Part shown: positions 1-64,000 of the stretch, piece after piece | How the letters are laid out: every line of letters starts with the position of its first letter | How positions within the stretch are numbered: position 1 is the first letter of the stretch | Source: Patescibacteria group bacterium | Lineage (GTDB): Bacteria > Patescibacteriota > Minisyncoccia > Phycocordibacterales > UBA9973 | Assembly: GCA_040390725.1 (NCBI GenBank) | Contig: JAZJXT010000001.1 | Location: forward strand, 6,896 to 70,895 | Direction of reading: 5' to 3' | Length of the DNA stretch: 64,000 bases | The notes under the pieces: generated by a model | What the model was told of the DNA's origin: nothing | Databases searched by the model: none | What the model saw: the letters and a program-made list of their open reading frames with translations, nothing else | Made by a program: the position numbers and the translations under genes

Positions 1-53
1 AAAAAAGTATTTTTTAGCAATATTTTGCAAAGTTTATTAGTATTGCGTTAATC

Positions 54-134
54 TTGACATTAATTGGGGTTTTCGTCTGTGGATAACTTTGCTTGCCAAA
101 TGCCTGAGGGGGGGGGGTATTATATAGATGTCGG
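54..134 (+). promoter_or_regulatory. Conserved upstream element (copy 1): TTGACA...TGTGGATAACT...CTTGCC-N19 (includes G10 run 108-117)-TATTAT; a second copy lies at 33675-33750.
   Basis: The G10 homopolymer lies between the -35-like cttgcc and the -10-like tattat. An approximately 80-bp alignment with 33675-33750 shares tgtggataact, cttgcY, G10 and tattatataNatgtcg. Confidence 0.45.
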
Positions 135-164
135 TTTAGAAATAGTTTAATTAACATAAAATAT

Positions 165-791
165 ATGGGTAAAGGAATGGAGAAAGGATATCATGCGGAT
201 TTAAATGAAAGAACAGAAAAAGTACAGGCAAAAATAAGAGCTGGTGGGGACGAGGCGCTTAGTGCTCAATCTGAACTTGGCAAAATTCAAAATGAAGCCA
301 ATGAAAACCTTATGGGCGAAGCATCGCTGGAGCTAAAAGATAGAGAAGAAAGAGAAAATGTTATATCTGAACTTACTGAAAAATATGGTTGGGAAAAATC
401 CGGGGAAAAATCCGAATCACTCAGTAAATTACTTAAATACGGAGGTGAGGAAGCTAAAATATTAGGGAATAGATGGAGTGCCGCCTACAATCGTTTTTTT
501 AATGATAGTGGGGGAAATAAAAATTTTGTTGATAATTTTAAATTAAAAACCCCTGAAGCTAGGCAGTACGAAAGAGAACATTATAATCAAGCTTTTAATA
601 GTTTTAATCTTTCTAATTATGATTGTAAATTTCTTTATAATAGATTTATGAATCAGCTAACAATGGAAGAGCTAAAACTTTTAGAGAAAATAGCAGAAAT
701 AAAAGATGTTTTTTTTGAAGGACATGTGGGTGAAGATTGTCGCTTAAGAATTGATCTTTCTACTCCTAAATATGAAACTTCGGCAGATTAA
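165..791 (+). CDS. hypothetical protein (208 aa)
   Basis: ORF with an ATG start downstream of the G10 promoter element. No recognisable domain. Confidence 0.55.
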   Translation: MGKGMEKGYHADLNERTEKVQAKIRAGGDEALSAQSELGKIQNEANENLMGEASLELKDREERENVISELTEKYGWEKSGEKSESLSKLLKYGGEEAKILGNRWSAAYNRFFNDSGGNKNFVDNFKLKTPEARQYEREHYNQAFNSFNLSNYDCKFLYNRFMNQLTMEELKLLEKIAEIKDVFFEGHVGEDCRLRIDLSTPKYETSAD

Positions 792-840
792 TTTCTATTG
801 ATTTTTGCCGGACGTCCAACGTCCGGCAATTTTTGGTTTA

Positions 841-873
841 CTTAAAATAGAGTGATCGCAGAAATTTAAGTTT
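841..873. repeat. 33-bp dispersed repeat ttacttaaaaYagagYgatcgcagaaaWttaagtt (copy 1)
   Basis: A near-identical copy lies at 6834-6866. Both sit just 3' of hypothetical genes. Confidence 0.6.
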
Positions 874-900
874 TGCAAAGTTTATTAGTCTTGCTATAAT
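873..900 (+). promoter_or_regulatory. Sigma70-like promoter TTGCAA-N16-TATAAT. The start codon is 6 nt downstream, so the mRNA is probably leaderless.
   Basis: ttgcaa 873-878 and tataat 895-900, with ATG at 907. A degenerate copy of the same module lies at 26-53. Confidence 0.4.
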
Positions 901-906
901 GTCAAA

Positions 907-2103
907 ATGCAAACACCAAAAGTATCAAACAGGGGAGTTAACGTCATAGCTTCGCCACTTCGCAAGTTCTTGCCCTTCGTGCAGGATGCGGAGAATAGGG
1001 GGATAAAAGTCTATAAATTAAATACAGGGGATCCGGATCTAGATACACCGGCGGAGTTTTTTAATGAGATTAAGAATTATAAAAGCAAGAATTTGCCTTA
1101 TGCGCCGAGCCCGGGGATTTCCGAGCATATGACTGCTTGGCAGAAATACTACAAACAATTCGGCGTGGAGCTAGAAAAATCAGAAATGATTCCAACTGTC
1201 GGTTGTGCTGAAGCGATACTGCTTGCGTTAATGGCGGCTGCCGATGTCGGTGATGATGTTTTAGTTTTCGAACCTTTATATGTGAGCTATAAATCTTTTG
1301 CAGTGATGCTAGGCATTAACCTCGTGCCTATTACCTTAAAAACTTCTGAGAATTTTGTTTTACCAACAGAGGAAGAAATACAAAATAAAATAACCCCGAA
1401 AACTCGCGCGATAGTCATCATCAACCCTGACAACCCTACCGGCAAGCTTTGGACCGACGAAGAACTTTCCAAAATTTTAAATATTGCGAAAAAGAATAAT
1501 ATTTTTGTAATTGCGGATGAGACTTATCGCGAGATACGTTTCAAAGGCGAGCCGTCTTGTTTATTAACTCAAAAAGAATACAGTGAAAATATTATTTTGG
1601 TGGATAGTGTTTCCAAAAGATTTTCAATGCCCGGCGCACGCGTCGGCTGTGTGGCTTCTTATAATAAAGAGGTTATGAATGCTGTTTTGAAATTTGCGCA
1701 GGCACGCCTTTCAGTCGGAACACTCGAACAATACGGGCTCATTCCGCTTCTTGAGAATTCTAAAAAATACACCGACCCGGTAAAAGTAGAATATGAAAAA
1801 AGATGCGAAGTAGTTTATCAATCTTTGGCGAATGTTCCCGGCGTAGTGGTGAACAGGCCTTTCGGAGCATTTTATATTTATGCCGGTTTGCCTGTAGACT
1901 CTGCAGAAGAATTCGTAAAGTTTTTGATAAGAGATTTTTCTGACAACAACGAAACGGTGATGATCTCCCCAATGCCTGATTTTTATATCACACCTGGGCT
2001 AGGTAAGAACGAAATCCGCATCGCCTATGTCCTCGAATCAGACAAATTAAAACGTGCAATGGAAATCTTGGTTAAAGGATTGAATGCTTATTTAAAAAGA
2101 TAG
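907..2103 (+). CDS. PLP-dependent class I/II aminotransferase (aspartate/aromatic aminotransferase-like)
   Basis: 398-aa ORF. Fold-type I aminotransferase features are present, including the SKRFSMPGARVG lysine region. Confidence 0.82.
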   Translation: MQTPKVSNRGVNVIASPLRKFLPFVQDAENRGIKVYKLNTGDPDLDTPAEFFNEIKNYKSKNLPYAPSPGISEHMTAWQKYYKQFGVELEKSEMIPTVGCAEAILLALMAAADVGDDVLVFEPLYVSYKSFAVMLGINLVPITLKTSENFVLPTEEEIQNKITPKTRAIVIINPDNPTGKLWTDEELSKILNIAKKNNIFVIADETYREIRFKGEPSCLLTQKEYSENIILVDSVSKRFSMPGARVGCVASYNKEVMNAVLKFAQARLSVGTLEQYGLIPLLENSKKYTDPVKVEYEKRCEVVYQSLANVPGVVVNRPFGAFYIYAGLPVDSAEEFVKFLIRDFSDNNETVMISPMPDFYITPGLGKNEIRIAYVLESDKLKRAMEILVKGLNAYLKR

Positions 2104-2106
2104 AAT

Positions 2107-2134
2107 TTGACATTATTTTTTAATTTGCTAGTAT
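2107..2134 (+). promoter_or_regulatory. Promoter AATTTGACATT-N-TTTGCTAGTAT upstream of tuf
   Basis: TTGACA-N16-TAGTAT. Nearly the same module lies at 13623-13650 upstream of rpsS. Confidence 0.45.
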
Positions 2135-2263
2135 ATGACCTAACTGCACTTTTGGCAGTTTTTATATTGGTTTTTTTAAAAATTATTAGTTTAATTAAGT
2201 TAGTGACTAGGCCTTAGCAACTGGTTCTCGTATGCTGAGTTTTAGCCATTAAATAATAAATAT

Positions 2264-3457
<1,194 letters not shown>

Positions 3458-3467
3458 TTCGGTTAGG

Positions 3468-3497
3468 CCCGATGTCGGACATATGTCCGACATCGGG
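3468..3497. repeat. Perfect 30-bp palindrome cccgatgtcggacat|atgtccgacatcggg (family copy 1)
   Basis: Read directly from the sequence. Further copies lie at 16448-16488 (full) and 41707-41726 (one arm). No U-tract follows. Confidence 0.8.
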
Positions 3498-3505
3498 ACA
3501 AATTT

Positions 3506-3898
3506 ATGACAACAGAAGAAACAAAAATAAAAAAAGTGAAAACAGCAAAGGCAAAGTCTTCTTCTAAAAAAGAAAAGACTGGCGATGAGGGAGCAGTTGT
3601 TCTTCGCATCAGAGTTCGTGCTTACGAGAGCAAGATCTTGGATGCGTCGGTAAAGCAAATCATCGACACGGCTATGCGTTATGATGCAAAGATTGTAGGA
3701 CCAGTACCTCTTCCGACTGAGATAAAAAAATACACGGTGAACCGCGCTTCTTTTATTTACAAAAATGCGCGAGAACAATTCGAAATGCGAATACACAAAA
3801 GAGTTATCGACATTTTGAATCCCGGAGCAAAGACAATCGAGGCGCTTACCAATTTATCTTTACCTTCCGGTGTTGATATTGACGTAAAGATGCTATAA
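3506..3898 (+). CDS. rpsJ: 30S ribosomal protein S10 (N-terminal Lys-rich extension)
   Basis: LRIRVRAYE...GPVPLPT...REQFEMRIHKRVIDI matches the S10 core. Confidence 0.92.
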   Translation: MTTEETKIKKVKTAKAKSSSKKEKTGDEGAVVLRIRVRAYESKILDASVKQIIDTAMRYDAKIVGPVPLPTEIKKYTVNRASFIYKNAREQFEMRIHKRVIDILNPGAKTIEALTNLSLPSGVDIDVKML

Positions 3899-3905
3899 AA
3901 AATAT

Positions 3906-4529
3906 ATGAAATTCATTCTTGGAACAAAAGAAAATATGACGGAGTATTTCTCTGAAGACGGCACAGTTATTCCTGTGACTATTATTTCAGCTGGCCCTGT
4001 GATTGTGACTCGTGTTTTTGAGGCGTCTAAGGACGGATACAATGCAGTGCAGGTAGGCTTTGGAACTCAAAAAGACAGCAGAATTGCAAAAGCTCAAAAG
4101 GGTGAGAAGGCTCAAATGAAAGGTGGACTTTACAGAACTTTGAAAGAATTCAGATTAAAACCTACTGATACTAATGATGCAAAAGAAGGCGATGTTATTG
4201 ATGTTTCCGCTTTTGCTCCGGGTGATAAATTACAAGTTTCCGGTGTTTCAAAAGGTAAAGGTTTTCAAGGTGTTGTCAAAAGACACGGTTTCGGGGGAGG
4301 TCCTCGTACACACGGTCAAAAGCACTCTGAAAGAGAGCCGGGAAGTATCGGAGGAGGTCTTCGTACACACGTGCCAAAAGGCATGCGTATGGCTGGTAGA
4401 ATGGGTTCCGATAGAATTACTTACAAGAATTTGAAAGTTGTTTACGTTGATCAAGAAAATAACGTTATGCTTATCAAAGGCGCATTACCAGGAAAGAGAG
4501 GTACTTTAATTGAAATAGTTTCAAGATAA
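3906..4529 (+). CDS. rplC: 50S ribosomal protein L3
   Basis: ILGTKENMTEYFSEDGTVIPVTII...GKGFQGVVKRHGF matches L3. Confidence 0.93.
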   Translation: MKFILGTKENMTEYFSEDGTVIPVTIISAGPVIVTRVFEASKDGYNAVQVGFGTQKDSRIAKAQKGEKAQMKGGLYRTLKEFRLKPTDTNDAKEGDVIDVSAFAPGDKLQVSGVSKGKGFQGVVKRHGFGGGPRTHGQKHSEREPGSIGGGLRTHVPKGMRMAGRMGSDRITYKNLKVVYVDQENNVMLIKGALPGKRGTLIEIVSR

Positions 4530-4533
4530 TAAT

Positions 4534-5193
4534 ATGGAAGCAAAAATATACAATCAGAAAGGGGTAGAAGCAGGGAAGATAACTCTTCCGGCAAAAGTTT
4601 TTTCCGCAAAATGGCGCGCTGACTTGGTGCACCAAGTTGTAGAAGGAATGCGTTCAAACAAGCGCGCTGGCACAGCTGACACAAAAGGACGCGGTGAAGT
4701 TCGTGGAGGAGGCAAGAAGCCTTGGAAACAAAAAGGTACAGGACGCGCTCGTCACGGATCTTCTCGTTCACCTATCTGGGTGGGTGGAGGTGTCACACAC
4801 GGTCCTTTGGCTGAGAAAAATTACAAGAGAAAAATCACTCGCAGTATGCGCGCGCAAGCATTGTTCTCAGTGCTTTCCAAGAAATTCAAAGACGGCGAAA
4901 TTATTTTTGTTGATACTCTGGCACCATCTGACATTAAGACAAAAACAGCTTTGGAAACAATGAAGAATTTATCAAAAGCAACAGGCGCAAAGCCATTGGC
5001 AAATTCAAAGAAGCCTAGAGTTTTGGTGGCATTGGGAGGACGCAGTGAAAAGACTGAAAAAAGTTACCGCAATTTGCCTCAGCTCGAAATAGCTTTTCTT
5101 AAAAATATAAACCCGTTAGACGTTTTGAATTATCAATATCTTTTAATCGAGAATCCGGAAGAATCCGTAAAGTTTTTGGAGGCCCGCGGTTAA
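4534..5193 (+). CDS. rplD: 50S ribosomal protein L4
   Basis: Position in the S10 operon plus an L4-like sequence (KPWKQKGTGRARHGS). Confidence 0.9.
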   Translation: MEAKIYNQKGVEAGKITLPAKVFSAKWRADLVHQVVEGMRSNKRAGTADTKGRGEVRGGGKKPWKQKGTGRARHGSSRSPIWVGGGVTHGPLAEKNYKRKITRSMRAQALFSVLSKKFKDGEIIFVDTLAPSDIKTKTALETMKNLSKATGAKPLANSKKPRVLVALGGRSEKTEKSYRNLPQLEIAFLKNINPLDVLNYQYLLIENPEESVKFLEARG

Positions 5194-5206
5194 TTTTTAA
5201 ATTTTT

Positions 5207-5491
5207 ATGTCAAAAATAATTTCAATGAAAATAATAAATAAGCCGAGAGTTACCGAGAAGTCTTCTATGTTAGCAGAAGCGAATATTTACAGTTTCAATG
5301 TTGCAAAGAGTACCACAAAAAGTGAAATCAAAAAGGCAATTTTTGAACTTTACAAAGTAAAGCCTGTCAAAGTAAATACGATTTCATTTGCCGGAAAGAA
5401 GATAACAGTACGCGGTAAAAAAGGAGTAAAAGCGGGAGGCAAGAAAGCTTTCGTTTATTTGAAAAAAGGGGATAAGATAGAAGTAATTTAA
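5207..5491 (+). CDS. rplW: 50S ribosomal protein L23
   Basis: Operon position, 94 aa, L23-like. Confidence 0.85.
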   Translation: MSKIISMKIINKPRVTEKSSMLAEANIYSFNVAKSTTKSEIKKAIFELYKVKPVKVNTISFAGKKITVRGKKGVKAGGKKAFVYLKKGDKIEVI

Positions 5492-5502
5492 ATTAAAATA
5501 AG

Positions 5503-6351
5503 ATGAAAACATACAAACCTACAAGTAAATCAAGAAGACAAATGACCAACGTCACTTATCGTGGTGTTCTGACAAAAACAGAACCTACGAAATCTTTGAC
5601 GCACGGTTTCCGCCGATCAGTCGGACGCAATAGCCAAGGACGCATTACCACTCGCCACAAAGGTGCAGGACACAAGCGTTTGTATCGCGATGTTGATTTC
5701 TTATACGATAAAAAAGATATTCCTGCGAAGATAACATCCGTAGAATACGATCCAAACCGTTCCGCATTCATCGGACTCGCTGTTTATGCTGATGGTGAAA
5801 AGAGATATGTAGTTCTTCCTAAGTCAGTAAGACCTGGAGACAAATTTCTAGTTTCCGAAAAAGCAGAAGTTTCCACAGCAAACAGATTACCTTTGAAAAA
5901 TATTCCTGTCGGTACTTTTGTTTACAATGTTGAGATAAAGCCTCGCGGTGGAGCAAAGATAGGCCGTTCAGCGGGAATCTTCGCGCAAGTTGTGGCAAAT
6001 GCTGACGGTTATACAAACTTGAAAATGCCTTCTACTGAAGTTCGCAAAGTTTCTGAGAATTGTTGGGCATGCGTAGGTACAGTTTCAAACGAAGAACATC
6101 ATTTGGAAAATTACGGTAAAGCGGGACGTTCTCGATGGAAAGGTATTCGTCCGACAGTTCGTGGTACTGCTATGAACCCTGTGGATCACCCATACGGAGG
6201 AGGTGAAGGCCGACAAGGACGCGGAACAAAGCGACCAAAAACAATGTGGGGTAAAGTTACCGGAGGACGCAAGACCAGAACTCCAAAGAAATATTCAAAC
6301 GTATTCATCGTCTCTCGCCGAAAGACAGGCAAGTCTCGAAAATCTCAATAA
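5503..6351 (+). CDS. rplB: 50S ribosomal protein L2
   Basis: HKGAGHKRLYR and GTAMNPVDHPYGGGEG motifs. Confidence 0.95.
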   Translation: MKTYKPTSKSRRQMTNVTYRGVLTKTEPTKSLTHGFRRSVGRNSQGRITTRHKGAGHKRLYRDVDFLYDKKDIPAKITSVEYDPNRSAFIGLAVYADGEKRYVVLPKSVRPGDKFLVSEKAEVSTANRLPLKNIPVGTFVYNVEIKPRGGAKIGRSAGIFAQVVANADGYTNLKMPSTEVRKVSENCWACVGTVSNEEHHLENYGKAGRSRWKGIRPTVRGTAMNPVDHPYGGGEGRQGRGTKRPKTMWGKVTGGRKTRTPKKYSNVFIVSRRKTGKSRKSQ

Positions 6352-6358
6352 CATCCAT

Positions 6359-6383
6359 AAAAAGCGCCGATTGGCGCTTTTTA
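6359..6383 (+). terminator. Rho-independent terminator hairpin aaagcgccGATTggcgcttttt after rplB
   Basis: 8-bp GC stem, 4-nt loop and a T-run. An almost identical hairpin lies at 7106-7130. Confidence 0.6.
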
Positions 6384-6444
6384 GTTAACTATATTTTATT
6401 TATTGCCTATTGCAAAAGATTATATAAAATAATATAATTGAAAG

Positions 6445-6795
6445 ATGAGTGAACAATTGGGCATGAGTAATAATTCAAAACCACTAGAAAAATCAAATGA
6501 TTTATCATTTGATCCATTTAACCTTAACCTTGCCCCAATACAAATAGGAACTTCACAAGTTAATGGTAATAAACTATTTCAAGATCACGTTGTAATAGCA
6601 TACAGAATGCTTGCATCAGGAGATAAAAAAATAACTTATAAGTCAATTGTTGAAAAAATTATAGAACTTTACCACTACCCTAATGATAAACTTTTACACG
6701 ACTCAATAGGGAAAATTTTTAGTAAATTAGATCTCGATACTAATAAAGTGCTTAGGTATAATGATTTAGAAGATAAATTCAAACCATTTAGTTAG
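6445..6795 (+). CDS. hypothetical protein (116 aa)
   Basis: ORF lying between the duplicated terminators. No recognisable domain. Confidence 0.5.
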   Translation: MSEQLGMSNNSKPLEKSNDLSFDPFNLNLAPIQIGTSQVNGNKLFQDHVVIAYRMLASGDKKITYKSIVEKIIELYHYPNDKLLHDSIGKIFSKLDLDTNKVLRYNDLEDKFKPFS

Positions 6796-6833
6796 ATAGA
6801 AACTTTCAAGGATAGTCCTTTAGAAAGAAAATT

Positions 6834-6866
6834 ACTTAAAACAGAGCGATCGCAGAAAATTAAGTT
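6834..6866. repeat. 33-bp dispersed repeat (copy 2 of the 841-873 element)
   Basis: acttaaaacagagcgatcgcagaaaattaagtt. Confidence 0.6.
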
Positions 6867-6924
6867 CTTTGCGTGTTTTTAGTTTTTATTTGGTGGTTTT
6901 TTGCTTGTGTGATATAATGTTGGA

Positions 6925-7095
6925 ATGATAACTGATTTTGTATTGAAACAATTAAATAAAGCTAAATACAAGACATTAGCAGACGGCACTTGTTTTGCTT
7001 CTATTCTCGGAATTAAAGGTGTTTGGGCAAATGCAAAGAATAAAAAACTTTGCCAAAAAGAACTACAAGAAGTACTTTCAGAATTCTCTCAATAA
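6925..7095 (+). CDS. small hypothetical protein (56 aa), probably leaderless
   Basis: Extended -10 tgATATAAT at 6910-6918 lies 6 nt upstream of ATG 6925. The ORF is below the ORF-track size cutoff. Its stop lies 10 nt upstream of the terminator hairpin. Confidence 0.35.
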   Translation: MITDFVLKQLNKAKYKTLADGTCFASILGIKGVWANAKNKKLCQKELQEVLSEFSQ

Positions 7096-7105
7096 TAATA
7101 TCCCT

Positions 7106-7130
7106 AAAAAGCGCCAATTGGCGCTTTTTA
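7106..7130 (+). terminator. Rho-independent terminator hairpin aaaagcgccAATTggcgctttt (duplicate of 6359-6383)
   Basis: Same stem sequence as the rplB terminator; the loop differs by 1 nt. Confidence 0.55.
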
Positions 7131-7159
7131 GCTTTTTGTGTTATATTTAAAGGGCTTTT

Positions 7160-7915
7160 ATGGAAACACAGAAAAATATAGTGATAATAGGCGGTGGAGT
7201 GATGGGCGAATGTATCGCTTCAGCTATTTTGAGTGCAAAAAATAATTGGAAGGTTGGTGTTATTGGAAGAAATGACAATAAAACAAAAATTCAAAATGCG
7301 GACGTGATTATTTTAGCTGTAAAGCCTCAGTCATTTTTAGAATTGGCAAAAGAAATAAAAGGGTTCGTGCCGAAGAATGCTTTATGTATTTCTGTGATGG
7401 TAGGTATAACTTTGGCGAGTATCAAAAAAGAATTGGGAGTTGAGAGGGTTATCCGCTCAATGCCGAACTTGGGCGCGCGGATTTTAGAATCAATGACCGT
7501 CTGGACTGGGACAAAAAATTTAACAAAAATAGATAAAACTTTTGCCGAGGAACTTTTTTCACTATTAGGGAAAAATGTTTATGTGAAAAATGAAGATATG
7601 GTGGACAAGGCTACAGCAGTAAACGGCAGTGGTCCGGGTTTTATGTTTTCATTTATTGAAAGTTACATCGAGGGTGCAGTAAAGCTCGGTTTTTCTAAAA
7701 AAGACGCGACCATTTTTGCTAAGCAAGTTTTGAAAGCTACAAATACTTTATTGCAAGAAAAAAATACAGATGTAAAAACTTTGCGCGAACAAGTGACTTC
7801 AAAAGGAGGCACGACAGAAGCAGGATTAAAAATATTAATGGATAAATCTTTTAAAAATAAAATTTCCGGTGCTTTAGAAAAAGCATATAAACGTGCGAAA
7901 GAATTATCAAAATAA
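7160..7915 (+). CDS. proC: pyrroline-5-carboxylate reductase
   Basis: N-terminal Rossmann GGGVMG, AVKPQ, and C-terminal VTSKGGTTEAGL motif. Confidence 0.85.
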   Translation: METQKNIVIIGGGVMGECIASAILSAKNNWKVGVIGRNDNKTKIQNADVIILAVKPQSFLELAKEIKGFVPKNALCISVMVGITLASIKKELGVERVIRSMPNLGARILESMTVWTGTKNLTKIDKTFAEELFSLLGKNVYVKNEDMVDKATAVNGSGPGFMFSFIESYIEGAVKLGFSKKDATIFAKQVLKATNTLLQEKNTDVKTLREQVTSKGGTTEAGLKILMDKSFKNKISGALEKAYKRAKELSK

Positions 7916-7919
7916 ATTT

Positions 7920-9002
7920 ATGCGATTAGTAATAAAAATAGGAACATATGCAATATTTAACGAGAAAGGTCTCGATCTTTCTCGTATTAAACAGATAACG
8001 AGTGAGATAGCTGAACTAATGAAAATGGGACATGAAGTTATTTTGGTTAGTTCTGGTGCTGCTGGATACGGAATGCATAAAATTCCAGAGCTCGGTCCTC
8101 CATTCAGGAAAAAAATTTGGGCATCAGTCGGTCAGCCTATGATATTTAATAGTTATATGCGTGAAGCCGAAGAACATGGTTTTTCTGTCGGGCAAATGCT
8201 TTTACTTCGCGATGATTTTACTAATCGTGAAAGTTTTTCTAACATGACCGGTGTCATCGAATCAATGCTCGCATTTAAAATTTTACCAATACTAAATGAA
8301 AATGATGTTTTAAAAACTGAAGATTTAACGGTGGGGGACAATGATATTTTATCTGCAATGGTGGCCATAGCTTTGTCTGCTGATAAGCTAATAATAATAA
8401 CCAATAAAGATGGGCTATTTAGTGATAACCCAGACAAGAATAAAGATGCGGAATTAATAAAAGTTGTTTCCGATATTGATTTCGAAATCGAGAAATTTTG
8501 TTCAAAAGAAAAATCAAATCTCGGTACGGGCGGAATGCTTTCGAAAGTTCGCGCCGCGAAGCATGCAGTTTCTTCCGGGGTGGAAGTACTCTTAGGTAAC
8601 GGTACAAAAAAAGGAATAATTTTATCTACTTTGGAAAAAGATTTTTATGGTACGAGGTTTGTACCTAGTGAAAAAATTTCTATGAATGAAGCAAAGAGGT
8701 GGATGATGGCGACAAAAGGTGTAGGGCTGTTGGCTATTGATGACGGTGCGATAGAGGCTTTGCGTGGGGGCAAGAGTTTGCTTTTACCGGGGCTTATTTC
8801 CGCTAAGGGAGAATTTTCTGCGGGAGAGATAGTGGAAGTTGTTTCAAAATTCGGGCAAGCGGTAGCATATGGCAGAGTTAATTATCCTGCAAATGAAATA
8901 AAAAAAGCTATAATTACTCAGAAAAAATCACTAGAGAAAGGCGTGAGAATTTTAGAAAAAGAAATAATTCATCGTGATTATATGGTAATCTTAAAGAAGT
9001 AA
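7920..9002 (+). CDS. proB: glutamate 5-kinase (with C-terminal PUA domain)
   Basis: MRLVIKIGT...VILVSSGAAGYG kinase motifs. The start is moved from the ORF-track 7893 to ATG 7920 to remove the overlap with proC. Confidence 0.85.
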   Translation: MRLVIKIGTYAIFNEKGLDLSRIKQITSEIAELMKMGHEVILVSSGAAGYGMHKIPELGPPFRKKIWASVGQPMIFNSYMREAEEHGFSVGQMLLLRDDFTNRESFSNMTGVIESMLAFKILPILNENDVLKTEDLTVGDNDILSAMVAIALSADKLIIITNKDGLFSDNPDKNKDAELIKVVSDIDFEIEKFCSKEKSNLGTGGMLSKVRAAKHAVSSGVEVLLGNGTKKGIILSTLEKDFYGTRFVPSEKISMNEAKRWMMATKGVGLLAIDDGAIEALRGGKSLLLPGLISAKGEFSAGEIVEVVSKFGQAVAYGRVNYPANEIKKAIITQKKSLEKGVRILEKEIIHRDYMVILKK

Positions 9003-9016
9003 ATTGAAATAGAATT

Positions 9017-10273
9017 ATGGATAAAAAACTTTTAAAACAATTACAGAATGCAAAAACTGCTTCAGCAGAGCTCGGGCTTCTTTCTGGTGCGAAAAGAAAT
9101 TTAATTTTAAAAAACTTGGCGCAACTTTTACGCAAGAATAAAAAATTAATTATTTCTGCCAATCAAAAAGACGCAAAGAATTTTGACATTAATAACCCGA
9201 TGCGCGATAGGTTGCTCTTAAATGATGAACGCATCGAAGGCATGGCAAAAGAAATCGAAGGCATTATTGCATTGCCTGACCCAATAGGCGAGCTTTTTGA
9301 TTGCAGAGAAAGAGGTGAGTTAAATATTTGCAGGAAACGAGTACCGCTTGGCGTAGTTGGAATTATCTACGAATCTCGCCCAAATGTGACGACGGATGTC
9401 TCGGCTATTTGTATCAAGTCTGGCAATGCAGCTGTATTAAAAGGCGGAAAAGAAGCTCGAAATAGCTATATTGTTTTACATAATTTAATTAAAAAAGCAT
9501 TTGTTTCTGCTGGTGCAAATCCTGATGCGATACAATTTATTGACCCGAAAGACAGGGAAATAGTAAATCAAATTATCAAAGCTAATGATTATATAGATAT
9601 GATAATTCCTCGTGGAAGTCATCGCTTGATAAGTTTCGTTCGTGATAATGCCACAGTGCCTATGATAGAAACAGGCGCTGGAGTTTGCCACACATTTGTG
9701 GATGAAAGTGCGAAATTAATTCCTTCAGCAAAAATAATTTTCAATGCCAAAACTCAAAGACCCAGCGTGTGCAATGCGTTGGATACTTTGCTCGTGCATA
9801 AAAAAATAGCTGAAAAGTTTTTGCCAATGACTGCGAAACTTCTAGCTGAAAAAGAAGTGGAGATTTTTGCCGATGCTGAGAGTTTTAAAATTTTGAAAAA
9901 TGTTTATCCTAATAATCTTTTGAAAAAAGCAGTAGAGGCTGACTTTGGTAGGGAATTCTTGAGTCAAAAAATGTCTGTAAAAATTGTCTCCGGTGTGGAT
10001 GAAGCTATAAAACACATTAGTAAATTTTCTTCCAAACATTCCGAAGCCATTCTTTCTGAAAATAAACAAAATTGCCAAAAGTTTTTGGATAAAATAGATT
10101 CTGCTGTTGTATATGTAAATGCTTCCACTCGTTTTTCTGATGGGGCGGTTTTTGGATTGGGTTCTGAAATAGGGAATTCCACTTCCAAGCTTCACGCTCG
10201 TGGCCCGATGGGCCCGAAAGAGATAACCACTTACAAATGGATTGTAAAAGGTAAATATTCTACGAGAAAATAA
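9017..10273 (+). CDS. proA: gamma-glutamyl phosphate reductase (glutamate-5-semialdehyde dehydrogenase)
   Basis: VPLGVVGIIYESRPNVTTD...LKGGKEA with catalytic Cys region; 418 aa. Confidence 0.88.
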   Translation: MDKKLLKQLQNAKTASAELGLLSGAKRNLILKNLAQLLRKNKKLIISANQKDAKNFDINNPMRDRLLLNDERIEGMAKEIEGIIALPDPIGELFDCRERGELNICRKRVPLGVVGIIYESRPNVTTDVSAICIKSGNAAVLKGGKEARNSYIVLHNLIKKAFVSAGANPDAIQFIDPKDREIVNQIIKANDYIDMIIPRGSHRLISFVRDNATVPMIETGAGVCHTFVDESAKLIPSAKIIFNAKTQRPSVCNALDTLLVHKKIAEKFLPMTAKLLAEKEVEIFADAESFKILKNVYPNNLLKKAVEADFGREFLSQKMSVKIVSGVDEAIKHISKFSSKHSEAILSENKQNCQKFLDKIDSAVVYVNASTRFSDGAVFGLGSEIGNSTSKLHARGPMGPKEITTYKWIVKGKYSTRK

Positions 10274-10276
10274 AAA

Positions 10277-12058
10277 ATGCAAAACAAAAATTGCCAAAAT
10301 TGTAAAAAAGATTTTACTGTAGACCAGGAAGATTTTAATTTTTACGAAAAAATGAAAGTTCCAGTTCCGACATTTTGTCCTATGTGCAGGGTGCAGAGGA
10401 GGTTTACATTTAGGAATGAACGCGTGCTTTACAAGAGGAAATGTGATTTTTCTGGTGAGGAAATTTTTTCAATGTATGCATCGGATTCTCCAGTAAAAAT
10501 TTATGAACGAGATATTTGGCTTTCTGATAAATGGGATGCATTGGACTATGGCAGAGACATTGATTGGTCCAGGCCGTTTTTGTCTCAGCTCTATGAACTC
10601 ATGCTTCAGGTGCCTTTTAAATCAAATAATGTTATTCGTGGAGTAAATAGTAATTATTCTAACAATGCCACTGACCCAAAAAATTGTTATTTAGTTTTTA
10701 ATACTACTAGTCCGGAGGATTGTATGTATTCAAATGGTGTAAATTTCTCACGGGACTGTGTGGACGTGTCACATGTTTCCAAGGCGGAAGGTTGTTACCA
10801 GAGTTTTTGGCTCAGTGGATGTTTTAAGACTCACTACTCTTCTCAGTGTGCAGAGTCCAGTGATTTATGGTTTTGTAAAGATTGCCAGGGATGCATGAGT
10901 TGTTTTGGTTGTGTTGATTTAGTTAATAAAAATTATTATTTTTTTAATCAAAAATGTAGTAAAGAAGAATATGAAAAAAAAGTAAAAGAATATAATCTTC
11001 ACACCAGAGAGGGGATTAAAAAAGCACAAGACGAGGCACTCGCTTTTTGGAAGAAATTCCCTAATAAGAATTTTCAAGGCGTAAAGAATTTAAATTGTAC
11101 TGGTTCTTATGTGACTAACTCTAAAAATGTACATGACTCTTTTCTCGTACGTGAAGGAGAAAATCTACGATACTGCCAATATTTACAAGAAATGCCAGCT
11201 CCAAAAGATTGTTATGATTATTCGGGCTGGGGTTCAGGTGCTGAAATGGTATACGAAGCAGTGTCCACTGGATCAAATGCTCAAAATGTAAAATTTACGT
11301 GGCTAACTCAAGAGAATGTGCATGATATGGAATATACAATGGCTTGTTCAAACGGCTCTCAAAATTTATTTGGCTGTGTGGGATTACGCCATAAAGAGTA
11401 TTGTATTTTAAATAAAAAATATACAAAAGAGGAATATGAAATTTTAATTGAAAAAATAAAAAAACATATGGATGAGATGCCTTATGTGGATAAAGTTGGT
11501 CGTGTATATAAATACGGAGAGTTTTATCCTGCTGAAATGAGTCCTTGGGCATACAATGAAACTATTGCATATGAATATTTTCCTTTAACTAAAGAGGAAG
11601 CTCTCGCGAAAGGCTACAGATGGCGTGATCCAGATGCAAAAGATTATACGCCTACAATTTTAGCAGAAAATATACCGGTAGATATCATAAAGGTAGATGA
11701 CTCAATCACGGGAGAGGTATTTGAATGTGCCCACAAGAGGGAATGCAATCATAATTGTACAAAAGCATTTCGGATTATTCCAAATGAATTAAATTTTTAT
11801 AGAAAAATAGGTGTTCCTTTGCCTACTTTGTGTCCCGCTTGTCGTACAATGGAGAGGTTAAAAATGCGTTTAGGTGTAGAACTTTATGATAGGAATTGCA
11901 TGTGTACTGGAGAATTTTCAGAAGATAAAGAATATAAAAATTCAGTTTCTCATACTCACGGCAACAGTCATTGTGAAAACAAATTTAAAACAGGATACAA
12001 TCCGACAAAGAAGGATATAGTCTACTGTGAGCAGTGTTATCAGCAAGAGGTATATTAA
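10277..12058 (+). CDS. Cys-rich zinc-ribbon protein of unknown function (593 aa)
   Basis: N- and C-terminal CxxC...FYxKxxVPxPTxCPxCR zinc-ribbon modules are duplicated, and internal FGCVxL...KEEYE repeats are present. Confidence 0.65.
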   Translation: MQNKNCQNCKKDFTVDQEDFNFYEKMKVPVPTFCPMCRVQRRFTFRNERVLYKRKCDFSGEEIFSMYASDSPVKIYERDIWLSDKWDALDYGRDIDWSRPFLSQLYELMLQVPFKSNNVIRGVNSNYSNNATDPKNCYLVFNTTSPEDCMYSNGVNFSRDCVDVSHVSKAEGCYQSFWLSGCFKTHYSSQCAESSDLWFCKDCQGCMSCFGCVDLVNKNYYFFNQKCSKEEYEKKVKEYNLHTREGIKKAQDEALAFWKKFPNKNFQGVKNLNCTGSYVTNSKNVHDSFLVREGENLRYCQYLQEMPAPKDCYDYSGWGSGAEMVYEAVSTGSNAQNVKFTWLTQENVHDMEYTMACSNGSQNLFGCVGLRHKEYCILNKKYTKEEYEILIEKIKKHMDEMPYVDKVGRVYKYGEFYPAEMSPWAYNETIAYEYFPLTKEEALAKGYRWRDPDAKDYTPTILAENIPVDIIKVDDSITGEVFECAHKRECNHNCTKAFRIIPNELNFYRKIGVPLPTLCPACRTMERLKMRLGVELYDRNCMCTGEFSEDKEYKNSVSHTHGNSHCENKFKTGYNPTKKDIVYCEQCYQQEVY

Positions 12059-12118
12059 TTAGTTGCTTTAAATATAATTATTCTAGCGTGTAGTCAATAA
12101 ATATGTTAAATTAAGTTT

Positions 12119-12472
12119 ATGGGAATAATAATTTTAGACAAACAAATAGGAATGGACGAAGTGAAAGAACTCGCAAAAAGCTGGTATGGCACAATGATAA
12201 AAGGTGCGGTTGATATTATGGACGGGCGGGTAGCTCTAGGCGGGGATTATCATATTGAAGACTCTGAAATGCTTACAAGCACAGGTTCAAAATTTGAAAA
12301 TGTTTGGGGCTTTAATATAAGATTTGAAGAAAATGAAAACGGTGTTTTAGAATTTGATTCTATGGTAAATATCAAGCCAAATCTCGGCAATCGTTCTCGA
12401 AATATCAGTGACCCGGAAGTTATAAAAAAAGGCGAAGAAATAATTTACAAACTTATTAAATTTGTCAGTTAG
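12119..12472 (+). CDS. hypothetical protein (117 aa)
   Basis: ORF only. Confidence 0.45.
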   Translation: MGIIILDKQIGMDEVKELAKSWYGTMIKGAVDIMDGRVALGGDYHIEDSEMLTSTGSKFENVWGFNIRFEENENGVLEFDSMVNIKPNLGNRSRNISDPEVIKKGEEIIYKLIKFVS

Positions 12473-12785
12473 TTTTTTTTGTAATTTTATGGAGAAAAAT
12501 TCTTTATTTTACATGGCAAATCTTTACCCAGAAATAGGGCGACTTTTTTCTTTTTATGATTCTGGGAAAAATGAAGCGGCAGAAAATGCAAAGACCAGGG
12601 CGTTAGGCATAGTTGATCAAATATTATCTTTTCGAGATATTATCCCTGCTGGACGTGAAGAATGGAGTGTTATTAAAAATTTTATTTTAGGTTATCAAAA
12701 CCTTGATTCATACGAACGAAGAATTTTGGAAAAATACGCCGAGCCGTTTTCCTATAAATTTATGAATCAGTATTCTTCGGTATAA
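12462..12785 (+). CDS. hypothetical protein (107 aa)
   Basis: ORF only; overlaps the previous ORF by 11 nt. Confidence 0.4.
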   Translation: MSVSFFCNFMEKNSLFYMANLYPEIGRLFSFYDSGKNEAAENAKTRALGIVDQILSFRDIIPAGREEWSVIKNFILGYQNLDSYERRILEKYAEPFSYKFMNQYSSV

Positions 12786-12789
12786 AAAA

Positions 12790-13569
12790 TTAAACTTTAA
12801 ATATAATTCCAACCAGGTATCCTACAAAAGCGGAGAGCATTCCTATCAAGAGCATTTTTATAGCTTCTTTCATGAAATTTCTGCCTAGGGTGACTTTTGC
12901 TTTATAGTATCCCGCTGCGAATAAAACTCCCGCCGCTAAAATCAAACTAAAAATAGTGGCATATGTAATAGGAAGGAAAAAGTAAGCGGTCAGTGGAATA
13001 AATGATCCGATAAGAGCAGAAATGCCGACAAGGAAACCGGAAGGCAATGCTTGCTTGCGGTCTACACGCTGGAGTTTTAATTCTTGTTCCATCATTATTT
13101 TTAGCCAAATATCTTTATCACTCGTTATTTTTTTCACTATGTCTTCCAAGATTTCTCCTTCAAAACCATAATCTCGATATAGAACTCGGATTTCTTCCAC
13201 TTCACCTTCGGGCGCATTTTCTATTTCCCATTTTTCTCGTTCCATTTCGGATTGATAATAATCCGCTTCGGCGAGCTTGGATGTATAAGCAACTGCCGCC
13301 ATCGAGACACTTTCGGCAAATGTCGCGGCCAGTCCGGCGACGATGACGACTTTTGAAGAAGCTGTCGCGGCGGCGACACCTAGAATAACTCCCAAAACAT
13401 TTACCAAACCGTCCTGCCCGCCCAATATTATTTCCGGAAGGTTAAAACCTACAAGATGTTTTTCTTTATGTTCCGCATCTTTGTCCACAACATTTTTTAA
13501 ATGAGAAGCTTTTAATTTATTAATATCTTTTTCTAAATATGCTTTTCGGGCATCTTGTATCCTTGTCAT
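12790..13569 (-). CDS. VIT1/CCC1-family iron/manganese transporter
   Basis: GGQDGLVNVLGVILGVAAA motif and C-terminal transmembrane helices typical of the VIT family. Confidence 0.78.
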   Translation of the reverse strand: MTRIQDARKAYLEKDINKLKASHLKNVVDKDAEHKEKHLVGFNLPEIILGGQDGLVNVLGVILGVAAATASSKVVIVAGLAATFAESVSMAAVAYTSKLAEADYYQSEMEREKWEIENAPEGEVEEIRVLYRDYGFEGEILEDIVKKITSDKDIWLKIMMEQELKLQRVDRKQALPSGFLVGISALIGSFIPLTAYFFLPITYATIFSLILAAGVLFAAGYYKAKVTLGRNFMKEAIKMLLIGMLSAFVGYLVGIIFKV

Positions 13570-13622
13570 GGTTGGATTATAACATATTATTGTTTTGTTC
13601 TACTTCTCATGAAGCCATAAAT

Positions 13623-13650
13623 TTGACATTTTAGCTGTATTTGCTAGTAT
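13623..13650 (+). promoter_or_regulatory. Promoter TTGACA-N16-TAGTAT upstream of rpsS (same module as 2107-2134)
   Basis: aatttgacatt...tttgctagtat is shared with the tuf promoter. Confidence 0.45.
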
Positions 13651-13688
13651 GGGTATCAGCTCGATTTCGGGCTTTTTATTTAATAGAA

Positions 13689-14036
13689 ATGACAAGATCA
13701 ATCAAAAAAGGAATAAATGTCGACGAAAAATTGCTAAAGAAAATAGCGGGTAAAAACCCATTGGAAACAGCAATGATCAAGACATGGAAAAGAGCTTGTC
13801 AGATAGCCCCTGAGATGGTTGGTTTCGTTTTTGGTGTTTACAATGGCAAGGTTCATATCGAAGTATTAGTTACTGAAGACATGGTAGGACACAGATTGGG
13901 TGAATTTTCTCCTACAAAGAAATTCTTGAAACACGGAGGAAAGATGCAAAAGGAAATGGAGCAGAAAAAGAAAGAAGCTGAAATAACAGCAGCTAAAGGA
14001 GCGACAGCAGCCGCAGCTGACACAAAGAAGAAATAA
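13689..14036 (+). CDS. rpsS: 30S ribosomal protein S19 (Lys/Ala-rich C-terminal extension)
   Basis: MTRSIKKG...IKTWKR...VYNGKVHIEVLVTEDMVGHRLGEF. The ORF-track start at 13641 is an alternative-start artefact; the true ATG is 13689. Confidence 0.9.
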   Translation: MTRSIKKGINVDEKLLKKIAGKNPLETAMIKTWKRACQIAPEMVGFVFGVYNGKVHIEVLVTEDMVGHRLGEFSPTKKFLKHGGKMQKEMEQKKKEAEITAAKGATAAAADTKKK

Positions 14037-14045
14037 AATAATCAT

Positions 14046-14444
14046 ATGAAAGCCTTTTTGAAAAATTATAGACAGTCCCCAAGAAAAGTCCGCCTTGTAG
14101 CGGGTCTTGTTCGTGGTAAAGACGTTTCTGAAGCTTTGGTAGAATTGGATTTCTTGGCGAAGCGCGCAGGTGAACCGATTCAGAAATTGATTAAATCCGC
14201 AGTTGCAAATGCAAAACAAATCGGTTTAGACGCTGAGAATTTATTTATAAAAGAAATTACAGTTGATAAAGGGATAGTCATGAAAAGAATGATGCCTGCA
14301 GCCATGGGTTCCGGACACAGAATAAACAAGAGAACGAGCCACATCAATGTAGTGCTCGCAGAAAGAGTTGCAAAAGTTAAAAAAGTAAAAACAGTTAAAG
14401 CAAAAGTCGCAACAAAAAAAGTAGTTACAAAAAAAGCAAAATAA
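14046..14444 (+). CDS. rplV: 50S ribosomal protein L22 (Lys-rich C-terminal tail)
   Basis: L22 core and operon position. Confidence 0.9.
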   Translation: MKAFLKNYRQSPRKVRLVAGLVRGKDVSEALVELDFLAKRAGEPIQKLIKSAVANAKQIGLDAENLFIKEITVDKGIVMKRMMPAAMGSGHRINKRTSHINVVLAERVAKVKKVKTVKAKVATKKVVTKKAK

Positions 14445-14448
14445 TTTT

Positions 14449-15132
14449 ATGTCAAAAATAGTACACCCATATGCGCATAGATTAGTAATTCTCCGAGACT
14501 GGAAGTCTCGCTGGTTTGCTGAGCCTAAAAAATATTGTGATTTCTTAAAAGGGGATGTGCTTATTCGCGAGTACTTGGAAAAGAAATTGCGAGGAATGTA
14601 TCTTTCTTCTATTGAAATAGAAAGAAGTCAAAAGGCGACTCGTTTTATGATCAAGACTTCACGACCTGGTTTGATAATCGGCAGAAATGGTGAAGGCGCG
14701 ACAAAACTAAAAGAAGAAATTTTGAAGAAAATGCAAAAGTTGAAACTTTCCAAGCCGGAAGAATTCAAATTGGAAATAATCGAAGTTACAAATCCTGAAT
14801 CTGATGCTGCTATCGTGGCTTATATGATCGCTGAAGGATTGGAAAAAAGAATGCCATATCGCCGAGTTATCAAGCAAGTTTTGGAAAAAGTTATGACTGC
14901 TCGTGGCGTAGAAGGTGCCCGAGTTACTCTTTCCGGACGTCTTGGTGGAGCTGAAATTGCTCGTACGGAAGATTTGAAACGAGGTTCTATCCCGCTTCAG
15001 ACTTTCCGCGCGGATATTGATTTCAAGCGAGAAAAAGCGCATTTGCCTTATGGTGATGTGGGTATAAAAGTTTGGATTTACCGAGGTAAGATTTTTTCTG
15101 AAAAGAAAAAGCAAGAAGTAGTAAATAATTAA
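14449..15132 (+). CDS. rpsC: 30S ribosomal protein S3
   Basis: KH domain and an S3 C-terminal domain. Confidence 0.93.
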   Translation: MSKIVHPYAHRLVILRDWKSRWFAEPKKYCDFLKGDVLIREYLEKKLRGMYLSSIEIERSQKATRFMIKTSRPGLIIGRNGEGATKLKEEILKKMQKLKLSKPEEFKLEIIEVTNPESDAAIVAYMIAEGLEKRMPYRRVIKQVLEKVMTARGVEGARVTLSGRLGGAEIARTEDLKRGSIPLQTFRADIDFKREKAHLPYGDVGIKVWIYRGKIFSEKKKQEVVNN

Positions 15133-15141
15133 TATAAATAT

Positions 15142-15570
15142 ATGTTAGTACCAAAAAAAGTAAAATTTAGAAAGTGGCAGACAGGACGCATGAACAAAAA
15201 GGCGATGACTGCAGATACCCGCGGAACAAAATTAGCCTTCGGTTCTTTCGGATTGAAAGCCGAGACTCAAGCTCGCGTCAAATCAAATCAAATAGAATCC
15301 GCCCGCAAGGCAATGTCTCGCGCACTTACAAAAGCCGGCAAATATTGGATCCGTATTTTTCCTGACAGACCTTATACAGCAAAAGCCGCAGAAGTAGGTA
15401 TGGGAAAGGGAAAGGGTGATCCGCAAGGGTATTGTTTTGAGGTTTTTCCTGGACGCATAATTTTCGAAGTTGATGGAATAGATGAAAAAATAGCACGTGA
15501 AGCCTTGAGAAAAGCTGGTACAAAATTGCCGATCAAGTTTAGAATAGTTTCCAGAGTTAAAAAACAATAA
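15142..15570 (+). CDS. rplP: 50S ribosomal protein L16
   Basis: MLVPKKVKFRK start typical of L16. Confidence 0.93.
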   Translation: MLVPKKVKFRKWQTGRMNKKAMTADTRGTKLAFGSFGLKAETQARVKSNQIESARKAMSRALTKAGKYWIRIFPDRPYTAKAAEVGMGKGKGDPQGYCFEVFPGRIIFEVDGIDEKIAREALRKAGTKLPIKFRIVSRVKKQ

Positions 15571-15579
15571 TAAAATTAT

Positions 15580-15771
15580 ATGGCAAAAAAAGTTGAAAAT
15601 TTAAAAGGAATGAAAAAAGCGGAACTCGAGTCTACTCTCGCTACTTTACGAGAAAATGTACGAGGAATAATGTTTAAGGCTGAAGGTTCAAAATCAAAAA
15701 ATGTGAAAGAATTAGCAACCTTAAAAAAACAAATCGCCCGAGTAATGACAGAGTTAAACAAAAAGAAATAA
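15580..15771 (+). CDS. rpmC: 50S ribosomal protein L29
   Basis: 63 aa, operon position. Confidence 0.82.
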   Translation: MAKKVENLKGMKKAELESTLATLRENVRGIMFKAEGSKSKNVKELATLKKQIARVMTELNKKK

Positions 15772-15774
15772 TTT

Positions 15775-16050
15775 ATGAAAAAAGCAACAACAAAAACAAA
15801 TACAGAAAGTACGGAAAACAAAGGCACAGTTTTAAAAGGTACAGTTGTTTCCGACAAGATGAACAAGACAATTGTCGTTTCCGTTTCTCGTTTTATCAAG
15901 CACCCTAAATACGGCAAGTTTTATCAGAAGAATAAAAAGTACAAGGTGCATGATGAAAATAACACATACAAAGTAGGTGATAAAGTAGAAATAATAGAAA
16001 CACGACCAATTTCAAAAGATAAAAAGTTTAAAGTTTTAGAAAAGAATTAG
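15775..16050 (+). CDS. rpsQ: 30S ribosomal protein S17
   Basis: S17 OB fold; operon position. Confidence 0.88.
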
Positions 16051-16068
16051 AAAATTTAATTTAAATTT

Positions 16069-16440
16069 ATGATACAACCAGAAACATTAGTAAAAATAAC
16101 AGACAATGCCGGAGGCACTATCGGAAAAGTGTTCAAGGTTTTAGGCAGTGCTCACAAGAGATACGCTACTCTAGGCGAGCTTGTTATTATTTCCGTCAAA
16201 GTCGCTTCACCTCGTAAGGGAGTTAAGAAGAAAGATGTGCATCAGGCAGTCGTTGTACGTACTCGCAATGCTTATCGCCGAAAGGACGGTTCATACATTC
16301 GTTTTGATGACAACGCTGTAGTTATTTTGGAAAAAGGAAAGAAAGATCCAAAAGCAGGACGCGTATTCGGACCTATCCCTCGTGAGCTCGCTGAGAAAGG
16401 TTTTCAGAAGATTATTTCTTTGGCACCGGAAGTTATTTAA
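16069..16440 (+). CDS. rplN: 50S ribosomal protein L14
   Basis: MIQPETLVKITDNAG start typical of L14. Confidence 0.95.
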   Translation: MIQPETLVKITDNAGGTIGKVFKVLGSAHKRYATLGELVIISVKVASPRKGVKKKDVHQAVVVRTRNAYRRKDGSYIRFDDNAVVILEKGKKDPKAGRVFGPIPRELAEKGFQKIISLAPEVI

Positions 16441-16447
16441 AAATAGC

Positions 16448-16488
16448 CCCGATGTCGGACATATGGAAACCATATGTCCGACATCGGG
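16448..16488. repeat. Palindrome family copy 2: 19-bp arms cccgatgtcggacatatgg / ccatatgtccgacatcggg with loop aaa
   Basis: Read directly from the sequence, between rplN and rplX. Confidence 0.8.
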
Positions 16489-16503
16489 ACAAAAGAAAAA
16501 CAT

Positions 16504-16809
16504 ATGAAATTAAAAAAAGGAGACAATATAATAATCATCACAGGAAAAGACAAAGGCAAGAAAGGTAAAATTACCAAAGTTTTTCCTGATTTAAACAAAG
16601 TCGTAGTAGAAGGCGCAAATACAATGAAGAAGCACCAACGTCCTAGAAAGTCCGGCGAAAAAGGCCAGATGGTTTCCATTTCTATGCCGATGCATGCTTC
16701 CAATGTAATGATTGCAGATCCAAAATCAGGCAAGCCTTCCAAGATCGGCAAGAAAAAAGTAGGCGATAAAATGGTCAGAATCGCCCGAAAAAGTAAACAA
16801 GAAATTTAA
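16504..16809 (+). CDS. rplX: 50S ribosomal protein L24
   Basis: MKLKKGDNIIIITGKDKGKKGKITKV. The ORF-track start at 16474 lies inside the palindrome; the true ATG is 16504. Confidence 0.88.
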   Translation: MKLKKGDNIIIITGKDKGKKGKITKVFPDLNKVVVEGANTMKKHQRPRKSGEKGQMVSISMPMHASNVMIADPKSGKPSKIGKKKVGDKMVRIARKSKQEI

Positions 16810-16814
16810 AAAAT

Positions 16815-17381
16815 ATGAAACACTTAACCGTAAAAGAAAAAGAAGCAGAGGCATTTTCAAAAATGAAAGGTACTTTTGGTTACAAGAATGCAATGTCTGC
16901 GCCAAGATTAAAAAAGATAGTTATCAACGTAGGCACAGGCACCGCTGTTAAAAAAGATAAAAACAAAAATACTGCAATTGCAGAACGTTTAACAAAAATA
17001 ACAGGCCAGAAGCCAGCTCTTCGCGGAGCAAAGCAATCTATTGCATCTTTCAAAATCCGTCAGGGCGACCCTGTAGGTATCGTGGTTACTCTTCGTGGCA
17101 AGAGAATGTATGCTTTCTTGGAAAAATTAATTAACGTATCTCTTCCTCGTACAAAAGACTTCCGTGGTATCAATCGCACAACTGTGGACAGTATTGGAAA
17201 CCTTACTCTCGGCATCAAGGAACACACTATTTTCCCTGAAACAGCTGATGAAGACATCAAAGACGTATTCGGTATGGCTATCACCATGGTATCCTCGGCA
17301 AAAACTAAACCCGAAGGTTTCGCATTTTTCGAATTGCTAGGTATTCCTTTTAAAAAGGAAGAGGCAGGTAAGAAAAAATAA
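16815..17381 (+). CDS. rplE: 50S ribosomal protein L5
   Basis: L5 signature and operon position. Confidence 0.93.
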   Translation: MKHLTVKEKEAEAFSKMKGTFGYKNAMSAPRLKKIVINVGTGTAVKKDKNKNTAIAERLTKITGQKPALRGAKQSIASFKIRQGDPVGIVVTLRGKRMYAFLEKLINVSLPRTKDFRGINRTTVDSIGNLTLGIKEHTIFPETADEDIKDVFGMAITMVSSAKTKPEGFAFFELLGIPFKKEEAGKKK

Positions 17382-17384
17382 ATT

Positions 17385-17408
17385 CTATTTTTCTATTTTT
17401 CTATTTTT
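17385..17408. repeat. Simple sequence repeat (ctattttt)x3
   Basis: Read directly from the sequence. Confidence 0.5.
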
Positions 17409-17445
17409 TATTTCTTTTTTAGGTTTTTTATGCTACGATAGCCAG

Positions 17446-19362
17446 ATGCAAATGCAGAATTTTTTTAATCAAAAAGACCAGAAAAATATGGGTATGCCAA
17501 AGAAAAAAGGGGAGAAAGAGCCAAAGTTTGCGGGCAGTATTGCCGGCGCTATTTTATTTTTTATGCTTTTGACAGGGCTTTATTTGGTTATTTCTGATAA
17601 TTCCGCAAAACCGACAACGGAAGTTTCTATTTCAGATTTGGCAAAAAGCGTGTCAGCAGGGGAAGTGAAAGGTATTACTGTGGAGACTGACAAACTTTCT
17701 ATTGAGTATAAAAATGGTGACAAAAAAACAGCAAAAAAAGAAATTGAAAGTTCTTTGTCGCAGACTTTATTTAATTACGGTGTAAAACCAGAAGCAGTAC
17801 AGGCTACTGAAATAACTGTGAAAGATGACAGCGGGTTTATTTTTTGGGCGGGGAATATCATTCCATTTCTTTTGCCGGTTTTGTTTGTTATTTTTTTCTT
17901 TTGGTATCTTTCAAAACAAGTAAAGGGTGCGGGGATGCAAGCATTTTCCTTTGGGCAATCAAAAGCGCGCATCACCGACCCAAATGACAATAATAACAAA
18001 GTGACATTTAAAGACGTCGCCGGAAATAAAGAAGCGAAAGAAGAATTGACGGAGATTGTGGATTTTTTGAAAGCTCCGAAAAAGTTTTTAGATATCGGTG
18101 CTAGAATTCCTAAGGGAGTTATTTTAACAGGTTCGCCGGGTACAGGGAAGACATTGCTCGCGAGGGCAGTAGCGGGGGAGGCCGGCGTGCCATTCTTTCA
18201 TCTTTCTGGTTCGGAATTCGTGGAGATGTTCGTAGGTGTTGGGGCGAGTCGTGTGCGCGACCTTTTCAAAATGGCAAAGAAAGCCGCGCCGGCTATTATC
18301 TTCGTGGATGAACTCGATGCTATCGGACGCACTCGCGGGGGAGGTTTTGGCGGAGGCAATGATGAACGCGAGCAAACTTTAAACCAAATTCTTGTGGAGA
18401 TGGATGGTTTTGAACCGGCAGATAAAGTAATAGTAATGGCTGCGACGAATCGCGCGGATGTCCTCGACCCTGCTCTCGTGCGACCGGGGCGTTTCGACAG
18501 AAAAGTAATTCTTGATTTGCCTGACCGCGCTGACCGTGAAGAAATTTTGAAAATTCACGCAGTGAAAAAACCTTTGGCGGAAGATATTAATTTGAAATTA
18601 ATTGCCGAGAGGACACCTGGTTTTTCCGGAGCGGATTTATCATCGCTCATGAACGAAGGCGCAATATTGGCAGCACGAGAAAATAGAAAAAAAGTTTTCC
18701 AATTTGACCTCATTCGTTCTATCGAAAAAGTGATGATGGGTCCTGAGCGCAAGAGTCATTTACTGACGAAAAAAGAAAAAGAAATAACTGCATATCACGA
18801 AGCCGGACACGCACTTGTGGCTTCTGTTCTTCCGCACGCTGACCCGGTACACAAAGTTTCCATTGTTGCTCGTGGACGAGCCGGTGGATACACTATGAAG
18901 CTTCCACTCGAAGAAAGAAAATTGCAATCTAAAAAAGAATTTATCGATGACATAGCGATGTCTCTAGGCGGATATGTCGCGGAGAAAATGATTTTCGGAG
19001 ACATCACTACCGGACCTTCGAGTGATTTGCAAGTGGCGACTAACCTCGCGCGCGCGATGGTGACGAGATGGGGGATGTCGGATGTTATCGGACCGATTGC
19101 TTTAAATGGAGAAGGAGGAAAATCTGCTTGGGGTATGCCGGAAGAAAAAGAATATTCCGAAGCAATGTCTGAAAAAATAGATGAGGAAGTTTCTAAAATA
19201 ATAAACAACGGAATAAAATCCGCGGAGAAAGTTTTGACCGAACACAAAAAAGCTTTGGCTTCTATCGCGAACAAGCTTATCGAAGTCGAGACATTGGAAA
19301 AAGACGAATATGAAAAAATAATTATAGCACATGGTATTTTGCCAAAGAAGATTGAAGGATAA
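17446..19362 (+). CDS. ftsH: ATP-dependent zinc metalloprotease FtsH
   Basis: Two N-terminal transmembrane helices, AAA Walker A GSPGTGKT, and the HEAGH zinc motif. The exact start is uncertain (ATGs at 17446, 17488 and 17494). Confidence 0.92.
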
Positions 19363-19375
19363 TTTGTTTTATTGT

Positions 19376-19449
19376 CCGCCCTCTTGGATTCGAACCAAGG
19401 ACCCCAGAGGTATAAGCTCTGTGCTCTAACCAACTGAGCTAAGGGCGGA
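19376..19449 (-). tRNA. tRNA with anticodon loop CUUAUAC (anticodon UAU, Ile-type)
   Basis: Folded by hand into a cloverleaf: acceptor CCGCCCT/AGGGCGG, D arm GCTC-AGTTGGTTA-GAGC, anticodon stem CAGAG/CTCTG, T arm CTTGG-TTCGAAT-CCAAG. No CCA is encoded. Confidence 0.7.
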
Positions 19450-19450
19450 T

Positions 19451-19530
19451 ATTTACTTATCGCCTAACCAAAACAGTTAAAAACGGATTACTTACTTATC
19501 GCCTAACCAAAACAGCTAAGGGTGGATTAC
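19451..19530. repeat. Tandem 39-bp repeat x2 (ttacttatcgcctaaccaaaacag + 15-nt variable part). The second unit ends with ctaagggtggattac, a diverged copy of the tRNA 5'-end flank.
   Basis: Read directly from the sequence, immediately upstream of the tRNA. Confidence 0.6.
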
Positions 19531-19640
19531 TAATTTTTTAACTATATAGAATATAATAGTTTATGCGACATTTTGCAAGCTATTCAATTTAAGAAATTCC
19601 TCTTTTCCCTTTGAAACTTTCTCGGTGAGTGATACAATAT

Positions 19641-22600
19641 ATGTATATGAAGCTGGGAGTGAGTAGCACCAAGTTTAAATTTTTTGCAATTTTTGCTGTT
19701 GCTTTTTTTTGTTTCTTTTTTTCTGCGCATAGCGCGAGCGCTACGGCGAAGTTTGCCGTAGCTTCTGGAAACTGGAGCGCTACTTCTGGCGTTTGGGCGC
19801 TTACATCTTGCGCGACTGGCGCCGGAAATAATGTGCCGACTAGTAGTGATGCAGTGACTATTTGTAATGGAGTTACAGTTACAGTGGACGGTGCTGACGT
19901 TGCTTCTAGTATTACGGTTAATGCACCTACCACCGCAAATGGAATTACAATTAGCGGAACGAATACTCTCACTGTTACAAATGCGATTACCATGAATGCT
20001 CCGACGGCGGGAGTAAATGATACAATCGCTGTCGGCGCTGGGACTCTTTCTTCCGTAGGTATTACTATTAATGGAGGAGGTTCTTCAGGGTTTAATTCAA
20101 TTTTAAGTTTAAGTACGGGAACTATTACAACTACGGGTGGAATATCTTTTGGTGGTACAGTTGCTCAAGCACAATTGACGACGACCGACGTGGCGACGAT
20201 AAATCTGACTGGTACGATTTCTTCCGGCGGGACTCTCAGTATAAATTCCGGTACGCTTTTGAAAGCCACAGGTAGCAGTACTATAAACATTAGTAGCTCT
20301 TCTACTAATTGGGGCAAGGTTCAAGTTAATACGGGTACTCTCGGGTTGGGTGCTGCATTTACTGTGGCGACAGGTTTGCAAATTGATTCCGGCGCAACCT
20401 TGTCAGCAGGAGCAAATCTTGTAACTGATAAATGTGCGAGTACGGGATTGTCAGGGTTTACTATTAACGGAACATTATCCGGATCTGGCGGAGTAACTTT
20501 AGATACGGCGAGTTGTACTTTGGATGGTACCGGGTCAGTGACGAATACTGGCACATTTACTATGACAAATGATAAAACTATAGCTGGGACTGCGAGTTTG
20601 ACTGTGGGGGGCAGTGCTAGCGCTTCTACAATTTCTGCAGGTACAACAATAACAAATAATGGAACTTTTATTTTTGCAGGCACAGGGGCAGTGACGGGTG
20701 GTAATGCCACGACTACTATTTGGATTAACGCAGCGAATTCAACTTTGAAAATAGCAGGTACTGCTTTTTTGGCAACAGGAGTTTTAACAGCGACAGCGAG
20801 TGGTAATACTGTGGACTATAATAATAGTGCAGGGGTAGCAACAACACAAACACTTTTTAATACCACTTATTATAATTTTAATTTCGGAGGTACTAGCACG
20901 AAAGCTCTTCCTGCCGGCGGTATACAAGTTACTAATACTCTTTCTGTCAGTTCCGGTATTACGGCTACACTTAGTACTGGTGATTTTTTGACTACTAATT
21001 TAACTGTGACGGGCAGTGGAATATTTACTGGTACTGGTAGGACTATAACAATGAACGGAAATGGCGTTGGTACAGCAGGTAGATGGTTACATACTACAGG
21101 GGCAGGACAAATACGAACTAATTTAACTTTTAACTCGGCGGGAAATATTACTTTAGGAGATGGCACTACGGGATCAGCGGGTACAGTATTATGGGGGAAT
21201 TTTGGTTCTACTTTAACATGGACTGCTGGTACCATGATAACTACAAACTCTACATTAAATTTACATATGGATAATGCCCCTACAATATCTACAAATGGAA
21301 TGAAGTGGAACAATGTAACCTTGCTTAATACTGGTGGTGGAACACTTACATTGGGAAGTGACTTAGATATCGGGGGTAATTTAACTTGGCCTACTACTTC
21401 TACTGCGACTACTTTTGTCGGGGCAAATCGTATTATTACGTTACAAGGTAATTTAGTGATGGGAACTTCTTCTGCTGCAACTAACGCAGTGGCATCCGGA
21501 GCTTCTACTCAGACTATAAAAATGAATGCTAGTTCCGGTGCTCAAACTTGGTCAGGTCAACAAGCAATATCTGCAATCAGATTAACAGTAATACAGACAG
21601 GTTCGGCTTCATTCGCAATTAGCGGTACAGTGACACTTGCCACTACTGGATTTACTATTACTAGTGTTGGTTCTGGAGGATTTTCAGCAGCCGGAAGTAC
21701 CTTAAATTCATATAACAATGTTATTTTTAATACGAGTGGTTCAACATACCCCCTCTATAATGTGACTACTTGGGATGGTGGCAATACTATTCCTTTGAGT
21801 AGTAACTTATATATGACGGGAAATCTCGTTATGAATGGTAATACAAATGGTAGTAATGCTACTACTACATGGACTGGTCCATATTCAGTTACTGTTGGTG
21901 GTAACTTAACGCAAAGTTCAACTTCACTTAATATTACTGGTTCCACTAGCGGTGGTAATGTATTTCTTGGAATTATTATGAATGGCACTGGTACTTGGTC
22001 TAATGCTGCAGGTGCAACGAGCGTGATGACGGTGCCTTTGACATTTAATACTTCTGGTACGATTACTATCGGTAGTAGTGTGTATTATAGTACGGGAACT
22101 TTGTTGTATACTTTAGGCACAATTGATACATCTGCAAATAGTTCGACACTTAACATCGCAGGCTCGGCAACTTTAAATACTCCTACGGCAAGTATGAGTT
22201 GGTATAATTTAAACCAATCTACTACGGGAACTTTAACCTTGACGAGTGCAATAACCATTTCAAATACTCTTTCTGTCGCAAGTGGAGTGACTGAAACTAT
22301 TGCAACCAGTAATATAACAACAGTCAATTTAACCGTAACTAATACTGGTGTATTTTCTGGTAATGGAAGAACGATAACAGTAAGTGGAAGGTGGAGTCAC
22401 ACACAAGCCGGCTCAGGGAAAATAAGGTGCAATATAACTTTAACAAGCACTGCAACAATATCAGGAACAGTGTATTTTACAGGTGATAGTTTTCCAGTAA
22501 CATTAACAGGCGCAAGTGGAGTCACTACAACTGGAAGTATATTGGATATTGATGCTAGTGTCACATTAAATACTTCTACGATGTCATTCCAAGATATAAC

Positions 22601-25600
22601 CCATGTTGGTTCTATCGGAACGTTAACTCTTACAAGTGACTTAAACATAAATGGAAATTGGACAATGTTAGCAGGGGCAGCTGGTCTCGCAGGTGCAAAT
22701 ACAAATATATATTTAAAAGGTAATCTTAATATGGCTGCATCTGGTAGTGTTCAAGGACTTAGTACTCAAATATTATATATGAATGCAAGTTCTGGTACAC
22801 AGACTTGGTCTGGCGCACAAACTTGGAAATTTACAAAATTTATTGTCATTCAAACTGGGACAGCAGCATTTACAATGTCAGGCAGTCTCGCTCTTGATGG
22901 TGGCACATTCACTTTTACCTCTGTTGGAAGTGGAGGATTTACTAACACATCTACTGTCACAATGCTTGCCTCTTCAGGAAATATTTCATTAAGTTCCGCT
23001 AGTTCTTCTTATTCATTTAATAATGTGACAATGACTCTTTCAGCAAATAACATAACACTTCTAACAGATATTTATATTCTTGGAAATTTGGCTATAAATG
23101 GAACTGCCTCAACTCCAACAATAGGAGCATTCACCCTTTATGTAGCTGGTAATCTTTCTCAAGGTGGAACATCAACTAATGTTACCGGTACCGTAGGAAT
23201 TGTAATGAATGGATCGGGAACTTGGAGTAATACCGTAGGTGCAACGAGTGTGATGCAGGTGCCTTTGACATTTAATACCTCGGGGACGATAACACTTTCC
23301 GGAAACCTATACTATAGTACCGGAACTTTGACATACACAGCAGGCACATTATCTCCTGGCAGTTCTACTTTGAATATTCCGGCGAATACTACTTTTGCCG
23401 GAGGAATGAGTGGTAGTAATGCATTTAATAATATTGCAGTGTCAGCAGGAACTTTGACGAATAATGCGACGGCTGGTACGACAGGTTTAGCCATCACAGG
23501 AAATCTTACCGGCGCCGGGGCATTAACTCAAGGAACTAATTCTATTTTAACTTTAGGTGGAACTTCGACAATTACAACTTTGACGGCAAACACAACAGGG
23601 AATACTGTAATTTATAATGGTACGGCGGGGCAGACGGTAAAAGTACCCGCGAGTTCTACTTATATGAATTTAACTATTAACGATAGTGGACAAACAGCGA
23701 CTCTTGGCGGAGCTATTACTGTGAGTGGGAATTTAGCAATCAATACTGGAACACTGGATGATAATGGAACACAGATTACAGGTAATGCTACAAATAATTT
23801 AACGATGGCATCAGGTACGACTTTGAAAATTGGTATTGCCGGTACGGCGACGACTTTTCCTACGCTTTACACGACAGGACATACGACATTAAATTCTGCT
23901 TCGACCGTCATATATAATGCAGGAGTAACTCAAACTATTTCGTCGACGCCTGCTTATGGCAATTTGCAACTCTCTCGCGCATCCGGTACCCCGACGAAAT
24001 CTTTGAATGGTACAACGACAATAAATGGATCTTTGACTATTGACGCGAGCAATACGCTCTCTGCCGGAGCAAATCAAATAGCGCTCGGCGGAAATTATTC
24101 TAACAGTGGAACATTCACTGCAGGTACTGGAACATTTTTATTATCTGGGTCAGTGGCGCAAACTTTGTCGGGGACGATGACTAGCGGTTCGGCATTTTAC
24201 GATCTAACAATTACGAATTCTTCCGGTGCTTCAGCTAGTGATTGTGGACTCACAGGATTCACTGCTGGAATTATTTTCGGAGGATCAGCGACATCAACAC
24301 ATAACTATGTTATTACTACTGCTAATGTGCGAGTGACTTATAATGCCGGGTCAACTTATACTTTTGCAAATATAAATTGGAGCGGACAAGCCAGCGGAAC
24401 AAAAATTTATTTTAGGTCTTCGAGTGCAGGGTCCGCTTGGAATTTAAATGTTTCCGGCACACAGACTGCGGTGTCATATATAGATGTGTCTGATTCGGAT
24501 GCTCACACAGGAAGCTCTATAAATAGTGATACTACTGTGACCGATTGTAATAATAATACAAATTGGGTTTTTATTATGACGATTTCTGGTACGGCAAATG
24601 GTAATGATGGGGGCACAGTAAAGGTTGCTTTTAATAATTCTATTGATGCACACACTACTACTATTTCGGGTGGAGCTTGGACTATCAGTAATATTACGAA
24701 GCCAGCTGCGGGAGTTATTGTGACTGTTTTTGTTGATGGTGCTACTCTTGATTCAAATGAAACTACCGCTATTACAAAATACAGTTCAGGTGTTATTTCC
24801 GGTATGGTTTTGAATACAAATGTTTTAACAATTGGAAGTAATCAAAATACAAGTTTGACTACGACTAACCTCGGTCAATATACTTCTAGTAATGACGAAG
24901 ACGTAATGCAATCAGTTTCCAGCGGAGCATTATCAGTGCAGGGAACAAGTAATACATATGTAAATCCAATTCTTGCTGTTCTTAATAATAATACTCTTAC
25001 TGTAGATAGCGCTTCTACTGAAAGCATAACGACTGGTCAGTTGTATATATATGGTAGCGCTACTTTGACTGCTACCGGTACGCCGACTATTACTTTGAAT
25101 GGAACTTCCGGAACATTATTTACAAACTCAGGTACATTTACTCCAGCAACTTCTACTGTTACGCTTTCTGGCAATGGAGATGCTACTATAAATTCCGGAG
25201 CGATAACATTTTACAATTTAACTTCAAGCGGGACGGGAGTGAAAAGTGTAGATGCTTCTTCTGCATTAACATTTGCAACTTCTGGAACACTGACAGTTTC
25301 TGGGGGGACTTTTGATCCGGTGACAGCTCTCGTCGCAAGTGGTTCAAATACTTTAACTGCTTCGGCTGTACTTCGTGTTGAAGCATCTACTTTTGCCGGA
25401 TCGTATCCTGCAGGTTTCGGCACTTTGAATTTAAATTCCGGTTCTACTGTTGATTATCATTCCAGTGGAGCGCAAACAATTTCCAGCACAATTTCACCAT
25501 ATTATAATTTAACAACTTCGACAGGTGGGACAAAAACTTTAGGAGGTAATGTGACTATTTCAAATGTTTTAACAATCGGTGCTAGCTCAACACTTTCTGC

Positions 25601-28600
25601 AAGTTCTAATAATATTACATTATCAGGAACTACGGGAACACCTTTTATAGATTCTGGAACATTTTCTTCCGGCACGGGGACAGTTTCTTATACTGGAAAT
25701 AATGGTTCGGGAAATACTACGGTCTTGCCGGAAACTTATCACGATTTAACTTTAAATAATGCGAGTGAGACTTATGTATTAGGCGGAGCTACGACCATAA
25801 ATAATTTATTAACTATTACCGACGGAACACTCGATACTGATAGCACGAATCATTACAACTTTTCTACGAGTGATATTTTGATTGACACATCCGGCACGCT
25901 TTTGGGACGTGCTTCAAATATTACAGTCACAGAAAACTGGGTAAATACTGGGACATTTACCCGAGGCACTTCTACGGTGTTATTGAACGGAGACATTACG
26001 GATAACATAGCTGGAGATACTAATTTTAATAATTTAACTATTTCTAGCACTGTCGCAAAAACTGTTTACTTTACGACTACTGGCACTACTAGTGTTTATG
26101 GCATTTTTACTGTGACAGGGCATAATAGCCAGTTAATAAGTTTACTTCCAGAGCTTGCTCACCCAACAACTCAATTTCCTTTTCGGGTAATATCGCCTGG
26201 TACAGCTAGTATTAGTTATATAAATGTTTCTTATGGAGGATGCGCGGCTACCGCTATAAATATGTCACCCGTTAATTCTGTTGATGGTGGAAATAATGAC
26301 ACTTGTTGGTCTTTTGGAATTGCGATTTCCGGAACAGCAAATGGCAATGATGGAGAGACTGTAAAAATTGCAATCAATGGCACGGCGGATAGTCACACTA
26401 CTACGATATCGAGCGGAGCGTGGTCCTTTACAACTATTACTCAACCATCTTCCGGTGATATTGTTACTGTTTGGGTTGAAGGTGCTTCTGCTCCAAATAA
26501 AACAACTGCTATCACAAAATATTCTTCTGGCTCAGTTTCTGGAATGGTTTTGGATACAAATACACTGACTGTCGGGGATGCAGGTGGAGTGAGTTTGGCT
26601 GTTTCTGATTTTTCACATTATACTTCTGCTGATGACAGTTATGTGATGCATTCATATTCGAGCGGAGATTTGTCAGTGGCAGGGACTAATCCGACTTTGA
26701 AAATTTTATCTGGAAATACTTTAACTGCTTCTACTGGAGAAAGTGTAACAACAGGGAAAATTGATAATGCTGGCACTATTACTGTTACAGCTTCCAACAC
26801 TCCGAGTTTTACTTTGAACGGAACTTCGGGAACTTTGTTTACTAACTCTGGCACATTTACACCGGCGAGTTCTACGGTCACACTTTCCGGTAATGGCGAT
26901 GCGACTGTGAATTCCGGCGCTATTACTTTTTACAATTTAACAAATTCTGGCACGGGAGTGAAATCTTTGGGTGATGCGAATATTACTGTGAACCACAACA
27001 TGACAGTTTCTGGCGGTACTTTTGATCCGACTGCTTCTCGTACTATTACAGGGTCCGGCACAAATACTCTGGCTGTTTCTAGTGGAGCTACTATTCGCGC
27101 GGAGCATTCTTTATTTTCCGGTGATTGGATTTCTTTTGAAATTACGACTTTGAGTTCCGGCTCGACGGTGGATTATTATTTAAATAATGCTCAAACTATA
27201 GACAACACTCTTTCATATTCTAATTTAAATTTATCAAATAGTGGTACGAAAACTTTGGGAGGGGACACAACCATTGCAAATGTTTTGACTGTCGGCAGTA
27301 GTGCGACTCTTGATGGTAGCTCACATACTTTGACTCTTTCTGGGGCAACCGGTACGCCGTTTGTAGATTCTGGTACATTTACTTCCAGCACGGGAACTGT
27401 TTCTTATACGGGGAATTATGCGAGCGGTAATACGACGGTCTTGCCGGAAACTTACCACAATTTAACTTTAAATAATGCAAGCGAGACTTATGTTTTGAAT
27501 GGAACGACGCCAATAAATAATTTATTGACTATCACCGCAGGTACACTCGACACTGTCAGTCATAATTTTTCTACAAGTGATATCACCATTGGCGCTTCCG
27601 GCATGCTTAATGCAAATGCTTCCATTGCAACTGTCACAGAAAATTGGACAAACAATGGCACATTTAATTCTGGTACTTCTACCGTGTTGATGAATGGTGA
27701 TAATGCTCACGATCTAGTCGCTGGGACTACGAGTTTTTATAATCTTACTATCACCACTACCACTCCAAGCGTTGCCAAGGAAGTGGATTTTCCATCTACC
27801 ACTACCACAGTGATGAATGCTTTTAATGTTACAGGACATGGAGGCGCATTGATTAGTTTGTACTCTACGCCTTCTCCGACCAAGTGGAATTTTTATCCGA
27901 TGTTGGGTACTAACAATAGCGTGCGTTATGCAAAAATAAAAGATGGAGGCTGCGCTAATAATGCTATTGCTATTCGCCCGGCTAATTCCGTGGACGATGG
28001 CAACAATGATTCCTGTTGGGTTTTTTCTCCTTATGTTTACAAGCTCACAAATGCCAACACAGTAGAAGTTTACAATGATACAAATACTTCCAATCCTTCT
28101 CCGGTAAAAACTATTCAATTTTCAGATGACTATGCTTTGCCTACAAATAGTTTAGTAAAGCTAACAAGCTTGGCAGTCGATACTCACTTCAACAGACTTT
28201 ATGTGACGACAGATGATCCATCAGCTGGTCTGAAAGTTGTCGATATTAGTAATCCTTCTCCTTCCAGTTGGGTATGTTGTGCTAGTACTGTAGTTCTCTC
28301 TGATAATAGTGTGAATTTCCCCGGGCGTGATGTATATGTAGACAGTGCTGGTGTGCCTACAGTGTTGGGAGCTACGAGTTCCAAGGGCGGAATTTTTGTA
28401 ATAAATCCAAGCACTCTCGGTATTGCTTATTCAAATGTTCATAATGTTTCCGATCCTTCAGATGTCGCTCTCATTGTTCATGAACATGCCGGAATATATG
28501 ACAACACTGCTACCGGATTTATTTATGAATCAAATTATCACACATCACAACTTTATATTTATCCTTATAGCAATGTGACTCCGAGCGTAATCAGAGAAAC

Positions 28601-28994
28601 TACAAATGATATTTCGTCTTACGGTAAACCCACTGCTATTTCAGTGCATAGTATCAGTAATGGAAATACTTATTTTATGTTAGCCAATAATTCCCAAGTC
28701 GTGCATTTCTTCCCGGTTGATTATTCCACATCAAGTATTGCGGATTTAGTTTCTGCGCATGATTCTTCTTCGGTCGGTACAAATGTGATAAATGATTTGG
28801 CTTCGGCTTTGAATGATTATTTATATATCGCAGGAGGAACCGGGATTTATAAAATAGGTATTCCGTCTTCATCGCCTGCTTCTTCGTTTTATGTATTAGC
28901 GGATGGTTTTTCAAGTGTTGCGCAGGCTTCCGCCTCCGGACTCATCTTTGGCGTATCAAATGGAAATAGTACATTGTATCCTTTTACTCCATAA
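19641..28994 (+). CDS. Giant secreted repetitive surface protein (about 3,118 aa), a putative adhesin with a C-terminal LVIVD-like beta-propeller region
   Basis: Signal peptide MKLGVSS...FSAHSASA, Thr/Gly/Ser/Asn-rich beta-helix-like repeats, large internal duplications, and C-terminal LKVVDISNPSP-type motifs. The ORF-track start at 19629 is a GTG; ATG 19641 or 19647 is more likely. Confidence 0.85.
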   Translation: MYMKLGVSSTKFKFFAIFAVAFFCFFFSAHSASATAKFAVASGNWSATSGVWALTSCATGAGNNVPTSSDAVTICNGVTVTVDGADVASSITVNAPTTANGITISGTNTLTVTNAITMNAPTAGVNDTIAVGAGTLSSVGITINGGGSSGFNSILSLSTGTITTTGGISFGGTVAQAQLTTTDVATINLTGTISSGGTLSINSGTLLKATGSSTINISSSSTNWGKVQVNTGTLGLGAAFTVATGLQIDSGATLSAGANLVTDKCASTGLSGFTINGTLSGSGGVTLDTASCTLDGTGSVTNTGTFTMTNDKTIAGTASLTVGGSASASTISAGTTITNNGTFIFAGTGAVTGGNATTTIWINAANSTLKIAGTAFLATGVLTATASGNTVDYNNSAGVATTQTLFNTTYYNFNFGGTSTKALPAGGIQVTNTLSVSSGITATLSTGDFLTTNLTVTGSGIFTGTGRTITMNGNGVGTAGRWLHTTGAGQIRTNLTFNSAGNITLGDGTTGSAGTVLWGNFGSTLTWTAGTMITTNSTLNLHMDNAPTISTNGMKWNNVTLLNTGGGTLTLGSDLDIGGNLTWPTTSTATTFVGANRIITLQGNLVMGTSSAATNAVASGASTQTIKMNASSGAQTWSGQQAISAIRLTVIQTGSASFAISGTVTLATTGFTITSVGSGGFSAAGSTLNSYNNVIFNTSGSTYPLYNVTTWDGGNTIPLSSNLYMTGNLVMNGNTNGSNATTTWTGPYSVTVGGNLTQSSTSLNITGSTSGGNVFLGIIMNGTGTWSNAAGATSVMTVPLTFNTSGTITIGSSVYYSTGTLLYTLGTIDTSANSSTLNIAGSATLNTPTASMSWYNLNQSTTGTLTLTSAITISNTLSVASGVTETIATSNITTVNLTVTNTGVFSGNGRTITVSGRWSHTQAGSGKIRCNITLTSTATISGTVYFTGDSFPVTLTGASGVTTTGSILDIDASVTLNTSTMSFQDITHVGSIGTLTLTSDLNINGNWTMLAGAAGLAGANTNIYLKGNLNMAASGSVQGLSTQILYMNASSGTQTWSGAQTWKFTKFIVIQTGTAAFTMSGSLALDGGTFTFTSVGSGGFTNTSTVTMLASSGNISLSSASSSYSFNNVTMTLSANNITLLTDIYILGNLAINGTASTPTIGAFTLYVAGNLSQGGTSTNVTGTVGIVMNGSGTWSNTVGATSVMQVPLTFNTSGTITLSGNLYYSTGTLTYTAGTLSPGSSTLNIPANTTFAGGMSGSNAFNNIAVSAGTLTNNATAGTTGLAITGNLTGAGALTQGTNSILTLGGTSTITTLTANTTGNTVIYNGTAGQTVKVPASSTYMNLTINDSGQTATLGGAITVSGNLAINTGTLDDNGTQITGNATNNLTMASGTTLKIGIAGTATTFPTLYTTGHTTLNSASTVIYNAGVTQTISSTPAYGNLQLSRASGTPTKSLNGTTTINGSLTIDASNTLSAGANQIALGGNYSNSGTFTAGTGTFLLSGSVAQTLSGTMTSGSAFYDLTITNSSGASASDCGLTGFTAGIIFGGSATSTHNYVITTANVRVTYNAGSTYTFANINWSGQASGTKIYFRSSSAGSAWNLNVSGTQTAVSYIDVSDSDAHTGSSINSDTTVTDCNNNTNWVFIMTISGTANGNDGGTVKVAFNNSIDAHTTTISGGAWTISNITKPAAGVIVTVFVDGATLDSNETTAITKYSSGVISGMVLNTNVLTIGSNQNTSLTTTNLGQYTSSNDEDVMQSVSSGALSVQGTSNTYVNPILAVLNNNTLTVDSASTESITTGQLYIYGSATLTATGTPTITLNGTSGTLFTNSGTFTPATSTVTLSGNGDATINSGAITFYNLTSSGTGVKSVDASSALTFATSGTLTVSGGTFDPVTALVASGSNTLTASAVLRVEASTFAGSYPAGFGTLNLNSGSTVDYHSSGAQTISSTISPYYNLTTSTGGTKTLGGNVTISNVLTIGASSTLSASSNNITLSGTTGTPFIDSGTFSSGTGTVSYTGNNGSGNTTVLPETYHDLTLNNASETYVLGGATTINNLLTITDGTLDTDSTNHYNFSTSDILIDTSGTLLGRASNITVTENWVNTGTFTRGTSTVLLNGDITDNIAGDTNFNNLTISSTVAKTVYFTTTGTTSVYGIFTVTGHNSQLISLLPELAHPTTQFPFRVISPGTASISYINVSYGGCAATAINMSPVNSVDGGNNDTCWSFGIAISGTANGNDGETVKIAINGTADSHTTTISSGAWSFTTITQPSSGDIVTVWVEGASAPNKTTAITKYSSGSVSGMVLDTNTLTVGDAGGVSLAVSDFSHYTSADDSYVMHSYSSGDLSVAGTNPTLKILSGNTLTASTGESVTTGKIDNAGTITVTASNTPSFTLNGTSGTLFTNSGTFTPASSTVTLSGNGDATVNSGAITFYNLTNSGTGVKSLGDANITVNHNMTVSGGTFDPTASRTITGSGTNTLAVSSGATIRAEHSLFSGDWISFEITTLSSGSTVDYYLNNAQTIDNTLSYSNLNLSNSGTKTLGGDTTIANVLTVGSSATLDGSSHTLTLSGATGTPFVDSGTFTSSTGTVSYTGNYASGNTTVLPETYHNLTLNNASETYVLNGTTPINNLLTITAGTLDTVSHNFSTSDITIGASGMLNANASIATVTENWTNNGTFNSGTSTVLMNGDNAHDLVAGTTSFYNLTITTTTPSVAKEVDFPSTTTTVMNAFNVTGHGGALISLYSTPSPTKWNFYPMLGTNNSVRYAKIKDGGCANNAIAIRPANSVDDGNNDSCWVFSPYVYKLTNANTVEVYNDTNTSNPSPVKTIQFSDDYALPTNSLVKLTSLAVDTHFNRLYVTTDDPSAGLKVVDISNPSPSSWVCCASTVVLSDNSVNFPGRDVYVDSAGVPTVLGATSSKGGIFVINPSTLGIAYSNVHNVSDPSDVALIVHEHAGIYDNTATGFIYESNYHTSQLYIYPYSNVTPSVIRETTNDISSYGKPTAISVHSISNGNTYFMLANNSQVVHFFPVDYSTSSIADLVSAHDSSSVGTNVINDLASALNDYLYIAGGTGIYKIGIPSSSPASSFYVLADGFSSVAQASASGLIFGVSNGNSTLYPFTP
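20890..23450 (+). repeat. Intragenic tandem duplication, 2 x roughly 1.28 kb (protein-level repeats of about 430 aa)
   Basis: Paired blocks, for example TNTLSVSSGITATLSTGDFLTTNLTVTGSGIFTGTGRTIT versus SNTLSVASGVTETIATSNITTVNLTVTNTGVFSGNGRTIT, and TWSNAAGATSVMTVPLTFNTSGTIT versus TWSNTVGATSVMQVPLTFNTSGTIT. Boundaries are approximate. Confidence 0.5.
24570..28030 (+). repeat. Intragenic tandem duplication, 2 x roughly 1.73 kb (roughly 80-85% nucleotide identity by eye)
   Basis: ISGTANGNDGGTVKVAFNNSIDAHTTTISGGAW... matches AISGTANGNDGETVKIAINGTADSHTTTISSGAW... Both units end in NSVDGGNNDTCW and NSVDDGNNDSCW. Confidence 0.6.
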
Positions 28995-29003
28995 TGATAA
29001 ATT

Positions 29004-29558
29004 ATGAAAATAAAAATGTTAAATAAAATTATAAATAAAAAATCAGGTTTTACTCTCATCGAGCTTGTTTTATATGTGAGCTTGGTGTCAGTGTTGGTGC
29101 TGGGTGTAGCTTCTTTTTGGAATGTGATAAGGAGTATTGGATTAAAAAATAAATCAGTGTCTGCTGTCGAAGAGCAGGGGGCATTTGTTTCTGATATTAT
29201 GAATGAGCGTATTCGCCAAGCGACGCACGTATGCACTCCGACGAGCGCTGGTGACACTGCACACACTCTCGACCTCGATACCAATTGTACTGTGCACACC
29301 GGCAGTGAAGTGAGTCTTGCGTTAGACATTCATGGGATTTTAATTCTGACAGAGGGAGGGCAGGATTATTCATTGACTGATGAGAGGGTCAGCATGCCTT
29401 CGAGTTCTATTAATTTTACCAAAGCGCAAGACACAGTGCATGGAGGAGCAGAGAGCGTGAATTATACTTTTGTAATGCAGTCGAAAGATTATTCTTCCAG
29501 TTCTCCTTTTAGTTATGAGAAAACATTTTCCGGCGGGGGAGTATTGAGAGTTTATTAA
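29004..29558 (+). CDS. type IV pilin-like protein (prepilin N-terminus G|FTLIELV)
   Basis: Class III signal peptide KSGFTLIELVLYVSLVSVLVLG with Glu at +5. Confidence 0.7.
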   Translation: MKIKMLNKIINKKSGFTLIELVLYVSLVSVLVLGVASFWNVIRSIGLKNKSVSAVEEQGAFVSDIMNERIRQATHVCTPTSAGDTAHTLDLDTNCTVHTGSEVSLALDIHGILILTEGGQDYSLTDERVSMPSSSINFTKAQDTVHGGAESVNYTFVMQSKDYSSSSPFSYEKTFSGGGVLRVY

Positions 29559-29563
29559 AATTT

Positions 29564-29959
29564 ATGAAAATAAAAAAACAAAAAGGATATGTGACTCTCA
29601 TGATGATGATTATCATCGGAGCTCTGACTGCGGGCATAGTTTATACTATTATGTCCGACAGTATCAGTAGTTTGCAGATGGGGGTTTCTTTTAGTCAGAC
29701 TTATAAAGCACGAAGCTATGCGAATGCTTGCGCCGAAGAGGCTTTATTTAGAATTCATAATGGCGACATAACTGCACATGAAGACAATACAAGCTCACCG
29801 ATTTCTTTTGGCACAAATGAAACTTGCACTTATGATGCGACAGTGTCAGGTGGAAATGTTACAATAACTGTGACAGGTAATGCAAAAAGGGCGATTGTTT
29901 CTGAAACGGTAAACGGCACTGTTTCAGGTGGTGCTGTACACATTACAAGTTGGCAATAA
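29564..29959 (+). CDS. PilX-like minor pilin / pilus assembly protein (putative)
   Basis: N-terminal hydrophobic segment QKGYVTLMMMIIIGALTAG without the conserved Glu; sits within the pilus operon. Confidence 0.4.
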   Translation: MKIKKQKGYVTLMMMIIIGALTAGIVYTIMSDSISSLQMGVSFSQTYKARSYANACAEEALFRIHNGDITAHEDNTSSPISFGTNETCTYDATVSGGNVTITVTGNAKRAIVSETVNGTVSGGAVHITSWQ

Positions 29960-29974
29960 TTTTTAAAATTAAAA

Positions 29975-31111
29975 ATGAAAAAACAAAATTCGGGTTCGAT
30001 AATAATTTTTGGAATAGTTTTTCTTTTAATCCTTACCGGTTTTTATTTTGGTTACAAAAAAGGACTTTTCTCTCCGACAAAAGAGCCCGCTATCAAAACT
30101 TTGATTCCTGCTCCGGTTGTTATTCCGGCATCAGACATAACTCCAGCACCAAAACCAACCGTAGTAGCTCCGAAAAAAACTTCTACCACTACAACAGTTA
30201 AAAAAACAACCGCCCCTGTCGTAAAAGTCACAACTCCTCCTGCGCCCACAGCACCACTTCCGCCTCCTTTACCAAAGATTGTTTCTGCTACTGCCACGAA
30301 TCCGGGGACTTCTACGATTATAATAACTTGGAAAACAAACGTGCCTACCGTAGGGCAAATTCTTTACGGCGAACAAAGCTCTTTGACTGGGACATATCCG
30401 TTATCGACTAATCAGGAAAATGTTTTATCTACGGATCACACGTATACATTTTCTGACCTTATCCCGGAAAAAAAATATTATTATAAAATTTATGTGACGG
30501 ATGCATCAGGGAATAAAACCAATTCTTCAGAAAATTCTTTTGTACCGGCATTGGCCACTATATCCGGGGTAAAAACTGACAATATTTCTGCTACCGGAGC
30601 GACTATTTCTTGGACAACAAATTTTAAGACAAAAGGGCAGGTAGTTTATAGTACAGAAAGTTCGTCTACCGGAGTTTATTCTTTTAGTACTCCTTTGACC
30701 AACACTTTTGAAACATCTCATAGTGTTGACCTTTCCAATCTTACTTATAATACAAAATATTACTATCGAGTTATTTTTGTTGATGCGGCTGGCATTAAAG
30801 TTTCTTCTCAGGAATATTCTTTTTCTTCTTCTATTATTTATAACGTTTCTTATAGCAAGAGCTACTCAGGGATTTCTGGAGTTATTATTTCTTGGAGTAC
30901 CAGTGTTCCGACTAAGACAGAAATAAGATATGGCACCCAAAGATCAACTGCCGGCATTTATCCTTTTAGCGCTACCGACAGTAGTCTTTTGATGTATCAC
31001 AATATGACACTTTATAATTTGGATATAAATGCAACTTATTATTATAGGATTATTACCACTGACGCCAATAATAAAAAAACCACTTCTGTGGAGTATAGTT
31101 TCAATGCATAG
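29975..31111 (+). CDS. membrane-anchored protein with four tandem Fn3-like beta-sandwich repeats
   Basis: N-terminal transmembrane segment, a Pro/Thr linker, and four repeats of the form TxISWTTNxxTxGxVxYG...YYYRV. Confidence 0.65.
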   Translation: MKKQNSGSIIIFGIVFLLILTGFYFGYKKGLFSPTKEPAIKTLIPAPVVIPASDITPAPKPTVVAPKKTSTTTTVKKTTAPVVKVTTPPAPTAPLPPPLPKIVSATATNPGTSTIIITWKTNVPTVGQILYGEQSSLTGTYPLSTNQENVLSTDHTYTFSDLIPEKKYYYKIYVTDASGNKTNSSENSFVPALATISGVKTDNISATGATISWTTNFKTKGQVVYSTESSSTGVYSFSTPLTNTFETSHSVDLSNLTYNTKYYYRVIFVDAAGIKVSSQEYSFSSSIIYNVSYSKSYSGISGVIISWSTSVPTKTEIRYGTQRSTAGIYPFSATDSSLLMYHNMTLYNLDINATYYYRIITTDANNKKTTSVEYSFNA

Positions 31112-31129
31112 TGGCATGAGGATGAGTGC

Positions 31130-31157
31130 TTGCTTATTTTTTAGCATAGATTATAAT
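31130..31157 (+). promoter_or_regulatory. Promoter-like TTGCTT-N16-TATAAT upstream of the pilin gene
   Basis: ttgctt 31130-31135 and tataat 31152-31157. Confidence 0.35.
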
Positions 31158-31200
31158 TGGGGTATTACAATTTTTAGAAAATTTTTAATCAAATAAATAT

Positions 31201-31710
31201 ATGCGAAATTTTGGGAATAAGAACAAAAAATTATCAAAGGGTTTTACATTACTTGAACTCCTCTTGGTTATAGCCGGTATTGGTATCTTGGCGACTATCG
31301 TTTTCGTGGTTTTGGACCCGGCAACAACTATTACTAAAACTAACAATGCAAAAAGGTTGAGTGATGTTCAGGGTATTTTATCCGCGATGGAATTGTATTC
31401 TTTTGATCATGATGGCAACAGAGCTGGAACAAGCTGGGATACTGTTACTTATGACTATGAGCCTATTTGTTATGGTACGACAAACGACATGCCTATTACT
31501 TGCACATCCGGTTCTATAGATTTAACCGCTCATCTTTTGACTGATGCAAAATATTTGTCAGCAGTTCCGTTTGATCCTTCATTAATATCAACTCCGCCTT
31601 CAGTTGGAGGTGATAGCGGATATGAAGCCAAAGTACTTGCTACCGGAGTCGTGACTATTCGCTCTGAGACCAATACTGCAGCATCAGTGACTGCTAAATT
31701 TAATCCGTAA
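31201..31710 (+). CDS. type IV pilin (candidate major pilin, PilA-like)
   Basis: KGFTLLELLLVIAGIGILATIV prepilin motif with Glu at +5; 169 aa. Confidence 0.8.
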   Translation: MRNFGNKNKKLSKGFTLLELLLVIAGIGILATIVFVVLDPATTITKTNNAKRLSDVQGILSAMELYSFDHDGNRAGTSWDTVTYDYEPICYGTTNDMPITCTSGSIDLTAHLLTDAKYLSAVPFDPSLISTPPSVGGDSGYEAKVLATGVVTIRSETNTAASVTAKFNP

Positions 31711-33147
31711 ATGGAGCCGAATAAAAAATTAAAAAAAATAAATCCTATTTTAACTGCAACTGTTGTTTTGGTTTTATCTCTTTTTGTGACTGTGGCGATG
31801 TTTTTGTATGAAAAGAATATTTTTGAATCAGCCAATTCTGCAGATGTTACCAAGGTTTTAGTTTCAAGTTTCCCTGAGTATATTGCGCTATTTGGTTTTG
31901 CCGGGTCTCTTGCTTTGTTTGGAATAATTTTATCATTACTTACAGCACGCAGTCGCGCGGTGGACTTGGCAGACATCATGACGGCTTCTTTGAAAAAACG
32001 CACGGAAGAACTCGAATACGCGAAAGATAAAATTGAAAATGAAAAAAGAAAATTGAGCACGATTCTTTCTTCGATGGGGGAATGCTTAATAGCTGTGTCT
32101 GACGCAGGTGAAATAGTTTTGATGAATCAAATGGCTCAGGCTACCCTGGGCAGGGCAGAGGCAGATTCTACCGGAGAAAAAATCGAAGATGTTTTGACTC
32201 TTGTGAAAGATGGAAAATTAATACCGCAAAGGAGTCATCCCGTTTATAAAGCTATCAAGGGCAAAGATATTGCGCGTGTTTCTTTGAATGACAATGTTTC
32301 TATTAAAGATAAATCCGGGCGAGTTTTTCCCGTTGTTCTTTCTGCTGTTTCTACTTTGGGTAAAGTTGATGATGGGGAAGTTTCAGTTATTATAGTTTTC
32401 CGTGATGTATCTACGGAGAAAGCCGTGGACGAAGCAAAAACAGAATTCGTTTCTCTCGCTGCGCATCAGTTACGTATGCCACTTACTTCTATTCGATGGT
32501 ATTCCGAAATGCTTATTTCCGGTGATGCGGGAGTTCTTAATCCTGATCAAAAATCATATCTTGATGAAATTTATCAGAATAATAAACGCATGGTGAACCT
32601 AGTCAATCAGCTTCTTTCTGTTTCTCGTATTCGCCTCGGTACTTTTAAAATAGAACCTGTGCCGACCGATATGAATGAAATAGTGGAAAGTGTTTTAGGA
32701 GAATTAAAACCTGATATCACTAAAAAAAATATGCAGGTGGTAAAAAATTATACAAAAGATTTGGAAAAAATGAATGCTGATCCGGGGCTCTTGCGAGTGG
32801 TTTTGCAAAACCTTATTTCAAATGCGATAAAGTATACTCCGGAAAAGGGAACTATAACCATAGCTATCGAAGAAGGCAAAGAATTTTCAATAAAAGTTTC
32901 TGATACGGGCTACGGTATTCCGGAAGCTGACTCAGGAAAAATATTTTCCCAACTTTTCCGCGCGGAAAATATAAAAGGCAAAGATGTCGAAGGCACAGGC
33001 TTAGGACTTTATATGGTAAAAACAATCGTCGAACAAGTCGGCGGAGCCATTAGTTTCCATTCCGAAGAAAACAAAGGCACCACTTTCCGTGTAACTTTCC
33101 CAAAAATTGGAATGAAAGCCAAAAAAGGGGCTACGACGCTAGGATAG
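31711..33147 (+). CDS. sensor histidine kinase (2 TM, PAS, HisKA, HATPase_c)
   Basis: H-box LAAHQLRMPLTSI and N/G1/G2 boxes. Its start codon abuts the stop codon of the pilin gene. Confidence 0.85.
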   Translation: MEPNKKLKKINPILTATVVLVLSLFVTVAMFLYEKNIFESANSADVTKVLVSSFPEYIALFGFAGSLALFGIILSLLTARSRAVDLADIMTASLKKRTEELEYAKDKIENEKRKLSTILSSMGECLIAVSDAGEIVLMNQMAQATLGRAEADSTGEKIEDVLTLVKDGKLIPQRSHPVYKAIKGKDIARVSLNDNVSIKDKSGRVFPVVLSAVSTLGKVDDGEVSVIIVFRDVSTEKAVDEAKTEFVSLAAHQLRMPLTSIRWYSEMLISGDAGVLNPDQKSYLDEIYQNNKRMVNLVNQLLSVSRIRLGTFKIEPVPTDMNEIVESVLGELKPDITKKNMQVVKNYTKDLEKMNADPGLLRVVLQNLISNAIKYTPEKGTITIAIEEGKEFSIKVSDTGYGIPEADSGKIFSQLFRAENIKGKDVEGTGLGLYMVKTIVEQVGGAISFHSEENKGTTFRVTFPKIGMKAKKGATTLG

Positions 33148-33191
33148 TATTTTGAGTTTGCATTTTACTTAAAAATTGGTACAATATAAAT

Positions 33192-33425
33192 ATGAAATTG
33201 CCAATGCAAAAATTTACTGCTGTATATAAAAAATCAGGCAAGTGGTACTCCGCTTGGATTGAAGAAATTCCCGGTGTAAATAGTCAGGGCAAAACACTAT
33301 CCGAAGCTAAGCAAAATCTAAAAGAAGCATTGATGCTTATTCTTGAAACTAATCGTTTCTTATCTAGAAAATCCGAAGGACGCTCTTCTTTTATTCGAAG
33401 AGAAAGTCTATCGGTTTTCGCTTAA
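33192..33425 (+). CDS. hicB: HicB-family antitoxin
   Basis: YSAWIEEIPGVNSQGKTLSEAKQNLKEAL is typical of the HicB/UPF0150 fold. Confidence 0.65.
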   Translation: MKLPMQKFTAVYKKSGKWYSAWIEEIPGVNSQGKTLSEAKQNLKEALMLILETNRFLSRKSEGRSSFIRRESLSVFA

Positions 33426-33431
33426 TTATTT

Positions 33432-33626
33432 ATGAAGCAAATTGACCTTATTAAACATATCAGAAAATATGGTTGTATGTTTGTGCGGGAAGGCGGTTCA
33501 CATAGTGTTTGGTATAATAGCCTGACAGGCAGGACTTCTACAATACCGAGACATAGTGAAATAAATAATCACACAGGTAAAAAGATTTGCGAAGACTTAG
33601 GAGTGCCGATAATTAAAAAGCGGTAA
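33432..33626 (+). CDS. hicA: HicA-family mRNA interferase toxin
   Basis: FVREGGSHSVWYN...TGRTSTIPRHSEIN matches the HicA motif; 64 aa. Confidence 0.78.
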   Translation: MKQIDLIKHIRKYGCMFVREGGSHSVWYNSLTGRTSTIPRHSEINNHTGKKICEDLGVPIIKKR

Positions 33627-33674
33627 TAACTTTTTTTGAGTTTTGCTTAAAAATTGAATATATGTTCAAAAAAC

Positions 33675-33750
33675 TAGACATTTTTATGTGTGGATAACTG
33701 CACTTGCTAAAAGGCTACGGGGGGGGGGTATTATATATATGTCGTTTACC
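33675..33750 (+). promoter_or_regulatory. Conserved upstream element (copy 2) with G10 run 33719-33728 between -35-like cttgct and -10-like tattat
   Basis: Aligns with 54-134. The spacer is 19 nt in both copies. Confidence 0.45.
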
Positions 33751-33773
33751 AGTAGCTTAATTTTAATTAATAT

Positions 33774-34478
33774 ATGAAAGAAGGATTACCAAAGGCAGTA
33801 GAAAATAGTGGGGTAGAATCAAAAGGAATAAAAGGTTTTTTGGGGGATATAAAAGAATTAGGTAGAAAAGGATTGCTTGCCATTGGAACAGTGGTCGCAT
33901 TTACGGCACTTTTTTCTTCAGATGCATCTGCTCAGACAATTGAAAAAGAAGTTAGGCAATATCTTCCAGAGAATCCAGTTCTATTAAAGGCATCTGAGGT
34001 GCAGGCTATTAGAACCGTAGCTAGCGGGGATGCATTTTTAGATCATTTAAAAAAAAGTGGAGCAAAATTTACTACAGAAAAGACGAAATCAGGTGTTTCA
34101 GCAATGAAGTCAGGAGATGTTTCTTATATTTCGCTTTCCGAAGATCACGCAATCTTGGAATTACATAAAGATACCAGTGAAAATTCTGATAACTTTATGC
34201 TAGCTAAATTAGGGGAACATCATCACGTTGTTAGTGGGAAACATGGAGATACCACTGAAATTTTTAATGCAACATTTGATCCACATGCAGACGGTGACGG
34301 GGTTTTAACATTTACTCATTTAGTTAAGATTGGAGACAAGCTCGTGAGTGATGTACAAATAACTAATCCACTTAATGTTGAACTAGTAGAATATACTTCA
34401 CTTTTATCTAAAATTGAGGCTGATATTGCAGAAAGAGAAGCGAAACTTTCTAAGTCTCAATCCGGCGTAAAAAAATAA
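33774..34478 (+). CDS. hypothetical secreted/membrane protein (234 aa)
   Basis: ORF with an N-terminal hydrophobic segment. Confidence 0.5.
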   Translation: MKEGLPKAVENSGVESKGIKGFLGDIKELGRKGLLAIGTVVAFTALFSSDASAQTIEKEVRQYLPENPVLLKASEVQAIRTVASGDAFLDHLKKSGAKFTTEKTKSGVSAMKSGDVSYISLSEDHAILELHKDTSENSDNFMLAKLGEHHHVVSGKHGDTTEIFNATFDPHADGDGVLTFTHLVKIGDKLVSDVQITNPLNVELVEYTSLLSKIEADIAEREAKLSKSQSGVKK

Positions 34479-34514
34479 AAACTAAAATCTTATTGTTGCG
34501 AACTATAACACTTA

Positions 34515-35102
34515 TTGTCTTTTCTAGTTCGTATTTGTTATAATAAACTGATGGAATTTAGTAAGAGAAATATAATACTTTGGGTTGTGGTAGTCATAGT
34601 TTTGATTGTCAGTGTTTATTCTTTTTTGCATTTTAACAATTCAAATGAAATTGGAATACCGGCAAGTAAAAAAGTGAACCCTGTAGCTAAGCCTGTTCTG
34701 ACGGGAGCATTGCCGTTAGACACTAGCACTTTGTCTGCCGCTGATAAAAAAGCATATGATGAACTTGCAAAATGGGTGGATATAAAAATTACCAATCAGC
34801 CTACTGTTTCTAAAAATCCTCAAACTGTAAAACTTCCAGCGGATTGGACTGCTCGAGAAGATTATTTGCTGACCGTGGTTCCGTCAAAAATGCCCGCGAA
34901 TATTCGCAATTTTCGTTCGGTTATTATGCGTCCTTCCAGATTTAAAATTTTATCTCGCGAAGATGCCATATACAGCGTCCCTGATGCCACGGATCCATAT
35001 TTCAAAGACCACTGCCATGCCGGCACAGTTATTGTTTGTTATGGAGGGAAGAATCCCGAGGTCAAGCATGTTTTTGATTTGATGTTTTATTTTAATAAGT
35101 AA
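34515..35102 (+). CDS. hypothetical membrane-anchored protein (195 aa)
   Basis: ORF with an N-terminal transmembrane helix. Confidence 0.45.
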   Translation: MSFLVRICYNKLMEFSKRNIILWVVVVIVLIVSVYSFLHFNNSNEIGIPASKKVNPVAKPVLTGALPLDTSTLSAADKKAYDELAKWVDIKITNQPTVSKNPQTVKLPADWTAREDYLLTVVPSKMPANIRNFRSVIMRPSRFKILSREDAIYSVPDATDPYFKDHCHAGTVIVCYGGKNPEVKHVFDLMFYFNK

Positions 35103-35136
35103 TTAGGATTTGTGATACAATAAATTATAAGAAATT

Positions 35137-35511
35137 ATGGAAGAAAAAAAGAAAAAAATTTTAGTATGTGATGATGAACAAGCTATTAATCATGCTCTCC
35201 GATTAAAATTAGGCCATGAAGGCTTTGATGTTTCTTCGGCGCTTGACGGTGATGAATGCGTCGCAGCGTTAAATAAAGATAATTATGATCTTCTTTTGTT
35301 GGATTTAATTTTACCAAAGAAAGATGGTTTTGAAGTTTTAGCAGAAATGAAAAATATGGCATACAAAGTTCCCGTGGTTATCGTTTCGAATTTGGGACAA
35401 GAAGAAGATATTGCGCGAGTCAAACATCTCGGTGTGAGTGATTATTTAATAAAATCCAATACTTCTATTTCCGATATGGTTGCAAAAGTAAAAGAAGTTT
35501 TAAGTAAATAA
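35137..35511 (+). CDS. single-domain response regulator (CheY-like receiver)
   Basis: DD...LLLLDLILPKKDG...K receiver motifs. Confidence 0.8.
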   Translation: MEEKKKKILVCDDEQAINHALRLKLGHEGFDVSSALDGDECVAALNKDNYDLLLLDLILPKKDGFEVLAEMKNMAYKVPVVIVSNLGQEEDIARVKHLGVSDYLIKSNTSISDMVAKVKEVLSK

Positions 35512-35541
35512 AAGTAATAATAAAAAATAGTAAAAATAATT

Positions 35542-37188
35542 ATGACAAATGAAGAAATAAAAAAAATACTCATAGATGGAAATTACGCAACTCCGGAAGA
35601 TATAACAAAAGTCGAAGATGAGATGAATCGCGCTGATTCTTTGTCTGATGCATTGATAAGGGAAGGCATAGTCACTAGCACTATCTTGGGGCAAGCCATC
35701 GCCGAGTTTTATGGAGTTCCTTTTGCAGATTTGAATTCACATCCTCCATTTCGTGAAAGTGTTTTGAAAATACCTGAAGATACGGCTCGAAAATATCGGC
35801 TTATTGCAGTGAGTGAAGACCAAGACGGGGTGACGATAGCCACTGACAATCCAAAACAAGAAGATTTAATAAAAATTCTACCTACTCTCTTTAAAGATGT
35901 AAAAATTTATTTGGTTTATTCTACATCAGAACAAATCGATGAACAATTTTCTGCTTACCAAAAATCCCTCGAGACAAGATTTTCAAAAATCATAAAAGAA
36001 AACAGTCGTGTTGCTCCGGAAATTATCGACCAAATTATCGGTGATGCTCTCGGCCTTCATTCTTCCGATGTGCACTTTGAACCGATAGGGGAAGATGTGG
36101 TGATTCGTTTTCGTATAGACGGGGTGATGCATGAAGCTGGAAAATTCAAAAAACTTTTTTATGAAAATATTTTAAACCGTGTGAAAGTTCAGGCAAAGCT
36201 GCGTATTGACGAGCATTATGCCGCGCAAGACGGATCTATTCGTTATCAAAAAGACGGACATTTTATTGACTTGCGTGTATCTATCGTGCCGACAGTCGAT
36301 GGAGAAAAAATAGTTATTAGAATTTTGGGTGAATATGTGCGTGGTTTTACTTTGGGAGATTTAGGTCTTTCAAAAGAAGATGAAACAATTATCCGTGAAG
36401 CTGCAGACAAGCCATTCGGCATGATACTTGTCGCAGGTCCGACAGGTTCCGGAAAAACTACGACACTTTATGCACTCATTCGTTTATTAAATAGTCCAAA
36501 AGTGAATATTACTACTATTGAGGATCCTGTGGAATATCATTTGGCAGGTATAAATCAAATTCAGGTGAATCCCGCTACTGATCTTACTTTTGCAAAAGGT
36601 TTGCGTTCGATTGTGCGTCAGGATCCGGATGTAGTATTGGTAGGTGAAATACGCGACAGGGAAACAGCTGAGATAGCCGTGAATGCGGCATTGACCGGGC
36701 ACCTTTTGCTCTCTACTTTTCACGCCAATGATTCCGCGACGGTTATCCCTAGACTTTTAAATATGGGCATCGAGCCATTTCTGCTTTCTTCTACATTCGA
36801 ACTTATTATTTCTCAGCGCTTGGTGCGAAAGATTTGCATGCAATGCAGATACGGCGTGGAGTATACCGACACCAAGCTTGTTGAAAAATTTAAACAAGCA
36901 AAAACATTTTTCTCGGAAAAGAAAATAACTTTATATGAAGGCAAGGGTTGTGATGCTTGCAATCATACGGGCTTTACCGGACGCAGTGCTATTTTTGAAT
37001 TTATTAAAATTTCTCCGGGTATAGAGGATTTGATTATAAAGAATCCTTCCTCGGGGCAGATCTGGGAATTGGCGCGCAAGGAAGGCGCTATATCAATGTT
37101 TGAAGACGGTATTAGAAAAGTAAAAAATGGCATCACTACTATAGATGAACTCTTGCGTGTCGCCGAGCCTCCGCGAGATATTATTTAA
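35542..37188 (+). CDS. pilB: type IV pilus assembly ATPase PilB (GspE family)
   Basis: N-terminal GSPII_E_N-like domain, Walker A GPTGSGKTTTLYA, and a C-terminal CxxC zinc site. Confidence 0.92.
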   Translation: MTNEEIKKILIDGNYATPEDITKVEDEMNRADSLSDALIREGIVTSTILGQAIAEFYGVPFADLNSHPPFRESVLKIPEDTARKYRLIAVSEDQDGVTIATDNPKQEDLIKILPTLFKDVKIYLVYSTSEQIDEQFSAYQKSLETRFSKIIKENSRVAPEIIDQIIGDALGLHSSDVHFEPIGEDVVIRFRIDGVMHEAGKFKKLFYENILNRVKVQAKLRIDEHYAAQDGSIRYQKDGHFIDLRVSIVPTVDGEKIVIRILGEYVRGFTLGDLGLSKEDETIIREAADKPFGMILVAGPTGSGKTTTLYALIRLLNSPKVNITTIEDPVEYHLAGINQIQVNPATDLTFAKGLRSIVRQDPDVVLVGEIRDRETAEIAVNAALTGHLLLSTFHANDSATVIPRLLNMGIEPFLLSSTFELIISQRLVRKICMQCRYGVEYTDTKLVEKFKQAKTFFSEKKITLYEGKGCDACNHTGFTGRSAIFEFIKISPGIEDLIIKNPSSGQIWELARKEGAISMFEDGIRKVKNGITTIDELLRVAEPPRDII

Positions 37189-37194
37189 TAAATT

Positions 37195-38292
37195 ATGGAA
37201 CCTAAAAAGAAAAAAATATCAAAAAGTTCTTTTGGAATATATTTGGGACTGGCCAAAGAAAAAGAATATTTAATGGAAAATTTGAGTTTTCTTATTTCTT
37301 CCGGAATGCCGATAGGGGAAGCGCTTCGCTCTATTCAGGTCGAACTCAAAAGCAATTTTATGAAAAAAATTGTCGAGCAAGCAGTGGAAGACGTCGAAAA
37401 TGGCGTACCACTTTATCGGGCGCTCGACGATACCGGGCTTTTCGGAATGCATGAAATTTCCTTGATAAAAAATGGAGAAGAGTCCGGACTCCTGGTGGGG
37501 AATTTAAAAGTAATCTCTGAGCAGGCTGCCAAGAATCGTATTTTCAGATCTCGTTTGTCTTCGGCTTTGATGTATCCGACGCTTATATTGTCTGTCACCT
37601 TTTTGGTGGGTACAGGGGTGGCTTGGTTTATTTTACCCAGATTAGCGACGATGTTTTCTCAGCTTCATATAAAGCTCCCGCTTATCACTCAGATTTTTAT
37701 TTCTGTCGGTATTTTTTTGAGTAAATACGGTTCTATATTTTTCCCTTTTTTAATTGCTTTTGTTGTTTTGGCCATTTACTTGCTTTTTTATTTTCCAAAG
37801 ACACGTATAGCCGGGCAGTATCTTTTATTTTCGATTCCGGGCATCAGCAGATTGATTCAAGAATTGGAAATTTCCAGAATGGGATATCTTTTAGGATCAC
37901 TTAATAATGCCGGATTGCCTTTACTGCAAGCTATCGGCTCGCTTCGCGAATCTACACTTTCTCCTTTTTATGCGAAGTTTTATGATTTCTTATATATAAA
38001 AATAGAAGAAGGTTTTTCTTTTGAGGAAAGTTTTAAAGCATACAAAAATATTCGCAAGATATTGCCTTTATCCATTCAGCAAATAATAACTATCGGAGAA
38101 CAATCAGGCAATCTTTCGACTGCTCTTTTGAAAATAGGCCAAGCTTATGAAGAAAAAACAGAAGTCACCAGTAAAAATATTTCTATTGCCCTCGAGCCTA
38201 TTTTGCTTGTGATAGTTTGGGGGGGAGTGATGTTGGTGGCTATCGCTGTTATTTTGCCTATTTATAGTTTGGTTGGCGGAATAGGAAAGTAA
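37195..38292 (+). CDS. pilC: type IV pilus platform protein PilC (GspF family)
   Basis: Two GspF-like repeats with transmembrane helices. Confidence 0.88.
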   Translation: MEPKKKKISKSSFGIYLGLAKEKEYLMENLSFLISSGMPIGEALRSIQVELKSNFMKKIVEQAVEDVENGVPLYRALDDTGLFGMHEISLIKNGEESGLLVGNLKVISEQAAKNRIFRSRLSSALMYPTLILSVTFLVGTGVAWFILPRLATMFSQLHIKLPLITQIFISVGIFLSKYGSIFFPFLIAFVVLAIYLLFYFPKTRIAGQYLLFSIPGISRLIQELEISRMGYLLGSLNNAGLPLLQAIGSLRESTLSPFYAKFYDFLYIKIEEGFSFEESFKAYKNIRKILPLSIQQIITIGEQSGNLSTALLKIGQAYEEKTEVTSKNISIALEPILLVIVWGGVMLVAIAVILPIYSLVGGIGK

Positions 38293-38293
38293 A

Positions 38294-38755
38294 ATGAAAT
38301 TAAAAAATAATAAATTTTTTAATAGGGGCTTCACTTTATTTGAGCTTTTGCTCGTGGTGGCGGCATTCGCTACTATCGCGCTCATCGTCGGTCCTTTTTC
38401 CAGCTCGTCGGTAATACGCAGTAATTTAGATGTAGCATCTCGCAATGTGGAATCTTCTTTGCATCGGGCGTATACTTATGCCAGATCAGGAGAAAATAAT
38501 TCTGATTGGGGAGTGCATATTACCAGCACTGATGTGATTGTATTTTCCGGCTCAACTTATTCTGGACGAGATGCTGACCTTGATGAAGATGCAAAGATTG
38601 CTTCTTCGGTTACCTTGGGTGGATTAAGCGATGTTATCTTTATGCAAAAAACCGGCACTCCGACCAATGACAGTATCGGCGAGATTACTTTGGAGTCAGA
38701 TCAAGTTACAAAACATATTAATATAAATGGAGCGGGTGCGGTGACTGTAAATTAA
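38294..38755 (+). CDS. type IV pilin-like protein
   Basis: NRGFTLFELLLVVAAFATIALIV prepilin motif. Confidence 0.75.
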   Translation: MKLKNNKFFNRGFTLFELLLVVAAFATIALIVGPFSSSSVIRSNLDVASRNVESSLHRAYTYARSGENNSDWGVHITSTDVIVFSGSTYSGRDADLDEDAKIASSVTLGGLSDVIFMQKTGTPTNDSIGEITLESDQVTKHININGAGAVTVN

Positions 38756-38756
38756 A

Positions 38757-40628
38757 ATGCAAAATAAAATTAAAAATAAATATAATAAAAAAAGTACCGG
38801 TTTTTCAATTATTGAAATTATTTTATCTATTTCTTTATTTTCTATAATAACTCTGGGTGCTATATCTTCCGCCTTATACGGAGAAAGTGCGCAAATACAA
38901 TCCGGCGCTCGCAAGCGTGCGACCCTCATCGCGGATCAGACAGTAGAAATTCTCCGTGCAATTCGTGATTCCTCTTCGAGGGGTTTTGGAGCTATTACTA
39001 TTTCCGGCAGGCATCAAGGCTTGGGCATGCACAATGGCGCATGGACATTGATAGCGGACCCGGATACTGTTGATGATTATTTTTTACGCACTGTGGATGT
39101 CACCTTAGCTGATGATGGTATTGCAAAAAAAATCACCACCACTGTTTGTTGGCCGGCTACTGATTGCCCCAGTGCCGGGGATTCTGTTTCTATAGTTACA
39201 TATTTGACCGACTGGCGCAGTGGCGGGACGGGAACTGCAGGAGGAATAAAAGTTGCGGTCGCTGGTGATGGACAACATGCTTATATGATTACTGATCACA
39301 ACAGTCTCGAAGTTTTTAATATCACTAATCCGGCTCTTAACTCTTGGACACCAATGGGCACAGCGTCACTAGGAGGGGATATCAACGGACTTCCTACCAA
39401 TCTTTTTTATAGTGCTTATGGTGGTCAAAAATTTGTTTACGTGTCATCGAGTAATCCTTCAGCTGGATTTCAAATTGTAAATGTTTCCGATCCTACTTCA
39501 CCGCAAGTTTACGGCACTGCGTATGTCACGGTAGAAGGGGATAGTAATTCTACTGTTGATTCTGTCTGGGCTGATACGCAAACAGGGGAAGCATTTTTAC
39601 TCGCGCACAATAGTGACAGCAGTGTCAGTGAAATTTTTATGGTTGATGCTAGGGATCCTTCGGCTCCTAATATAATTTTACTTCCTACGGCGACATATTC
39701 GGTCGCGAATCAAGTCATAGGAGGTCTAGCCGTCGGAGATATTTCTTCACAACCTAAAATGTGCACGACCGCAGGAGGATCGGTAGCTACAGGTTATTCC
39801 TTGTATTGTTATGATTACAATTTTGATTTTTCTAATCCTACACCAGCGCCTTCTCTGGCTGAAGATGGTGTTTTGAGTACTTCGCATGGTTCTTGGGCTC
39901 CATCTCATACGATTGCTATTTATAATAATGATTATTACACGACTCCTGGAGGACAAATAAGTAAAAATGATTCCACTCCTGTGACTATTTCCAGCAATGA
40001 TATTTATGATATGTCGTTGACCACTCGCGAGGGCAGGCCTTATGCATATTTGGCTGTGCCTAGTGACACGACTGGCTTTAAAGAAGTTGATATTTTTGAT
40101 ATTAATAATCCTGTAATTATAACTGCTAGGAATACTGTCGGTGCACTTTACGGTGTTGTTTATGATAGTACTACAAGTACTCCATATGCTTTTGGTTCGG
40201 ATTCCATCGATGGTTTTGTTTCTTTTTTGCCGACTACTGTAGGAATAAACATGACGCCTTTTGATGGCATAGATGCGACGACGATAAAAGGTTCAGATTT
40301 TGTGCATTGTCTGCCTGTTGTTTCACCGAGTACTGATCATGGTTGTCCGGTAACTTATAGATTAACAAATGTCAGTAGTGGAAATTTAGCTTATACAATA
40401 TCTTCGGACGAGTCATGGGTAGTTCTTTCTGGTTCAGGTAATACTCTTTCACCTACTGATCATGACGATATTATTGCATCTGTGGATGTTGCAGAAGTTA
40501 ATACTGCTAATTTGAGTGAAGGCACTCATTCTGCCACTATTACTTTGACTTATGGTTCCACGCACATTACTCGTACGGTTTCTTTAATAGTGAATCCTGC
40601 AGTAGGAACAAAAGTCCGCGCGCAGTAA
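38757..40628 (+). CDS. large pilin-like protein with C-terminal LVIVD-type beta-propeller (putative pilus tip adhesin)
   Basis: Prepilin N-terminus STGFSIIEIILSISLF, then repeated hxVxDxSNPxxP motifs (LEVFNITNPALNS, FQIVNVSDPTSPQ, IFMVDARDPSAPN, KEVDIFDINNPV). Confidence 0.7.
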   Translation: MQNKIKNKYNKKSTGFSIIEIILSISLFSIITLGAISSALYGESAQIQSGARKRATLIADQTVEILRAIRDSSSRGFGAITISGRHQGLGMHNGAWTLIADPDTVDDYFLRTVDVTLADDGIAKKITTTVCWPATDCPSAGDSVSIVTYLTDWRSGGTGTAGGIKVAVAGDGQHAYMITDHNSLEVFNITNPALNSWTPMGTASLGGDINGLPTNLFYSAYGGQKFVYVSSSNPSAGFQIVNVSDPTSPQVYGTAYVTVEGDSNSTVDSVWADTQTGEAFLLAHNSDSSVSEIFMVDARDPSAPNIILLPTATYSVANQVIGGLAVGDISSQPKMCTTAGGSVATGYSLYCYDYNFDFSNPTPAPSLAEDGVLSTSHGSWAPSHTIAIYNNDYYTTPGGQISKNDSTPVTISSNDIYDMSLTTREGRPYAYLAVPSDTTGFKEVDIFDINNPVIITARNTVGALYGVVYDSTTSTPYAFGSDSIDGFVSFLPTTVGINMTPFDGIDATTIKGSDFVHCLPVVSPSTDHGCPVTYRLTNVSSGNLAYTISSDESWVVLSGSGNTLSPTDHDDIIASVDVAEVNTANLSEGTHSATITLTYGSTHITRTVSLIVNPAVGTKVRAQ

Positions 40629-40699
40629 AATGCAGATTGGGTAAAAAAATAACCATTCACGATTGTAAATGGTTATAATGCCGAATCTCGGCAAAAAAA

Positions 40700-41542
40700 T
40701 TATCTGTGGTGCATGCCACCATGACCACCTGATGGTCCTTGGGTAGCATTACCTTGATGTATTCCAGGGCTCCCGTGCACTCCAGGGTTTCCTTGATGAT
40801 TAACTCCAACATTGGTATTAGCACGAGGAATTGTTACAATCCCTGTACTTTTTACACCCGTCGTGTTTTGGTGCCACTGCATCGTCTGGTTGTTGGGCTG
40901 AGTAATTTGCCCATTGCCACGACTAGGTGTAGTGGTAGTAGTGATCAAGCCCTTATTATTAGTTACAGGATTTGTAACTGCTGCAGGGCGAGACTTACTT
41001 TCCTCATAGCGCTTAGCGGCTTCTGTTGTTGTGGGTGTGCGGTTGGCAACATTGTTGGGCGAAGAAACTTTTGTATAATTTCTTGTACCATTTGTGTTGC
41101 CGGATCTTCCGGTAGAAGAGTTTCGGTTTGGGTTGTTAGCGAACAATGTGGTCGTTCGGTGTCCATGATTCCCGCTAATGGTATTAGAAAAAATACCATT
41201 CCCTTTGGAAAACATTCCACTATTCCGATAAAATCCATTAATACCATACATGCCATAATAGCCCATACCGTAATAACCTCCCATAAATCCATACCCCATA
41301 CCAACTCCCCAGCCATAGCCGAAGAATCCTAGGTATGGTAAACCAAATCCGTATCCCATCATGCCATATCCATACCCCATGTACGGATAACTCCATACAT
41401 TATTTAGGCCTTGATAATTGCCTATGTTGTTCGTATGGAAAACGACTTCATGCACGGTGTGCACAGTTGTTGTGGTTTTTCTACCACAAGAAACTAGGGC
41501 CATCATCACGATGGCGAACGAAATCAAAACTGAGTTTTTCAT
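40700..41542 (-). CDS. Gly/Tyr/Met-rich low-complexity lipoprotein
   Basis: Lipobox LVSC, then GYGYGMMGYGFG...GMGYGFMGGYYGMGYYGMYG and an Asn/Thr-rich disordered tail. Confidence 0.6.
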   Translation of the reverse strand: MKNSVLISFAIVMMALVSCGRKTTTTVHTVHEVVFHTNNIGNYQGLNNVWSYPYMGYGYGMMGYGFGLPYLGFFGYGWGVGMGYGFMGGYYGMGYYGMYGINGFYRNSGMFSKGNGIFSNTISGNHGHRTTTLFANNPNRNSSTGRSGNTNGTRNYTKVSSPNNVANRTPTTTEAAKRYEESKSRPAAVTNPVTNNKGLITTTTTPSRGNGQITQPNNQTMQWHQNTTGVKSTGIVTIPRANTNVGVNHQGNPGVHGSPGIHQGNATQGPSGGHGGMHHR

Positions 41543-41706
41543 AAGTGAAATATTAAAAGTTTTTTAGATTCAAAGTTAAAATACACGAACCAAATTTTAT
41601 TTTAGTTGTTGTATTTTAACTTCAAAATCTTTAAAACTCATATTTTCAAGGAACTAAAGACCTCGATAAGTATACACCTTTCATTCAAAAATGTCAAGGT
41701 CATAAA

Positions 41707-41726
41707 CCCCGATGTCGGACATATGG
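41707..41726. repeat. Palindrome family copy 3 (single arm ccccgatgtcggacatatgg)
   Basis: Left arm only; the partner arm is absent. Lies 3' of recG. Confidence 0.6.
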
Positions 41727-41746
41727 AAAAGCCTTATTTATAAGCT

Positions 41747-43981
41747 TTATTCGAAATGAAACTCGCCAGCTTTTGATTTTACTGTTTGTTTTAAGAGGGG
41801 ATATTTTATAAGTTCCGGATCTTCATAAATAAGTCGCACGGCTTCATTGCGGGCTGCTTCAACCATTTTTATATTTTTTATCGCTTCCATGCCGAGGTCG
41901 GTGATGCCCCATTGTTTTCCGCCGGAAAGCTCGCCGGCTCCGCGCAAAGTCAAATCAAGCTCTGCCAGTTCAAAACCATTTTTGGCATTTTTCAAAGCTT
42001 TTAACCTTTGCAAAGTTTTATCAGTTTTAGCATCAGCAAAAACATAACAGTAGGCTTGGTGTGAACTGCGGATGACGCGTCCACGGAGCTGGTGGAGTTG
42101 TGCTAGGCCGAATCTTTCCGCGCCCTCTATTATTATTACTGTGGCATTTGGTACATTCACTCCGACTTCAACCACAGACGTGGCGCACAAAATATTTATT
42201 TTGCCATTTGTAAAATCTTCCATTACTTCTTCTTTTTTTTGCTTGGACATTTTTGAATGAAGCACGCCGATTTCATATTCCGGGAAAATTTCTTTTTTTA
42301 ATCTTTTTGCTTCTGATGTTACGGATTTTAGGTCAAGCTTCACCCCTTGAAATTTTTCCACCTTGCGCCCTTCCCGGAGTACCGGTTGGGACCCTCGGGC
42401 AGGAAAAATTTCAAGGGATTCAGCTTCTTGGTCTTCGAAAATCCTCGGACAAATAACATAAAGCTGTCTGCCTTTTTTCATTTCTTCTTTTATTTTTTCA
42501 TAAGTTTCATTTCTTTTATCCGGCGTGATTATCTCGGTAATTATTTGTTTTCTACCAGCGGGCATTTCTTCGAGTAGTGATAAATCCAAATCGCCATAAA
42601 TTGTGAGGGCGAGTGTGCGGGGGATAGGCGTCGCTGTCATGGATAGTAGATGTGGCGCAACGCCATCTTTCCTGGTTAATTTTCTTCTTTGCATTGTGCC
42701 AAAGCGATGCTGTTCATCTATCACAACTAATGCCAAGTTTTTAAATTTAACGGATTTTTGGATCAGGGCGTGCGTGCCTATTAAAATAGGTATTTCGCCA
42801 TTTGCTGTCCATTTTAAAAGTTGTGCGCGGGAAATGTCAGTCCAGCCCGAAGGGTTTACTTTTGATGGGAATTTTTTACATCCCGATCCGGTAATAAGCC
42901 CTATGCTTATACCGGTGTTAACAAAATATTTTATAAATGATTCGAAATGTTGTGATGCTAATATTTCTGTCGGAGCCATGTAGCCCACTTGTAAATTACC
43001 GAATTTTTGTCCATCGGGTCTTTGCATAACCGTAGCATAAGTCGCTGTCGCGGCGACGGCTGTTTTACCGGACCCGACATCACCCTCGAGGAGCCGAGAC
43101 ATGGGGAAATTTTTCCCAATGTCTTCCAGAATTGTTTTTATGGATTTTTCTTGGGAATTAGTCGGCATGAAGGGGAACTTAGAAATAAAATTCTCAACAT
43201 TTTTTTTATCCGGAGTAATTTGGAATGATTTATTTTTTCTGTATATAAATTTATCATGCTGGCGTTCAAGCTGGATGCAAAAAACTTCTTCAAAAGCGAA
43301 ACGCTTGCGCGCCACCTCGGCATCATTTTTATTTTTTGGTTTATGCACCCAGACTAGTGCTGTTTTTAGGGTTGGTAAATTATATTTTTTTAAAATCTCT
43401 GCCGGAATGTAGTCTATGATATCATCCAAAGTTTTATCATTTAATATTTTTACAATCGCGTGATAGAACCATTTGCTCGTGATGCCTCGGGTTTCCGGAT
43501 AAACAGGATAAGAGAAGCCTTCATTTTTTATGCCTTCTTTGGCAAATAAATTATCATGTGAATCTATCGGCATATTTGGTATTTTTACAAATTCAGGATT
43601 GGCTAAATATACTCCATTTTTTCCTTCTGTTATTTTCCCTGTGAGCATCACGGTGTCGCCTTCATGTATCATTTTTGCCAGGTAGGCCTGGTGGAACCAT
43701 GTAATTTTTATTTTTCCTGAGAGGTCTTCGACTTCACCTTCGCCCATCGGTATCTTGGAATGAAAACTTTTTTTGGTTTTTAGTTTTGAAATTTTTCCAC
43801 AAACTGTGGCAGTTTCACTCGGTATGAGTTCTGATATTTTTTTTATTTGGCTGATATCTGAATACCTGACAGGGAAGTGAAAAAGTAAGTCGTGCACCGA
43901 AAAAAGGTTGAGCTTGCGCAGGGCTTTTTTCTGATTTTCGTCCAAGCGGAATTTAGATTCAAGCTTGTCGTGTAGTTCCAT
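41747..43981 (-). CDS. recG: ATP-dependent DNA helicase RecG
   Basis: OB-fold wedge domain, helicase motifs GDVGSGKT and DEQHRFG. Confidence 0.92.
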   Translation of the reverse strand: MELHDKLESKFRLDENQKKALRKLNLFSVHDLLFHFPVRYSDISQIKKISELIPSETATVCGKISKLKTKKSFHSKIPMGEGEVEDLSGKIKITWFHQAYLAKMIHEGDTVMLTGKITEGKNGVYLANPEFVKIPNMPIDSHDNLFAKEGIKNEGFSYPVYPETRGITSKWFYHAIVKILNDKTLDDIIDYIPAEILKKYNLPTLKTALVWVHKPKNKNDAEVARKRFAFEEVFCIQLERQHDKFIYRKNKSFQITPDKKNVENFISKFPFMPTNSQEKSIKTILEDIGKNFPMSRLLEGDVGSGKTAVAATATYATVMQRPDGQKFGNLQVGYMAPTEILASQHFESFIKYFVNTGISIGLITGSGCKKFPSKVNPSGWTDISRAQLLKWTANGEIPILIGTHALIQKSVKFKNLALVVIDEQHRFGTMQRRKLTRKDGVAPHLLSMTATPIPRTLALTIYGDLDLSLLEEMPAGRKQIITEIITPDKRNETYEKIKEEMKKGRQLYVICPRIFEDQEAESLEIFPARGSQPVLREGRKVEKFQGVKLDLKSVTSEAKRLKKEIFPEYEIGVLHSKMSKQKKEEVMEDFTNGKINILCATSVVEVGVNVPNATVIIIEGAERFGLAQLHQLRGRVIRSSHQAYCYVFADAKTDKTLQRLKALKNAKNGFELAELDLTLRGAGELSGGKQWGITDLGMEAIKNIKMVEAARNEAVRLIYEDPELIKYPLLKQTVKSKAGEFHFE

Positions 43982-43995
43982 ATTGAAGTTTTAAA

Positions 43996-44373
43996 CTAGG
44001 ATCCGATCAGACCTTTAATTTTAGTTGCCAGTTCATCTAGAGTAAAATTAGACTTTACCATGAATTCACTGATACCGAGCTTTTGAGCGCGCTTGATGTC
44101 TTTTTCTTCGGATAGGTTTGAGAATACAATAACAGGAATAGTTAGGAATTCTTTATTTTGTCTGATTCTTTCTAGGATCATAAAACCGTCTACTTCGGGG
44201 AGCAAAAGGTCGAGAAGTATGAGGTCTAGCTTGTTCTTTGGGTCGTCTATTATTTTAAATGCTTCTACGCTATTGCCCGCAGCTAAAACATCGTAGCCTT
44301 CCTTTTTTAGCTTTGTAGCTTCGAGTCCTTGCAAGAAATTGTCATCTTCTATTATAAGTATTATTTTTGCCAT
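43996..44373 (-). CDS. single-domain response regulator (CheY-like receiver)
   Basis: Paralogue of 35137-35511 (..VIVFSNLSEEKDIKRAQKLGISEFMVKSN). Confidence 0.8.
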   Translation of the reverse strand: MAKIILIIEDDNFLQGLEATKLKKEGYDVLAAGNSVEAFKIIDDPKNKLDLILLDLLLPEVDGFMILERIRQNKEFLTIPVIVFSNLSEEKDIKRAQKLGISEFMVKSNFTLDELATKIKGLIGS

Positions 44374-44432
44374 GTTTTTATTATGCTATTGATACATTAC
44401 TATTATATTACTACTGAAAATAAATGCAACCA

Positions 44433-45200
44433 TTAAATTTGGGCTTGTTTAAATTCCGGTATTTTAAAGAAAAATGTAGTGCCTGCTTCTTTTTCACTTT
44501 CAAACCAGATTTTCCCTCCATGATCCTCAACTATTTTTTTAATAGTAAAAAGCCCTATACCTGAACCGATGATTTCTTTTTTTTGAGCTTCCGGGTCGCG
44601 ATAAAACTTTTCAAAAAGTTTCTTTTTTCCGTCTTCTGATATACCTATACCGGTGTCTTTGACGGAAATTTCCATAAATCCGTCGCCGTCTTTTCTGATA
44701 GTTATAAAAACTTTTCCGTGATCGTTGCTGTACTTTATCGCATTCTCTAAAATATTTTGAAACACTACTCTGATTTTTTCTTTGTCTGCCCTTAATGCGG
44801 GCATTTTTTCTTCGGGTTTTAAGAATATTATTTCAATGCCTTTATTGTAAGCTTCTCCGGAAAAGTCGAAAATAGAGTGCTCGATTATTTCTGCCATATC
44901 TACAGATTCGAAAACATATTTTTTTTCTGTGGTATTTTCTGTTTTATTTGCTAAAAGTAGTTCATTGACTATGCCTATCGCTCGGTCATTGCCTTCATAA
45001 GCTTTACGCATTAAATTTTCTTGTTCGGGTGTAGCCTTACCCAAGTCACCATCAAGGAACATTTTAATAATCCATTTCAATGCGGAAAGGGAAGTACGTA
45101 TCTGATGCGCGCTGATAGAAACGATATCAGACTTTACTGAAAGTGATTGCTTTAATTTATCATTTTCCTCCTGCAGATTTTTTATTTCATTTTCATCCAT
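44433..45200 (-). CDS. cytoplasmic histidine kinase (HisKA + HATPase_c, no sensor domain)
   Basis: H-box SAHQIRTSLSALKW and G-boxes. Confidence 0.82.
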   Translation of the reverse strand: MDENEIKNLQEENDKLKQSLSVKSDIVSISAHQIRTSLSALKWIIKMFLDGDLGKATPEQENLMRKAYEGNDRAIGIVNELLLANKTENTTEKKYVFESVDMAEIIEHSIFDFSGEAYNKGIEIIFLKPEEKMPALRADKEKIRVVFQNILENAIKYSNDHGKVFITIRKDGDGFMEISVKDTGIGISEDGKKKLFEKFYRDPEAQKKEIIGSGIGLFTIKKIVEDHGGKIWFESEKEAGTTFFFKIPEFKQAQI

Positions 45201-45257
45201 GATTATATTGTAGCATTTCTTATATAAAACTAGAAATAAACTAAAATTTATGTTAAG

Positions 45258-46004
45258 TTGTTATATATGATTCTATTTTTTATAGCAATAGCGACTGCTT
45301 TATCTACTTTTTTTGGCGGGTTGTTTGCTCTTAAGTTTAAAGATAAAACACATTTAATAGTTGGTTTTTCGGCTGGTGCTGTGATAGGTGTGGCGTTTTT
45401 TGATTTACTTCCGGAGGCACTTGAGCTTAGTTCTTCTTATGTTATTTCAATAGTCACTGGAGTCGTAGCTCTGGGTTTTGTTACATATTTAATTTTAGAC
45501 AGAATGTTGGGTTTGCATGCTCACACTGAAAGCATTTGTGAAGATGAAGAAAATCACGTCCATGAACATATGCACAGGGGAATATTGCGAGCGAGCAGTT
45601 TGTCAGTGCATAGCTTTTTGGACGGGCTTGGTATAGGGTTGGCATTTAAAGTTTCTCCGGCACTTGGCGTCGTCGTTGCCGTAGCAGTACTCGCTCATGA
45701 TTTTTCCGATGGTATAAACACTGTGACTGCTATTTTTAAATCCGGCGGAAATAAAGCTCGCGCATTCAAATGGCTTTTAGTTGATGCAATTACTCCGGTT
45801 TTGGGAATTATTTTTTCTTTATTTATTACAGTTAAAGAATCAACCCTAGGTTTGATTCTCGCTCTTTTTGCCGGTTTCTTTTTTTACATTGGCGCTTCTG
45901 ACCTGGTGCCCGAGAGTTATCACGCACACCCTACAAAATGGACAACCATTGCCACTGTTTTAGGAATAGCGTTTATTTTTGTCGTTATAAATTTAGCGCA
46001 ATAA
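45258..46004 (+). CDS. ZIP-family (ZupT-like) metal transporter
   Basis: HxHxH loop and LAHDFSDGIN motif; eight predicted transmembrane helices. Confidence 0.78.
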   Translation: MLYMILFFIAIATALSTFFGGLFALKFKDKTHLIVGFSAGAVIGVAFFDLLPEALELSSSYVISIVTGVVALGFVTYLILDRMLGLHAHTESICEDEENHVHEHMHRGILRASSLSVHSFLDGLGIGLAFKVSPALGVVVAVAVLAHDFSDGINTVTAIFKSGGNKARAFKWLLVDAITPVLGIIFSLFITVKESTLGLILALFAGFFFYIGASDLVPESYHAHPTKWTTIATVLGIAFIFVVINLAQ

Positions 46005-46014
46005 TAAATAAATT

Positions 46015-46278
46015 TTACTTTTCTATTTCTTTAGTTTCTAAAGTTTTTAAAACATATTTACTGATAAAAACTATTAGCATTGTTAAAATAATTGCGTATA
46101 AAAACTTTGCTGTTATGGAATTTTGATTGAGAGGGAAAAGGTATTCGATCGATGAGCGGATGGCATCATTCCAAGCTAGACCCACCACCAACCCAAGTGC
46201 TGTCAAAATATACCCGAAAGTTTGTCTTTGTATATCTCTATTTACTTTTGCAATTTTTTTGATTACCTCTTCTTTCAT
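46015..46278 (-). CDS. small membrane protein (87 aa)
   Basis: ORF with two hydrophobic helices. Confidence 0.4.
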   Translation of the reverse strand: MKEEVIKKIAKVNRDIQRQTFGYILTALGLVVGLAWNDAIRSSIEYLFPLNQNSITAKFLYAIILTMLIVFISKYVLKTLETKEIEK

Positions 46279-46420
46279 TGGTTTATTATAGCATTTTTAG
46301 TGTTTAATTTTAGTTTGACAAGTAGAATTATTTACATTAGTATGCTGTTTAGATTTATAACCTTTGTTCGGTTAAAAAATCCCGCAAATTCTCGAATTTT
46401 TAACTTTTTAAAACTGAATA

Positions 46421-48040
46421 ATGAAAGCAAAAACTTTAGTTAAGACACAGCCCTTTAAGGTTGTGTTAAATGGAGGCAGTGACATAATGGAATCTGCAAC
46501 CATTCCGGTGACTTTTTTCTTTGATGATTCTATCATTGAAAAAGAACCGCATTTTATCCTAGTGATTGAGCAGAGTGAAAAAGAATCAAAGCTCGATGAT
46601 GGCAATGCTCCTACTCAAGGGCATAGGCAAATCGTGAAAGTTGAAGATGGAGTAATCCATATTCAATTTTTGTCATCCGGATGGCATAGGATTGTTTTTA
46701 TTGTGGTGGGTGATATTGATTCCGACACAAGAAAAAAATTCCTTAAAAAAGTTGATCGTAAAAATTATGATTACAATTTGCCATGGCAAGACATGACTTC
46801 GACTTCGTTGTCTGAAAAGTGGTCTAATTATCATTTTCTAACTTCTACTGTTGCAGAACCAGAGGTGCCTAAAGAATTATTCTCTAAAAAAGGAGGTGGC
46901 ACGGTTCTCGGAAAAGCTTTTTATGATTACGTAAATCGTTGGTACGAAGTTGAAACCAAAGATCCATGCAAGCTAAGAAGAAGAATACCGTTTACTCTTT
47001 TTGTCCAAACGCCATTGATACTTTTAGGCAGAATTTTTACTTTTATTGCAGCCTCGATCATTTTTTTATTTCTTTTTATTTGCCGTGTTGTAATGTCTTT
47101 TCTTGGATTTATGCCTGCAGGACTTACTGATACAAACAAGGTTTTATGGAGAGATTTATTTTGGCGAGGAATGCTGAAAAGCTCAGAAAAAATCGAAAAT
47201 GTTTGCAAGTTTCCATTTGATTTGGAAAATTACAGGAGATTTACTAATGAAAAAAGACATTCTAATTTGGAATATGTTCCGACTACTCCGCTTGAACTGT
47301 CCATTATTGGCGGTTTAATTTATTTCTTAGTTTATGACTTTAAGAATATAAACTGGCTGGAGTGGGGATGGTGGATTCCGGAATGTTGTGGTATTGTTAT
47401 GTTTCTTTCAAGTATAGTAAGTCGTATTCTAAAAATGAAAAACGAAGCAAGATGGGGTACTCGAGTTATCGGCACGGGTATTCTTTTCGCCTTGTGGTTT
47501 CTGATGTGGTTTGTTCTCAATACCTGGAAACCAACTCTTTGGTTCTTTGGTAAGATTGGAGAATTTTTTGGTTATATTTGGGAGGCTCTTTTTTCAGCCA
47601 CTTATCGTGTTCCTCAAATAGACACACACCAAGTTGTTCAATCTTTTGATTTTCCTTGGATGAATGTTTTACTGGTTCTTTTTTCAGTTGTTTTGATCGT
47701 TTCTGTATTTAAAAAATACAGTTTATGGGAGAAGCTTACTCAGGCATGGAATAAATGGCTCGAGCAGATGAAGGAAAAAAATGCCTTAATAAGGATCGAA
47801 AGACAGAAAACTCTTGATGCTAAAAATAAATTAAAGAGAGAAGCAAGAGAGGAAAGAAAAAGAAGACAGAATACAACTTATAAGGAATGGCTTTCAGGGT
47901 TTCATATTAAGAATGCTACCGAAAAAGTTGAACTTTCCAAGATTCCGGTTCCAATGGAAACAACAAGACAAGTTGTGCAAAAATTTAAAGTTGCATTTTG
48001 GTTCACAAAGGCTCGCATTTGCAAGCCTTATGAGGAGTAA
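46421..48040 (+). CDS. hypothetical integral membrane protein (539 aa)
   Basis: N-terminal soluble domain, multiple transmembrane helices, and a C-terminal Lys/Arg/Glu-rich coiled coil. Confidence 0.55.
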   Translation: MKAKTLVKTQPFKVVLNGGSDIMESATIPVTFFFDDSIIEKEPHFILVIEQSEKESKLDDGNAPTQGHRQIVKVEDGVIHIQFLSSGWHRIVFIVVGDIDSDTRKKFLKKVDRKNYDYNLPWQDMTSTSLSEKWSNYHFLTSTVAEPEVPKELFSKKGGGTVLGKAFYDYVNRWYEVETKDPCKLRRRIPFTLFVQTPLILLGRIFTFIAASIIFLFLFICRVVMSFLGFMPAGLTDTNKVLWRDLFWRGMLKSSEKIENVCKFPFDLENYRRFTNEKRHSNLEYVPTTPLELSIIGGLIYFLVYDFKNINWLEWGWWIPECCGIVMFLSSIVSRILKMKNEARWGTRVIGTGILFALWFLMWFVLNTWKPTLWFFGKIGEFFGYIWEALFSATYRVPQIDTHQVVQSFDFPWMNVLLVLFSVVLIVSVFKKYSLWEKLTQAWNKWLEQMKEKNALIRIERQKTLDAKNKLKREAREERKRRQNTTYKEWLSGFHIKNATEKVELSKIPVPMETTRQVVQKFKVAFWFTKARICKPYEE

Positions 48041-48118
48041 TTGATTTGATACCGTTGTGATTTTCGAAAGGAAACGCACGGTATTTTTTTTTGCCTATTT
48101 ATTTGTTATACTTGCACA

Positions 48119-49267
48119 ATGCACGAAGAGTTATATAAAAAAGCGTTGGAGATGCATGCGAAATATCACGGCAAGATAGAGACTGTGAGCAAAGCAAAGC
48201 TCGATTCTTTGGATACTCTTTCGTGGGCATATACTCCGGGAGTGGCGGAAGTTTGCAGGGAAATAGTTCGTGATCCTAGCCTCGCACGTGAGTATACTTT
48301 GAAAAGAAATACTGTGGCTATCGTTACTGACGGCTCAGCTGTTTTGGGCTTGGGGAATCTTGGCGCTCTTGCATCAATACCGGTGATGGAAGGCAAGGCT
48401 GCTATTTTTAAAGAATTCGCCGGCGTGGACGCATTTCCAATTTGCTTGGATACGCAAGACATAGAAGAAATTATAAAAGCTGTAAAACAAATTGCTCCTG
48501 TTTTCGGCGGGATAAATTTAGAAGATATTTCCGCGCCGAGGTGTTTTGAAATTGAAGAAAGATTGAGGAAGGAATTAAATATTCCCGTAATGCATGATGA
48601 CCAGTGGGGTGCGGCGACTGTCGCCCTCGCGGGGATGATAAATTCTTTAAAACTTTCCGGACTGGAAAAAGAAAATGCACGTGTGGTGATAAATGGCGTC
48701 GGAGCGGCGGGTGTCGCTACTGCGAGATTATTTTTCGCATATGGAGTTAAAAATATTATTTTCTGCGACAGGCATGGCATCATTCACCATGGCGAAGAAG
48801 GGCTGACAATTCAGAAAAAAGAATTATTGGAAAAAAGTTCTTGGGCGCATGAGGCAGGCACATTGGCTGATGCGGTAAAAGGCGCAAATGTTTTCATTGG
48901 CCTTTCTGTGCCGAATGTTTTGACGGGGGAGATGGTGCGCACTATGGCGGACAAGCCGATAATTTTCGCACTTGCAAACCCTACACCTGAAATAATGCCT
49001 GACGAGGCGCGTGAGGCTGGCGCATTTATAGTCGCCACCGGGAGGAGTGATTTCCCGAATCAATTAAATAATTCTCTCGTTTTCCCCGGTGCATTCAAGG
49101 GTATGCTTGAAAATAATATATCGCAATTTAAAACTGAAATGTTTTTGGATATTGCCGAAGCTTTGGCGAACTCTGTTACTGACCTATCTCCGCAGAAAAT
49201 TTTGCCTTCTATGTTTGATAAAGAAGTGGTGAAAATTGTTTCAGAAGTTGTGAAGAAATTTAAATAA
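48119..49267 (+). CDS. NAD(P)-dependent malic enzyme (small form)
   Basis: YTPGVAEVC and VTDGSAVLGLGNLG malic-enzyme motifs, plus the Rossmann GVGAAG. Confidence 0.9.
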   Translation: MHEELYKKALEMHAKYHGKIETVSKAKLDSLDTLSWAYTPGVAEVCREIVRDPSLAREYTLKRNTVAIVTDGSAVLGLGNLGALASIPVMEGKAAIFKEFAGVDAFPICLDTQDIEEIIKAVKQIAPVFGGINLEDISAPRCFEIEERLRKELNIPVMHDDQWGAATVALAGMINSLKLSGLEKENARVVINGVGAAGVATARLFFAYGVKNIIFCDRHGIIHHGEEGLTIQKKELLEKSSWAHEAGTLADAVKGANVFIGLSVPNVLTGEMVRTMADKPIIFALANPTPEIMPDEAREAGAFIVATGRSDFPNQLNNSLVFPGAFKGMLENNISQFKTEMFLDIAEALANSVTDLSPQKILPSMFDKEVVKIVSEVVKKFK

Positions 49268-49444
49268 AATGTGCTGGCGGAAGCGGTGAGAATTTCTCCC
49301 TCGACTAAATTTTTTGTCGTCACAAAAAATTTGTCTGGTCACCGACTCATGGATTTTTTCTATTGAAAAAATCACATTCCGTCGTTCTCATCTCACTCAA
49401 AAGCCAAGCAGTTGGCTTTCTCGCTTCCGCAGTTTTTCACTGCG

Positions 49445-49529
49445 TTTAAAACTGCGGAAGCGGTGAGATTCGAACTCACGGTCCGGTTAGGGACGACGGT
49501 TTAGTAAACCGTTGATTTAAGCCACTCAT
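49445..49529 (-). tRNA. type II (long variable arm) Ser-like tRNA; anticodon loop reads UUACUAA (anticodon ACU if canonical)
   Basis: Folded by hand: acceptor GGAAGCG/CGCTTCC, discriminator G, 3-bp D stem, anticodon stem ACGGT/ACCGT, 16-nt variable arm, T arm GTGAG-TTCGAAT-CTCAC. No CCA is encoded. Confidence 0.65.
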
Positions 49530-49934
49530 CCACGCTTCCAATATACAGTTGTCAGGATTCCGCGGATGAGTGGCTCTCTCGCTTTGCTCGCGGGTGAAAG
49601 CAAAGTAGTTTGCTTTCACCCCATCTCATCCACGCTTCCAATACTTAATTTTTTTCGGATTTTTAAACTTAAAAATCCGATTGCGGGACACTCGAGTTAA
49701 GTACCCACGCGTTCAACTACCGTAAGGGTATTCTAGCATATTTTATGGTGGCAAAACTAGGCACTCGGGTCGCTAGGCGGTTTTTCAAAATGAGACAAAT
49801 GAGACACTAAATGTGTTTTTTGTGTTTGTGTCTCATTTTTGTCTAGGCAAAAACTTACCCACTTAATTATTTGACTATAATATCTTTTATTTGTTATCAT
49901 TAAACTATTATAATTTTAAAAAAAGTTAATAATC

Positions 49935-50137
49935 TCCTCCCAGAGTCGATTTAGGGACCATCTTCATTAAGACCGGAGGTGCGCTATCAGGGGTCGGGGA
50001 TCCCTGCCAGGTAGGTATCATTGGGAAGCTACCATTTCATCTTACATTCAATTGATCAATCAATCCATGTAGGTTGCGATGGTAGCATTCTAGAGCTTCT
50101 TCGCAAACTGCAATTCGTAAGAGTGCAGTTTTTTTTA
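49935..50137 (+). ncRNA. Candidate structured small RNA, GC-rich for this genome, ending in a hairpin plus T8 terminator
   Basis: Stems cctcc/ggagg, caggg/ccctg, gctaccat/atggtagc; terminal ctgca...tgcag followed by tttttttt at 50108-50137. Confidence 0.25.
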
Positions 50138-50159
50138 TTACTAATTTTCTAATAAATGT

Positions 50160-51485
50160 ATGAAACATGAAAACATAAAAATTGTTGAAGTTCCAATCAA
50201 TGAACTTCGAGAGTCGGAATATAATCCTCGCCAGCATTCCAAAGAGCAGAGTGACCAGCTCAAAGAATCAATTAAAAGATTTGGTCTAGTCGATCCCATA
50301 ATATGCAATGATGCGTCAGGTCGTGAGAATGTAATTATCGGCGGACATTTCAGAGCTGAAGTGGCGAAAGAAATGGGCATGGCAACTGTGCCGGTGGTGT
50401 ATGTAAAAGTTGAAGAGTTAGAAAAAGAAAAAGAGTTAAACATTCGTCTTAATAAAAACCAAGGTGAATTTGACCTAGATCTTTTGGCTAGTTTTGATGA
50501 ATCTTTTTTGTCTGATATTGGATTCGATTCAGAAGAAATTGATGAAATTTTTTTAGAAGATGCAATCGAAGAGCAGTTTGATTTAACCAAAGAGTTAGAC
50601 AAACTAGACATTAAAAGTATTTCGGTAAAGAAAGGAGATGTCTATGAAATTAATGGGTCGAGGTTGTGCTGTGGGGATTCAACCATTGAGGCAGACGTAC
50701 TAAGGTTAATGGGAGAAGAAAAAGCAGACATGGTATTTACTGATCCACCATATATTCTCGACTATCTTCACGGAAAAACAAGGAAAGGAAAAGCTACTGA
50801 AGGTTTTGGTTCAAAAAAGAACAGAAGGTATCTTGAAACAGAATCTCTGCCTGATAATTTTACAGATCTTTGGATGGCTAATGTTGCCAAAGTTCAGAAA
50901 CCCGATTTCTCTATTATTGTTTTTGAGAATCCAAAAAATCTTAGAATTATTTGGAATGAGTTAGAAAAATATTGGAAATACAGAAATACAATTACATGGC
51001 ATGTTCCAAACCGTGTCCAAGGATTTTCAGCAAAATATAAATTGTTTAATAAACATGATATTGCTGTGGTTGGAACTGGCGGAAATGTTGCATTAAACCT
51101 TGAGGAAGAAGATGAGTTGTTTCAAAATGAATATGAAAATGCCATTCTTGCAACGTCGGGCAAGCCACATTGGGAAGGTTATGGAAAAAATAAAAAATAT
51201 TGCCCAACTGATTTTATAGAACACATTGCCGCTGATGAAAAAAGTTCAGGTCAAGGGATTATTTTTGGAACTAAACCGTTAGAACTACTTATTCCGTACA
51301 TTAAGGTGTTAACAAAGAGAAATGACTTAATTTTGGAGCCATTTGGTGGATCCGGAAGTACTTTAATTGCAAGCATTAAAATGGGTCGAAGGTGTTTTCT
51401 GATGGAAAAATCGACTGTATATACTCAGGTTATTCTGAAACGCTGGGAGAAAGAAACTAATCAAAAAGCGATAAAAATAAAATGA
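50160..51485 (+). CDS. ParB-like nuclease domain fused to a DNA methyltransferase (N4-C/N6-A class, DPPY motif); no restriction endonuclease is evident nearby
   Basis: N-terminal IIGGHFRAEVA (ParB/Srx) motif; FTDPPYIL motif IV; C-terminal AdoMet-binding EPFGGSGST. Confidence 0.8.
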   Translation: MKHENIKIVEVPINELRESEYNPRQHSKEQSDQLKESIKRFGLVDPIICNDASGRENVIIGGHFRAEVAKEMGMATVPVVYVKVEELEKEKELNIRLNKNQGEFDLDLLASFDESFLSDIGFDSEEIDEIFLEDAIEEQFDLTKELDKLDIKSISVKKGDVYEINGSRLCCGDSTIEADVLRLMGEEKADMVFTDPPYILDYLHGKTRKGKATEGFGSKKNRRYLETESLPDNFTDLWMANVAKVQKPDFSIIVFENPKNLRIIWNELEKYWKYRNTITWHVPNRVQGFSAKYKLFNKHDIAVVGTGGNVALNLEEEDELFQNEYENAILATSGKPHWEGYGKNKKYCPTDFIEHIAADEKSSGQGIIFGTKPLELLIPYIKVLTKRNDLILEPFGGSGSTLIASIKMGRRCFLMEKSTVYTQVILKRWEKETNQKAIKIK

Positions 51486-51946
51486 GAGATATAGAAGACA
51501 AAAAGAGACTCATAGAAATACTTTCTGAGGTTCCATATATTATATATGCTTGCAAAAAAATTGGTATTGCAAGAGCCACTTTTTACCGTTGGTGCTCGGA
51601 AGATGAAGACTTTCACCAAGCTGTTTTAAAGGCTATGAAGTATAGCAGACAGGATGAATCAGAAAAGATAGAAATGAAAATGGCAAAAAGAGCCAAAGAA
51701 GGAGATTTTAATTCTGGAAAATTTTTCCTTGAACATAATGATGACAGATATAGGAAATACAAGCCAGAAAGAAATCCATATGATTTTGACCCGGTGCCTC
51801 TTTTAGAGTATTGTATTCCATACTTGGAATTTATGTTTGGACCGAATTTTGATCACAGTGCGATGCTTAAAAAAATTGAAACGATTGATATATCAGATCC
51901 AGAAGATAATCCGTCAAAGAAAAGCCTAAGATATGAAGTAAAGTAA
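51482..51946 (+). CDS. HTH protein resembling a phage terminase small subunit N-terminus
   Basis: ACKKIGIARATFYRWCSED HTH; overlaps the methyltransferase stop by 4 nt. Confidence 0.45.
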   Translation: MRDIEDKKRLIEILSEVPYIIYACKKIGIARATFYRWCSEDEDFHQAVLKAMKYSRQDESEKIEMKMAKRAKEGDFNSGKFFLEHNDDRYRKYKPERNPYDFDPVPLLEYCIPYLEFMFGPNFDHSAMLKKIETIDISDPEDNPSKKSLRYEVK

Positions 51947-51953
51947 AATATCT

Positions 51954-52646
51954 TTAATTGTTGCCAACTTTTCTAATTAGGTCAGCAATTTCGTAAGAAT
52001 CTTTAATGGCTTGCTGGTCTTTTTTAGAGAGGGTTATATCTTTTAATCCTGACCCACCAGTAAATCTGACTTTAATAATTGCGTCACCGCTTTCCGCAAT
52101 AGCTTTTATTATTCCATTATCTCTACCATTTGTATAAAGAATTTTTTCCCATACACTACCGCTTCCATTGTTCTCAAGGTTATTAGGATCAGATATTGAA
52201 ATATTTTCGGTTTCATAAACAGTGTCACCAATTTTAACTTGAACTCTAGTATGGAAAATCCAATCTTCACCAAAGTAATTACTTTCAAGGCATAAATTAC
52301 CGTCTGACCCTACTGTCACTGATAAATAATTTCTGTTATATGAGTTATCTGTTGTTTGATTTTTATGTATATACAAACCATCTTTTTCAAATTCATCATA
52401 GTCATAGTTGAAATTTCTTTTTAGGATTTCAAGTCTTTCCTTGTATGCTTTTAAAGTTGCAGGATCTAGTGGAGCAGAGTGTTGTAGAATTTTATTTTCA
52501 CTCAATGTCTGATTTCTTAGAGATATGGTTTTACGAATTATAGGTACGAGAATGAATATGAATAAAATAATTATAATTATGTAATATTTCTTTAAAAAGT
52601 TTTTCATTTTAGTTTTTTTGTTCGATACGTTTATTTTTTCGACCAA
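51954..52646 (-). CDS. hypothetical membrane-anchored protein (230 aa)
   Basis: ORF with an N-terminal transmembrane helix. Confidence 0.5.
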   Translation of the reverse strand: MVEKINVSNKKTKMKNFLKKYYIIIIILFIFILVPIIRKTISLRNQTLSENKILQHSAPLDPATLKAYKERLEILKRNFNYDYDEFEKDGLYIHKNQTTDNSYNRNYLSVTVGSDGNLCLESNYFGEDWIFHTRVQVKIGDTVYETENISISDPNNLENNGSGSVWEKILYTNGRDNGIIKAIAESGDAIIKVRFTGGSGLKDITLSKKDQQAIKDSYEIADLIRKVGNN

Positions 52647-52803
52647 GATAAACTAATACATATGCTCCTTCAATTATCATAGGCAAACCTACGAGCAATG
52701 CTTGACCCATTTCTTTGCCATTACTTTCTGTTAAAAGCGGAAGTGATTCCAAAACCCCTATAATTAATATTAAGATAGACCAGACCTGTAAAAATCTTTT
52801 CAT
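52609..52803 (-). CDS. small membrane protein (about 65 aa; the ORF-track N-terminal extension was rejected)
   Basis: MKRFLQVWSILILIIGVL transmembrane helix. The upstream part of the track ORF overlaps a hairpin-rich intergenic region. Confidence 0.35.
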   Translation of the reverse strand: MKRFLQVWSILILIIGVLESLPLLTESNGKEMGQALLVGLPMIIEGAYVLVYLGRKNKRIEQKN

Positions 52804-53132
52804 ATTTTTTCTATTGCGTTTTATTAGTAAGCCCTTGAGTAGGACGCAAAAAGCCCACCACAGGTAGAGACCGAAGTCTCTCGTATCCGTTTCCAGATAC
52901 GGCGTATGAAGCACCCCATGATGGGTTCTTTATGCTTCATACGACTTTTGACCATATCCTTTGGAAATCCAAAGGGGTTAGGTCTTCTATTAATTTGTCT
53001 AATAATTCTAGCACATTTTTAGTGCTTTTGGCATCCTAGCTTAGATCAAAGGATTTGTGTAGTCGAGTTATCAACAGTTAGTAAATACAAGTAAACTCAC
53101 TTTAATTGTAATTTTTATTATATAATTTAAAT

Positions 53133-53576
53133 ATGATAATCAGATTATTAAAAAAGAAAGATATAAAAAGCGCATCTGTTATTGCTCGATTAAATTATTC
53201 CAAAAAAGAAGAAAAGCTTGCAAAGATAGAGTTAAAAGAAATGTTTACAAAAGGACCATTTCGACCTGTATTTTATGTTGCCGAAGAACAAGGAAAAATA
53301 TTTGGCTTTGCCGGATATGCTCAAGCGTGGATGGAATACAGTGTATATCAAATCTTTTGGGTGAATGTTGCTCCCAACGAAAAAGGTAAAGGCGTAGGCA
53401 AAGCTCTTATATCAAAAGTCATTACTGAAATAAAAAAGAAGAAAAATGCAGACTTGATTTTAATCAGTGCCGACGAAAATGCAAAAAATCACGAATACTA
53501 CAAAAAGCATTTCGGATTTAAAACTTTGGATTTATTTAACAAAAAAAGATATCATTTGATGTCGCTTAAGGTTTAA
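53133..53576 (+). CDS. GNAT-family N-acetyltransferase
   Basis: FWVNVAPNEKGKGVGKALI acetyl-CoA-binding motif. Confidence 0.75.
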   Translation: MIIRLLKKKDIKSASVIARLNYSKKEEKLAKIELKEMFTKGPFRPVFYVAEEQGKIFGFAGYAQAWMEYSVYQIFWVNVAPNEKGKGVGKALISKVITEIKKKKNADLILISADENAKNHEYYKKHFGFKTLDLFNKKRYHLMSLKV

Positions 53577-53611
53577 TTACAAATACCTATTAATTATGCT
53601 ATTATCTTAAT

Positions 53612-55105
53612 ATGAAAGAATGGGCGCCACAGCTTAAATACCGAAAGGAAGACACAGAACCAAAGCCTAACTTCGGCGTGCTAGCTTCCCCGGAGGGGGG
53701 GGCAACAATAAAGAATTTGAAGGAGAAAAATGAAGCGCTGGAAGCTCTTATTAAGGAAGCTATTGTGAAACTTATACCCATACTTGAAAAACATAATCCT
53801 GATAAATTTGGTACTGGATTTATTACTAAATACTTAAGGTATAATTATAATAAGCTAGTAAAAAATCTTCCTGGGAATAAGGAAAATAAAACGGACTGGA
53901 TGCCATTTGACAGTCAGTTGCCAAAGAAATGGCAAGAAAGGTTTTATCTTCCGGAAAAAAGGTTAAAATTTTTTGCGGCTAAAATTGTTTCAATTTTAGA
54001 AAAAGAAAAGCCAGAATTTTTTACTCCGGGTTCAATAAAAAAAATGGATCCAAGTATCTATATGATATTGACACAGATGCTACCGAGGGATGAAGAAGAT
54101 AATATTGACTATAAACCCTTTGAAGAAGAATTACCGGAGGAATGGAAAAACAAATTTGAATATGGGAATATTTCTTTTCCGTATGTTGTCTTGAAATTTG
54201 TTTTATTACTTGAAAAAGAAAAACCTGAAGAGTTTAATGTGACTTATATAAGAGATTACGCACCTGACATTTATGGCATGCTAGATCGGATTTTGCCAAA
54301 AAATCAAAAAGGTGAGCCTGATTGGTTATACTTTAAAAGCCAATTGCCGGAAAAATGGCAAGAAAGGTTTACATATGAGGAAAAAAAACGTTTATCTTTC
54401 GAAGAATGTGTTTCAAAAGTAGTTGAAAAGTTAAACGAAAAAAAGCCGGAGCAATTTGGACCTATTTGGATTAAAGAAAATTGCGGGGATATTGTATATA
54501 ATGAACTGCGTAGAATTTTACCAAGAAAGGATAACCAAGATGACCAAATTGATTGGCAACCCTTTCTTGATAAGTTACCTAAGGAGTGGCTAGCAAAGTG
54601 GAAACATAAAAAAGATCCATATTACAAGCATCTAAAAGAGTTCCCGAGTAAGAAAGAATTAAGGCAGATATTATTAAAATACAAAAATTATGGAGATGCA
54701 CATGAAAATAAACTTTATGTTTTGCCTTATTATCCGAATCTTTCAAAAGATGACAGGATAATTGCCAATAAAATTGTAGGGGAAATAATAAAGTTGGCAC
54801 AGAAAGGCAGTAGTGCCGCACGAGAAATGCTCGAGTTAGACTTAAATTTTGTCTGTGAGGAATGGATACAAAAATACCCCGGATACCCTTTTGAATTGAA
54901 GCCGTGGAAGGATAAACCGGAACAGTTAAAGAAACTTATACGGGGCTGTATTTATAATTATCAGAATAAGGGATCATTCTTTTCATACTTGTTTACGGCT
55001 TTAAAAATGGGCAGACCAACTTCAATTAAAATGGTAGAATTTGATGAGGGCTACATGAAAAAATTAAATGATTCAATGATGGAAGGGTTTGAGGATCAGT
55101 TATAA
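53612..55105 (+). CDS. hypothetical protein with 3.5 tandem roughly 70-aa repeats (DWxPFxxxLPxxWxxxF...LEKEKPExF)
   Basis: The repeats are visible in the translation. A G8 homopolymer lies at 53695-53702 near the 5' end. Confidence 0.6.
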   Translation: MKEWAPQLKYRKEDTEPKPNFGVLASPEGGATIKNLKEKNEALEALIKEAIVKLIPILEKHNPDKFGTGFITKYLRYNYNKLVKNLPGNKENKTDWMPFDSQLPKKWQERFYLPEKRLKFFAAKIVSILEKEKPEFFTPGSIKKMDPSIYMILTQMLPRDEEDNIDYKPFEEELPEEWKNKFEYGNISFPYVVLKFVLLLEKEKPEEFNVTYIRDYAPDIYGMLDRILPKNQKGEPDWLYFKSQLPEKWQERFTYEEKKRLSFEECVSKVVEKLNEKKPEQFGPIWIKENCGDIVYNELRRILPRKDNQDDQIDWQPFLDKLPKEWLAKWKHKKDPYYKHLKEFPSKKELRQILLKYKNYGDAHENKLYVLPYYPNLSKDDRIIANKIVGEIIKLAQKGSSAAREMLELDLNFVCEEWIQKYPGYPFELKPWKDKPEQLKKLIRGCIYNYQNKGSFFSYLFTALKMGRPTSIKMVEFDEGYMKKLNDSMMEGFEDQL

Positions 55106-55116
55106 GATTTATTATT

Positions 55117-56208
55117 TTATTTCCCCTTAAGTTTTAAAACCAAAACCCCCGCTAAAACCCCAGCCACAGCACAAGACAAAATCGCAATAAGAATTTCGTT
55201 AGTTGTAAATACAAAATTCGGATGAACTAAATATGATGCCCCGACATAGAAAATAACAGCCGAGAGAATGCCCATTATCAAACCTTTAATAACTAAATTA
55301 AATTTTGGAATAGTTTCGACTACGATTGCCGGCAGAATGTAGGAGAAAAGGAAAAGCCAAAATGGAGGATTAAAGAATTCATTTATCATTACTCCCGGAG
55401 CAGGGTGAATGAGGGTAGCCGGACCGACGGAAGAAATGAAAGCGTAAAAGATTGTCGTTAAAAGAATTGATTCTGATTTTTTCTTTTGTTGTCCTAAATA
55501 CAGCATCACGGCAATCCAGGCAAATACTACTATTCCCGCTCCCCAGAATCCCATTACTCTGTATGCCCCCAAAGGGAAAAATGGCAAAGTAAAAATGAGA
55601 ATGTATCCTAAGAATGTCGCCCAAAGTCCGCAATCCAAAAGCCAATCAACAGTATGGTCAGAGCCGAGTTTAGCTATTTTTCTAGAAAATAAAGTCAGGG
55701 TAATAAGTGAGCCGAGGATTAAAAGATGCGGAGGCGACCAGACTACGATAGGGCTTAGTAAGTTCTCAGTGCCGAAAACAGAGTGCCAAGCTTGGTCCAA
55801 GACTCCGGTGATAGGAAAAAGCAAACTCACCCAAAAGGCATTTCTGTATATTTTATTTTTCGTTTTTCTCCAAGCTACAAATGAACATATTATGACGACA
55901 CTAAGACAAAGATACAAAGCAGTATGCGGAGGAATAAAAAATTGATCCCTGCCTATGGCCACATGCCACCAAGCATCCCACAATAATGCCGTAGCCATGC
56001 AAATGCTCATAAAGGGAATAAGTCGTGTGTAAATTTTGTTGTGCATAGGGGAATTATAGCAAGAAATGCTAGAGATTAGTAAGAGTTGAATGTACCCAAA
56101 AAAAGCTTGACAAATAGGTATTAAATGTGCTATACTTTCATTGGTCTTTGTTCGTTGAAAAATATTGATTTTTAAGAGGTGAATTGAAAAGTTGTTATAT
56201 AAAAACAT
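55117..56208 (-). CDS. hypothetical polytopic membrane protein (363 aa)
   Basis: About ten predicted transmembrane helices. Confidence 0.55.
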   Translation of the reverse strand: MFLYNNFSIHLLKINIFQRTKTNESIAHLIPICQAFFGYIQLLLISSISCYNSPMHNKIYTRLIPFMSICMATALLWDAWWHVAIGRDQFFIPPHTALYLCLSVVIICSFVAWRKTKNKIYRNAFWVSLLFPITGVLDQAWHSVFGTENLLSPIVVWSPPHLLILGSLITLTLFSRKIAKLGSDHTVDWLLDCGLWATFLGYILIFTLPFFPLGAYRVMGFWGAGIVVFAWIAVMLYLGQQKKKSESILLTTIFYAFISSVGPATLIHPAPGVMINEFFNPPFWLFLFSYILPAIVVETIPKFNLVIKGLIMGILSAVIFYVGASYLVHPNFVFTTNEILIAILSCAVAGVLAGVLVLKLKGK

Positions 56209-56211
56209 ACT

Positions 56212-56724
56212 TTGTATAATAGCTTTTCAATTTTTCTCACTATTAATCATTTATTTAAACTCAGTATTATGAACTTTTTATCTTCAATCTCGAAAGTTTC
56301 GCATTTTTCTGTAAAAAATGGCGTTGGACAAGTTTTATGCTTTGTCGCTACATTTATAGCTGGCTTTGCATTTGCAAACAATATAATGGAGAAAGAGATA
56401 GTTTCTCCAAGCGACAGATTGTTTTTCTTTCTTATTGCCATATTTGTTTTTGGAATAGGTATGATAGTAAGATACAAGGCCTATTTTTGGCCAAACAAGT
56501 TGTTGGGTGAAAATATGATTCACGGCTCTGGATTTTTTTTGGGGATTTGGTATTTAGGTACATTAATGAGTACCACTTCCTTCTCACCAGTCGAGCAGTT
56601 GGTAGAAACAATGCCCGATGATTTTCTGTGGATGATGGCAGGAATGTCATTTGCCCTTGGAGTTATTTTTCGCATTCTTGGGCGTAAACCCAAGATAGCG
56701 AAGACGTGTCTCGAAATTGGGTAA
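56212..56724 (+). CDS. hypothetical membrane protein (170 aa)
   Basis: ORF with four hydrophobic helices. Confidence 0.45.
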   Translation: MYNSFSIFLTINHLFKLSIMNFLSSISKVSHFSVKNGVGQVLCFVATFIAGFAFANNIMEKEIVSPSDRLFFFLIAIFVFGIGMIVRYKAYFWPNKLLGENMIHGSGFFLGIWYLGTLMSTTSFSPVEQLVETMPDDFLWMMAGMSFALGVIFRILGRKPKIAKTCLEIG

Positions 56725-56843
56725 CCCACTAACCTTAATAGTGGAAAAAAGAATCGATTGCACGGCTTTATGTCTGCTCTCGATTCTTTTTAATTTTGGC
56801 AGGTAAATTTATCCATACTAAGGCGAATCTATTTTGTAAAAGG

Positions 56844-57596
56844 TTATACTATTAAAAATACATCAATAGCTAAATGATCCGAAATCCTATCGGGAAGTAA
56901 TTTACAGTTTACTTTTAAATTTTGTGTTATAAATTTATTTACATAAATATGGTCAGTTTTTAATTTCACAGATATTCCTATTGACGCAAAAAAGTTTGCA
57001 ATTTTTGTTATAAAAAATGGTGTTTGTTCGGTATATCTACTGTCGAGAGTAGGACCTAATGTTTTGTTAATTCTTGAAAATTCCGGAGAAAGTATTTTTT
57101 CTTGGTTAGTAATTTCAAAAGGAAATCCAGTATTGAAGTCCCCGCCGATAACTATAGGATTATTTAAATTTTCTTCTAAAATTTTTGCTTTTATAATTTC
57201 CAACTGCTTTAATCGTTTGTGCGGTCTTAGCCCCGGGTGCAGGTGAATTGTACTTATAAATATTACCTCATTGTCTTTTGTAAATTTTCCACCAACAAAA
57301 CCCCAACCTCTGCGTGGCGAGTCAGTATTTAATATTGCAAATGACAAAAAAGTATCGTCAGTTAAAACAAATTCTTTTTTGTATAAAATACACACACCTG
57401 TATTTTCTCCTAAATTAGAATCGTAAGAGTTAAGTATTTTATAATTTTGAGAAGCGTTTTTTATTAAAACAATAATTTGTTCCGTTATCTCTTGTAAAAG
57501 TAAAAAATCATATTTTTCTTCTTTTAAAATATGAATAATAAAGTTTTCAAAATTTGGTTGGTATGCTTTTTGGCAATTGAGGGTGAAAATTTTCAT
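56844..57596 (-). CDS. endonuclease/exonuclease/phosphatase (EEP) family protein
   Basis: N-terminal LLLQE, GGDFNTG, and C-terminal SDHLAI motifs. Confidence 0.7.
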   Translation of the reverse strand: MKIFTLNCQKAYQPNFENFIIHILKEEKYDFLLLQEITEQIIVLIKNASQNYKILNSYDSNLGENTGVCILYKKEFVLTDDTFLSFAILNTDSPRRGWGFVGGKFTKDNEVIFISTIHLHPGLRPHKRLKQLEIIKAKILEENLNNPIVIGGDFNTGFPFEITNQEKILSPEFSRINKTLGPTLDSRYTEQTPFFITKIANFFASIGISVKLKTDHIYVNKFITQNLKVNCKLLPDRISDHLAIDVFLIV

Positions 57597-57599
57597 TTT

Positions 57600-58394
57600 T
57601 TAATTAGAAACTTCTTTTGAAGTAAAATACTGATAAACATAAATAAAAGCTGGCACGCCAAATAGTATCCACGATAACTCTTCTATGGGAAAACTAAGAT
57701 CTCCAATATGGACCATTCCCAAATACTGACTACCGAGAAATCCCCATTGATGTGTTGCTAACGCGGAAAGTTCTATGATAAAAAGCATCATGCTGAACGG
57801 TAAACATTGTAGCCAAAGCTTACAAAAGCGCTTAGCTGATTTAAGAAGTCCAATAATGGTGGGTGTACAGAAGAAGATAAGAACAAACCATAGATAAAAA
57901 TACGGAATTGTTAGTAATTTACTGTTTGTGTAAAGTATGAAAATTTCAACAAAAAGAACGGTGAATAAAATAATTACAAATTTATTAAATCGAGGTAGAA
58001 TTTTTATTTGCAAATTTTGTTCAGTAAAAAAGTAATTATATAAAGACACAATTAAATATACATAGACAACTGCCCATATAACTGTTTCAAACGGAATTAA
58101 ATTAAAAATTCGTCTAGGAAAAACAGATGTCTCCCACCAGGCATTATTAAACAAAGCGAGACTGTCAGTCAAAAGAACAAATGGTAAACCCGTAAGCAAT
58201 GCGAACTTTGCGGTGGATTTAAATAAACTAGGACGACGAAATGTTATGTAAATTGAGGGAACCAAAAAATAAAGACCGGTAGAAATTAAATAATTCAGTT
58301 TAAAAGTAATAGTAAAGTAAGCAATAATAGCTGTATAAATGACTACTCCAATCAGCTCAATTATTTTTTTATTAGACCTAGGTATTGGAAACAT
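57600..58394 (-). CDS. hypothetical integral membrane protein (264 aa)
   Basis: Seven or eight transmembrane helices; family uncertain. Confidence 0.5.
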   Translation of the reverse strand: MFPIPRSNKKIIELIGVVIYTAIIAYFTITFKLNYLISTGLYFLVPSIYITFRRPSLFKSTAKFALLTGLPFVLLTDSLALFNNAWWETSVFPRRIFNLIPFETVIWAVVYVYLIVSLYNYFFTEQNLQIKILPRFNKFVIILFTVLFVEIFILYTNSKLLTIPYFYLWFVLIFFCTPTIIGLLKSAKRFCKLWLQCLPFSMMLFIIELSALATHQWGFLGSQYLGMVHIGDLSFPIEELSWILFGVPAFIYVYQYFTSKEVSN

Positions 58395-58483
58395 ATTTTT
58401 ATGATAGCCTATAAAAGTAATGAATTCAAGCTATAGTCTTAGATTAGATAAAAAGATTTGTGCAGTTGAGTTACAATAGTTTT

Positions 58484-59044
58484 TTACCTGCTTAAATATC
58501 TTCTTATAATTCTTTCTTTTGATTCTTGTTGCTTTGTTTTAGTTAGCATCTTTTCCCAGTCCCAAATCTTTCCACTGGGACCAAAAGCTTTGAGATAATA
58601 TTCAAGATAAATTTTAGGATTTATAAAAATAACATCATCTATTTTTTTCCAACCCAAAGCCATTTTATAATCATAGCCAATTCTGTGACCAATTGATCCT
58701 ATCCATTGATGAGCAAGAACGTTTCTCCAGTCGTGGATTGACTTGGCAATGGTGGAAAACTTAGTATCAGCAGTATCACCATCAACAAACTTTTTAAGAA
58801 ATAACTTATATCCTTTTAAACTAGTTTTATTAAACAATCCTTCAGAAATAGTAAGTGCCACCGAATGGACACCAAGAAACAGTAAAGACGTCTGATAGTT
58901 ATCTTGTTGAGCTGTTAGGGTAATTTCATTATTAAAGAAATTTGCTATTGAGTTAAGTAGGGTTGCAATAATTTCATATGGTGGACCGTTCTGAAATCTT
59001 TCTAGGCGTTTTTCTTTTGTTTCTCCGTGGGAATTATTTTTCAT
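58484..59044 (-). CDS. HEPN-like protein (186 aa), a candidate toxin or defence component
   Basis: DWRNVLAHQ matches the HEPN Rx4-6H motif (R-N-xxx-H form). The size fits HEPN domains. Forms an operon with 59056-60666. Confidence 0.5.
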   Translation of the reverse strand: MKNNSHGETKEKRLERFQNGPPYEIIATLLNSIANFFNNEITLTAQQDNYQTSLLFLGVHSVALTISEGLFNKTSLKGYKLFLKKFVDGDTADTKFSTIAKSIHDWRNVLAHQWIGSIGHRIGYDYKMALGWKKIDDVIFINPKIYLEYYLKAFGPSGKIWDWEKMLTKTKQQESKERIIRRYLSR

Positions 59045-59055
59045 TTCATTTAAAA

Positions 59056-60666
59056 TTAAAGTAGGTTTTCTTTCTTAGGAAGAAAACGACTTTCCATCGT
59101 ATTAAGTACTTGGATGCATTTTATGAGAATATCTTCAAAAACTACCCAAAGGTCTTTACTATCTATGTCAAAGAATTTTTTAATCTTTTCATAATTACTA
59201 CCTTTTAGATGAGCAACGCTTGTCGAACGCAAAGTTTGTAGGTTTCTAAAAAATTCAATCATTTTAGGCGCAGAAAATCCATGAGCCATAGAAAAAGCTT
59301 CAAACTTATCTATGCCTTTAGGATTAACTTTACTAATGGTTAACCCTTTTTTAAGTTCTTTTTCGTTGAGTGAGTCGATCATAATTTTTGTTATTGATGC
59401 TACCTGATCATCAAACTCTTTTTGCTCATTTGTCGTCGGAACATGAAGTGATTTCATGTGATGCGTATCACCAATAGATAGCGGTTTAAATAGATACCAT
59501 CCAAATTGTTTATTCCATGCCTCTTGAAAAATTTCAAATTTCTCTTTGAAATAAAGTTCTGGATGTTCAGAGTCTGCAAAATTACCTTCAATATTTCGTG
59601 TAAAATCTGCATGACTAATTTTTCTCCTACTTGGAGTGAGGTTAAAAGCTTTCCAGTGAGTCTGTTCCTTGTATGGCAAGGATTTTAAGTCTCCCAACCA
59701 TATTACCACGTGATCCCTATGATTAATCATAGCCCTTAAGCCCCAGAAACCTTCAAATTTTATATATCCATCTTCAACAGAATATTTACCTGGATTATCA
59801 TAGTATTTTTTGAGTACCTCTCGCTTAAAAAAGACTGGTGTTAGAAAACCAGGACTGGACTGATAATCAGTATTACAACTATAATTAACTTCTTTTCCAT
59901 TTTCATCTACTCCAATTATAAATTCTTCAAACTTTTCATCAGCTCTCGTTTGCCAAATAGTTGGATTAAAGTCTTTTAGTCCTGCAATCAATTTTTTACC
60001 AAGCAACCATCCCTGAGATTTATTATCACCTAAATTAAGACTTCGAATGCATAGTGAATAGGTATAATTATCTCCCTTTTTAATTTCGTCGATTTTTTGC
60101 TGATTTAATTCCTCGAGTGTTTTGTCTAAAAATCTCATGGCTTCAAAATAAATTGCGAGATGCATTTGTTTTGCTGATAAAAACTCTTTTATAAATTTTA
60201 ATTTGATTTCTACCTTATTCTTACTAATTTGAACAACTTCGTCTTCATCTCCATAGTCGTTAGTATAAGTAAATATTTTTTTATCATCGATGATTTTTTC
60301 AAAGAGATTAAAATACAACCGAAATTCTTCTGAGACCTCAAGACAGGCTTTTTCTTTACCACTAAATGATCTCCAATATACTAATGACTCTATACCTTCA
60401 TCGGAAAAACGATAATATTCAGTTTTTGATTTCCCCGCCAGATAGTGGGTCATAAAACCTGGACGTCCTCCATCGATTCGTAAATCCCAGTCGTATTTTT
60501 CCAAAACCTCTTTTACTTTATTATCAGCTATCAGTGCAGAAAAATAGGTACCCCTATCAATGTCAACGGAATCTAAAAATTCAAAAACTGTGACCCATTC
60601 CGTTTTTCCTAGATCACCTTCAATGTTTTTTATTAAATCGGTAAATTTTAAATCTTTTGTATTCAT
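59056..60666 (-). CDS. hypothetical protein (536 aa) with a C-terminal HEPN-like Rx5H motif
   Basis: C-terminal LRSTSVAHLKG; no other recognisable motif. A 12-nt gap separates it from the downstream HEPN-like gene. Confidence 0.5.
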   Translation of the reverse strand: MNTKDLKFTDLIKNIEGDLGKTEWVTVFEFLDSVDIDRGTYFSALIADNKVKEVLEKYDWDLRIDGGRPGFMTHYLAGKSKTEYYRFSDEGIESLVYWRSFSGKEKACLEVSEEFRLYFNLFEKIIDDKKIFTYTNDYGDEDEVVQISKNKVEIKLKFIKEFLSAKQMHLAIYFEAMRFLDKTLEELNQQKIDEIKKGDNYTYSLCIRSLNLGDNKSQGWLLGKKLIAGLKDFNPTIWQTRADEKFEEFIIGVDENGKEVNYSCNTDYQSSPGFLTPVFFKREVLKKYYDNPGKYSVEDGYIKFEGFWGLRAMINHRDHVVIWLGDLKSLPYKEQTHWKAFNLTPSRRKISHADFTRNIEGNFADSEHPELYFKEKFEIFQEAWNKQFGWYLFKPLSIGDTHHMKSLHVPTTNEQKEFDDQVASITKIMIDSLNEKELKKGLTISKVNPKGIDKFEAFSMAHGFSAPKMIEFFRNLQTLRSTSVAHLKGSNYEKIKKFFDIDSKDLWVVFEDILIKCIQVLNTMESRFLPKKENLL

Positions 60667-60791
60667 TCTATATTTTTATAATAGCATTTTTTGCTAGAAA
60701 ATAAAGAGTTTTTTATGAATATTAGTTACCAACACTCTACCAACTGGGTCGCACTAGACTCCTGGAGCAAGTTGCGTCATTCATTAGGTAT

Positions 60792-62114
60792 ATGAATAAC
60801 ACAATATCAATACCAATTGGGACAATGGTAAAAGAAGTAGTCCCCGTAAGAGTAAAGTACTGTTTGTATGCAAGAAAATCAACGGAATCGGAAGAACGCC
60901 AAGTCCTATCAATCGATAGCCAAATAAAGGAAATGTTGCAGATGGCAGAAAGAGAAGGGCTTGAGATTGTAACAATGAAAAGAGAAAGTCACTCCGCCAA
61001 AGAAACAGGACAGCGACCAATCTTTAATGAAATAATAGAAGAACTAAGGCAAGAGAAATTTAACGGAATACTAACTTGGGCACCGGATAGAATAAGTAGA
61101 AATGCAGGCGACCTTGGTAAAATAGTAGATTTGATGGATTCAGGAAAACTTCATGAGATACGAACTTTTGGACAAAGATTTACAAACAGTCCAAGTGAAA
61201 AATTCTTGTTAATGATTTTAGGAAGTCAGGCAAAACTTGAAAATGACAACCGAGGAATAAATGTAAAAAGAGGATTACGCACACGAGCCGAGATGGGGCT
61301 ATGGGCAGGAATGGCACCATTGGGATATTTAAATCAAAATCGAATGGACAAGAAGTGTCAGGTAATAATTGATCCATTAAGAGGTCCGGTAATTAAAAGA
61401 ATGTTTGAAAAAGTCGCATATGAAAAGTATTCAGGAAGAAGGATATATAACTGGTTAAAATTTGAATTGAATTTTTACACAAGAGGAAATAAACCACTTA
61501 CCCTGAGTGGAATATACCGACTACTGGAAAACCCTTTTTACTACGGAGTGTTTGAAAAACCATTAAAGAGTGGAAATTGGTATCAAGGTAAACACGAACC
61601 TCTAATAACTCAAGAATTATTTGAAAAATCCAAAGCACAACTGAAGAGAGACAACATACAAAGAGAAAACAAAGAATTTGCATTTACCAAATTATTCACT
61701 TGTGGGTACTGCGGAAGTGGAATATCCGCAGAAGAAAAATGGAAACAACTTAAGAACGGAACAGATGCAAGATATATTTACTATTCTTGTAGTAGGGCAA
61801 GAGATAGGAATTGTAAAAACAAATATATACGAGAAGAAGAATTAATAACTGAATTGCTTAAAATTATAGACAAGGTAAATATTAATGAGCTTGGAATGAG
61901 GCAAAAACTCGAAGATGAAATTGCACGATTTAATATTTTTCAAAGGTCAGTATTGGGCAGTACGGATAAAATTAAAAATAATCAGGAGACGGACATACGA
62001 AATTATGCTAAATATATTCTCAAAGAAGGTTCGACGAGTGAGAAAAGAGAATTGCTTGGGAATTTGAGGAGTAGGATAGTTTATAAGGATAAGATACTTA
62101 CATTACTAAATTAA
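60792..62114 (+). CDS. large serine recombinase (resolvase/invertase catalytic domain + recombinase domain + zinc ribbon)
   Basis: YARKSTESEE...SIDSQ catalytic Ser region, and a C-terminal CGYCGS...C zinc ribbon. Confidence 0.85.
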   Translation: MNNTISIPIGTMVKEVVPVRVKYCLYARKSTESEERQVLSIDSQIKEMLQMAEREGLEIVTMKRESHSAKETGQRPIFNEIIEELRQEKFNGILTWAPDRISRNAGDLGKIVDLMDSGKLHEIRTFGQRFTNSPSEKFLLMILGSQAKLENDNRGINVKRGLRTRAEMGLWAGMAPLGYLNQNRMDKKCQVIIDPLRGPVIKRMFEKVAYEKYSGRRIYNWLKFELNFYTRGNKPLTLSGIYRLLENPFYYGVFEKPLKSGNWYQGKHEPLITQELFEKSKAQLKRDNIQRENKEFAFTKLFTCGYCGSGISAEEKWKQLKNGTDARYIYYSCSRARDRNCKNKYIREEELITELLKIIDKVNINELGMRQKLEDEIARFNIFQRSVLGSTDKIKNNQETDIRNYAKYILKEGSTSEKRELLGNLRSRIVYKDKILTLLN

Positions 62115-63352
62115 GAATATTTGTTTTTATATTTATACTTTTTCTTTTGTAAATTTAAATGATATTGGTGAAATTTATCGTCGTCCTTTTCTGGATCTAA
62201 GCTCATTGCTTGAAATGACCTTCCTCTTCTGTGTGGACCAAATAAATGAGCAAATTCACCCTTGAACCAATTAAGAGTTCTATGCTCACTGTAAGTATTT
62301 GTTTCTTTGTTATAATCTGGATCTTCAGGTACTCTTCCGTATTCATCCATTGATCCTCCTGGTCCAGGCCCACCACCCCAGAATATTTCTCCTCCCAGGT
62401 GTATGGGGCGAGGGTCAGGCATTAATAAATAACCTTCACCGTATTTATTCCAATTTGATTTTGAAACATATTTTTCTGGATATAACCAATCTTTTTTTGC
62501 TCCAGCAATATGACGGAAAGCCCTATTTTTTATAATGAAATTTATTTCACGTACCTCTTGCTCATTTAAATGACGCATAGTTTGTATATCAGTAAATTTA
62601 AAAATTGCGTTGCGAAATAAGTTTGAATTTGGTCGAGGCTTAGTAGCGGATTGATATGGGTTTCGTACCCATGAAAGATTTGTAAGTATTAGTATCTTGT
62701 CTAAAGACAAAGGAAATATAGTATGACTACCTTGAAGAAATATATCAGGATCATTCGCATTTCGACATTGCTGGGACCTTGGTCCGCATTCACGATTATA
62801 TATAGTTATTGGATGGTCAGAAATAATAAATTTGGTTTCTGAATTAGAAGCATCAGCAATTAACCATACTGATTCGGTCCATATTGCACAATTCATTCTT
62901 CCAAGTGTTGTCATTGATGACAGTATATTATATTTATTATCAGTATTTAACTTGTCTTTAAGCCACGTCAAACCTTTTGGGGTTCTTAACTTTTGAGTAC
63001 TCATATAGATCATAATATCCTCAAAGTACGTTTTCCAGTCTTTGAGTGGATAAGCAAATTTTTCAAAATATTCCACAGCTTCTTGTCCTTTTCGGTCTAT
63101 TTTTCCGAAAAAGTATTTTTCAATATCTTTAGATTCAATAGACTGAATTTTTGTTGTATATAAATCCTTTTCCACAAAACATTTTTTAGATCCTTGTTTT
63201 ATAAGGGCTTTACTGTGGTACGGTATTTTATCAGGACTCATGAAAGTATTTGGTTTCATATCTAAGTAAAAAAGTTCCGACTCACTGGGTAACATAAACT
63301 TTTTTTGGTACCATTGAGGCACATAATGATGATTTTTATATTCTTCAGGCAT
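62111..63352 (-). CDS. hypothetical protein, DUF4238-like (N-terminal HHYVPQWY motif)
   Basis: The N-terminal motif resembles DUF4238, recalled from memory and unverified; convergent with the recombinase and overlapping its stop by 4 nt. Confidence 0.5.
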   Translation of the reverse strand: MPEEYKNHHYVPQWYQKKFMLPSESELFYLDMKPNTFMSPDKIPYHSKALIKQGSKKCFVEKDLYTTKIQSIESKDIEKYFFGKIDRKGQEAVEYFEKFAYPLKDWKTYFEDIMIYMSTQKLRTPKGLTWLKDKLNTDNKYNILSSMTTLGRMNCAIWTESVWLIADASNSETKFIISDHPITIYNRECGPRSQQCRNANDPDIFLQGSHTIFPLSLDKILILTNLSWVRNPYQSATKPRPNSNLFRNAIFKFTDIQTMRHLNEQEVREINFIIKNRAFRHIAGAKKDWLYPEKYVSKSNWNKYGEGYLLMPDPRPIHLGGEIFWGGGPGPGGSMDEYGRVPEDPDYNKETNTYSEHRTLNWFKGEFAHLFGPHRRGRSFQAMSLDPEKDDDKFHQYHLNLQKKKYKYKNKYS

Positions 63353-63422
63353 TAACCTAATTTAGCATGATTTATAGAAAATGTTTATAAAATATTCTTT
63401 AACAGTATGGTATATTTAATCA

Positions 63423-64000
63423 ATGAAATATATATTTATTGGTTTTCTTGGGTGGCCAGAACCCGCAATGAAACAAGACGAAAGAATCTATGAAATAGAT
63501 AATGGCTTTGAATGTTGGAATTTGACTAAATTTTCTGCTACAGAATTTGTAGAAGCTATAAAAATTAAGATACCACCTTTTAATGATAATATTCTCAGAA
63601 ATTATATAAATAATGGAAAAGATTTTTATGGAATAAGTGAGGAGCAGTACGGTAAATGTCTTTGGGGTATTTTAGTTCCAGACCCAGATGAATTTTTTGT
63701 TGTGTATAAAGAAGTACTTTCTATTTTAAATCTTTTTTCAACAAAATATATGCATCCTGCTTTTTTTATTACAAACACAGGGATAAATAAAGGGGAAGAG
63801 TTTAATCAAAATTATGTTTTACCGAACGATTATCAAGGCTACGAATATTTTAAAACTTTAAGTTTTGTTTCTTTCTTTAAGACCATGGCTGATCAAATGA
63901 AGTACTTTGCTTGGGTTAGAAATAGAGTTACAAGTTGGGGAAAAGAAGACTGGCGACTATTTATGGCTTGTGGTTTTTATGAAGGGTTAGAAGAATACGA
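63423..64000 (+). CDS. hypothetical protein, 5' portion (runs off the window end)
   Basis: Open frame from ATG 63423 to the window end with no stop (hand-translated MKYIFIGFLGWPEP...). Absent from the ORF track because it is truncated. Confidence 0.4.
   Translation, partial: MKYIFIGFLGWPEPAMKQDERIYEIDNGFECWNLTKFSATEFVEAIKIKIPPFNDNILRNYINNGKDFYGISEEQYGKCLWGILVPDPDEFFVVYKEVLSILNLFSTKYMHPAFFITNTGINKGEEFNQNYVLPNDYQGYEYFKTLSFVSFFKTMADQMKYFAWVRNRVTSWGKEDWRLFMACGFYEGLEEY

Follow-up and report, generated by a model that had tools for sequence, protein, structure and literature searches.

What role does a run of ten G residues play between the -35-like and -10-like hexamers of a promoter-like element in a Patescibacteria (CPR) chromosome, and why does the same arrangement recur, with a run of identical length, in front of an unrelated gene? 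The Patescibacteria make up a large share of bacterial diversity and are mostly uncultured, with very small genomes and regulation that is almost unexplored. A preliminary description of the 64-kb stretch of chromosome analysed here (hereafter the window) had suggested that slipped-strand loss of G residues shortens an overlong promoter spacer in a phase-variation switch. Here, we examined this proposal in the window, whose genes include those for EF-Tu, the S10 ribosomal operon and proline synthesis, as well as a type IV pilus cluster (PilB, PilC and pseudopilins), a histidine kinase, a response regulator and HicBA, and in related sequences from metagenome assemblies and phage contigs.

Two G10 modules in the window

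The two G10 runs occupy positions 108-117 and 33719-33728 of the plus strand, 33.6 kb apart, the first of them exactly where it had been placed in the preliminary description. They exceed all other homopolymers, whatever the base, in a window that has 37% GC and in which A runs reach at most 8 nt and T runs at most 9 nt. G runs of at least 7 nt, previously said to be very rare, number exactly four (starting at 108, 33719, 38219 and 53695), and the 64-kb window contains no C run of 6 nt or longer. Under a first-order Markov model of the window, 0.03 G runs of at least 10 nt are expected, compared to the 2 observed, and the observed number of G7 windows was reached in none of 100 shuffles, so the tracts are in clear statistical excess.

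Each tract is embedded in a 67-nt repeat unit (70-136 and 33681-33747, both on the plus strand, 81% identity), which bears out the earlier claim that the module recurs with the same G10. Allowing up to 3 mismatches, the 56-nt module core matches only these two sites in the window and none in shuffled sequences, while an nhmmer profile built from the family sites described below retrieves both copies (E = 2e-13 for copy 1 and 1.3e-13 for copy 2) and finds no third one in the window. The blocks conserved between the copies are TGTGGATAACT, CTTGC, the G10 tract together with TATTATATA, and ATGTCG.

In copy 1, the upstream element TGTGGATAACT (78-88), invariant in both copies and common to the metagenome and phage promoters considered below, is followed by the -35-like hexamer TTGCCA (93-98, with the conserved CTTGC at 92-96), a 19-nt spacer (99-117) whose 3' portion is the G10 tract, and the -10-like hexamer TATTAT (118-123), which the tract directly abuts; judging by this layout, transcription would start at approximately 129-131. 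Copy 2 has the same order of parts on the same strand, namely TGTGGATAACT at 33689-33699, TTGCTA at 33704-33709, a 19-nt spacer at 33710-33728 and TATTAT at 33729-33734, with a predicted start at approximately 33740-33742. The spacer length of 19 nt reported earlier is correct when counted from TTGCCA or TTGCTA to TATTAT, but counting from 'cttgcc', the -35 hexamer as it had been written, gives 20 nt. Such a spacer is unusual in this genome, because the other promoter-like sites in the window (872-900, 2107-2134 and 6410-6438) have spacers of 16-17 nt within an ordinary layout, in which TTGACA or TTGCAA is followed by a -10 box, TATAAT or TAGTAT, that is often preceded by TG.

Four other interpretations of the module were considered and rejected: a sigma-54 promoter, for which the GG-N10-GC spacing is unsuitable; a minus-strand promoter, which would have a perfect TATAAT but neither a -35 box nor a gene to drive; a promoter of a leaderless transcript, with the -10 box just 5' of the downstream ATG, since the positions differ between the copies; and a conserved upstream ORF, since copy 1 would encode MSV* and copy 2 has a 12-codon ORF. 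Rfam covariance models gave no match at 1-200 or 33650-33800.

The 11-bp element TGTGGATAACT, located 3 nt before CTTGC, contains TGTGGATAA, the exact reverse complement of the DnaA-box consensus TTATCCACA. If a 17-nt spacer is assumed, the element would span approximately -50 to -40, centred near -45, and it is a candidate activator site. Within the family it varies to TGTGGATAAGT and TGTGGATATCT, and weaker look-alikes, the family membership of which is not established, are TGTAGATAACT in L011 and GGGGATAACT in L002 and L088. Perfect DnaA-box 9-mers occur twice in the 64 kb versus about 0.8 expected, which is not a significant difference, and promoters of this genome do not in general carry GATAACT upstream. 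The L011 site (7536-7580, in a relative whose PilB is 76% identical to that of the window) reads TGTAGATAACT-N4-TTGCAG-16-TATAAT and lies at a pseudopilin gene upstream of a pilus cluster. It could be a G-tract-free version of the upstream unit of the module with a normal spacer, or the 11-mer, with its one mismatch, could be a chance occurrence.

A promoter family in Patescibacteria and phage contigs

Judging by their shared sequence, both modules belong to a putative promoter family of the form TGTGGATAACT-N3-CTTGC-N(8-11)-G(6-10)-TAnnnT, which we encountered in Uhrbacteria, in a Parcubacteria-like organism, and in Hainich and Rifle groundwater contigs. Metagenomes were scanned for TGTGGATAACT-N3-CTTGC with a run of at least G5 within the next 4-16 nt, and of the 11 loci obtained, at least 10 are promoter-like. 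In 8 of the 11 a TAnnnT hexamer directly abuts the G run, although the pattern did not demand TAnnnT. The nhmmer profile of the family matched 16 distinct sites with E-values of 1e-8 to 1e-16. Among the hosts, L069 and L086 represent Candidatus Uhrbacteria RIFOXYB2_FULL_45_11, the EF-Tu of which is 68% identical to that of the window; L075 is closest to Paceibacteria/Nomurabacteria-type Parcubacteria; and L073, L084 and L085 originate from Hainich groundwater filter fractions.

Tracts of G6, G7 (after GGGGA), G8, G9 and G10 occur in the family. Behind an 11-nt segment 3' of the -35 region, the tract is G9 in L066, L069, L073 and L085 (18-nt spacer), which is the commonest state of the family, G10 in both window copies and in the two L084 modules, L084a and L084b (19 nt), G6 in L065 (15 nt), and GGGGA plus G7 in L071 (21 nt). 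The segment measures 9 nt in L072 and 8 nt in L074, both with G8 (spacers of 15 and 14 nt, respectively), and 0 nt in L064, where a G10 run stands directly 3' of CTTGC and the spacer is 16 nt long. G or C runs of at least 8 nt are confined to the modules in all of the fetched module-bearing loci that were checked. The proteins encoded downstream of the family modules are all mutually different, and homologous promoters stand 5' of non-homologous genes in several genomes, as in a dispersed promoter.

The loci in L067 (14172-14400) and L068 (2602-2830) carry a family promoter with G6 in the middle of a 17-nt spacer. Downstream of the promoter lies a GC-rich, conserved stretch in which no ORF of at least 50 aa starts within about 270 nt and which, from its sequence, looks like a non-coding RNA. 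Rfam detected no RNA family in L064, L065 or L067-L069.

The TGTGGATAACT-N3-CTTGC unit is also present in phage contigs, in 45 stretches, 40 of them unique. In these 40 promoters, TAnnnT is markedly over-represented at distances of 16 nt (4 cases), 17 nt (9) and 18 nt (2) from TTGCnn, against a background of about 1 per offset, and occurs in none at 19 nt; a run of G6 or longer is absent from the spacers of all phage-contig promoters with this unit. The earlier statement that 19 nt is too long gains support here, in that the G-tract-free versions of the promoter have spacers of 16-18 nt and never 19. Searching GenBank phages with the module by blastn gave chance matches only. A strict pattern including TATTATATANATGTCG matched no metagenome (0 matches), so the 3' part of the module appears to be specific to this genome. 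A scan of genome contigs with GGATAACTNNNCTTGCN{12,32}TATTATAT was discarded, as 5 of its 6 matches were due to chance and the remaining one, an Uhrbacteria promoter (L002), is loosely similar.

Proposed spacer mechanism and tract length at sister loci

The reading that we consider probable is that the module is a sigma-70-type promoter in which slippage changes the length of a poly-G spacer. From 5' to 3', it would be made up of TGTGGATAACT, a gap of 3 nt, CTTGCn as the -35 box, a segment about 11 nt long, an uninterrupted poly-G tract and, abutting that tract, TAnnnT as the -10 box. Being a hypermutable simple-sequence repeat, the tract would gain or lose G residues by replication slippage, and each gain or loss would shift the -35/-10 spacing in steps of 1 nt and thereby set promoter strength. 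With an 11-nt segment, G8, G9 and G10 would give spacers of 17, 18 and 19 nt, respectively. Both window promoters are predicted to be weak or off because both copies are at G10 (19 nt), and the loss of one or two G residues would turn on expression of both orphan genes (165-791 and 33774-34478), one deletion leading to 18 nt, the commonest state of the family, and two to 17 nt, the optimum. The return to 17 nt envisaged in the preliminary description is perhaps unnecessary, as the loss of a single G, to 18 nt, may already restore activity. RNA polymerase presumably uses the two hexamers, expression would track tract length, and switching in this organism is expected to be frequent and reversible.

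Since the window organism was found in one sample only, orthologous copies at sister loci were taken from other assemblies. Exact-protein look-ups with both orphan products and EF-Tu gave no match, those with PilB and the aminotransferase led to contigs of a single sample (SRR26324628), and in a Logan assembly of that same sample (L001), the PilB contig matches the window at 100% identity and likewise has G10.

At locus A (Parcubacteria-like), the tract is G8 in L076 and L078 and G9 in L075, L077 and L079. Aligned over 2,978 nt, L075 and L077 each show 0 mismatches to L078 and differ from it by one gap of 1 nt, located in the tract, and the same holds for L076 and L079 over 1,894 nt, although some of these assemblies may be re-assemblies that reuse overlapping data. 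At locus B (Hainich groundwater), where the strains are about 0.5-2% apart, L073 and L085 have G9 and L084 has G10, in contigs with a coverage of only 2-3x, at which a homopolymer error could yield a difference of 1 nt. PCR stutter at G8-G10 is another possible source of length differences in these assemblies. Two of the three loci with G8 or longer are polymorphic in length, and each polymorphic pair straddles an edge of the 16-18-nt range (15|16 at locus A and 18|19 at locus B). The idea of spacer slippage is thus strengthened on two counts, namely that other Patescibacteria carry G6-G10 at the same position of the family promoter and that orthologous copies at sister loci differ in tract length.

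Several observations nevertheless count against a switch. The tracts are equal within each two-module contig (10/10 in the window, 10/10 in L084 and 9/9 in L086), which could reflect a genome-specific fixed length; some spacers fall outside the 16-18-nt range, among them that of L065 (15 nt, with a stable G6 of the same length in 4 assemblies) and that of L074 (14 nt); and the Uhrbacteria G9 locus is constant between two assemblies. The equal lengths and the constant G6 and G9 loci would suit a fixed promoter element, in which the G run is a structural or recognition feature, for instance one that stiffens the spacer or is contacted by a lineage-specific sigma factor or activator, each genome keeps a preferred length, and the 1-nt differences represent neutral drift or technical noise. 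In line with such an element, the run is kept at the same position, abutting the -10 box, across lineages so deeply diverged that their EF-Tu is 68% identical. Recognition should keep the length of the tract, however, yet it ranges from 6 to 10 (12 with the interruption) while the 11-nt segment stays constant; in addition, at locus A the tract is the sole difference in about 3 kb across five assemblies, and the phage versions of the promoter work without any G run. On balance, a fixed element appears unlikely to us, and we retain slippage in the spacer as the preferred explanation.

Chromosomal setting and downstream genes

The genes that would be controlled by the two modules are unrelated, as previously claimed, in that their products have no similarity to each other, and neither the 208-aa nor the 234-aa product gave a match in Pfam and PHROG scans. 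The first gene (165-791, plus strand) encodes a hydrophilic protein of 208 aa (204 aa, with the start at 177, in the version of a public collection) and is closed off as a one-gene unit by an intrinsic-terminator-like hairpin (805-829, plus strand). Its product has three weak, distant homologues (P0131-P0133), and what they have in common is the N-terminal ~55 aa only. This part carries GYxxDLNxxT...KIxxGG, and the C-terminal parts differ from one another, so that the four proteins, by their sequences, have a constant-head, variable-tail layout. The second gene (33774-34478, plus strand) encodes a protein of 234 aa that matches nothing but itself among 5.8 billion proteins and for which a single-sequence AlphaFold model reached a low pLDDT of 39.5. 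Its N-terminus resembles a signal peptide in combining a long N-region with a hydrophobic helix and an ASA|Q motif. The suggestion that the modules control surface or secreted proteins is weak; it fits the N-terminus of the 234-aa product but not the 208-aa product, and the products at the sister loci are mostly hydrophilic orphans.

Module 1, orphan gene 1 and the terminator are bracketed by a 30-nt direct repeat. Its right arm is the promoter of the aminotransferase gene (871-900, plus strand; TTGCAA-17-TATAAT with TG), and its left arm is a decayed duplicate of that promoter (23-52, plus strand; TTGCAA-17-GTTAAT). The arms are identical at 27 of 30 positions, start 848 nt apart, and resemble, at the sequence level, the footprint of an inserted cassette. 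Copy 2 appears to lie in a lineage-specific insertion, because the syntenic histidine kinase-response regulator interval of the closest relative (L009, PilB 83% identical) is without HicBA, the module and the orphan gene. A 22-nt direct repeat (33157-33178 and 33635-33656, 19 of 22 positions identical) surrounds hicB-hicA just upstream of module 2.

Module-bearing loci elsewhere show comparable surroundings. Window copy 1 sits a short way upstream of tuf, and the Uhrbacteria contig L086 has tandem modules, both G9, between fusA and tuf (5000-5051 and 6014-6065), each preceded by a repeated gene end and a terminator hairpin. In L075 (2798-6201), a module, an orphan gene and two MNT/HepT toxin-antitoxin pairs are found between atpA and atpG, where ~99-nt repeats from the atpA-end region flank insertions in the ATP synthase operon. 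L084 carries two modules 1.7 kb apart (1202-1254 and 2911-2964), both G10 and each with a different orphan gene. The single module of L085, from another well (1167-1220), is a hybrid of the left half of L084 module a and the right half of module b, with G9, and L085 is without the 147-aa gene and the RhuM-like gene that are present between the L084 modules.

These arrangements raise the alternative that the module, or its core from CTTGC to the G run, is a recombination site for orphan-gene cassettes and that a promoter role is secondary. Such a junction would account for the L085 hybrid, which is without the intervening 1.7 kb, for the location of copy 2 in a segment missing from the syntenic site of the closest relative, for the 30-nt repeat around copy 1 with its gene and terminator, for the occurrence of modules at gaps of conserved operons beside toxin-antitoxin pairs (fusA-tuf in L086, atpA-atpG in L075), and for the tandem module cassettes in L086. 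However, the DNA fetched shows no recombinase gene adjoining a module, homologous recombination of the ordinary kind between two similar 50-nt modules would explain the L085 hybrid just as well, and the modules face their gene at promoter distance with the -10 box well placed. We judge a cassette junction improbable as the main explanation, and it is compatible with the proposed switch.

Two further alternatives carry very little weight. An ECF-type promoter, with GGATAAC as the -35 and a CGTC-like -10 before the G run, and with a start inside the run leading to reiterative transcription, would fit the ECF-like spacing of GGATAAC-N16-CGTC in L073, L084b and L085 (compared with the ECF consensus as generally known), but is most improbable given that CGTC is not conserved (CTGA and CTAC in the window, TATC, GGTC or GTTC in others), that TAnnnT lies directly 3' of the G run in 8 of the 11 scan loci, and that the phage relatives give a clear CTTGC-16/18-TAnnnT signal. 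Just as implausible is a sequencing or assembly artefact, in the form of two-colour-chemistry poly-G or a homopolymer miscall. Poly-G artefacts do exist, the length of homopolymers is prone to error and the coverage of some sister contigs is 2-3x, but at both window loci, which are 33.6 kb apart, the run is enclosed on either side by unique and conserved sequence, a second assembler gives the same run, and the same architecture recurs in Rifle, Hainich, NCBI Uhrbacteria MAG, JGI, ENA and Logan projects.

Other features of the window

The G8 run at 53695-53702 lies at codon 28 of a 497-aa orphan ORF (53612-55105, plus strand). The reading frame stays open with G8, whereas a tract of G7 or G9 would end the protein at 32 or 40 aa, respectively, and the run is, on sequence grounds, a candidate coding-region contingency tract. 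The neighbours of this ORF are a ParB-N/DNA-methylase gene, a small-terminase-like gene and a GNAT gene.

Rfam matches in the whole window comprise only two tRNAs and a LOOT RNA (RF03000; 52866-52984, minus strand), which is full-length and scores 89 bits versus a gathering score of 46.4. ARAGORN predicts a tRNA-Ser with the unusual anticodon ACT at 49454-49539 (minus strand). The region 19374-19527 comprises a minus-strand tRNA-Ile(TAT) and, after it, two 39-nt repeats in tandem (19450-19527), located upstream of a 3121-aa ORF (19629-28994) that itself has internal repeats spaced about 1.2 kb and 1.7 kb apart. Two sites have an identical 23-mer containing a short hairpin, CATATGTCCGACATCGGGACAAA, which may serve both as a common leader or operator. 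At 3480-3502 it lies just 5' of the S10 gene, whose start codon is at 3506, and at 16471-16493 it spans the start listed for ORF 16474-16809.

Significance and comparison with known systems

Beyond the switch itself, we tentatively suggest, as a possibility that we regard as doubtful, that the module is a portable, horizontally spreading 'contingency promoter' of Patescibacteria and their phages, which travels with orphan-gene cassettes. The unit of about 50 bp would combine a DnaA-box-like activator site, a -35 box, poly-G and a -10 box; its cassettes would be inserted where conserved operons have gaps (fusA-tuf, atpA-atpG, the pilus cluster), frequently next to toxin-antitoxin pairs; and slippage of the poly-G would let episymbionts with tiny genomes toggle accessory genes stochastically. 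If true, CPR would have their first contingency-locus system, with the switch rather than the gene as the conserved and mobile part. Full-text searches found no literature linking Patescibacteria or CPR to repeat-mediated phase variation. A hypermutable poly-G promoter would offer cheap, regulator-free variation, across the population, of accessory genes that might serve host attachment or phage defence. The signature TGTGGATAACT-N3-CTTGC-N(8-11)-Gn-TAnnnT would allow contingency genes to be catalogued from metagenomes already available and switching to be quantified directly in read pile-ups, with no need for cultivation, while the upstream element shared with phage contigs provides a lead on promoter recognition in CPR and on virus-host links.

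Homopolymers in promoters are an established means of phase variation. Neisseria opc has a poly-C tract in its promoter and the same type of switch, in Bordetella pertussis fim2 and fim3 poly-C lies between the BvgA activator site and the -10 box, and the Mycoplasma hyorhinis vlp promoters have a poly-A spacer. As in the module, an upstream protein-binding region, a homopolymer and a -10 box are reused in fim2/fim3 and vlp at several loci per genome, and tract length sets the geometry. The genes downstream are, however, paralogues in those systems (fimbrial subunits and Vlp lipoproteins), whereas the module genes are mutually unrelated.

In terms of layout, a direct counterpart is Neisseria meningitidis porA, in which poly-G lies between the -35 and -10 boxes and expression is high with 11G, 2-fold reduced with 10G and 13-fold reduced with 9G (PMC3639595). 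Like porA, the module has a G tract of about 9-11 nt inside the -35/-10 spacer, and its lengths also differ between near-identical sequences. The two differ in that the module belongs to uncultivated groundwater-type Patescibacteria, and porA to a host-adapted pathogen; in that the tract of the module abuts the -10 box; and in that the whole module promoter, including the 11-bp element, is conserved before unrelated orphan genes in deeply diverged lineages. Graded expression is a measured property of porA and a predicted one of the module.

Highly similar promoters before non-homologous genes, within a genome and across taxa, have been described as putative mobile promoters (PMC3488235). The module family resembles them in having a similar promoter sequence upstream of non-homologous genes, and differs in being common to Patescibacteria and phage contigs, with cellular copies that carry a poly-G spacer. 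To our knowledge, none of the mobile promoters has been described as carrying a hypermutable tract. Judging from the sequence comparisons, the reused and conserved unit in the family is the putative promoter and not the gene. Compared to these systems, the mechanism of a homopolymer in a promoter spacer is known, while the phylum and a promoter module common to unrelated genes are new.

Follow-up and report, generated by a model that had tools for sequence, protein, structure and literature searches.

A 7.3-kb block of genes separates rplB from rpsS in a Patescibacteria genome, at a junction that varies among Paceibacteria-like relatives

The split locus and the assembly that carries it

In the window, by which we mean the whole stretch of 64,000 nucleotides analysed, from a Paceibacteria genome (Patescibacteria, candidate phyla radiation or CPR), the S10 operon is split between rplB and rpsS by a 7.3-kb block of genes. 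Taken as a whole, the data are best explained by a split that is real and lineage-specific, at a junction that has become an inter-operon boundary and a hot spot in the Paceibacteria clade, and we regard this explanation as likely. The canonical S10 operon, as in E. coli, has the order rpsJ-rplC-rplD-rplW-rplB-rpsS-rplV-rpsC-rplP-rpmC-rpsQ. All eleven genes are present here in that order on the + strand according to Pfam, but rplB and rpsS are not adjacent as they are in a contiguous operon: the interval from the rplB stop to the rpsS ATG is exactly 6352-13688 (last position of rplB 6351, first position of rpsS 13689), a spacer of 7,337 nt with nine ORFs. The original prediction had described a cassette between these genes with the order resuming as rpsS...rplE, and the Pfam and NCBIfam profile matches used for gene identities confirmed it at the same coordinates. 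The resumed half is collinear with the 160 fetched loci. The genes on both sides of the break are the following.

2264-3457: EF-Tu (tuf), which heads the upstream block
3506-3898, + strand: S10, upstream block
3906-4529, + strand: L3, upstream block
4534-5193, + strand: L4, upstream block
5207-5491, + strand: L23, upstream block
5503-6351, + strand: rplB (L2), the final gene before the break (Pfam Ribosomal_L2_N and L2_C)
13689-14036, + strand: rpsS (S19), the first gene of the resumed half
13689-17381, + strand: rpsS-rplV-rpsC-rplP-rpmC-rpsQ-rplN-rplX-rplE (S19, L22, S3, L16, L29, S17, L14, L24 and L5 by Pfam)

The possibility of a chimeric join at one of the boundaries had been raised with the original prediction, and it is contradicted by the data. 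Window positions 6282-14477 are matched at 100% identity by the Logan contig SRR26324628_7458, which covers both junctions; these were thus reproduced base for base by a second assembler. Because this contig and the metagenome-assembled genome (MAG) derive from a single sequencing run, and the contig overlaps rplB by just 70 nt, the match tests the assembler, not the reads. The ends of the contig lie in rplB and close to where rpsC begins, a hint of graph branching at conserved genes that could speak for a misassembly or binning artefact, in which a chimeric contig or a repeat-mediated join put the 7.3-kb block into the operon, as could the metagenomic source of the genome, the presence of a repeat of ~60 nt near the left boundary, and the fact that the contig of the window was not found in the scanned genome and metagenome collections. 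Those scans returned relatives only, at no more than 90% identity, and the exact L2 protein had no database record; the exact S19 search gave the Logan contig alone, and the exact L23 search gave a 1.1-kb contig, ~94% identical, which ends inside rplB and is uninformative. Such an artefact is nevertheless very improbable, as two coordinated chimeric joins would be needed for the operon to resume at the exact next gene on the same strand. In addition, few stretches of the window are as typical in composition as the insert, whose tetranucleotide signature is native (r=0.977 with the remainder of the window, exceeding 54 of 57 equal-sized windows), relatives keep the predicted terminator and promoter of the boundaries at the same junction, and that junction is expanded in relatives from independent samples.

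Genes of the insert and their origin

The nine ORFs of the block, and the two copies of a direct duplication found at its left end, are as follows.

6338-6402, + strand: duplication copy 1 (~60 nt), with the last codons of rplB, TCTCAATAA and the predicted terminator
6445-6795, + strand: 116-aa ORFan, with a promoter-like site at 6410-6438 ahead of it
6925-7095, + strand: UPF0150 protein (HicB-like fold), 56 aa (Pfam PF21748, E=8.7e-13)
7087-7149, + strand: duplication copy 2 (~60 nt), carrying a second terminator palindrome at 7104-7131
7160-7915, + strand: proC, pyrroline-5-carboxylate reductase (TIGR00112, 202.8 vs cut-off 196.75; Pfam P5CR_dimer)
7920-9002, + strand: proB, glutamate 5-kinase with a PUA domain (TIGR01027, 320 vs cut-off 186; Pfam AA_kinase and PUA)
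9017-10273, + strand: proA, glutamate-5-semialdehyde dehydrogenase (NF001221, 534 vs cut-off 289)
10277-12058, + strand: 593-aa Cys-rich protein (Cys593), a conserved Patescibacteria family without an assigned function
12119-12472, + strand: DUF5674 protein (Pfam PF18924, E=1.2e-21)
12462-12785, + strand: hypothetical ORF of 107 aa (hyp107), a gene call also made in the Logan contig
12790-13569, - strand: VIT1, vacuolar iron transporter-like membrane protein (Pfam PF01988, E=1.5e-57), convergent with hyp107

The block would comprise at least four transcription units, namely the ORFan, the UPF0150 gene, proC-proB-proA-Cys593-DUF5674-hyp107 and the opposite-strand VIT1 gene. ProB, ProA and ProC all exceed their NCBIfam equivalog cut-offs, and the full proline pathway is therefore encoded. 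For proB, GTG 7893 is an alternative start, and TIGR01027 aligns from residue 1 of the form that begins at ATG 7920. The Patescibacteria are a lineage generally poor in biosynthesis. The nearest homologues of ProA are 70-75% identical, and the named ones all belong to Paceibacterota/Patescibacteria or to an unclassified MAG; because the named homologues are overwhelmingly from Paceibacterota and other Patescibacteria, we treat the pathway as a minor metabolic note. ProC and ProB are 36-37% and 52-55% identical, respectively, to the pro clusters of the relatives examined, where the order is proB-C-A as compared to proC-B-A here. Cys593 belongs to a large family, with over 7,700 homologues that are 55-79% identical and close to 593 aa long, and the named ones are again Paceibacterota/Patescibacteria or unclassified MAGs; no Pfam, NCBIfam or PDB sequence match was found for it, and a Foldseek search of its AF2 model (pLDDT 74, pTM 0.60) against PDB gave nothing with E<1. 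Homologues of ProA (two loci) and Cys593 (three loci) sit in unrelated neighbourhoods, and a tblastn search of all insert proteins against the 160 loci gave no homologue near the ribosomal genes of relatives. The conserved part of the cargo seems to consist of ordinary chromosomal Paceibacteria genes. Of the remaining ORFs, hyp107 has no family match in Pfam, NCBIfam, PHROG or PADLOC, and the ORFan has no Pfam, NCBIfam, PHROG or meaningful PADLOC match and is returned only as itself in whole-database protein searches.

The ~60-nt direct duplication has copies that are 82% identical and bracket 6403-7093, i.e., the module of the ORFan and the UPF0150 gene. The insert was probably formed in at least two events, as suggested by the duplicated rplB end and terminator on either side of this module. 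The terminator palindrome was also considered as a dispersed repeat, which was ruled out by its having two copies only in the window; the first terminator scan of the window had reported just the second of them (7104-7131). The module is not a HicAB pair, as the UPF0150 gene is present but the adjoining 116-aa ORF has neither a toxin family match nor homologues.

As a block of several functionally unrelated genes at a locus that is conserved otherwise, the insert resembles genomic islands and integrative elements, and so it does in its one small module with flanking direct repeats and an antitoxin-like gene. An origin of the block as a horizontally acquired island or mobile element integrated into the S10 operon would also fit with the low GC (0.29) at the left end of the block and with the MazEF toxin-antitoxin pair that one relative carries at its rplB-rpsS junction. 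We consider this origin unlikely, however. No integrase, transposase, recombinase or relaxase was found among the nine ORFs, no tRNA lies within or beside the block, and no direct repeats of att type bracket the whole 7.3 kb. The GC content of the insert (0.351 vs 0.374) and its tetranucleotides do not deviate from the host, the lack of meaningful PHROG or PADLOC matches rejects a phage or defence origin, and the named homologues of ProA and Cys593 occupy ordinary chromosomal loci.

Boundary signals and variability of the junction among relatives

Four candidate regulatory features were recognised ahead of tuf and at the two boundaries of the block, and their assignment as promoters and terminators is based on consensus matches and folding energies.

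2107-2134, + strand: predicted promoter of tuf-rpsJ-rplC-rplD-rplW-rplB, TTGACA-N16-TGcTAGTAT
6358-6384: terminator-like palindrome AAAAAGCGCC-GATT-GGCGCTTTTT, 7 nt past the rplB stop
13623-13650, + strand: predicted promoter of rpsS-...-rplE, TTGACA-N16-TGcTAGTAT
13658-13680, + strand: short leader hairpin AGCTCG-ATTT-CGGGCT with a T-run after it, located past the predicted promoter and ahead of the rpsS ATG

The putative rpsS promoter has a consensus extended -10 and is nearly identical to the one ahead of tuf. The pattern TTGACA-N13-TGNTAGTAT has two matches only in the 64-kb window, at 2107 and 13623, as compared to 0.01 expected. With a looser pattern, matches in the tuf-rplE span occur only ahead of tuf and of rpsS in the window and in the related loci L081, L001, L002 and L006, and the pattern is found also upstream of rpsS in L082, L004, L008, L010 and L005; in all of these relatives the motif lies 19-124 nt upstream of rpsS. 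The motif is present in 10 of the 11 relatives with the most similar L2 that keep rpsS, even where the rplB-rpsS gap is 54-132 nt (L002, L005, L010). In L009 there is an insert but no recognisable rpsS promoter, and the signals of L007 are ambiguous. The AGCTC...GAGCT leader hairpin is shared by L081, L001, L002, L082, L006 and L004, and in L008 both sides of the stem are changed (CGCTC...GAGCG). At the gathering threshold, Rfam matched only two tRNAs and a LOOT RNA in the window and no ribosomal-protein leader, and it gave no matches in the loci of seven relatives; in L001 and L081, whose gaps are GC-rich, permissive RNA searches of these gaps produced chance-level matches only. On the other side of the break, the 75-nt stretch after the rplB stop, which includes the hairpin at 6358-6384, folds at -19.0 kcal/mol (RNAfold), and an analogous succession of A-tract, hairpin and U-tract follows rplB in 10 relatives (L081, L001, L002, L082, L006, L008, L009, L088, L094, L083).

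The predicted terminator at 6358-6384 and the predicted promoter at 13623-13650 argue against a single transcription unit, which is thus probably not what the genes on the two sides of the block form. The S10 operon had been called interrupted, and this holds in the sense that genes have been inserted, but the site is probably a boundary between operons and not an interrupted transcription unit. We propose that in the Paceibacteria clade the tuf-S10-spc cluster may have been divided up into three modules, each with its own promoter, [tuf-rpsJ-rplC-rplD-rplW-rplB], [rpsS...rplE] and [rpsN...secY-adk], in which rplB would be closed by an intrinsic terminator and rpsS driven by its own strong sigma-70-type extended -10 promoter. 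As an inter-operon spacer, the rplB-rpsS interval could therefore gain and lose DNA without uncoupling the expression of ribosomal genes, and the site may have become a hot spot for this reason.

The strong conservation of the rplB-rpsS junction that the original prediction assumed is evident in the 132 loci from outside Paceibacteria that the same L2 query retrieved, where the median gap is ~2 nt. A gap of at least 300 nt was present in 8 of 16 Paceibacteria-like loci and in 1 of the 132 from other bacteria. The inserts in those eight loci are 0.45-1.1 kb long and mutually non-homologous, including, for example, DagK in L006, MazEF in L007 and DUF3298 in L009, and the gaps are alike only in their last 60-120 nt, i.e., the putative promoter and leader. 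In three further Paceibacteria-like loci no rpsS lies downstream of rplB within 630-9,991 nt; rplB is followed in L088 by pilins, a UppP-like protein and a DEAD-box helicase, with no rpsS within 9,991 nt, and in L085 by rpsL. Every other cluster junction in the Paceibacteria-like loci has 0-2 gaps of at least 300 nt. The sample holds ~19 informative Paceibacteria-like loci, ordered by a rough neighbour-joining tree. L032, from Clostridia, was rejected as a further split: its rplB and rplV are ~300 nt apart in a contig full of frameshifts, and rpsS is probably present but degraded in the assembly. The rplB-rpsS junction is thus a clade-specific hot spot for insertions, and the 7.3-kb insert is the largest found at it where rpsS still follows. 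The comparison of synteny with relatives that had been suggested therefore showed a junction that is variable in Paceibacteria, with different content in each genome. The interruption is unusual for bacteria in general and lineage-specific, as had been expected, but it is not unique to one genome and recurs across the Paceibacteria clade.

Since the expanded junctions span L2 identities from 64% to 90%, it could be thought that the split is ancestral to Patescibacteria and not a derived insertion. This is highly unlikely, as the deeper-branching Patescibacteria-like loci L086, L087, L089, L090 and L011 have gaps of 4-93 nt, the two genes are adjacent in all other bacteria sampled, and the inserts are non-homologous between genomes. 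Among the closest loci, the L2 of the window is 88-90% identical to those of L001, L002, L081 and L082. Within the preferred explanation of a derived split the causality could also be reversed, so that an ancient insertion brought the terminator and promoter and a secondary deletion followed in L002.

Another reading is that the placement is adaptive, with proline synthesis and metal transport recruited beside ribosomal genes and co-regulated with translation capacity. A precedent for amino-acid biosynthesis cargo is documented in other bacteria, where ilvEBNC-leuABCD is inserted between str and S10 (PMC8046335), and the genes from proC through hyp107 share the orientation of the ribosomal operon. 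Two predicted terminator hairpins, together with separate sites that resemble promoters, would, however, insulate the cassette from rplB, VIT1 is encoded on the other strand, the pro genes of other Paceibacteria are in unrelated contexts, and the site holds entirely different genes or none in relatives, which together make this reading quite improbable.

The probable inter-operon boundary has a counterpart further downstream that the original prediction had missed. The cluster breaks again past rplE (17381), where ftsH, tRNA-Ile, a 3121-aa ORF and a type IV pilus cluster follow, and rpsN, rpsH, rplF, rplR, rpsE, rplO, secY and adk are absent from the remaining 46 kb of the window. The rplE-rpsN junction is variable among relatives, and a similar promoter is predicted ahead of rpsN in six of them. 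This boundary behaves like that between rplB and rpsS, and in the window it is fully disconnected.

Comparison with known systems and significance

Compared to the canonical operon of E. coli, the gene complement and order are alike on both sides of the break. Here, however, a distance of 7.3 kb separates rplB from rpsS, the first unit starts with tuf, a predicted terminator follows rplB and rpsS has its own predicted promoter, and the second unit crosses the S10/spc boundary of E. coli, through rplN-rplX-rplE.

The split is an extreme example of a known process. Brandis (2021) described a two-step pattern in which a small insertion comes first and full disconnection later (PMC8046335), and the events highlighted in that study concern sites between recognised operons, or the rpoBC operon, in Gammaproteobacteria and Bacilli; rplB and rpsS are not named in its main text (PMC8046335). 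Similar to that pattern, less than 10 kb of unrelated native genes (7.3 kb here) lie between two collinear same-strand parts of the cluster, and the cargo does not seem to come from long-distance horizontal transfer, judging from the named homologues of ProA and Cys593 and the native composition. The two steps have likely parallels in the small inserts of relatives, the 7.3 kb in the window and the full disconnection in L088, L085 and the rplE-rpsN boundary of the window. In contrast to the described events, the break here is inside the canonical S10 operon and in CPR bacteria, and it recurs at the same junction with different cargo, in association with a predicted promoter and terminator that are lineage-specific. 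In full-text literature searches, no report of a split S10 operon in Patescibacteria/CPR came up.

We tentatively suggest, with slightly less than even confidence, that in a large clade of Paceibacteria the supercluster has been rewired into tuf-rplB, rpsS-rplE and rpsN-secY modules, each preceded by this extended -10 promoter together with a conserved short hairpin in the leader, and that both new boundaries are preferred sites of entry and exit for genes such as ORFans, toxin-antitoxin pairs and pilins. If true, an ancient operon would have been dismantled stepwise, through an internal promoter, then a terminator, small inserts and finally full disconnection. The rplB-rpsS adjacency is among the most stable in bacteria. 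Binning and phylogenomics of uncultivated lineages commonly rely on ribosomal-protein blocks as syntenic, single-copy markers, and where the ribosomal block of a Paceibacteria MAG is broken between contigs or holds odd genes, this would then not need to mean misassembly. It would also imply a different regulatory logic in the transcriptional control of ribosomal genes in CPR, and a predictable place in these genomes for recent gene gain.

Gene order and integrity of the split

The original prediction described a ribosomal protein cluster split at 6352-13688, between rplB and rpsS, and its description and coordinates proved exact when gene identities were taken from the ORF listing and from Pfam and NCBIfam scans. 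The interval (7.3 kb, GC 0.351; window GC 0.374) contains nine ORFs.

Gene order across the split cluster
907-2103, +, aminotransferase (upstream block)
2264-3457, +, tuf (upstream block)
between tuf and rplB, +, rpsJ, rplC, rplD and rplW, in this order (upstream block)
5503-6351, +, rplB, last ribosomal gene before the interval
6445-6795, +, 116-aa ORF, no family in Pfam or NCBIfam
6925-7095, +, UPF0150, 56 aa (Pfam PF21748)
7160-7915, +, proC, exceeds the NCBIfam equivalog cut-off
7920-9002, +, proB with PUA domain, exceeds the NCBIfam equivalog cut-off
9017-10273, +, proA, exceeds the NCBIfam equivalog cut-off
10277-12058, +, Cys-rich protein of 593 aa (Cys593), no family in Pfam or NCBIfam
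12119-12472, +, DUF5674 (Pfam PF18924)
12462-12785, +, 107-aa ORF, no family in Pfam or NCBIfam
12790-13569, -, VIT1 (Pfam PF01988)
13689 (ATG)-14036, +, rpsS, first gene of the resumed order
after rpsS, to 17381, +, rplV, rpsC, rplP, rpmC, rpsQ, rplN, rplX and rplE

Cys593 is identical to V4439_00105 of the NCBI MAG "Patescibacteria group bacterium" (274,923-bp contig), and it is also encoded on an 8,196-bp Logan contig from the same sequencing run (SRR26324628), produced by a different assembler. This contig spans the final 70 nt of rplB, the entire interval, rpsS and rplV, and it is 100% identical to window positions 6282-14477. The original prediction would have been undone by a chimeric join at either boundary, and at the level of the assembly such a join is contradicted by the identity across both. 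A misassembly that placed the interval within the ribosomal cluster is very unlikely also because it needs two coordinated joins, after which the operon would have to resume, on the same strand, at the gene due next, and because the composition of the interval is typical of the window (tetranucleotide profile r=0.977 against the rest, exceeding 54 of 57 equal-sized windows). To the extent that assemblies can tell, both junctions are intact, and the split between rplB and rpsS is real.

Variability of the junction and its predicted transcription signals

Searching GTDB species representatives and JGI metagenomes with L2 (RplB) gave 160 loci, none of which contained homologues of the interval genes. 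The nearest locus, L081, has an L2 of 90% identity, followed by L001 ("Candidatus Nomurabacteria", 89%), L002 (labelled "Paceibacterota") and L082 (both 88%). Where L2 identity is under 55% (132 loci, from Firmicutes, Chloroflexi and others), the rplB-rpsS gap has a median of about 2 nt and reaches at least 300 nt in one locus, a MAG labelled Saccharibacteria (L038). In contrast, eight of 16 Paceibacteria-like loci (L2 at least 55%) have gaps of 447-1,092 nt, and in three more rpsS was not found in the sequence remaining after rplB (630, 715 and 9,991 nt). For any of the other thirteen junctions, the number of Paceibacteria-like loci with at least 300 nt is 0-2. The interruption had been proposed to be lineage-specific, which these counts bear out; the refinement needed is that the junction varies recurrently across the clade, with mutually unrelated contents, the gaps being alike only in their last 60-120 nt, which hold the predicted rpsS promoter and leader.

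Content following rplB in Paceibacteria-like loci
L006, DagK
L007, MazE/MazF
L009, DUF3298 protein, opposite strand
L082 and L004, unknown ORFs
L081 and L001, GC-rich DNA, no convincing ORF
L088, three pilins, UppP-like protein, DEAD-box helicase and more
L085, rpsL

The GC-rich gaps (L001 10089-10944 and L081 10840-11297; GC 0.47-0.50, locus GC 0.38-0.40) gave neither convincing ORFs nor Rfam matches, and they may hold structured RNAs or decayed genes. Elsewhere in the cluster, a 1.4-kb gap separates rpsJ from rplC in L010 (169-1578) and a 3.2-kb gap separates rplX from rplE in L005 (7110-10380).

In the window, a perfect A-tract/GC-hairpin/T-tract palindrome, AAAAAGCGCC-GATT-GGCGCTTTTT, lies 7 nt past the rplB stop (6358-6384), and a predicted promoter, TTGACA-N16-TGcTAGTAT, is located upstream of rpsS (13623-13650), with a short hairpin and T-run (13658-13680) between it and the rpsS ATG. 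Only two sites in the 64 kb fit TTGACA-N13-TGNTAGTAT (0.01 expected by chance), the second being upstream of tuf (2107-2134). A scan for TTGAC-N17-19-TANNAT that began 300 nt before tuf and ran through rplE found two sites, and no others, in each of five genomes (the window, L081, L001, L002 and L006): the first precedes tuf, and the second lies 19-51 nt upstream of rpsS. In L082, L004, L008, L010 and L005, too, rpsS is preceded by such a site. Terminator-like hairpins directly 3' of rplB were found in the window, L081, L001, L002, L082, L006, L008, L009, L088, L094 and L083 and were not found in L010, L005, L086, L087, L090 or L011. As L002, L005 and L010 keep the predicted promoter with rplB-rpsS gaps of only 54-132 nt (L002 having the hairpin too), the predicted transcriptional boundary exists without an insert. 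The window groups tightly with L082, L002, L001 and L081 in a rough neighbour-joining tree built from nine ribosomal proteins. Both signals are present in all five, whose gaps span 132 to 7,337 nt; in the deeper L086, L090 and L011 the gap is 4-93 nt and there is no promoter match.

Located 6-9 nt past the -10 of the predicted rpsS promoter, a short leader hairpin (AGCTCG...CGAGCT plus T-run) is conserved in the window (13651-13688), L081, L001, L002, L082, L006, L008 and L004; in L008 both sides of the stem are changed (CGCTC...GAGCG). A comparable hairpin (AACTGCA...TGCAGTT plus Ts) occurs in the tuf leaders, together with another conserved block, GCCTTAGCAACTGGTTCTCGTATGCTGAG. These leader elements match no Rfam family and could be 5' stabilisers or attenuators.

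A palindromic element, CCGATGTCGGACATATG, forms a perfect hairpin in the tuf-rpsJ spacer (3469-3496) and one with a 20-bp stem in the rplN-rplX spacer (16449-16487), with a single half-site (41709-41726) in the spacer adjoining recG (41747-43981, -). It was not found in any fetched Paceibacteria-like relative, with only two single matches in unrelated loci, and may represent a REP-like element specific to this genome, an operator or a signal for RNA processing.

Cargo of the insert

A second copy of about 60 nt around the rplB palindrome, including the final codons of rplB (TCTCAATAA), lies at 7087-7149 (82% identity), so that the 116-aa ORF and the UPF0150 gene are flanked on both sides by the predicted rplB terminator. 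This bracketing suggests that the module arrived in a separate event, and the insert was probably built by at least two insertions. The 116-aa ORF, located in a stretch of 29% GC, recovered only itself in two whole-database searches (5.8 billion clusters and 1.84 billion representatives). The interval has no recombinase, phage or defence signature, and no tRNA lies inside or adjoining it.

ProA has thousands of homologues, the closest at 70-75% identity and, where the source is named, all from Paceibacterota/Patescibacteria or unclassified MAGs. Two relatives carry the order proB (without PUA)-proC-proA in unrelated neighbourhoods, with 75% (ProA), 52-55% (ProB) and 36-37% (ProC) identity to the window. 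Judged by its matches (more than 7,700, at 55-79% identity and nearly constant length), Cys593 is a member of a very large Patescibacteria family of conserved length; the few homologues with a named source come from Patescibacteria/Paceibacterota or unclassified MAGs. Several paralogues occur in some genomes (four in L165), and the closest homologues occupy three different genomic contexts. Conservation is high for a protein that has no domain, PDB or significant fold match.

The second boundary and a proposed origin of the split

None of rpsN, rpsH, rplF, rplR, rpsE, rplO, secY and adk was found anywhere in the window, where rplE is followed by ftsH (17446-19362), tRNA-Ile (19374-19448, -), a 3,121-aa ORF without Pfam match (19629-28994; its region is the window's strongest tetranucleotide outlier, correlating with the remainder at r about 0.63) and a type IV pilus cluster (pilins, PilB, PilC). 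The genes rpsN-rpsH-rplF-rplR-rpsE-rplO-secY-adk come about 170 nt after rplE in L001. Between rplE and rpsN there are about 700 nt in L081, about 1,070 nt in L002 (with a 107-aa ORF and a pilin) and about 1,180 nt in L007, and in L010 (7733-9300) adk and map follow rplE without rpsN through secY. The cluster in the window is thus broken at two boundaries, both variable clade-wide. Its upstream neighbour also differs: relatives have a weak second EF-Tu-like match, taken to be fusA, about 3 kb upstream of tuf, where the window has the aminotransferase.

A third promoter of the rpsS/tuf type is predicted upstream of rpsN in L081, L082, L001, L002, L004 and L008. Promoter and leader lie at 15523-15667 (L081), 14768-14902 (L001), 15570-15724 (L002) and 15365-15580 (L082); the leader is long (about 106-187 nt) and is possibly an uncharacterised ribosomal-protein leader RNA of Paceibacteria.

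Further along the window there is a LOOT RNA match (Rfam RF03000; 52866-52984, -; 89 bits, E=1.5e-15). A region of lower GC (0.32-0.35; 49454-63352) begins at a tRNA-Ser (49454-49539, anticodon called ACT). The region contains a ParB-N6/N4 DNA methylase fusion (50160-51485), an HTH protein, a large serine recombinase (60792-62114) and DUF4238, and is probably an integrated mobile element.

The simplest account would be that in this clade rpsS gained a promoter of its own inside the cluster, as did rpsN, and that rplB gained a terminator behind it, if the motifs act as predicted. The cluster would then have a three-module architecture. Two intra-cluster junctions would then have become inter-operon spacers, which would tolerate gain and loss of DNA, so that lineage-specific inserts and eventually full disconnections could accumulate; we infer that the permissive boundary gave rise to the hot spot. 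Brandis described a two-step pattern of small insertions and later complete separation in Gammaproteobacteria and Bacilli (PMC8046335), which this proposed course of events matches. The main text of the Brandis paper names neither rplB nor rpsS. Our full-text literature search found no report of an rplB-rpsS split in CPR bacteria. What recurs throughout the clade is present in the window in extreme form; the split is no isolated insertion into an operon.

Follow-up and report, generated by a model that had tools for sequence, protein, structure and literature searches.

A giant secreted beta-helical protein encoded directly upstream of a type IV pilus locus in a Patescibacteria bacterium, a candidate pilus-linked adhesin

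The window analysed here, a stretch of 64,000 nucleotides from a Patescibacteria genome, carries a gene for a predicted secreted, repetitive giant directly upstream of a type IV pilus (T4P) locus. Functional coupling of the giant with this locus is well supported, and the protein probably serves as a pilus-linked means of capturing host cells. On sequence grounds the source organism is a Nomurabacteria-like member of Patescibacteria; its FtsH and PilB are 87% and 81% identical to Ca. Nomurabacteria MAG counterparts, and the same FtsH turns up in run SRR26324628. To our knowledge, experimental work on host holding has so far concerned Saccharibacteria pilins, not Parcubacteria/Nomurabacteria. 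The locus offers a bounded candidate for host recognition, which comprises a conserved propeller of 322 aa, the two minor pilins encoded next to it and a propeller-pilin paralogous to it (Table 1).

Table 1. Features of the giant gene and the neighbouring pilus locus, in window coordinates
Feature	Coordinates	Strand	Remarks
Promoter-like site	19611..19638	+	TTGAAA, 16-nt spacer, TG-extended TACAAT; best-scoring in scan
Giant ORF, secreted beta-helical fibre protein (predicted)	19641..28994	+	3,117 aa
Sec-type signal peptide (predicted)	19641..19748	+	aa 1 to ~34-36; ASA/ATA cleavage motif; sole hydrophobic stretch
N-terminal T/G/S-rich region	19749..20585	+	aa ~37-315; opens with GNWS...W...P..sD.V.I
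Repeat A1	20586..21875	+	aa 316-745; self-comparison with A2
Repeat A2	21876..23396	+	aa 746-1252; self-comparison with A1
Beta-helix module M	23397..24572	+	aa 1253-1644; ends in cap motif CNNNTNWVF
Repeat B1	24573..26318	+	aa 1645-2226; ~90-aa beta-sandwich, beta-helix, cap ...GGNNDTCWSF
Repeat B2	26319..28025	+	aa 2227-2795; architecture as B1
C-terminal beta-propeller domain	28026..28991	+	aa 2796-3117; predicted fold, last 322 aa
w184, 184-aa prepilin-like protein	29004..29558	+	N_methyl motif
w131, 131-aa probable minor pilin	29564..29959	+	N-terminal hydrophobic helix; follows w184 in related loci
378-aa membrane-anchored protein	29975..31111	+	three Fn3 / Pur_ac_phosph_N-like domains; conserved in L004, L040
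169-aa prepilin, candidate major pilin	31201..31710	+	N_methyl motif GFTLLELLL
PAS histidine kinase	31711..33147	+	conserved; domain search
195-aa conserved locus protein	34515..35102	+	orthologues in L004, L006, L008, L040
Response regulator receiver	35137..35511	+	domain search
PilB-type assembly ATPase	35542..37188	+	MshEN + T2SSE; domain search
PilC platform protein	37195..38292	+	T2SSF; domain search
153-aa prepilin-like protein	38294..38755	+	N_methyl motif
623-aa modular pilin	38757..40628	+	prepilin N-terminus, propeller (LVIVD-like motif), BACON-like domain

The giant reading frame runs from its ATG to a TAA at positions 28992-28994 with no internal stop. The original prediction had given 3,118 residues; the frame is real, but that count included the stop codon. 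Two other starts are possible (GTG 19629 and ATG 19647), and in P0075, the closest relative, the signal peptide starts at the position equivalent to the one chosen here. The N-terminus reads MYMKLGVSSTKFK / FFAIFAVAFFCFFF / SAHSASA-TA and closely resembles that of P0075 (...KFFAILVFAFCCFIFSAHSAAAA). The predicted signal peptide, called from the n-h-c pattern alone, bears out the earlier assignment and coincides with the only hydrophobic stretch of the protein. A class III prepilin signal is absent, and the giant is read as a non-pilin protein. Threonine (18.4%), serine (12.9%), glycine (11.7%) and asparagine (9.0%) make up 52% of the sequence, as rich in these residues as had been claimed. The GC content of the frame is 0.40-0.44, compared with ~0.35-0.37 across much of the window; the rise is read as a T/G/A/S codon-usage effect and not as a sign of transfer. 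A tRNA-flanked island was likewise rejected, given that tRNA-Ile(UAU) occupies the same FtsH/giant junction in the related locus L004. The promoter-like site just 5' of the frame has 10 of 12 matches plus the TG and could be the giant's promoter; the total of such sites in the region is not above that in shuffles, and the assignment is suggestive only.

Self-comparison recovers the two large tandem duplications that had been proposed, both of them diverged. Repeats A1 and A2 share local identities of 35-62% (~41% overall), while B1 and B2 share 50-65% locally and ~62% overall in protein and 73-74% in DNA. Repeat A1 is related to the B-unit family with an hhalign probability of 91%, A2-like modules occur in relative P0078, and module M is matched in 95 family proteins and shows weak similarity to parts of the B units. 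The N-terminal region resembles those of 19 family members, and its start motif is also found in P0058, P0035 and P0036. We take the GNWS...W portion of this motif to resemble a G8 domain; the G8 model itself had no match in the giant, though some relatives carry one. The gene, taken from a metagenome-assembled genome, is long, repetitive and of low complexity, all of which would suit an assembly artefact or a decaying pseudogene built from collapsed or chimeric repeats. Such an origin is exceedingly unlikely, since the frame is open over 9.35 kb and the tandem copies are only 73-82% identical in DNA, too divergent to collapse. Moreover, four independent assemblies show the modules in the same order (M-B-...-CT) beside the same flanking genes.

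The giant has no above-threshold match to Pfam, NCBIfam or PDB sequences, and PDB searches by sequence (E<=1) and by profile also return nothing. At the level of predicted fold, the model of the B unit shows a small beta-sandwich that leads into a three-faced, right-handed parallel beta-helix (pLDDT 87.6), which agrees with the beta-helix or Ig-like arrays originally predicted. The closest solved folds are those of adhesins and tailspikes (VacA p55, UpaB, TibA, tapirins), and the matches further include Vag8, Hap, pertactin, Ag43 and SRRP. In the reading we prefer, the giant would be a Sec-exported, non-pilin fibrous adhesin, in which right-handed parallel beta-helix modules, broken by small beta-sandwich domains, are strung together over ~2,750 residues. 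If each rung takes up ~24 residues and 0.48 nm, as we assume, this chain would make a rigid rod roughly 50 nm in length. A beta-helix of the tailspike kind might instead belong to a polysaccharide lyase or depolymerase that is delivered to the host envelope, where it opens the cell wall and only secondarily adheres; a link to cell-wall degradation has been drawn for giants of Omnitrophota encoded beside T2SS/T4P-like loci (bioRxiv 10.1101/2023.11.21.568195). The check for enzyme homology that the original prediction called for brought up no family of lyases or hydrolases in Pfam, NCBIfam or PDB. The structures that match best are adhesin passengers with no enzymatic function, the tandem repetition of modules resembles stalk elements, and an enzymatic role appears improbable.

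The C-terminal domain is predicted to be a beta-propeller with moderate model confidence (pLDDT 62.6, below 50 over the last ~45 residues, from an alignment of 4 sequences). These last residues are nonetheless conserved (...SG..FGVS...S.LYPF). It had been described as an LVIVD-type propeller; the fold stands as a prediction, but membership in PF08309 does not. The domain reaches no more than 17.0 bits (E 0.0037), short of the 20.2-bit cutoff, from a single repeat at residues 66-78 of the domain, and the family is matched in two of four C-terminal domain copies (19.1 bits for P0075). In these Pfam scans, run at E<=1 for the whole giant and at E<=10 for the isolated C-terminal domains, only LVIVD, SBBP and aRib are listed and the PilY1/PilC model is unmatched. 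The propeller of the 623-aa modular pilin aligns with that of the giant (BLASTP E 2e-6) and, judged from this similarity, is its paralogue.

Relatives of the giant were retrieved by exhaustive HMMER search. Its beta-helix modules are part of a large family of giants with 1,486 representatives, in which the propeller is rare: besides the window's giant, only 4 of the 216 family proteins examined carry it (P0075, P0078, P0079 and P0080), always at the extreme C-terminus. A profile of the propeller detects that of P0080 at E 2e-109 with filters off. Across genome contigs the same profile returns only the two Nomurabacteria already known, and across metagenomes it returns no propeller examples; the domain alone has no match in a word-indexed protein database that gave only hits of <=1,027 aa and seems not to reach long proteins. 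This profile offers a search key for pilus-linked giants among the T/S/G-rich beta-helix giants. Between lineages the giants range from 1,732 to 3,281 aa and differ in the number and type of their beta-helix modules, variation that is expected of a host-facing part.

The presence of the propeller coincides with the presence of pilus genes. In the window, w184 follows the giant after 9 nt (28995-29003), a gap that contains no terminator-like site; the pilin-like neighbour with its N_methyl motif is as predicted, and the spacing is one nucleotide shorter than the 10 nt first given. The two genes lie 2 nt apart in L006 and overlap by 17 nt in L004 and by 8 nt in L008, tight spacing that fits co-transcription, and the giant and w184 may be co-transcribed in the window as well. 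All five propeller-bearing giants, the window's included, stand directly upstream of a w184 orthologue (44-59% identity in L004, L006/7, L008 and L040), followed by w131. The T4P adjacency noted originally thus extends to five lineages, with the order from giant to w184 kept even in the rearranged locus L006/L007 (PilC, pilin, 641-aa propeller-pilin, giant, w184). None of the four propeller-less giants examined (P0003, P0007, P0081, P0082) has T4P genes in its visible flanks. The difference (5/5 vs 0/4) gives a Fisher exact p = 0.008 in a sample of five lineages, all Nomurabacteria-like, with two of the four control contexts stopping at contig ends. The propeller-pilin shows a parallel distribution, being present in 4/4 assessable giant-bearing loci (window, L004, L006, L040) and absent from the three related giant-less loci L042, L043 and L044.

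The giant could instead be a free-standing surface fibril or adhesin, as in the tapirin model, that is co-regulated with the pilus and held non-covalently on the envelope, with the propeller as its distal head. Giant surface proteins are commonly encoded in CPR genomes (PMC8080830), and the propeller of PilX2 from the saccharibacterium TM7x has been proposed as a lectin-like binding head (PMC11623550). Consistent with such independence, w184 is not giant-specific; a 54%-identical orthologue sits in the closely related giant-less T4P locus L042, and more distant orthologues occur in the giant-less loci L043-L046. A metagenome search with a w184 profile gave only generic matches to the N-terminal pilin helix, with no giant or propeller nearby. 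On the other side, regex and Pfam searches of the giant reveal no LPXTG, SLH or PG-binding anchor, and no C-terminal transmembrane segment was found. The LPXTG regex hits only internal LATTG and LAITG, neither followed by a hydrophobic segment, and sortase anchoring was rejected on this basis and for want of a hydrophobic stretch at the C-terminus. With no wall anchor and a standard signal-peptide cleavage motif, retention on the cell is left unexplained. Furthermore, the propeller is the most position-constrained, subfamily-defining part of the giant and is perfectly correlated with T4P adjacency, the pattern expected of a docking module rather than of a fast-evolving binding head. We regard the free-standing arrangement as rather unlikely.

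Some relatives of the giant do have a PG_binding_1 domain or a T9SS tail. Pfam finds neither an autotransporter domain in the giant, whose C-terminus is the predicted propeller and not a beta-barrel translocator, nor a C-terminal toxin or PT-HINT module of polymorphic-toxin or CDI-like type. The relative P0074 carries PT-HINT/intein and GloVer repeats in regions absent from the window's giant, and the name 'GloVer choice-of-anchor repeat', which derives from that missing region, was not adopted.

The preferred reading is that of a PilY1-like, non-pilin adhesin that is mounted on or works with the pilus, docks through its propeller and binds the host, which we judge to be close to, though short of, evenly likely. 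The propeller, as the hallmark of the subfamily, would serve as the docking module and tie the rod to the T4P tip or to a minor-pilin complex. Its partners would be w184 together with w131 and/or the 623-aa modular pilin through its own, paralogous propeller; such contacts between propeller and pilin are purely inferred. Physical docking of the giant would allow pilus extension and retraction to present, and then reel in, a long and variable host-binding rod, and host attachment would follow from this arrangement. Equally, the propeller could be not the docking end but a distal head that binds a ligand, the role suggested for that of TM7x PilX2. A more specific version, which we find doubtful, is an undescribed class of pilus accessory: an exchangeable 'harpoon' of ~50 nm, convergent with PilY1 and clipped to the T4P tip by pairing of its propeller with that of the modular pilin. 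If true, this would be a module-shuffled host-recognition rod in Nomurabacteria-type Patescibacteria.

The match to PilY1/PilC of Pseudomonas, Neisseria and Myxococcus, the tip-associated adhesins that fill this role in T4aP systems, would be one of analogy, not homology. Like these proteins, the giant is large, has a Sec signal and no prepilin signal, is encoded in a minor-pilin cluster (w184 and w131 lie downstream in 5/5 loci), combines a conserved C-terminal predicted beta-propeller with a variable N-terminal adhesive part, and is an accessory missing from some loci. It differs in being about three times longer, in having a beta-helix chain instead of a vWA-type domain in its N-terminal part, and in its host, a Patescibacteria bacterium regarded as monoderm-like. 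There is no detectable sequence homology, and PilY1 does not stand out among the structural matches. Should docking hold, ultrasmall bacteria of monoderm-like type would have evolved a propeller-type non-pilin tip adhesin of their own, independently of PilY1.

Other systems share single elements of this layout. Efficient host binding by TM7x depends on PilX2, a minor pilin that bears a propeller (PMC11623550). PilX2 ends in a seven-bladed propeller with RCC1 repeats, is called a minor pilin without a predicted prepilin (PilD) signal peptide, and shares its pilin-plus-propeller layout with the 623-aa pilin; the giant, in contrast, has no pilin domain, a Sec signal and ~2,750 aa of predicted beta-helix before the propeller. 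The tapirins of Caldicellulosiruptor (PDB 4wa0, 6n2b, 6n2c) are also encoded beside a T4P locus and resemble the giant at the fold level only (no PDB sequence match at E<=1), but they are much smaller, consist of a single beta-helix domain without a propeller, and bind cellulose. The giant is set apart from the autotransporter and two-partner-secretion adhesins (VacA p55, pertactin, Ag43, UpaB, TibA, Hap, HxuA, EtpA) by lacking a beta-barrel translocator, a TPS domain and an outer membrane that it would have to cross, and we found no sequence homology to them.

Patescibacteria are regarded as being without an outer membrane, so a Sec-exported giant would need no second secretion step. This speaks against the proposal that the giant is a cargo which the pilus machinery exports or assembles in the manner of a T2SS-like piston, and not a stable pilus component; nor is there a secretin among the locus genes scanned. 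The proposal, very improbable in our view, draws on the conserved linkage of the giant with PilB, PilC and pseudopilin-like genes and on Omnitrophota, in which T2SS/T4P-like systems precede the giants (bioRxiv 10.1101/2023.11.21.568195). There, very long genes consistently lie beside a secretion/pilus system and are accompanied by small genes with class III signal peptides (bioRxiv 10.1101/2023.11.21.568195). The Omnitrophota giants come from a different phylum, are far larger and combine an antiparallel beta-helix with enzyme domains, and the system precedes the giant gene there, whereas in the window the pilin-like genes follow it.

Within the pilus locus, w131 has no match in a Pfam search and may be PilX/GspK-like, and the 169-aa prepilin may represent the major pilin. 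Conservation across the loci is uneven: PilB and PilC are 74-83% and 63-77% identical, respectively, while divergence and modularity are much greater in the giant and the pilins.

The giant is encoded by one open frame whose longest possible start is GTG 19629; ATG 19641 or 19647 agrees with the N-terminus of its closest relative, P0075. The T/G/S/N-rich composition originally described is evident (18.4% T, 12.9% S, 11.7% G and 9.0% N). The sole hydrophobic segment is N-terminal, where a basic stretch (MYMKLGVSSTKFK) precedes FFAIFAVAFFCFFF and then SAHSASA/TA, a pattern that agrees with the earlier claim of secretion and is a predicted Sec-type signal peptide. A scan of the whole protein finds no C-terminal anchor and no LPXTG-type motif with a membrane segment behind it. 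The adjoining gene encodes a 184-aa protein (w184) with a prepilin N-methylation motif, as predicted, though its ATG lies 9 nt beyond the giant stop codon rather than 10. No terminator-like hairpin is found between these two genes. The best promoter-like site of the region lies just 5' of the giant ORF, although promoter-like sites overall show no enrichment there.

Chunked self-BLAST maps two diverged tandem duplications, A1/A2 and B1/B2, corresponding to the two sets of the original prediction. The same kind of cap motif closes successive modules, first as CNNNTNWVF, next as GGNNDTCWSF and last as DGNNDSCWVF. Because the repeat copies are only 73-82% identical as DNA, the duplications are old and a collapse or mis-join in the assembly is unlikely; that the giant is an artefact is very improbable.

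Coordinates of features in the window (nt, unless marked aa) and in related loci
Feature	Position	Description
Proline-synthesis cluster	7160-10273	ProC-, proB- (with PUA domain) and proA-like genes
Ribosomal protein cluster and ftsH	14046-19362	L22, S3, L16, L14, L5 by Pfam; L29, S17, L24 by position only
tRNA-Ile(UAU) region	19374-19531	tRNA on minus strand
Tandem repeat beside tRNA-Ile	19426-19531	39 bp x 2.7, with partial copies of tRNA 5' end
Promoter-like site	19611-19638	TTGAAA, 16-nt spacer, TG-extended TACAAT
Giant ORF	19641-28994 (+)	3,117 codons plus stop (28992-28994)
Giant, repeat A1	aa ~316-745	41% overall identity to A2
Giant, repeat A2	aa ~746-1252	41% overall identity to A1
Giant, middle module	aa 1253-1644	weak resemblance to parts of B
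Giant, repeat B1	aa 1645-2226	62% identity to B2
Giant, repeat B2	aa 2227-2795	62% identity to B1
Insertion in pilus locus	33192-34478	HicB-like antitoxin (77 aa), 64-aa ORF, 234-aa ORF
623-aa modular pilin	38757-40628	prepilin N-terminus, LVIVD-like propeller, BACON-like domain
tRNA-Ser (anticodon ACT)	49454-49539 (-)	ARAGORN call; loop ...GGTTTACTAAACC...
L042 (giant-less locus)	3276-4224	AbiEii fragment and ~650-bp gene-free gap
L001, region at propeller-less giant	12771-18476	
L039, region at propeller-less giant	6632-12261	cohesin-domain protein next to cassette
L041, region at propeller-less giant	16302-20980	cohesin-domain protein next to cassette

An AlphaFold2 model of the B unit, computed on an alignment of B1, B2 and 11 homologous units of other giants, is confident (pLDDT 87.6, pTM 0.81) and all-beta. 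The first ~90 residues are modeled as a seven-strand beta-sandwich, as read from the strand pattern, and the remainder as a right-handed parallel beta-helix, in line with the anticipated beta-helix or Ig-like arrays. The C-terminal propeller is likewise present, but its LVIVD assignment is less firm: Pfam LVIVD matches two of the four propeller copies, with one repeat in the giant at 17 bits (cutoff 20.2) and 19.1 bits in P0075. The label is a reasonable lead from sequence, not an established membership.

Pfam, NCBIfam and PDB sequence searches with the giant are empty, and a depolymerase role is unlikely. An exhaustive HMMER search with residues 1918-3117 returns 1,486 representatives at E<=1e-3 (131 at E<=1e-30), most of them giants of 2,000-7,400 aa; among the named sources are Patescibacteria, Nomurabacteria, Bacteroidota and an archaeon. 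The family uses the B unit (~580 aa) repeatedly as a cassette: 43 near-full-length copies occur, including at least five in tandem in P0182 (7,400 aa). The propeller is rare: among 216 family proteins its profile matches only P0075, P0078, P0079 and P0080, always as the last domain behind a B-type cap, and a one-genome-per-species scan and JGI metagenomes add no new copies. In P0074 (archaeal MAG, 2,822 aa) these beta-helix units stand alongside seven GloVer 'choice-of-anchor' repeats and a module of PT-HINT/intein type, so giants that resemble polymorphic toxins also use them outside Patescibacteria.

In the window, ribosomal proteins L22 to L5, ftsH, tRNA-Ile(UAU) and the giant are followed by the 184-aa pilin, a 131-aa probable minor pilin (w131), a 378-aa Fn3 protein, a 169-aa pilin, a PAS histidine kinase, the HicB-like insertion, a 195-aa protein, a response regulator, PilB, PilC, a 153-aa pilin and the 623-aa modular pilin. 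The propeller of this last protein is related to that of the giant (E 2e-6), and its layout matches that of TM7x PilX2. The P0075 locus (Ca. Nomurabacteria, Lac Pavin MAG) has the same gene order, ftsH and tRNA included, with FtsH 87% and PilB 81% identical; the P0080 locus is fully syntenic downstream of the giant, and that of P0079 reads giant, w184-like, w131-like, pilin, histidine kinase, response regulator, PilB, PilC. The P0078 locus, from two New Zealand groundwater MAGs, is rearranged (PilC, pilin, 641-aa propeller-pilin, giant, w184-like, w131-like), so the order giant, w184, w131 survives rearrangement. Across loci, the giant and w184 genes either overlap (by 17 or 8 nt) or are separated by 9 or 2 nt. 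The HicB-like insertion has no counterpart in the syntenic P0075, P0079 and P0080 loci.

Type IV pilus (T4P) genes adjoin all five propeller giants vs none of four propeller-less ones (P0003, P0007, P0081, P0082; Fisher p = 0.008), as judged from visible flanks, two of these four being cut by contig ends. The propeller-pilin occurs in 4/4 assessable giant-bearing loci and is absent from 3/3 giant-less relatives, which carry only a 208-aa version without propeller. The closely related L042 (PilB 76%; w184 orthologue 54% in BLASTP and 52% in tblastn) lacks a giant, and so do less closely related Parcubacteria loci with a w184-type pilin. The 184-aa pilin is thus not dedicated to the giant, which is an accessory inserted ahead of the two minor-pilin genes. 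Directly 5' of the L042 w184 orthologue, in the giant's place, lie an AbiEii fragment and a gene-free gap, in which tblastn finds no giant remnant.

Functional coupling of giant and pilus is very probable, and much more secure than the docking reading below. Tapirins are also encoded beside T4P loci, and the main rival, a tapirin-like free surface adhesin with the propeller as binding head, is a lesser possibility. The giant's combined traits follow the logic of PilY1/PilC of T4aP: a Sec signal but no pilin domain, the absence of a wall anchor, a long rod of adhesin type whose modules vary, a terminal propeller that is conserved and restricted to pilus-linked copies, a gene position before the minor pilins, and a paralogous propeller on the modular pilin. 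From these we tentatively propose a pilus-mounted, or at minimum pilus-dependent, adhesin, whose propeller would be the docking part that holds it to the pilus. In Omnitrophota, giant genes adjoin T2SS/T4P-like loci (bioRxiv 10.1101/2023.11.21.568195); a T2SS-like cargo is quite unlikely here.

The originally reported finding is real and its reading, a candidate host-attachment protein, essentially correct. In Patescibacteria, attachment by T4P and giant surface proteins built of beta-helices are both known themes: giant surface proteins were noted in CPR predators (PMC8080830), and Saccharibacteria host binding is driven by T4P and a propeller-bearing minor pilin (PMC11623550). What is new is a specific, conserved and testable link, a propeller-tagged giant subfamily tied to the pilus locus at its minor-pilin end; full-text literature searches, not aimed at that subfamily specifically, gave no description of it.

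Behind the propeller-less giants of L001, L039 and L041 lies a different conserved cassette of four or five proteins, mostly ~300-450 aa, followed in L039 and L041 by a cohesin-domain protein; the cassette may provide these beta-helix modules with a second system for anchoring or assembly. The P0075 locus also has its tRNA-Ile(UAU) between ftsH and the giant, but there on the plus strand; together with the tandem repeat, this flip may be the scar of a local inversion. The ribosomal cluster runs directly into ftsH instead of S14/S8/L6. The proline-synthesis cluster is noteworthy because this lineage is regarded as biosynthetically poor. Finally, a serine tRNA with A34 instead of the usual GCU would be unusual in bacteria; the tRNA-Ser call may be wrong, or the tRNA may decode through a modified base (inosine).

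Follow-up and report, generated by a model that had tools for sequence, protein, structure and literature searches.

The locus and its surroundings

The window, i.e. the whole stretch of 64,000 nt analysed here, belongs to a 274,923-bp contig of a MAG recorded as 'Patescibacteria group bacterium'; the same DNA, with both of the genes discussed below, is present in the Logan assembly of run SRR26324628. The FtsH encoded in the window shares about 85% identity with proteins that carry the names Nomurabacteria, Paceibacterota or Minisyncoccia. The window contains two G10 homopolymers, at 108-117 and 33719-33728, each of them in a module of about 90 nt. The second module (copy 2) and the gene behind it sit within a type IV pilus-like cluster, in agreement with the initial annotation, and the features of this neighbourhood are the following:

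29004, 31201 and 38757: pilin-like N_methyl proteins of the pilus-like cluster
31711-33147: histidine kinase of the pilus-like cluster
33192-33626, + strand: hicB and hicA, a toxin-antitoxin pair beside copy 2
33774-34478, + strand: orphan CDS of 234 aa (MES2023094.1, V4439_00220)
34551-35102: TM protein, after the 234-aa gene, with a TTGTCT-N18-TATAAT promoter of its own
35137-35511: receiver-only response regulator, without DNA-binding domain, between the TM protein and PilB
downstream of the response regulator: PilB/T2SSE and PilC/T2SSF of the pilus-like cluster

The 234-aa gene had been described as lying between hicBA and pilB; the position is correct, but two further genes (34551-35102 and 35137-35511) intervene before pilB. 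The first module (copy 1) is 33 kb away from the pilus genes and precedes a 208-aa orphan CDS; it is divergent from a PemK-like toxin-antitoxin pair (4243-4808, minus strand, on the Logan contig L010). The presence of toxin-antitoxin pairs beside both G10 modules hints that the orphan genes occupy variable, island-like spots.

A few other features of the window can be mentioned. At the gene starts 907, 6445, 34551, 53133 (+) and 58394 (-), a good -10 sequence ends exactly 6 nt before the ATG, a position that points to leaderless mRNAs as a probably common feature of this genome. A LOOT RNA (Rfam RF03000) was found on the minus strand at 52866-52984 (89 bits for a gathering score of 46.4). ARAGORN called a tRNA-Ile with anticodon TAT at 19374-19448 and a tRNA-Ser with anticodon ACT at 49454-49539, both on the minus strand; these two anticodons are unusual in bacteria. 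Finally, a large serine recombinase (Resolvase, Recombinase and Zn_ribbon_recom domains; 60792-62114, + strand), together with a DUF4238 protein (L135, 2503-3792), suggests that a mobile element is integrated at the 3' end of the window.

Anatomy of the two G10 modules

Both modules show the same succession of elements, i.e. TGTGGATAACT, N3, CTTGC(C/T), N11, G10, TATTATATA, N, ATGTCG, an AT-rich leader and an ATG. For copy 2, they are:

33689-33699, + strand: conserved 11-mer TGTGGATAACT, at about -51 to -41 relative to the putative start site; candidate transcription-factor site
33703-33708, + strand: CTTGCT, the CTTGC core of which is conserved in copy 1 and in three modules from elsewhere (L010 copy 3, L014 and L007, see below)
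33704-33709, + strand: putative -35 hexamer TTGCTA (4/6 to TTGACA)
33719-33728, + strand: G10 homopolymer, forming the 3' half of the promoter spacer
33729-33734, + strand: putative -10 hexamer TATTAT (5/6 to TATAAT), inside the conserved TATTATATA (33729-33737)
33739-33744, + strand: ATGTCG, conserved and proximal to the putative start site
33739-33773, + strand: ATGTCG plus AT-rich leader, which aligns with copy 1, L010 copy 3 and the region upstream of P0004 (see below)
33774, + strand: start codon ATG, which opens the 234-codon ORF

The corresponding features of copy 1 are:

78-133, + strand: putative promoter, with the same order of elements as copy 2
78-88, + strand: 11-mer, identical to that of copy 2
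93-98, + strand: putative -35 hexamer TTGCCA
108-117, + strand: G10, also G10 in the Logan contig L010
118-123, + strand: putative -10 hexamer TATTAT, within the same TATTATATA 9-mer, which abuts the G tract
128-133, + strand: ATGTCG
165, + strand: start codon ATG
165-791, + strand: orphan CDS of 208 aa (MES2023059.1, V4439_00040), charged and helical

The spacer of copy 2 is made of AAAGGCTAC followed by G10 and is 19 nt long, as is that of copy 1, with the G tract at spacer positions 10 to 19 in both; the length would be 18 nt with G9 and 17 nt with G8. From the start of the -10 hexamer to the ATG there are 45 to 47 nt, on the coding strand and in front of a stand-alone gene in both cases. 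In short, both copies have -35-like and -10-like hexamers separated by a spacer of the 16-19 nt class upstream of a gene, and both carry, inside this core promoter spacer, a homopolymer of at least about 8 nt as in promoters of the porA/fetA type. The initial annotation, which had recognized at 33675-33750 a repeat of the promoter module, its 19-nt spacer containing G10, was accurate for every element; the ORF at which this copy points is 46 nt downstream. The -35 hexamers of the two copies are at 4-5/6 and the -10 hexamers at 5/6, by reference to an E. coli-type sigma-70 consensus which may not be that of the host. The module therefore reads as a sigma-70-type promoter, and we infer from its layout that the hexamers are used by RNA polymerase.

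When the two copies are aligned, the similarity spans about 90 nt, from the 11-mer through the start codon, and ends at the ATG. Conservation is 100% for the 11-mer, CTTGC, G10, TATTATATA and ATGTC, with only 6 of the 11 positions alike in the N11 segment that links CTTGC to the G tract; this pattern looks like the result of selection acting on the boxes rather than of a recent duplication. The ATGTCG sequence, 4 nt past the -10, is no more than suggestive of a transcription start there. No Shine-Dalgarno sequence is present in the leader of copy 2 (33739-33773). Folding of the module region gave z-scores of -1.4 to +1.0 (0.3 to 1.0 for the leader), i.e. no significant secondary structure; together with the lack of an Rfam match at the module, these values ruled out a structured RNA or riboswitch. 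A mini-ORF starting at the conserved ATGTCG was also discarded: it has 3, 12 and 27 codons in three copies and is not conserved.

The genes behind the modules

The 234-aa protein displays the layout of a Sec signal (charge, hydrophobic core, A-x-A): R31 and K32 are followed by a hydrophobic core, GLLAIGTVVAFTALF, at residues 33 to 47 (Kyte-Doolittle value of 2.21) and then by D-A-S-A|Q-T. The N-terminal hydrophobic segment previously attributed to the product of 33774-34478 is therefore real, with A-S-A|QT behind it. A 30-aa extension precedes the signal-like segment, which is unusual; the layout itself is kept in P0004, a homologue from another genome (see below), and the product is probably secreted or membrane-anchored. 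No hydrophobic segment was found in the 208-aa product of copy 1 or in the 161-aa product of a third, related module (maximal 15-residue hydropathy of 0.65 and 0.56, respectively). A strong intrinsic terminator (805-829) stands behind the copy 1 gene.

Searches of the 234-aa and 208-aa proteins gave no significant match in Pfam, NCBIfam or PHROG, and a word-indexed homology search returned self-matches only. The AlphaFold2 single-sequence models (pLDDT of 39.5 for the 234-aa and 51.2 for the 208-aa protein) were too poor for a fold search. A full HMMER search with the 234-aa protein retrieved P0004 as its sole true homologue (231 aa, 27% identity over 224 aligned positions), besides two weak matches to repeat domains. 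The P0004 gene is monocistronic, with its own terminator, and lies between rplB and rpsS; comparison showed no conservation between the neighbour of the 234-aa gene and that of P0004. In that genome (L011, 2925-7132; GCA_964622505.1), P0004 and five other non-ribosomal genes interrupt the rplB-rpsS ribosomal-protein cluster.

The initial annotation had gone further and proposed a regulon of exported proteins linked to the pilus and to an adhesin. The comparisons did not support this proposal. The three module-driven proteins (234, 208 and 161 aa) are mutually unrelated and one in three has a hydrophobic segment. As for the pilus, copy 1 is at the distance given above and P0004, between rplB and rpsS, is not near pilus genes. 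A relationship between the 234-aa protein and the 3121-aa giant protein was also considered, and none was found on comparison.

Related promoters in the same and other genomes

A third paralogue of the module (copy 3), at 460-545 of L010, precedes the first letter of the window by about 4.4 kb and stands in front of the unrelated 161-aa orphan gene. It reads CTTGCT, N17, TACTAT, agagtATGTCGcttagaaataatttaattt...ATG (with agagtATGTCG after TACTAT). It shares the -35, the -10, ATGTCG and the leader with copies 1 and 2, has no G tract, and its 17-nt spacer is non-repetitive. Upstream of P0004, the sequence is TTGACA, CAAGCAATAGGGGGCGAG (18 nt), TATACT, ATATGTAG...TTTAATTTTTAATTATATG, without any difference between three assemblies; the leader is similar to that of the window copies, and at the place of their G10 the spacer holds GGGGGCGAG, an interrupted G run. 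A near-identical module is on a metagenome contig, L014, where the order is TGTGGATAACT-ttcg-CTTGCC-aagaagcctt-G9-TATTATATA, with a spacer of 18 nt; the 11-mer and TATTATATA were required by the search pattern, and CTTGCC was not. The SmpB of the L014 genome and that of a close relative of the window organism share only 48% identity. Taken together, copy 3, the region upstream of P0004 and L014 mark the module as a promoter plus leader.

Two additional observations were made on L014. An ATG is found 6 nt past the TATTAT -10 of the G9 module. The intergenic region between smpB and the module (130-300, minus-strand reading) contains short GACAT/ATGTC palindromes, such as agacattaagtgtct and gacatcggatgtc, which are possible operator sites; ATGTC is also the sequence conserved after the -10 in the window modules.

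Poly-G spacers were encountered in two other places. A scan of species genomes in which TATTATATA was required and the 11-mer was not gave L007 (2881-2939, minus strand, Saccharibacteria MAG CAZOUW010000015), with TTGCCA-N9-G9-TATTATATA (TATTAT) ahead of the gene for a 501-aa protein, membrane-bound or secreted, that carries a Fib_succ_major domain; it provides a further case, the second in Patescibacteria, of a promoter spacer with poly-G. In the rabbit-gut 'Bacilli' MAGs CANQIY01 and CANRCE01 (L001-L006 and L008), a cassette consisting of CTTGCAAAACTTGACTCC, G8 or G9, TATTATATAAT and a Shine-Dalgarno sequence is present in at least five copies in one MAG, before paralogous MQVINKK... genes with a signal-peptide-like N-terminus. 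Its tract lengths differ between copies and it looks like an independent multi-gene poly-G promoter family.

The module could also be viewed as a generic dispersed or mobile repeat of about 90 nt (MITE-like, or the remnant of a mobile cassette) whose position upstream of genes is incidental. That both G10 copies adjoin toxin-antitoxin pairs (PemK-like and hicBA), that a near-identical module exists in the distantly related L014 genome and that the driven genes are orphans would fit such a repeat. We nevertheless hold it to be very unlikely: in the roughly 69 kb examined of the 275-kb contig there are two copies plus a degenerate one, all oriented alike and equally distant from a start codon, the similarity stops at the ATG with conservation concentrated in the promoter boxes, and a strict scan of 2.9 M viral contigs gave no match. 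The copies have neither shared terminal inverted repeats nor palindromes, which eliminated the MITE version. The numerous copies without an associated gene that the initial annotation had named as evidence of a generic repeat did not turn up in these 69 kb, where all copies are upstream of start codons.

Rarity of the module and of long G runs

The runs of five or more Gs in the window (GC content of 37%) are 18 G5, 2 G6, 1 G7, 1 G8 and 2 G10, when about zero G10 tracts are expected by chance; the G7 is at 38219-38225, the two G6 are at 20606 and 25302, and the longest C run is 5. Counted as words of G8 or longer, seven were observed against 0.52 expected, and none of 100 shuffles of the window reached seven. 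The exact 11-mer TGTGGATAACT is found in the window only inside the two modules, and an nhmmer model built from 70-170 and 33681-33779 detected no further module copy in the window. Outside, the module with exact hexamers had one Patescibacteria match among 185,579 species genomes, and the module with the 11-mer, under strict conditions, one match in the JGI metagenomes (L014). A looser scan of the viral contigs gave matches that fit chance plus phage DnaA-box arrays, none of them with a -10. Since the module is rare and a 20.7-kb stretch of a close relative is devoid of G or C runs of 7 or longer, neither appears to be a general habit of the lineage.

The only other G run of at least 8 in the window is the G8 at 53695-53702. 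It covers codons 28-31 of a 497-aa ORF (53612-55105, + strand) without Pfam match, and a change of one G in either direction (G7 or G9) truncates the ORF to 32 or 40 aa. This ORF is a candidate translational phase-variable gene. The location of the tract in the 5' part of an ORF is the classic one for a contingency locus, and it strengthens the view that this genome may keep G tracts at switch positions.

The upstream 11-mer and its resemblance to a DnaA box

Reverse-complemented, the first 9 nt of TGTGGATAACT (TGTGGATAA) give a perfect DnaA box, TTATCCACA. Read on the minus strand, these perfect 9-mers occupy 78-86 and 33689-33697, each separated by 6 nt from the -35 that follows; the same spacing is found in L014, for which the presence of the 11-mer was imposed by the search pattern. 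The box is missing from the paralogue without G tract (L010 copy 3, which has TGGGGCAACTT instead) and from L007. Three perfect DnaA 9-mers exist in the 64-kb window, and matches with at most one mismatch are not enriched (20 for 18.3 expected). An 11-mer with one mismatch at 53066, near the LOOT RNA, was rejected, being without surrounding module. As a regulatory site, the DnaA-box resemblance is a lead only. In phage contigs (L016, L024, L026, L028 and many other IMG/VR loci), arrays of sequences resembling TGTGGATAACT and the DnaA box are followed by short G runs; these arrays probably serve as origins of phage replication and have no relation to the promoter module.

A proposed promoter with a slipping spacer

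The interpretation that we favour, and hold to be somewhat better than an even bet, is that of a housekeeping-sigma promoter in which slippage of the G10 spacer generates phase or rheostat variation of transcription. The promoter and its short AT-rich leader would be reused before at least three unrelated single-gene orphan cistrons in a Parcubacteria/Paceibacteria-like genome. Slipped-strand mispairing at replication would add or remove Gs in the spacer, and each gain or loss would alter the spacing and the angular phasing of the -35 and of the 11-mer relative to the -10; being on the same side of the tract, the -35 and the 11-mer would move together. The working spacers would be those of 17-18 nt, i.e. 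G8-G9, so that expression of the gene would come from the minority of cells with G9 or G8. The loci would switch stochastically and each on its own, as contingency loci do, and independent G tracts switching independently would not make a co-regulated regulon.

The spacers of the homologous promoters are 17-18 nt long, and a promoter scanner working with 16-18-nt spacers does not call the module at G10. Hence G8-G9 is presumed to be the stronger configuration and G10 a weak or silent one: the assembled state, with its 19-nt spacer, is probably low or off. Both the weaker activity of this state and the variation of tract length in the population are deduced from the sequence; switching as such was not observed.

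Tract length in the available assemblies

Both tracts are G10 in the MAG and in the Logan assembly of SRR26324628, i.e. no heterogeneity was seen between two assemblies that possibly derive from one run (SRR26324628 may be the source of the MAG and does not count as independent, and all records of the organism come from a single sample). This single origin, and the error-prone nature of the exact length of long homopolymers, are what could be invoked to see in the G10 runs a sequencing or assembly artefact, for example the poly-G of two-colour chemistry. Such an origin strikes us as barely credible: the tracts lie within long contigs and are flanked on both sides by sequence that is homologous between the copies, two assemblers reproduce them, and G9 versions are found in unrelated projects.

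A more serious alternative, though still an unlikely one in our judgement, is that the promoter is real but held in a fixed state, the G tract being an expanded G-rich spacer and expression being constitutive or set by a protein, possibly DnaA, bound at TGTGGATAACT. The two copies are of equal length and unchanged in both assemblies. If the tracts switched freely and without selection, unequal lengths would be at least as likely as two tracts of exactly G10; the equality could be fortuitous, or reflect an equilibrium of mutation or selection for one fixed length. Moreover, the 11-mer is perfect in the three copies with a G tract (L014 included, where the pattern required it) and its core is a perfect DnaA box; and the homologous P0004 promoter, as judged from its sequence, would work without a pure tract. 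What argues the other way is the nature of the tract. To our knowledge, homopolymers of at least 9 Gs are intrinsically hypermutable in every bacterium tested. The polyG tracts of Campylobacter jejuni, as presented in PMC3401435, are an example of such hypermutable G homopolymers. In addition, the length does differ among homologous modules (G9 in those of other organisms against G10, with the interrupted G5CGAG in the P0004 promoter), the two G10 are outliers in the distribution of G runs in the window, which argues that they are maintained, and the perfect DnaA 9-mer is not clearly enriched, near-matches being at the level expected by chance.

Comparison with known systems

The proposed slipping-spacer promoter has close parallels in pathogens. 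In Neisseria fetA and porA, a poly-C/G tract between the -35 and the -10 sets the level of expression (PMC5320596). As in the modules described here, porA (poly-G), fetA/frpB and opc (poly-C) have a G/C homopolymer of about 9-14 nt in the spacer, abutting or near the -10. Slippage in porA and fetA changes the spacer by 1-nt steps, so that the single gene behind it is expressed in a graded or an on/off manner (PMC5320596); the corresponding spacer of our modules measures 19 nt with G10. The differences are that the present host is an uncultured environmental Patescibacterium and not a host-adapted pathogen, that the genes are orphans with at least one product not exported, that one cassette is reused for unrelated genes, and that length variation is, in our case, presumed from sequence data.

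The fim2 and fim3 promoters of Bordetella pertussis have their poly-C between the site of the BvgA activator and the -10. If TGTGGATAACT were an activator site, the G tract would likewise set the distance and phasing of this site and of the -35 region relative to the -10, and stochastic switching would be joined with factor-dependent control. Unlike the BvgA-controlled fim2/fim3, however, the response regulator of the copy 2 locus is without a DNA-binding domain. With loci of the Campylobacter jejuni/Haemophilus type, the common traits are a low-GC genome and the rarity of G runs of 8 or more, outliers located at promoters or at the 5' ends of ORFs. In the C. jejuni data of PMC3401435, modal polyG lengths of 9-10 are typical. 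The C. jejuni tracts are mostly intragenic, whereas two of the three tracts considered here are in promoter spacers.

Cassettes are also known elsewhere. The promoters of the Mycoplasma variable lipoproteins (vlp of M. hyorhinis) contain a poly-A homopolymer. Like the window modules, these and the cassettes of the rabbit-gut Bacilli MAG are promoter/leader units with a homopolymer placed before several genes in a small genome; they drive paralogous surface lipoprotein or signal-peptide genes, whereas the genes downstream of the window modules are unrelated.

Biological significance

Phase variation by simple-sequence repeats is a textbook feature of host-adapted pathogens. Patescibacteria have tiny genomes with few regulators, and many of them are thought to live attached to other cells. 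No report of phase variation, or of contingency loci made of simple-sequence repeats, in Patescibacteria or CPR was found in the literature searched. The mechanism proposed above is a known one and, as far as that literature shows, the host lineage is new; the interest is moderate and conditional on the tracts being variable. Were they static, the module would be merely a duplicated promoter, of little interest. The set of sequences also offers a promoter model for the lineage: a -35, 17-18 nt, a -10 and an AT-rich leader without Shine-Dalgarno sequence, with many starts of the leaderless type.

If the slipping-spacer promoter is what it appears to be, a stochastic switch placed on orphan genes, part of which probably code for surface proteins, would be a cheap means of diversification in the face of hosts or phages. 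A broader version, which we regard as improbable, would make the module a portable phase-variable cassette, distributed across distant Patescibacteria before fast-evolving orphan genes next to toxin-antitoxin pairs, its output being tied to DnaA and the replication status. Should it be correct, the cassette would serve bet-hedging by ultra-small episymbionts for proteins of host interaction or phage evasion, and no contingency-locus system would have been described before it in the Candidate Phyla Radiation.
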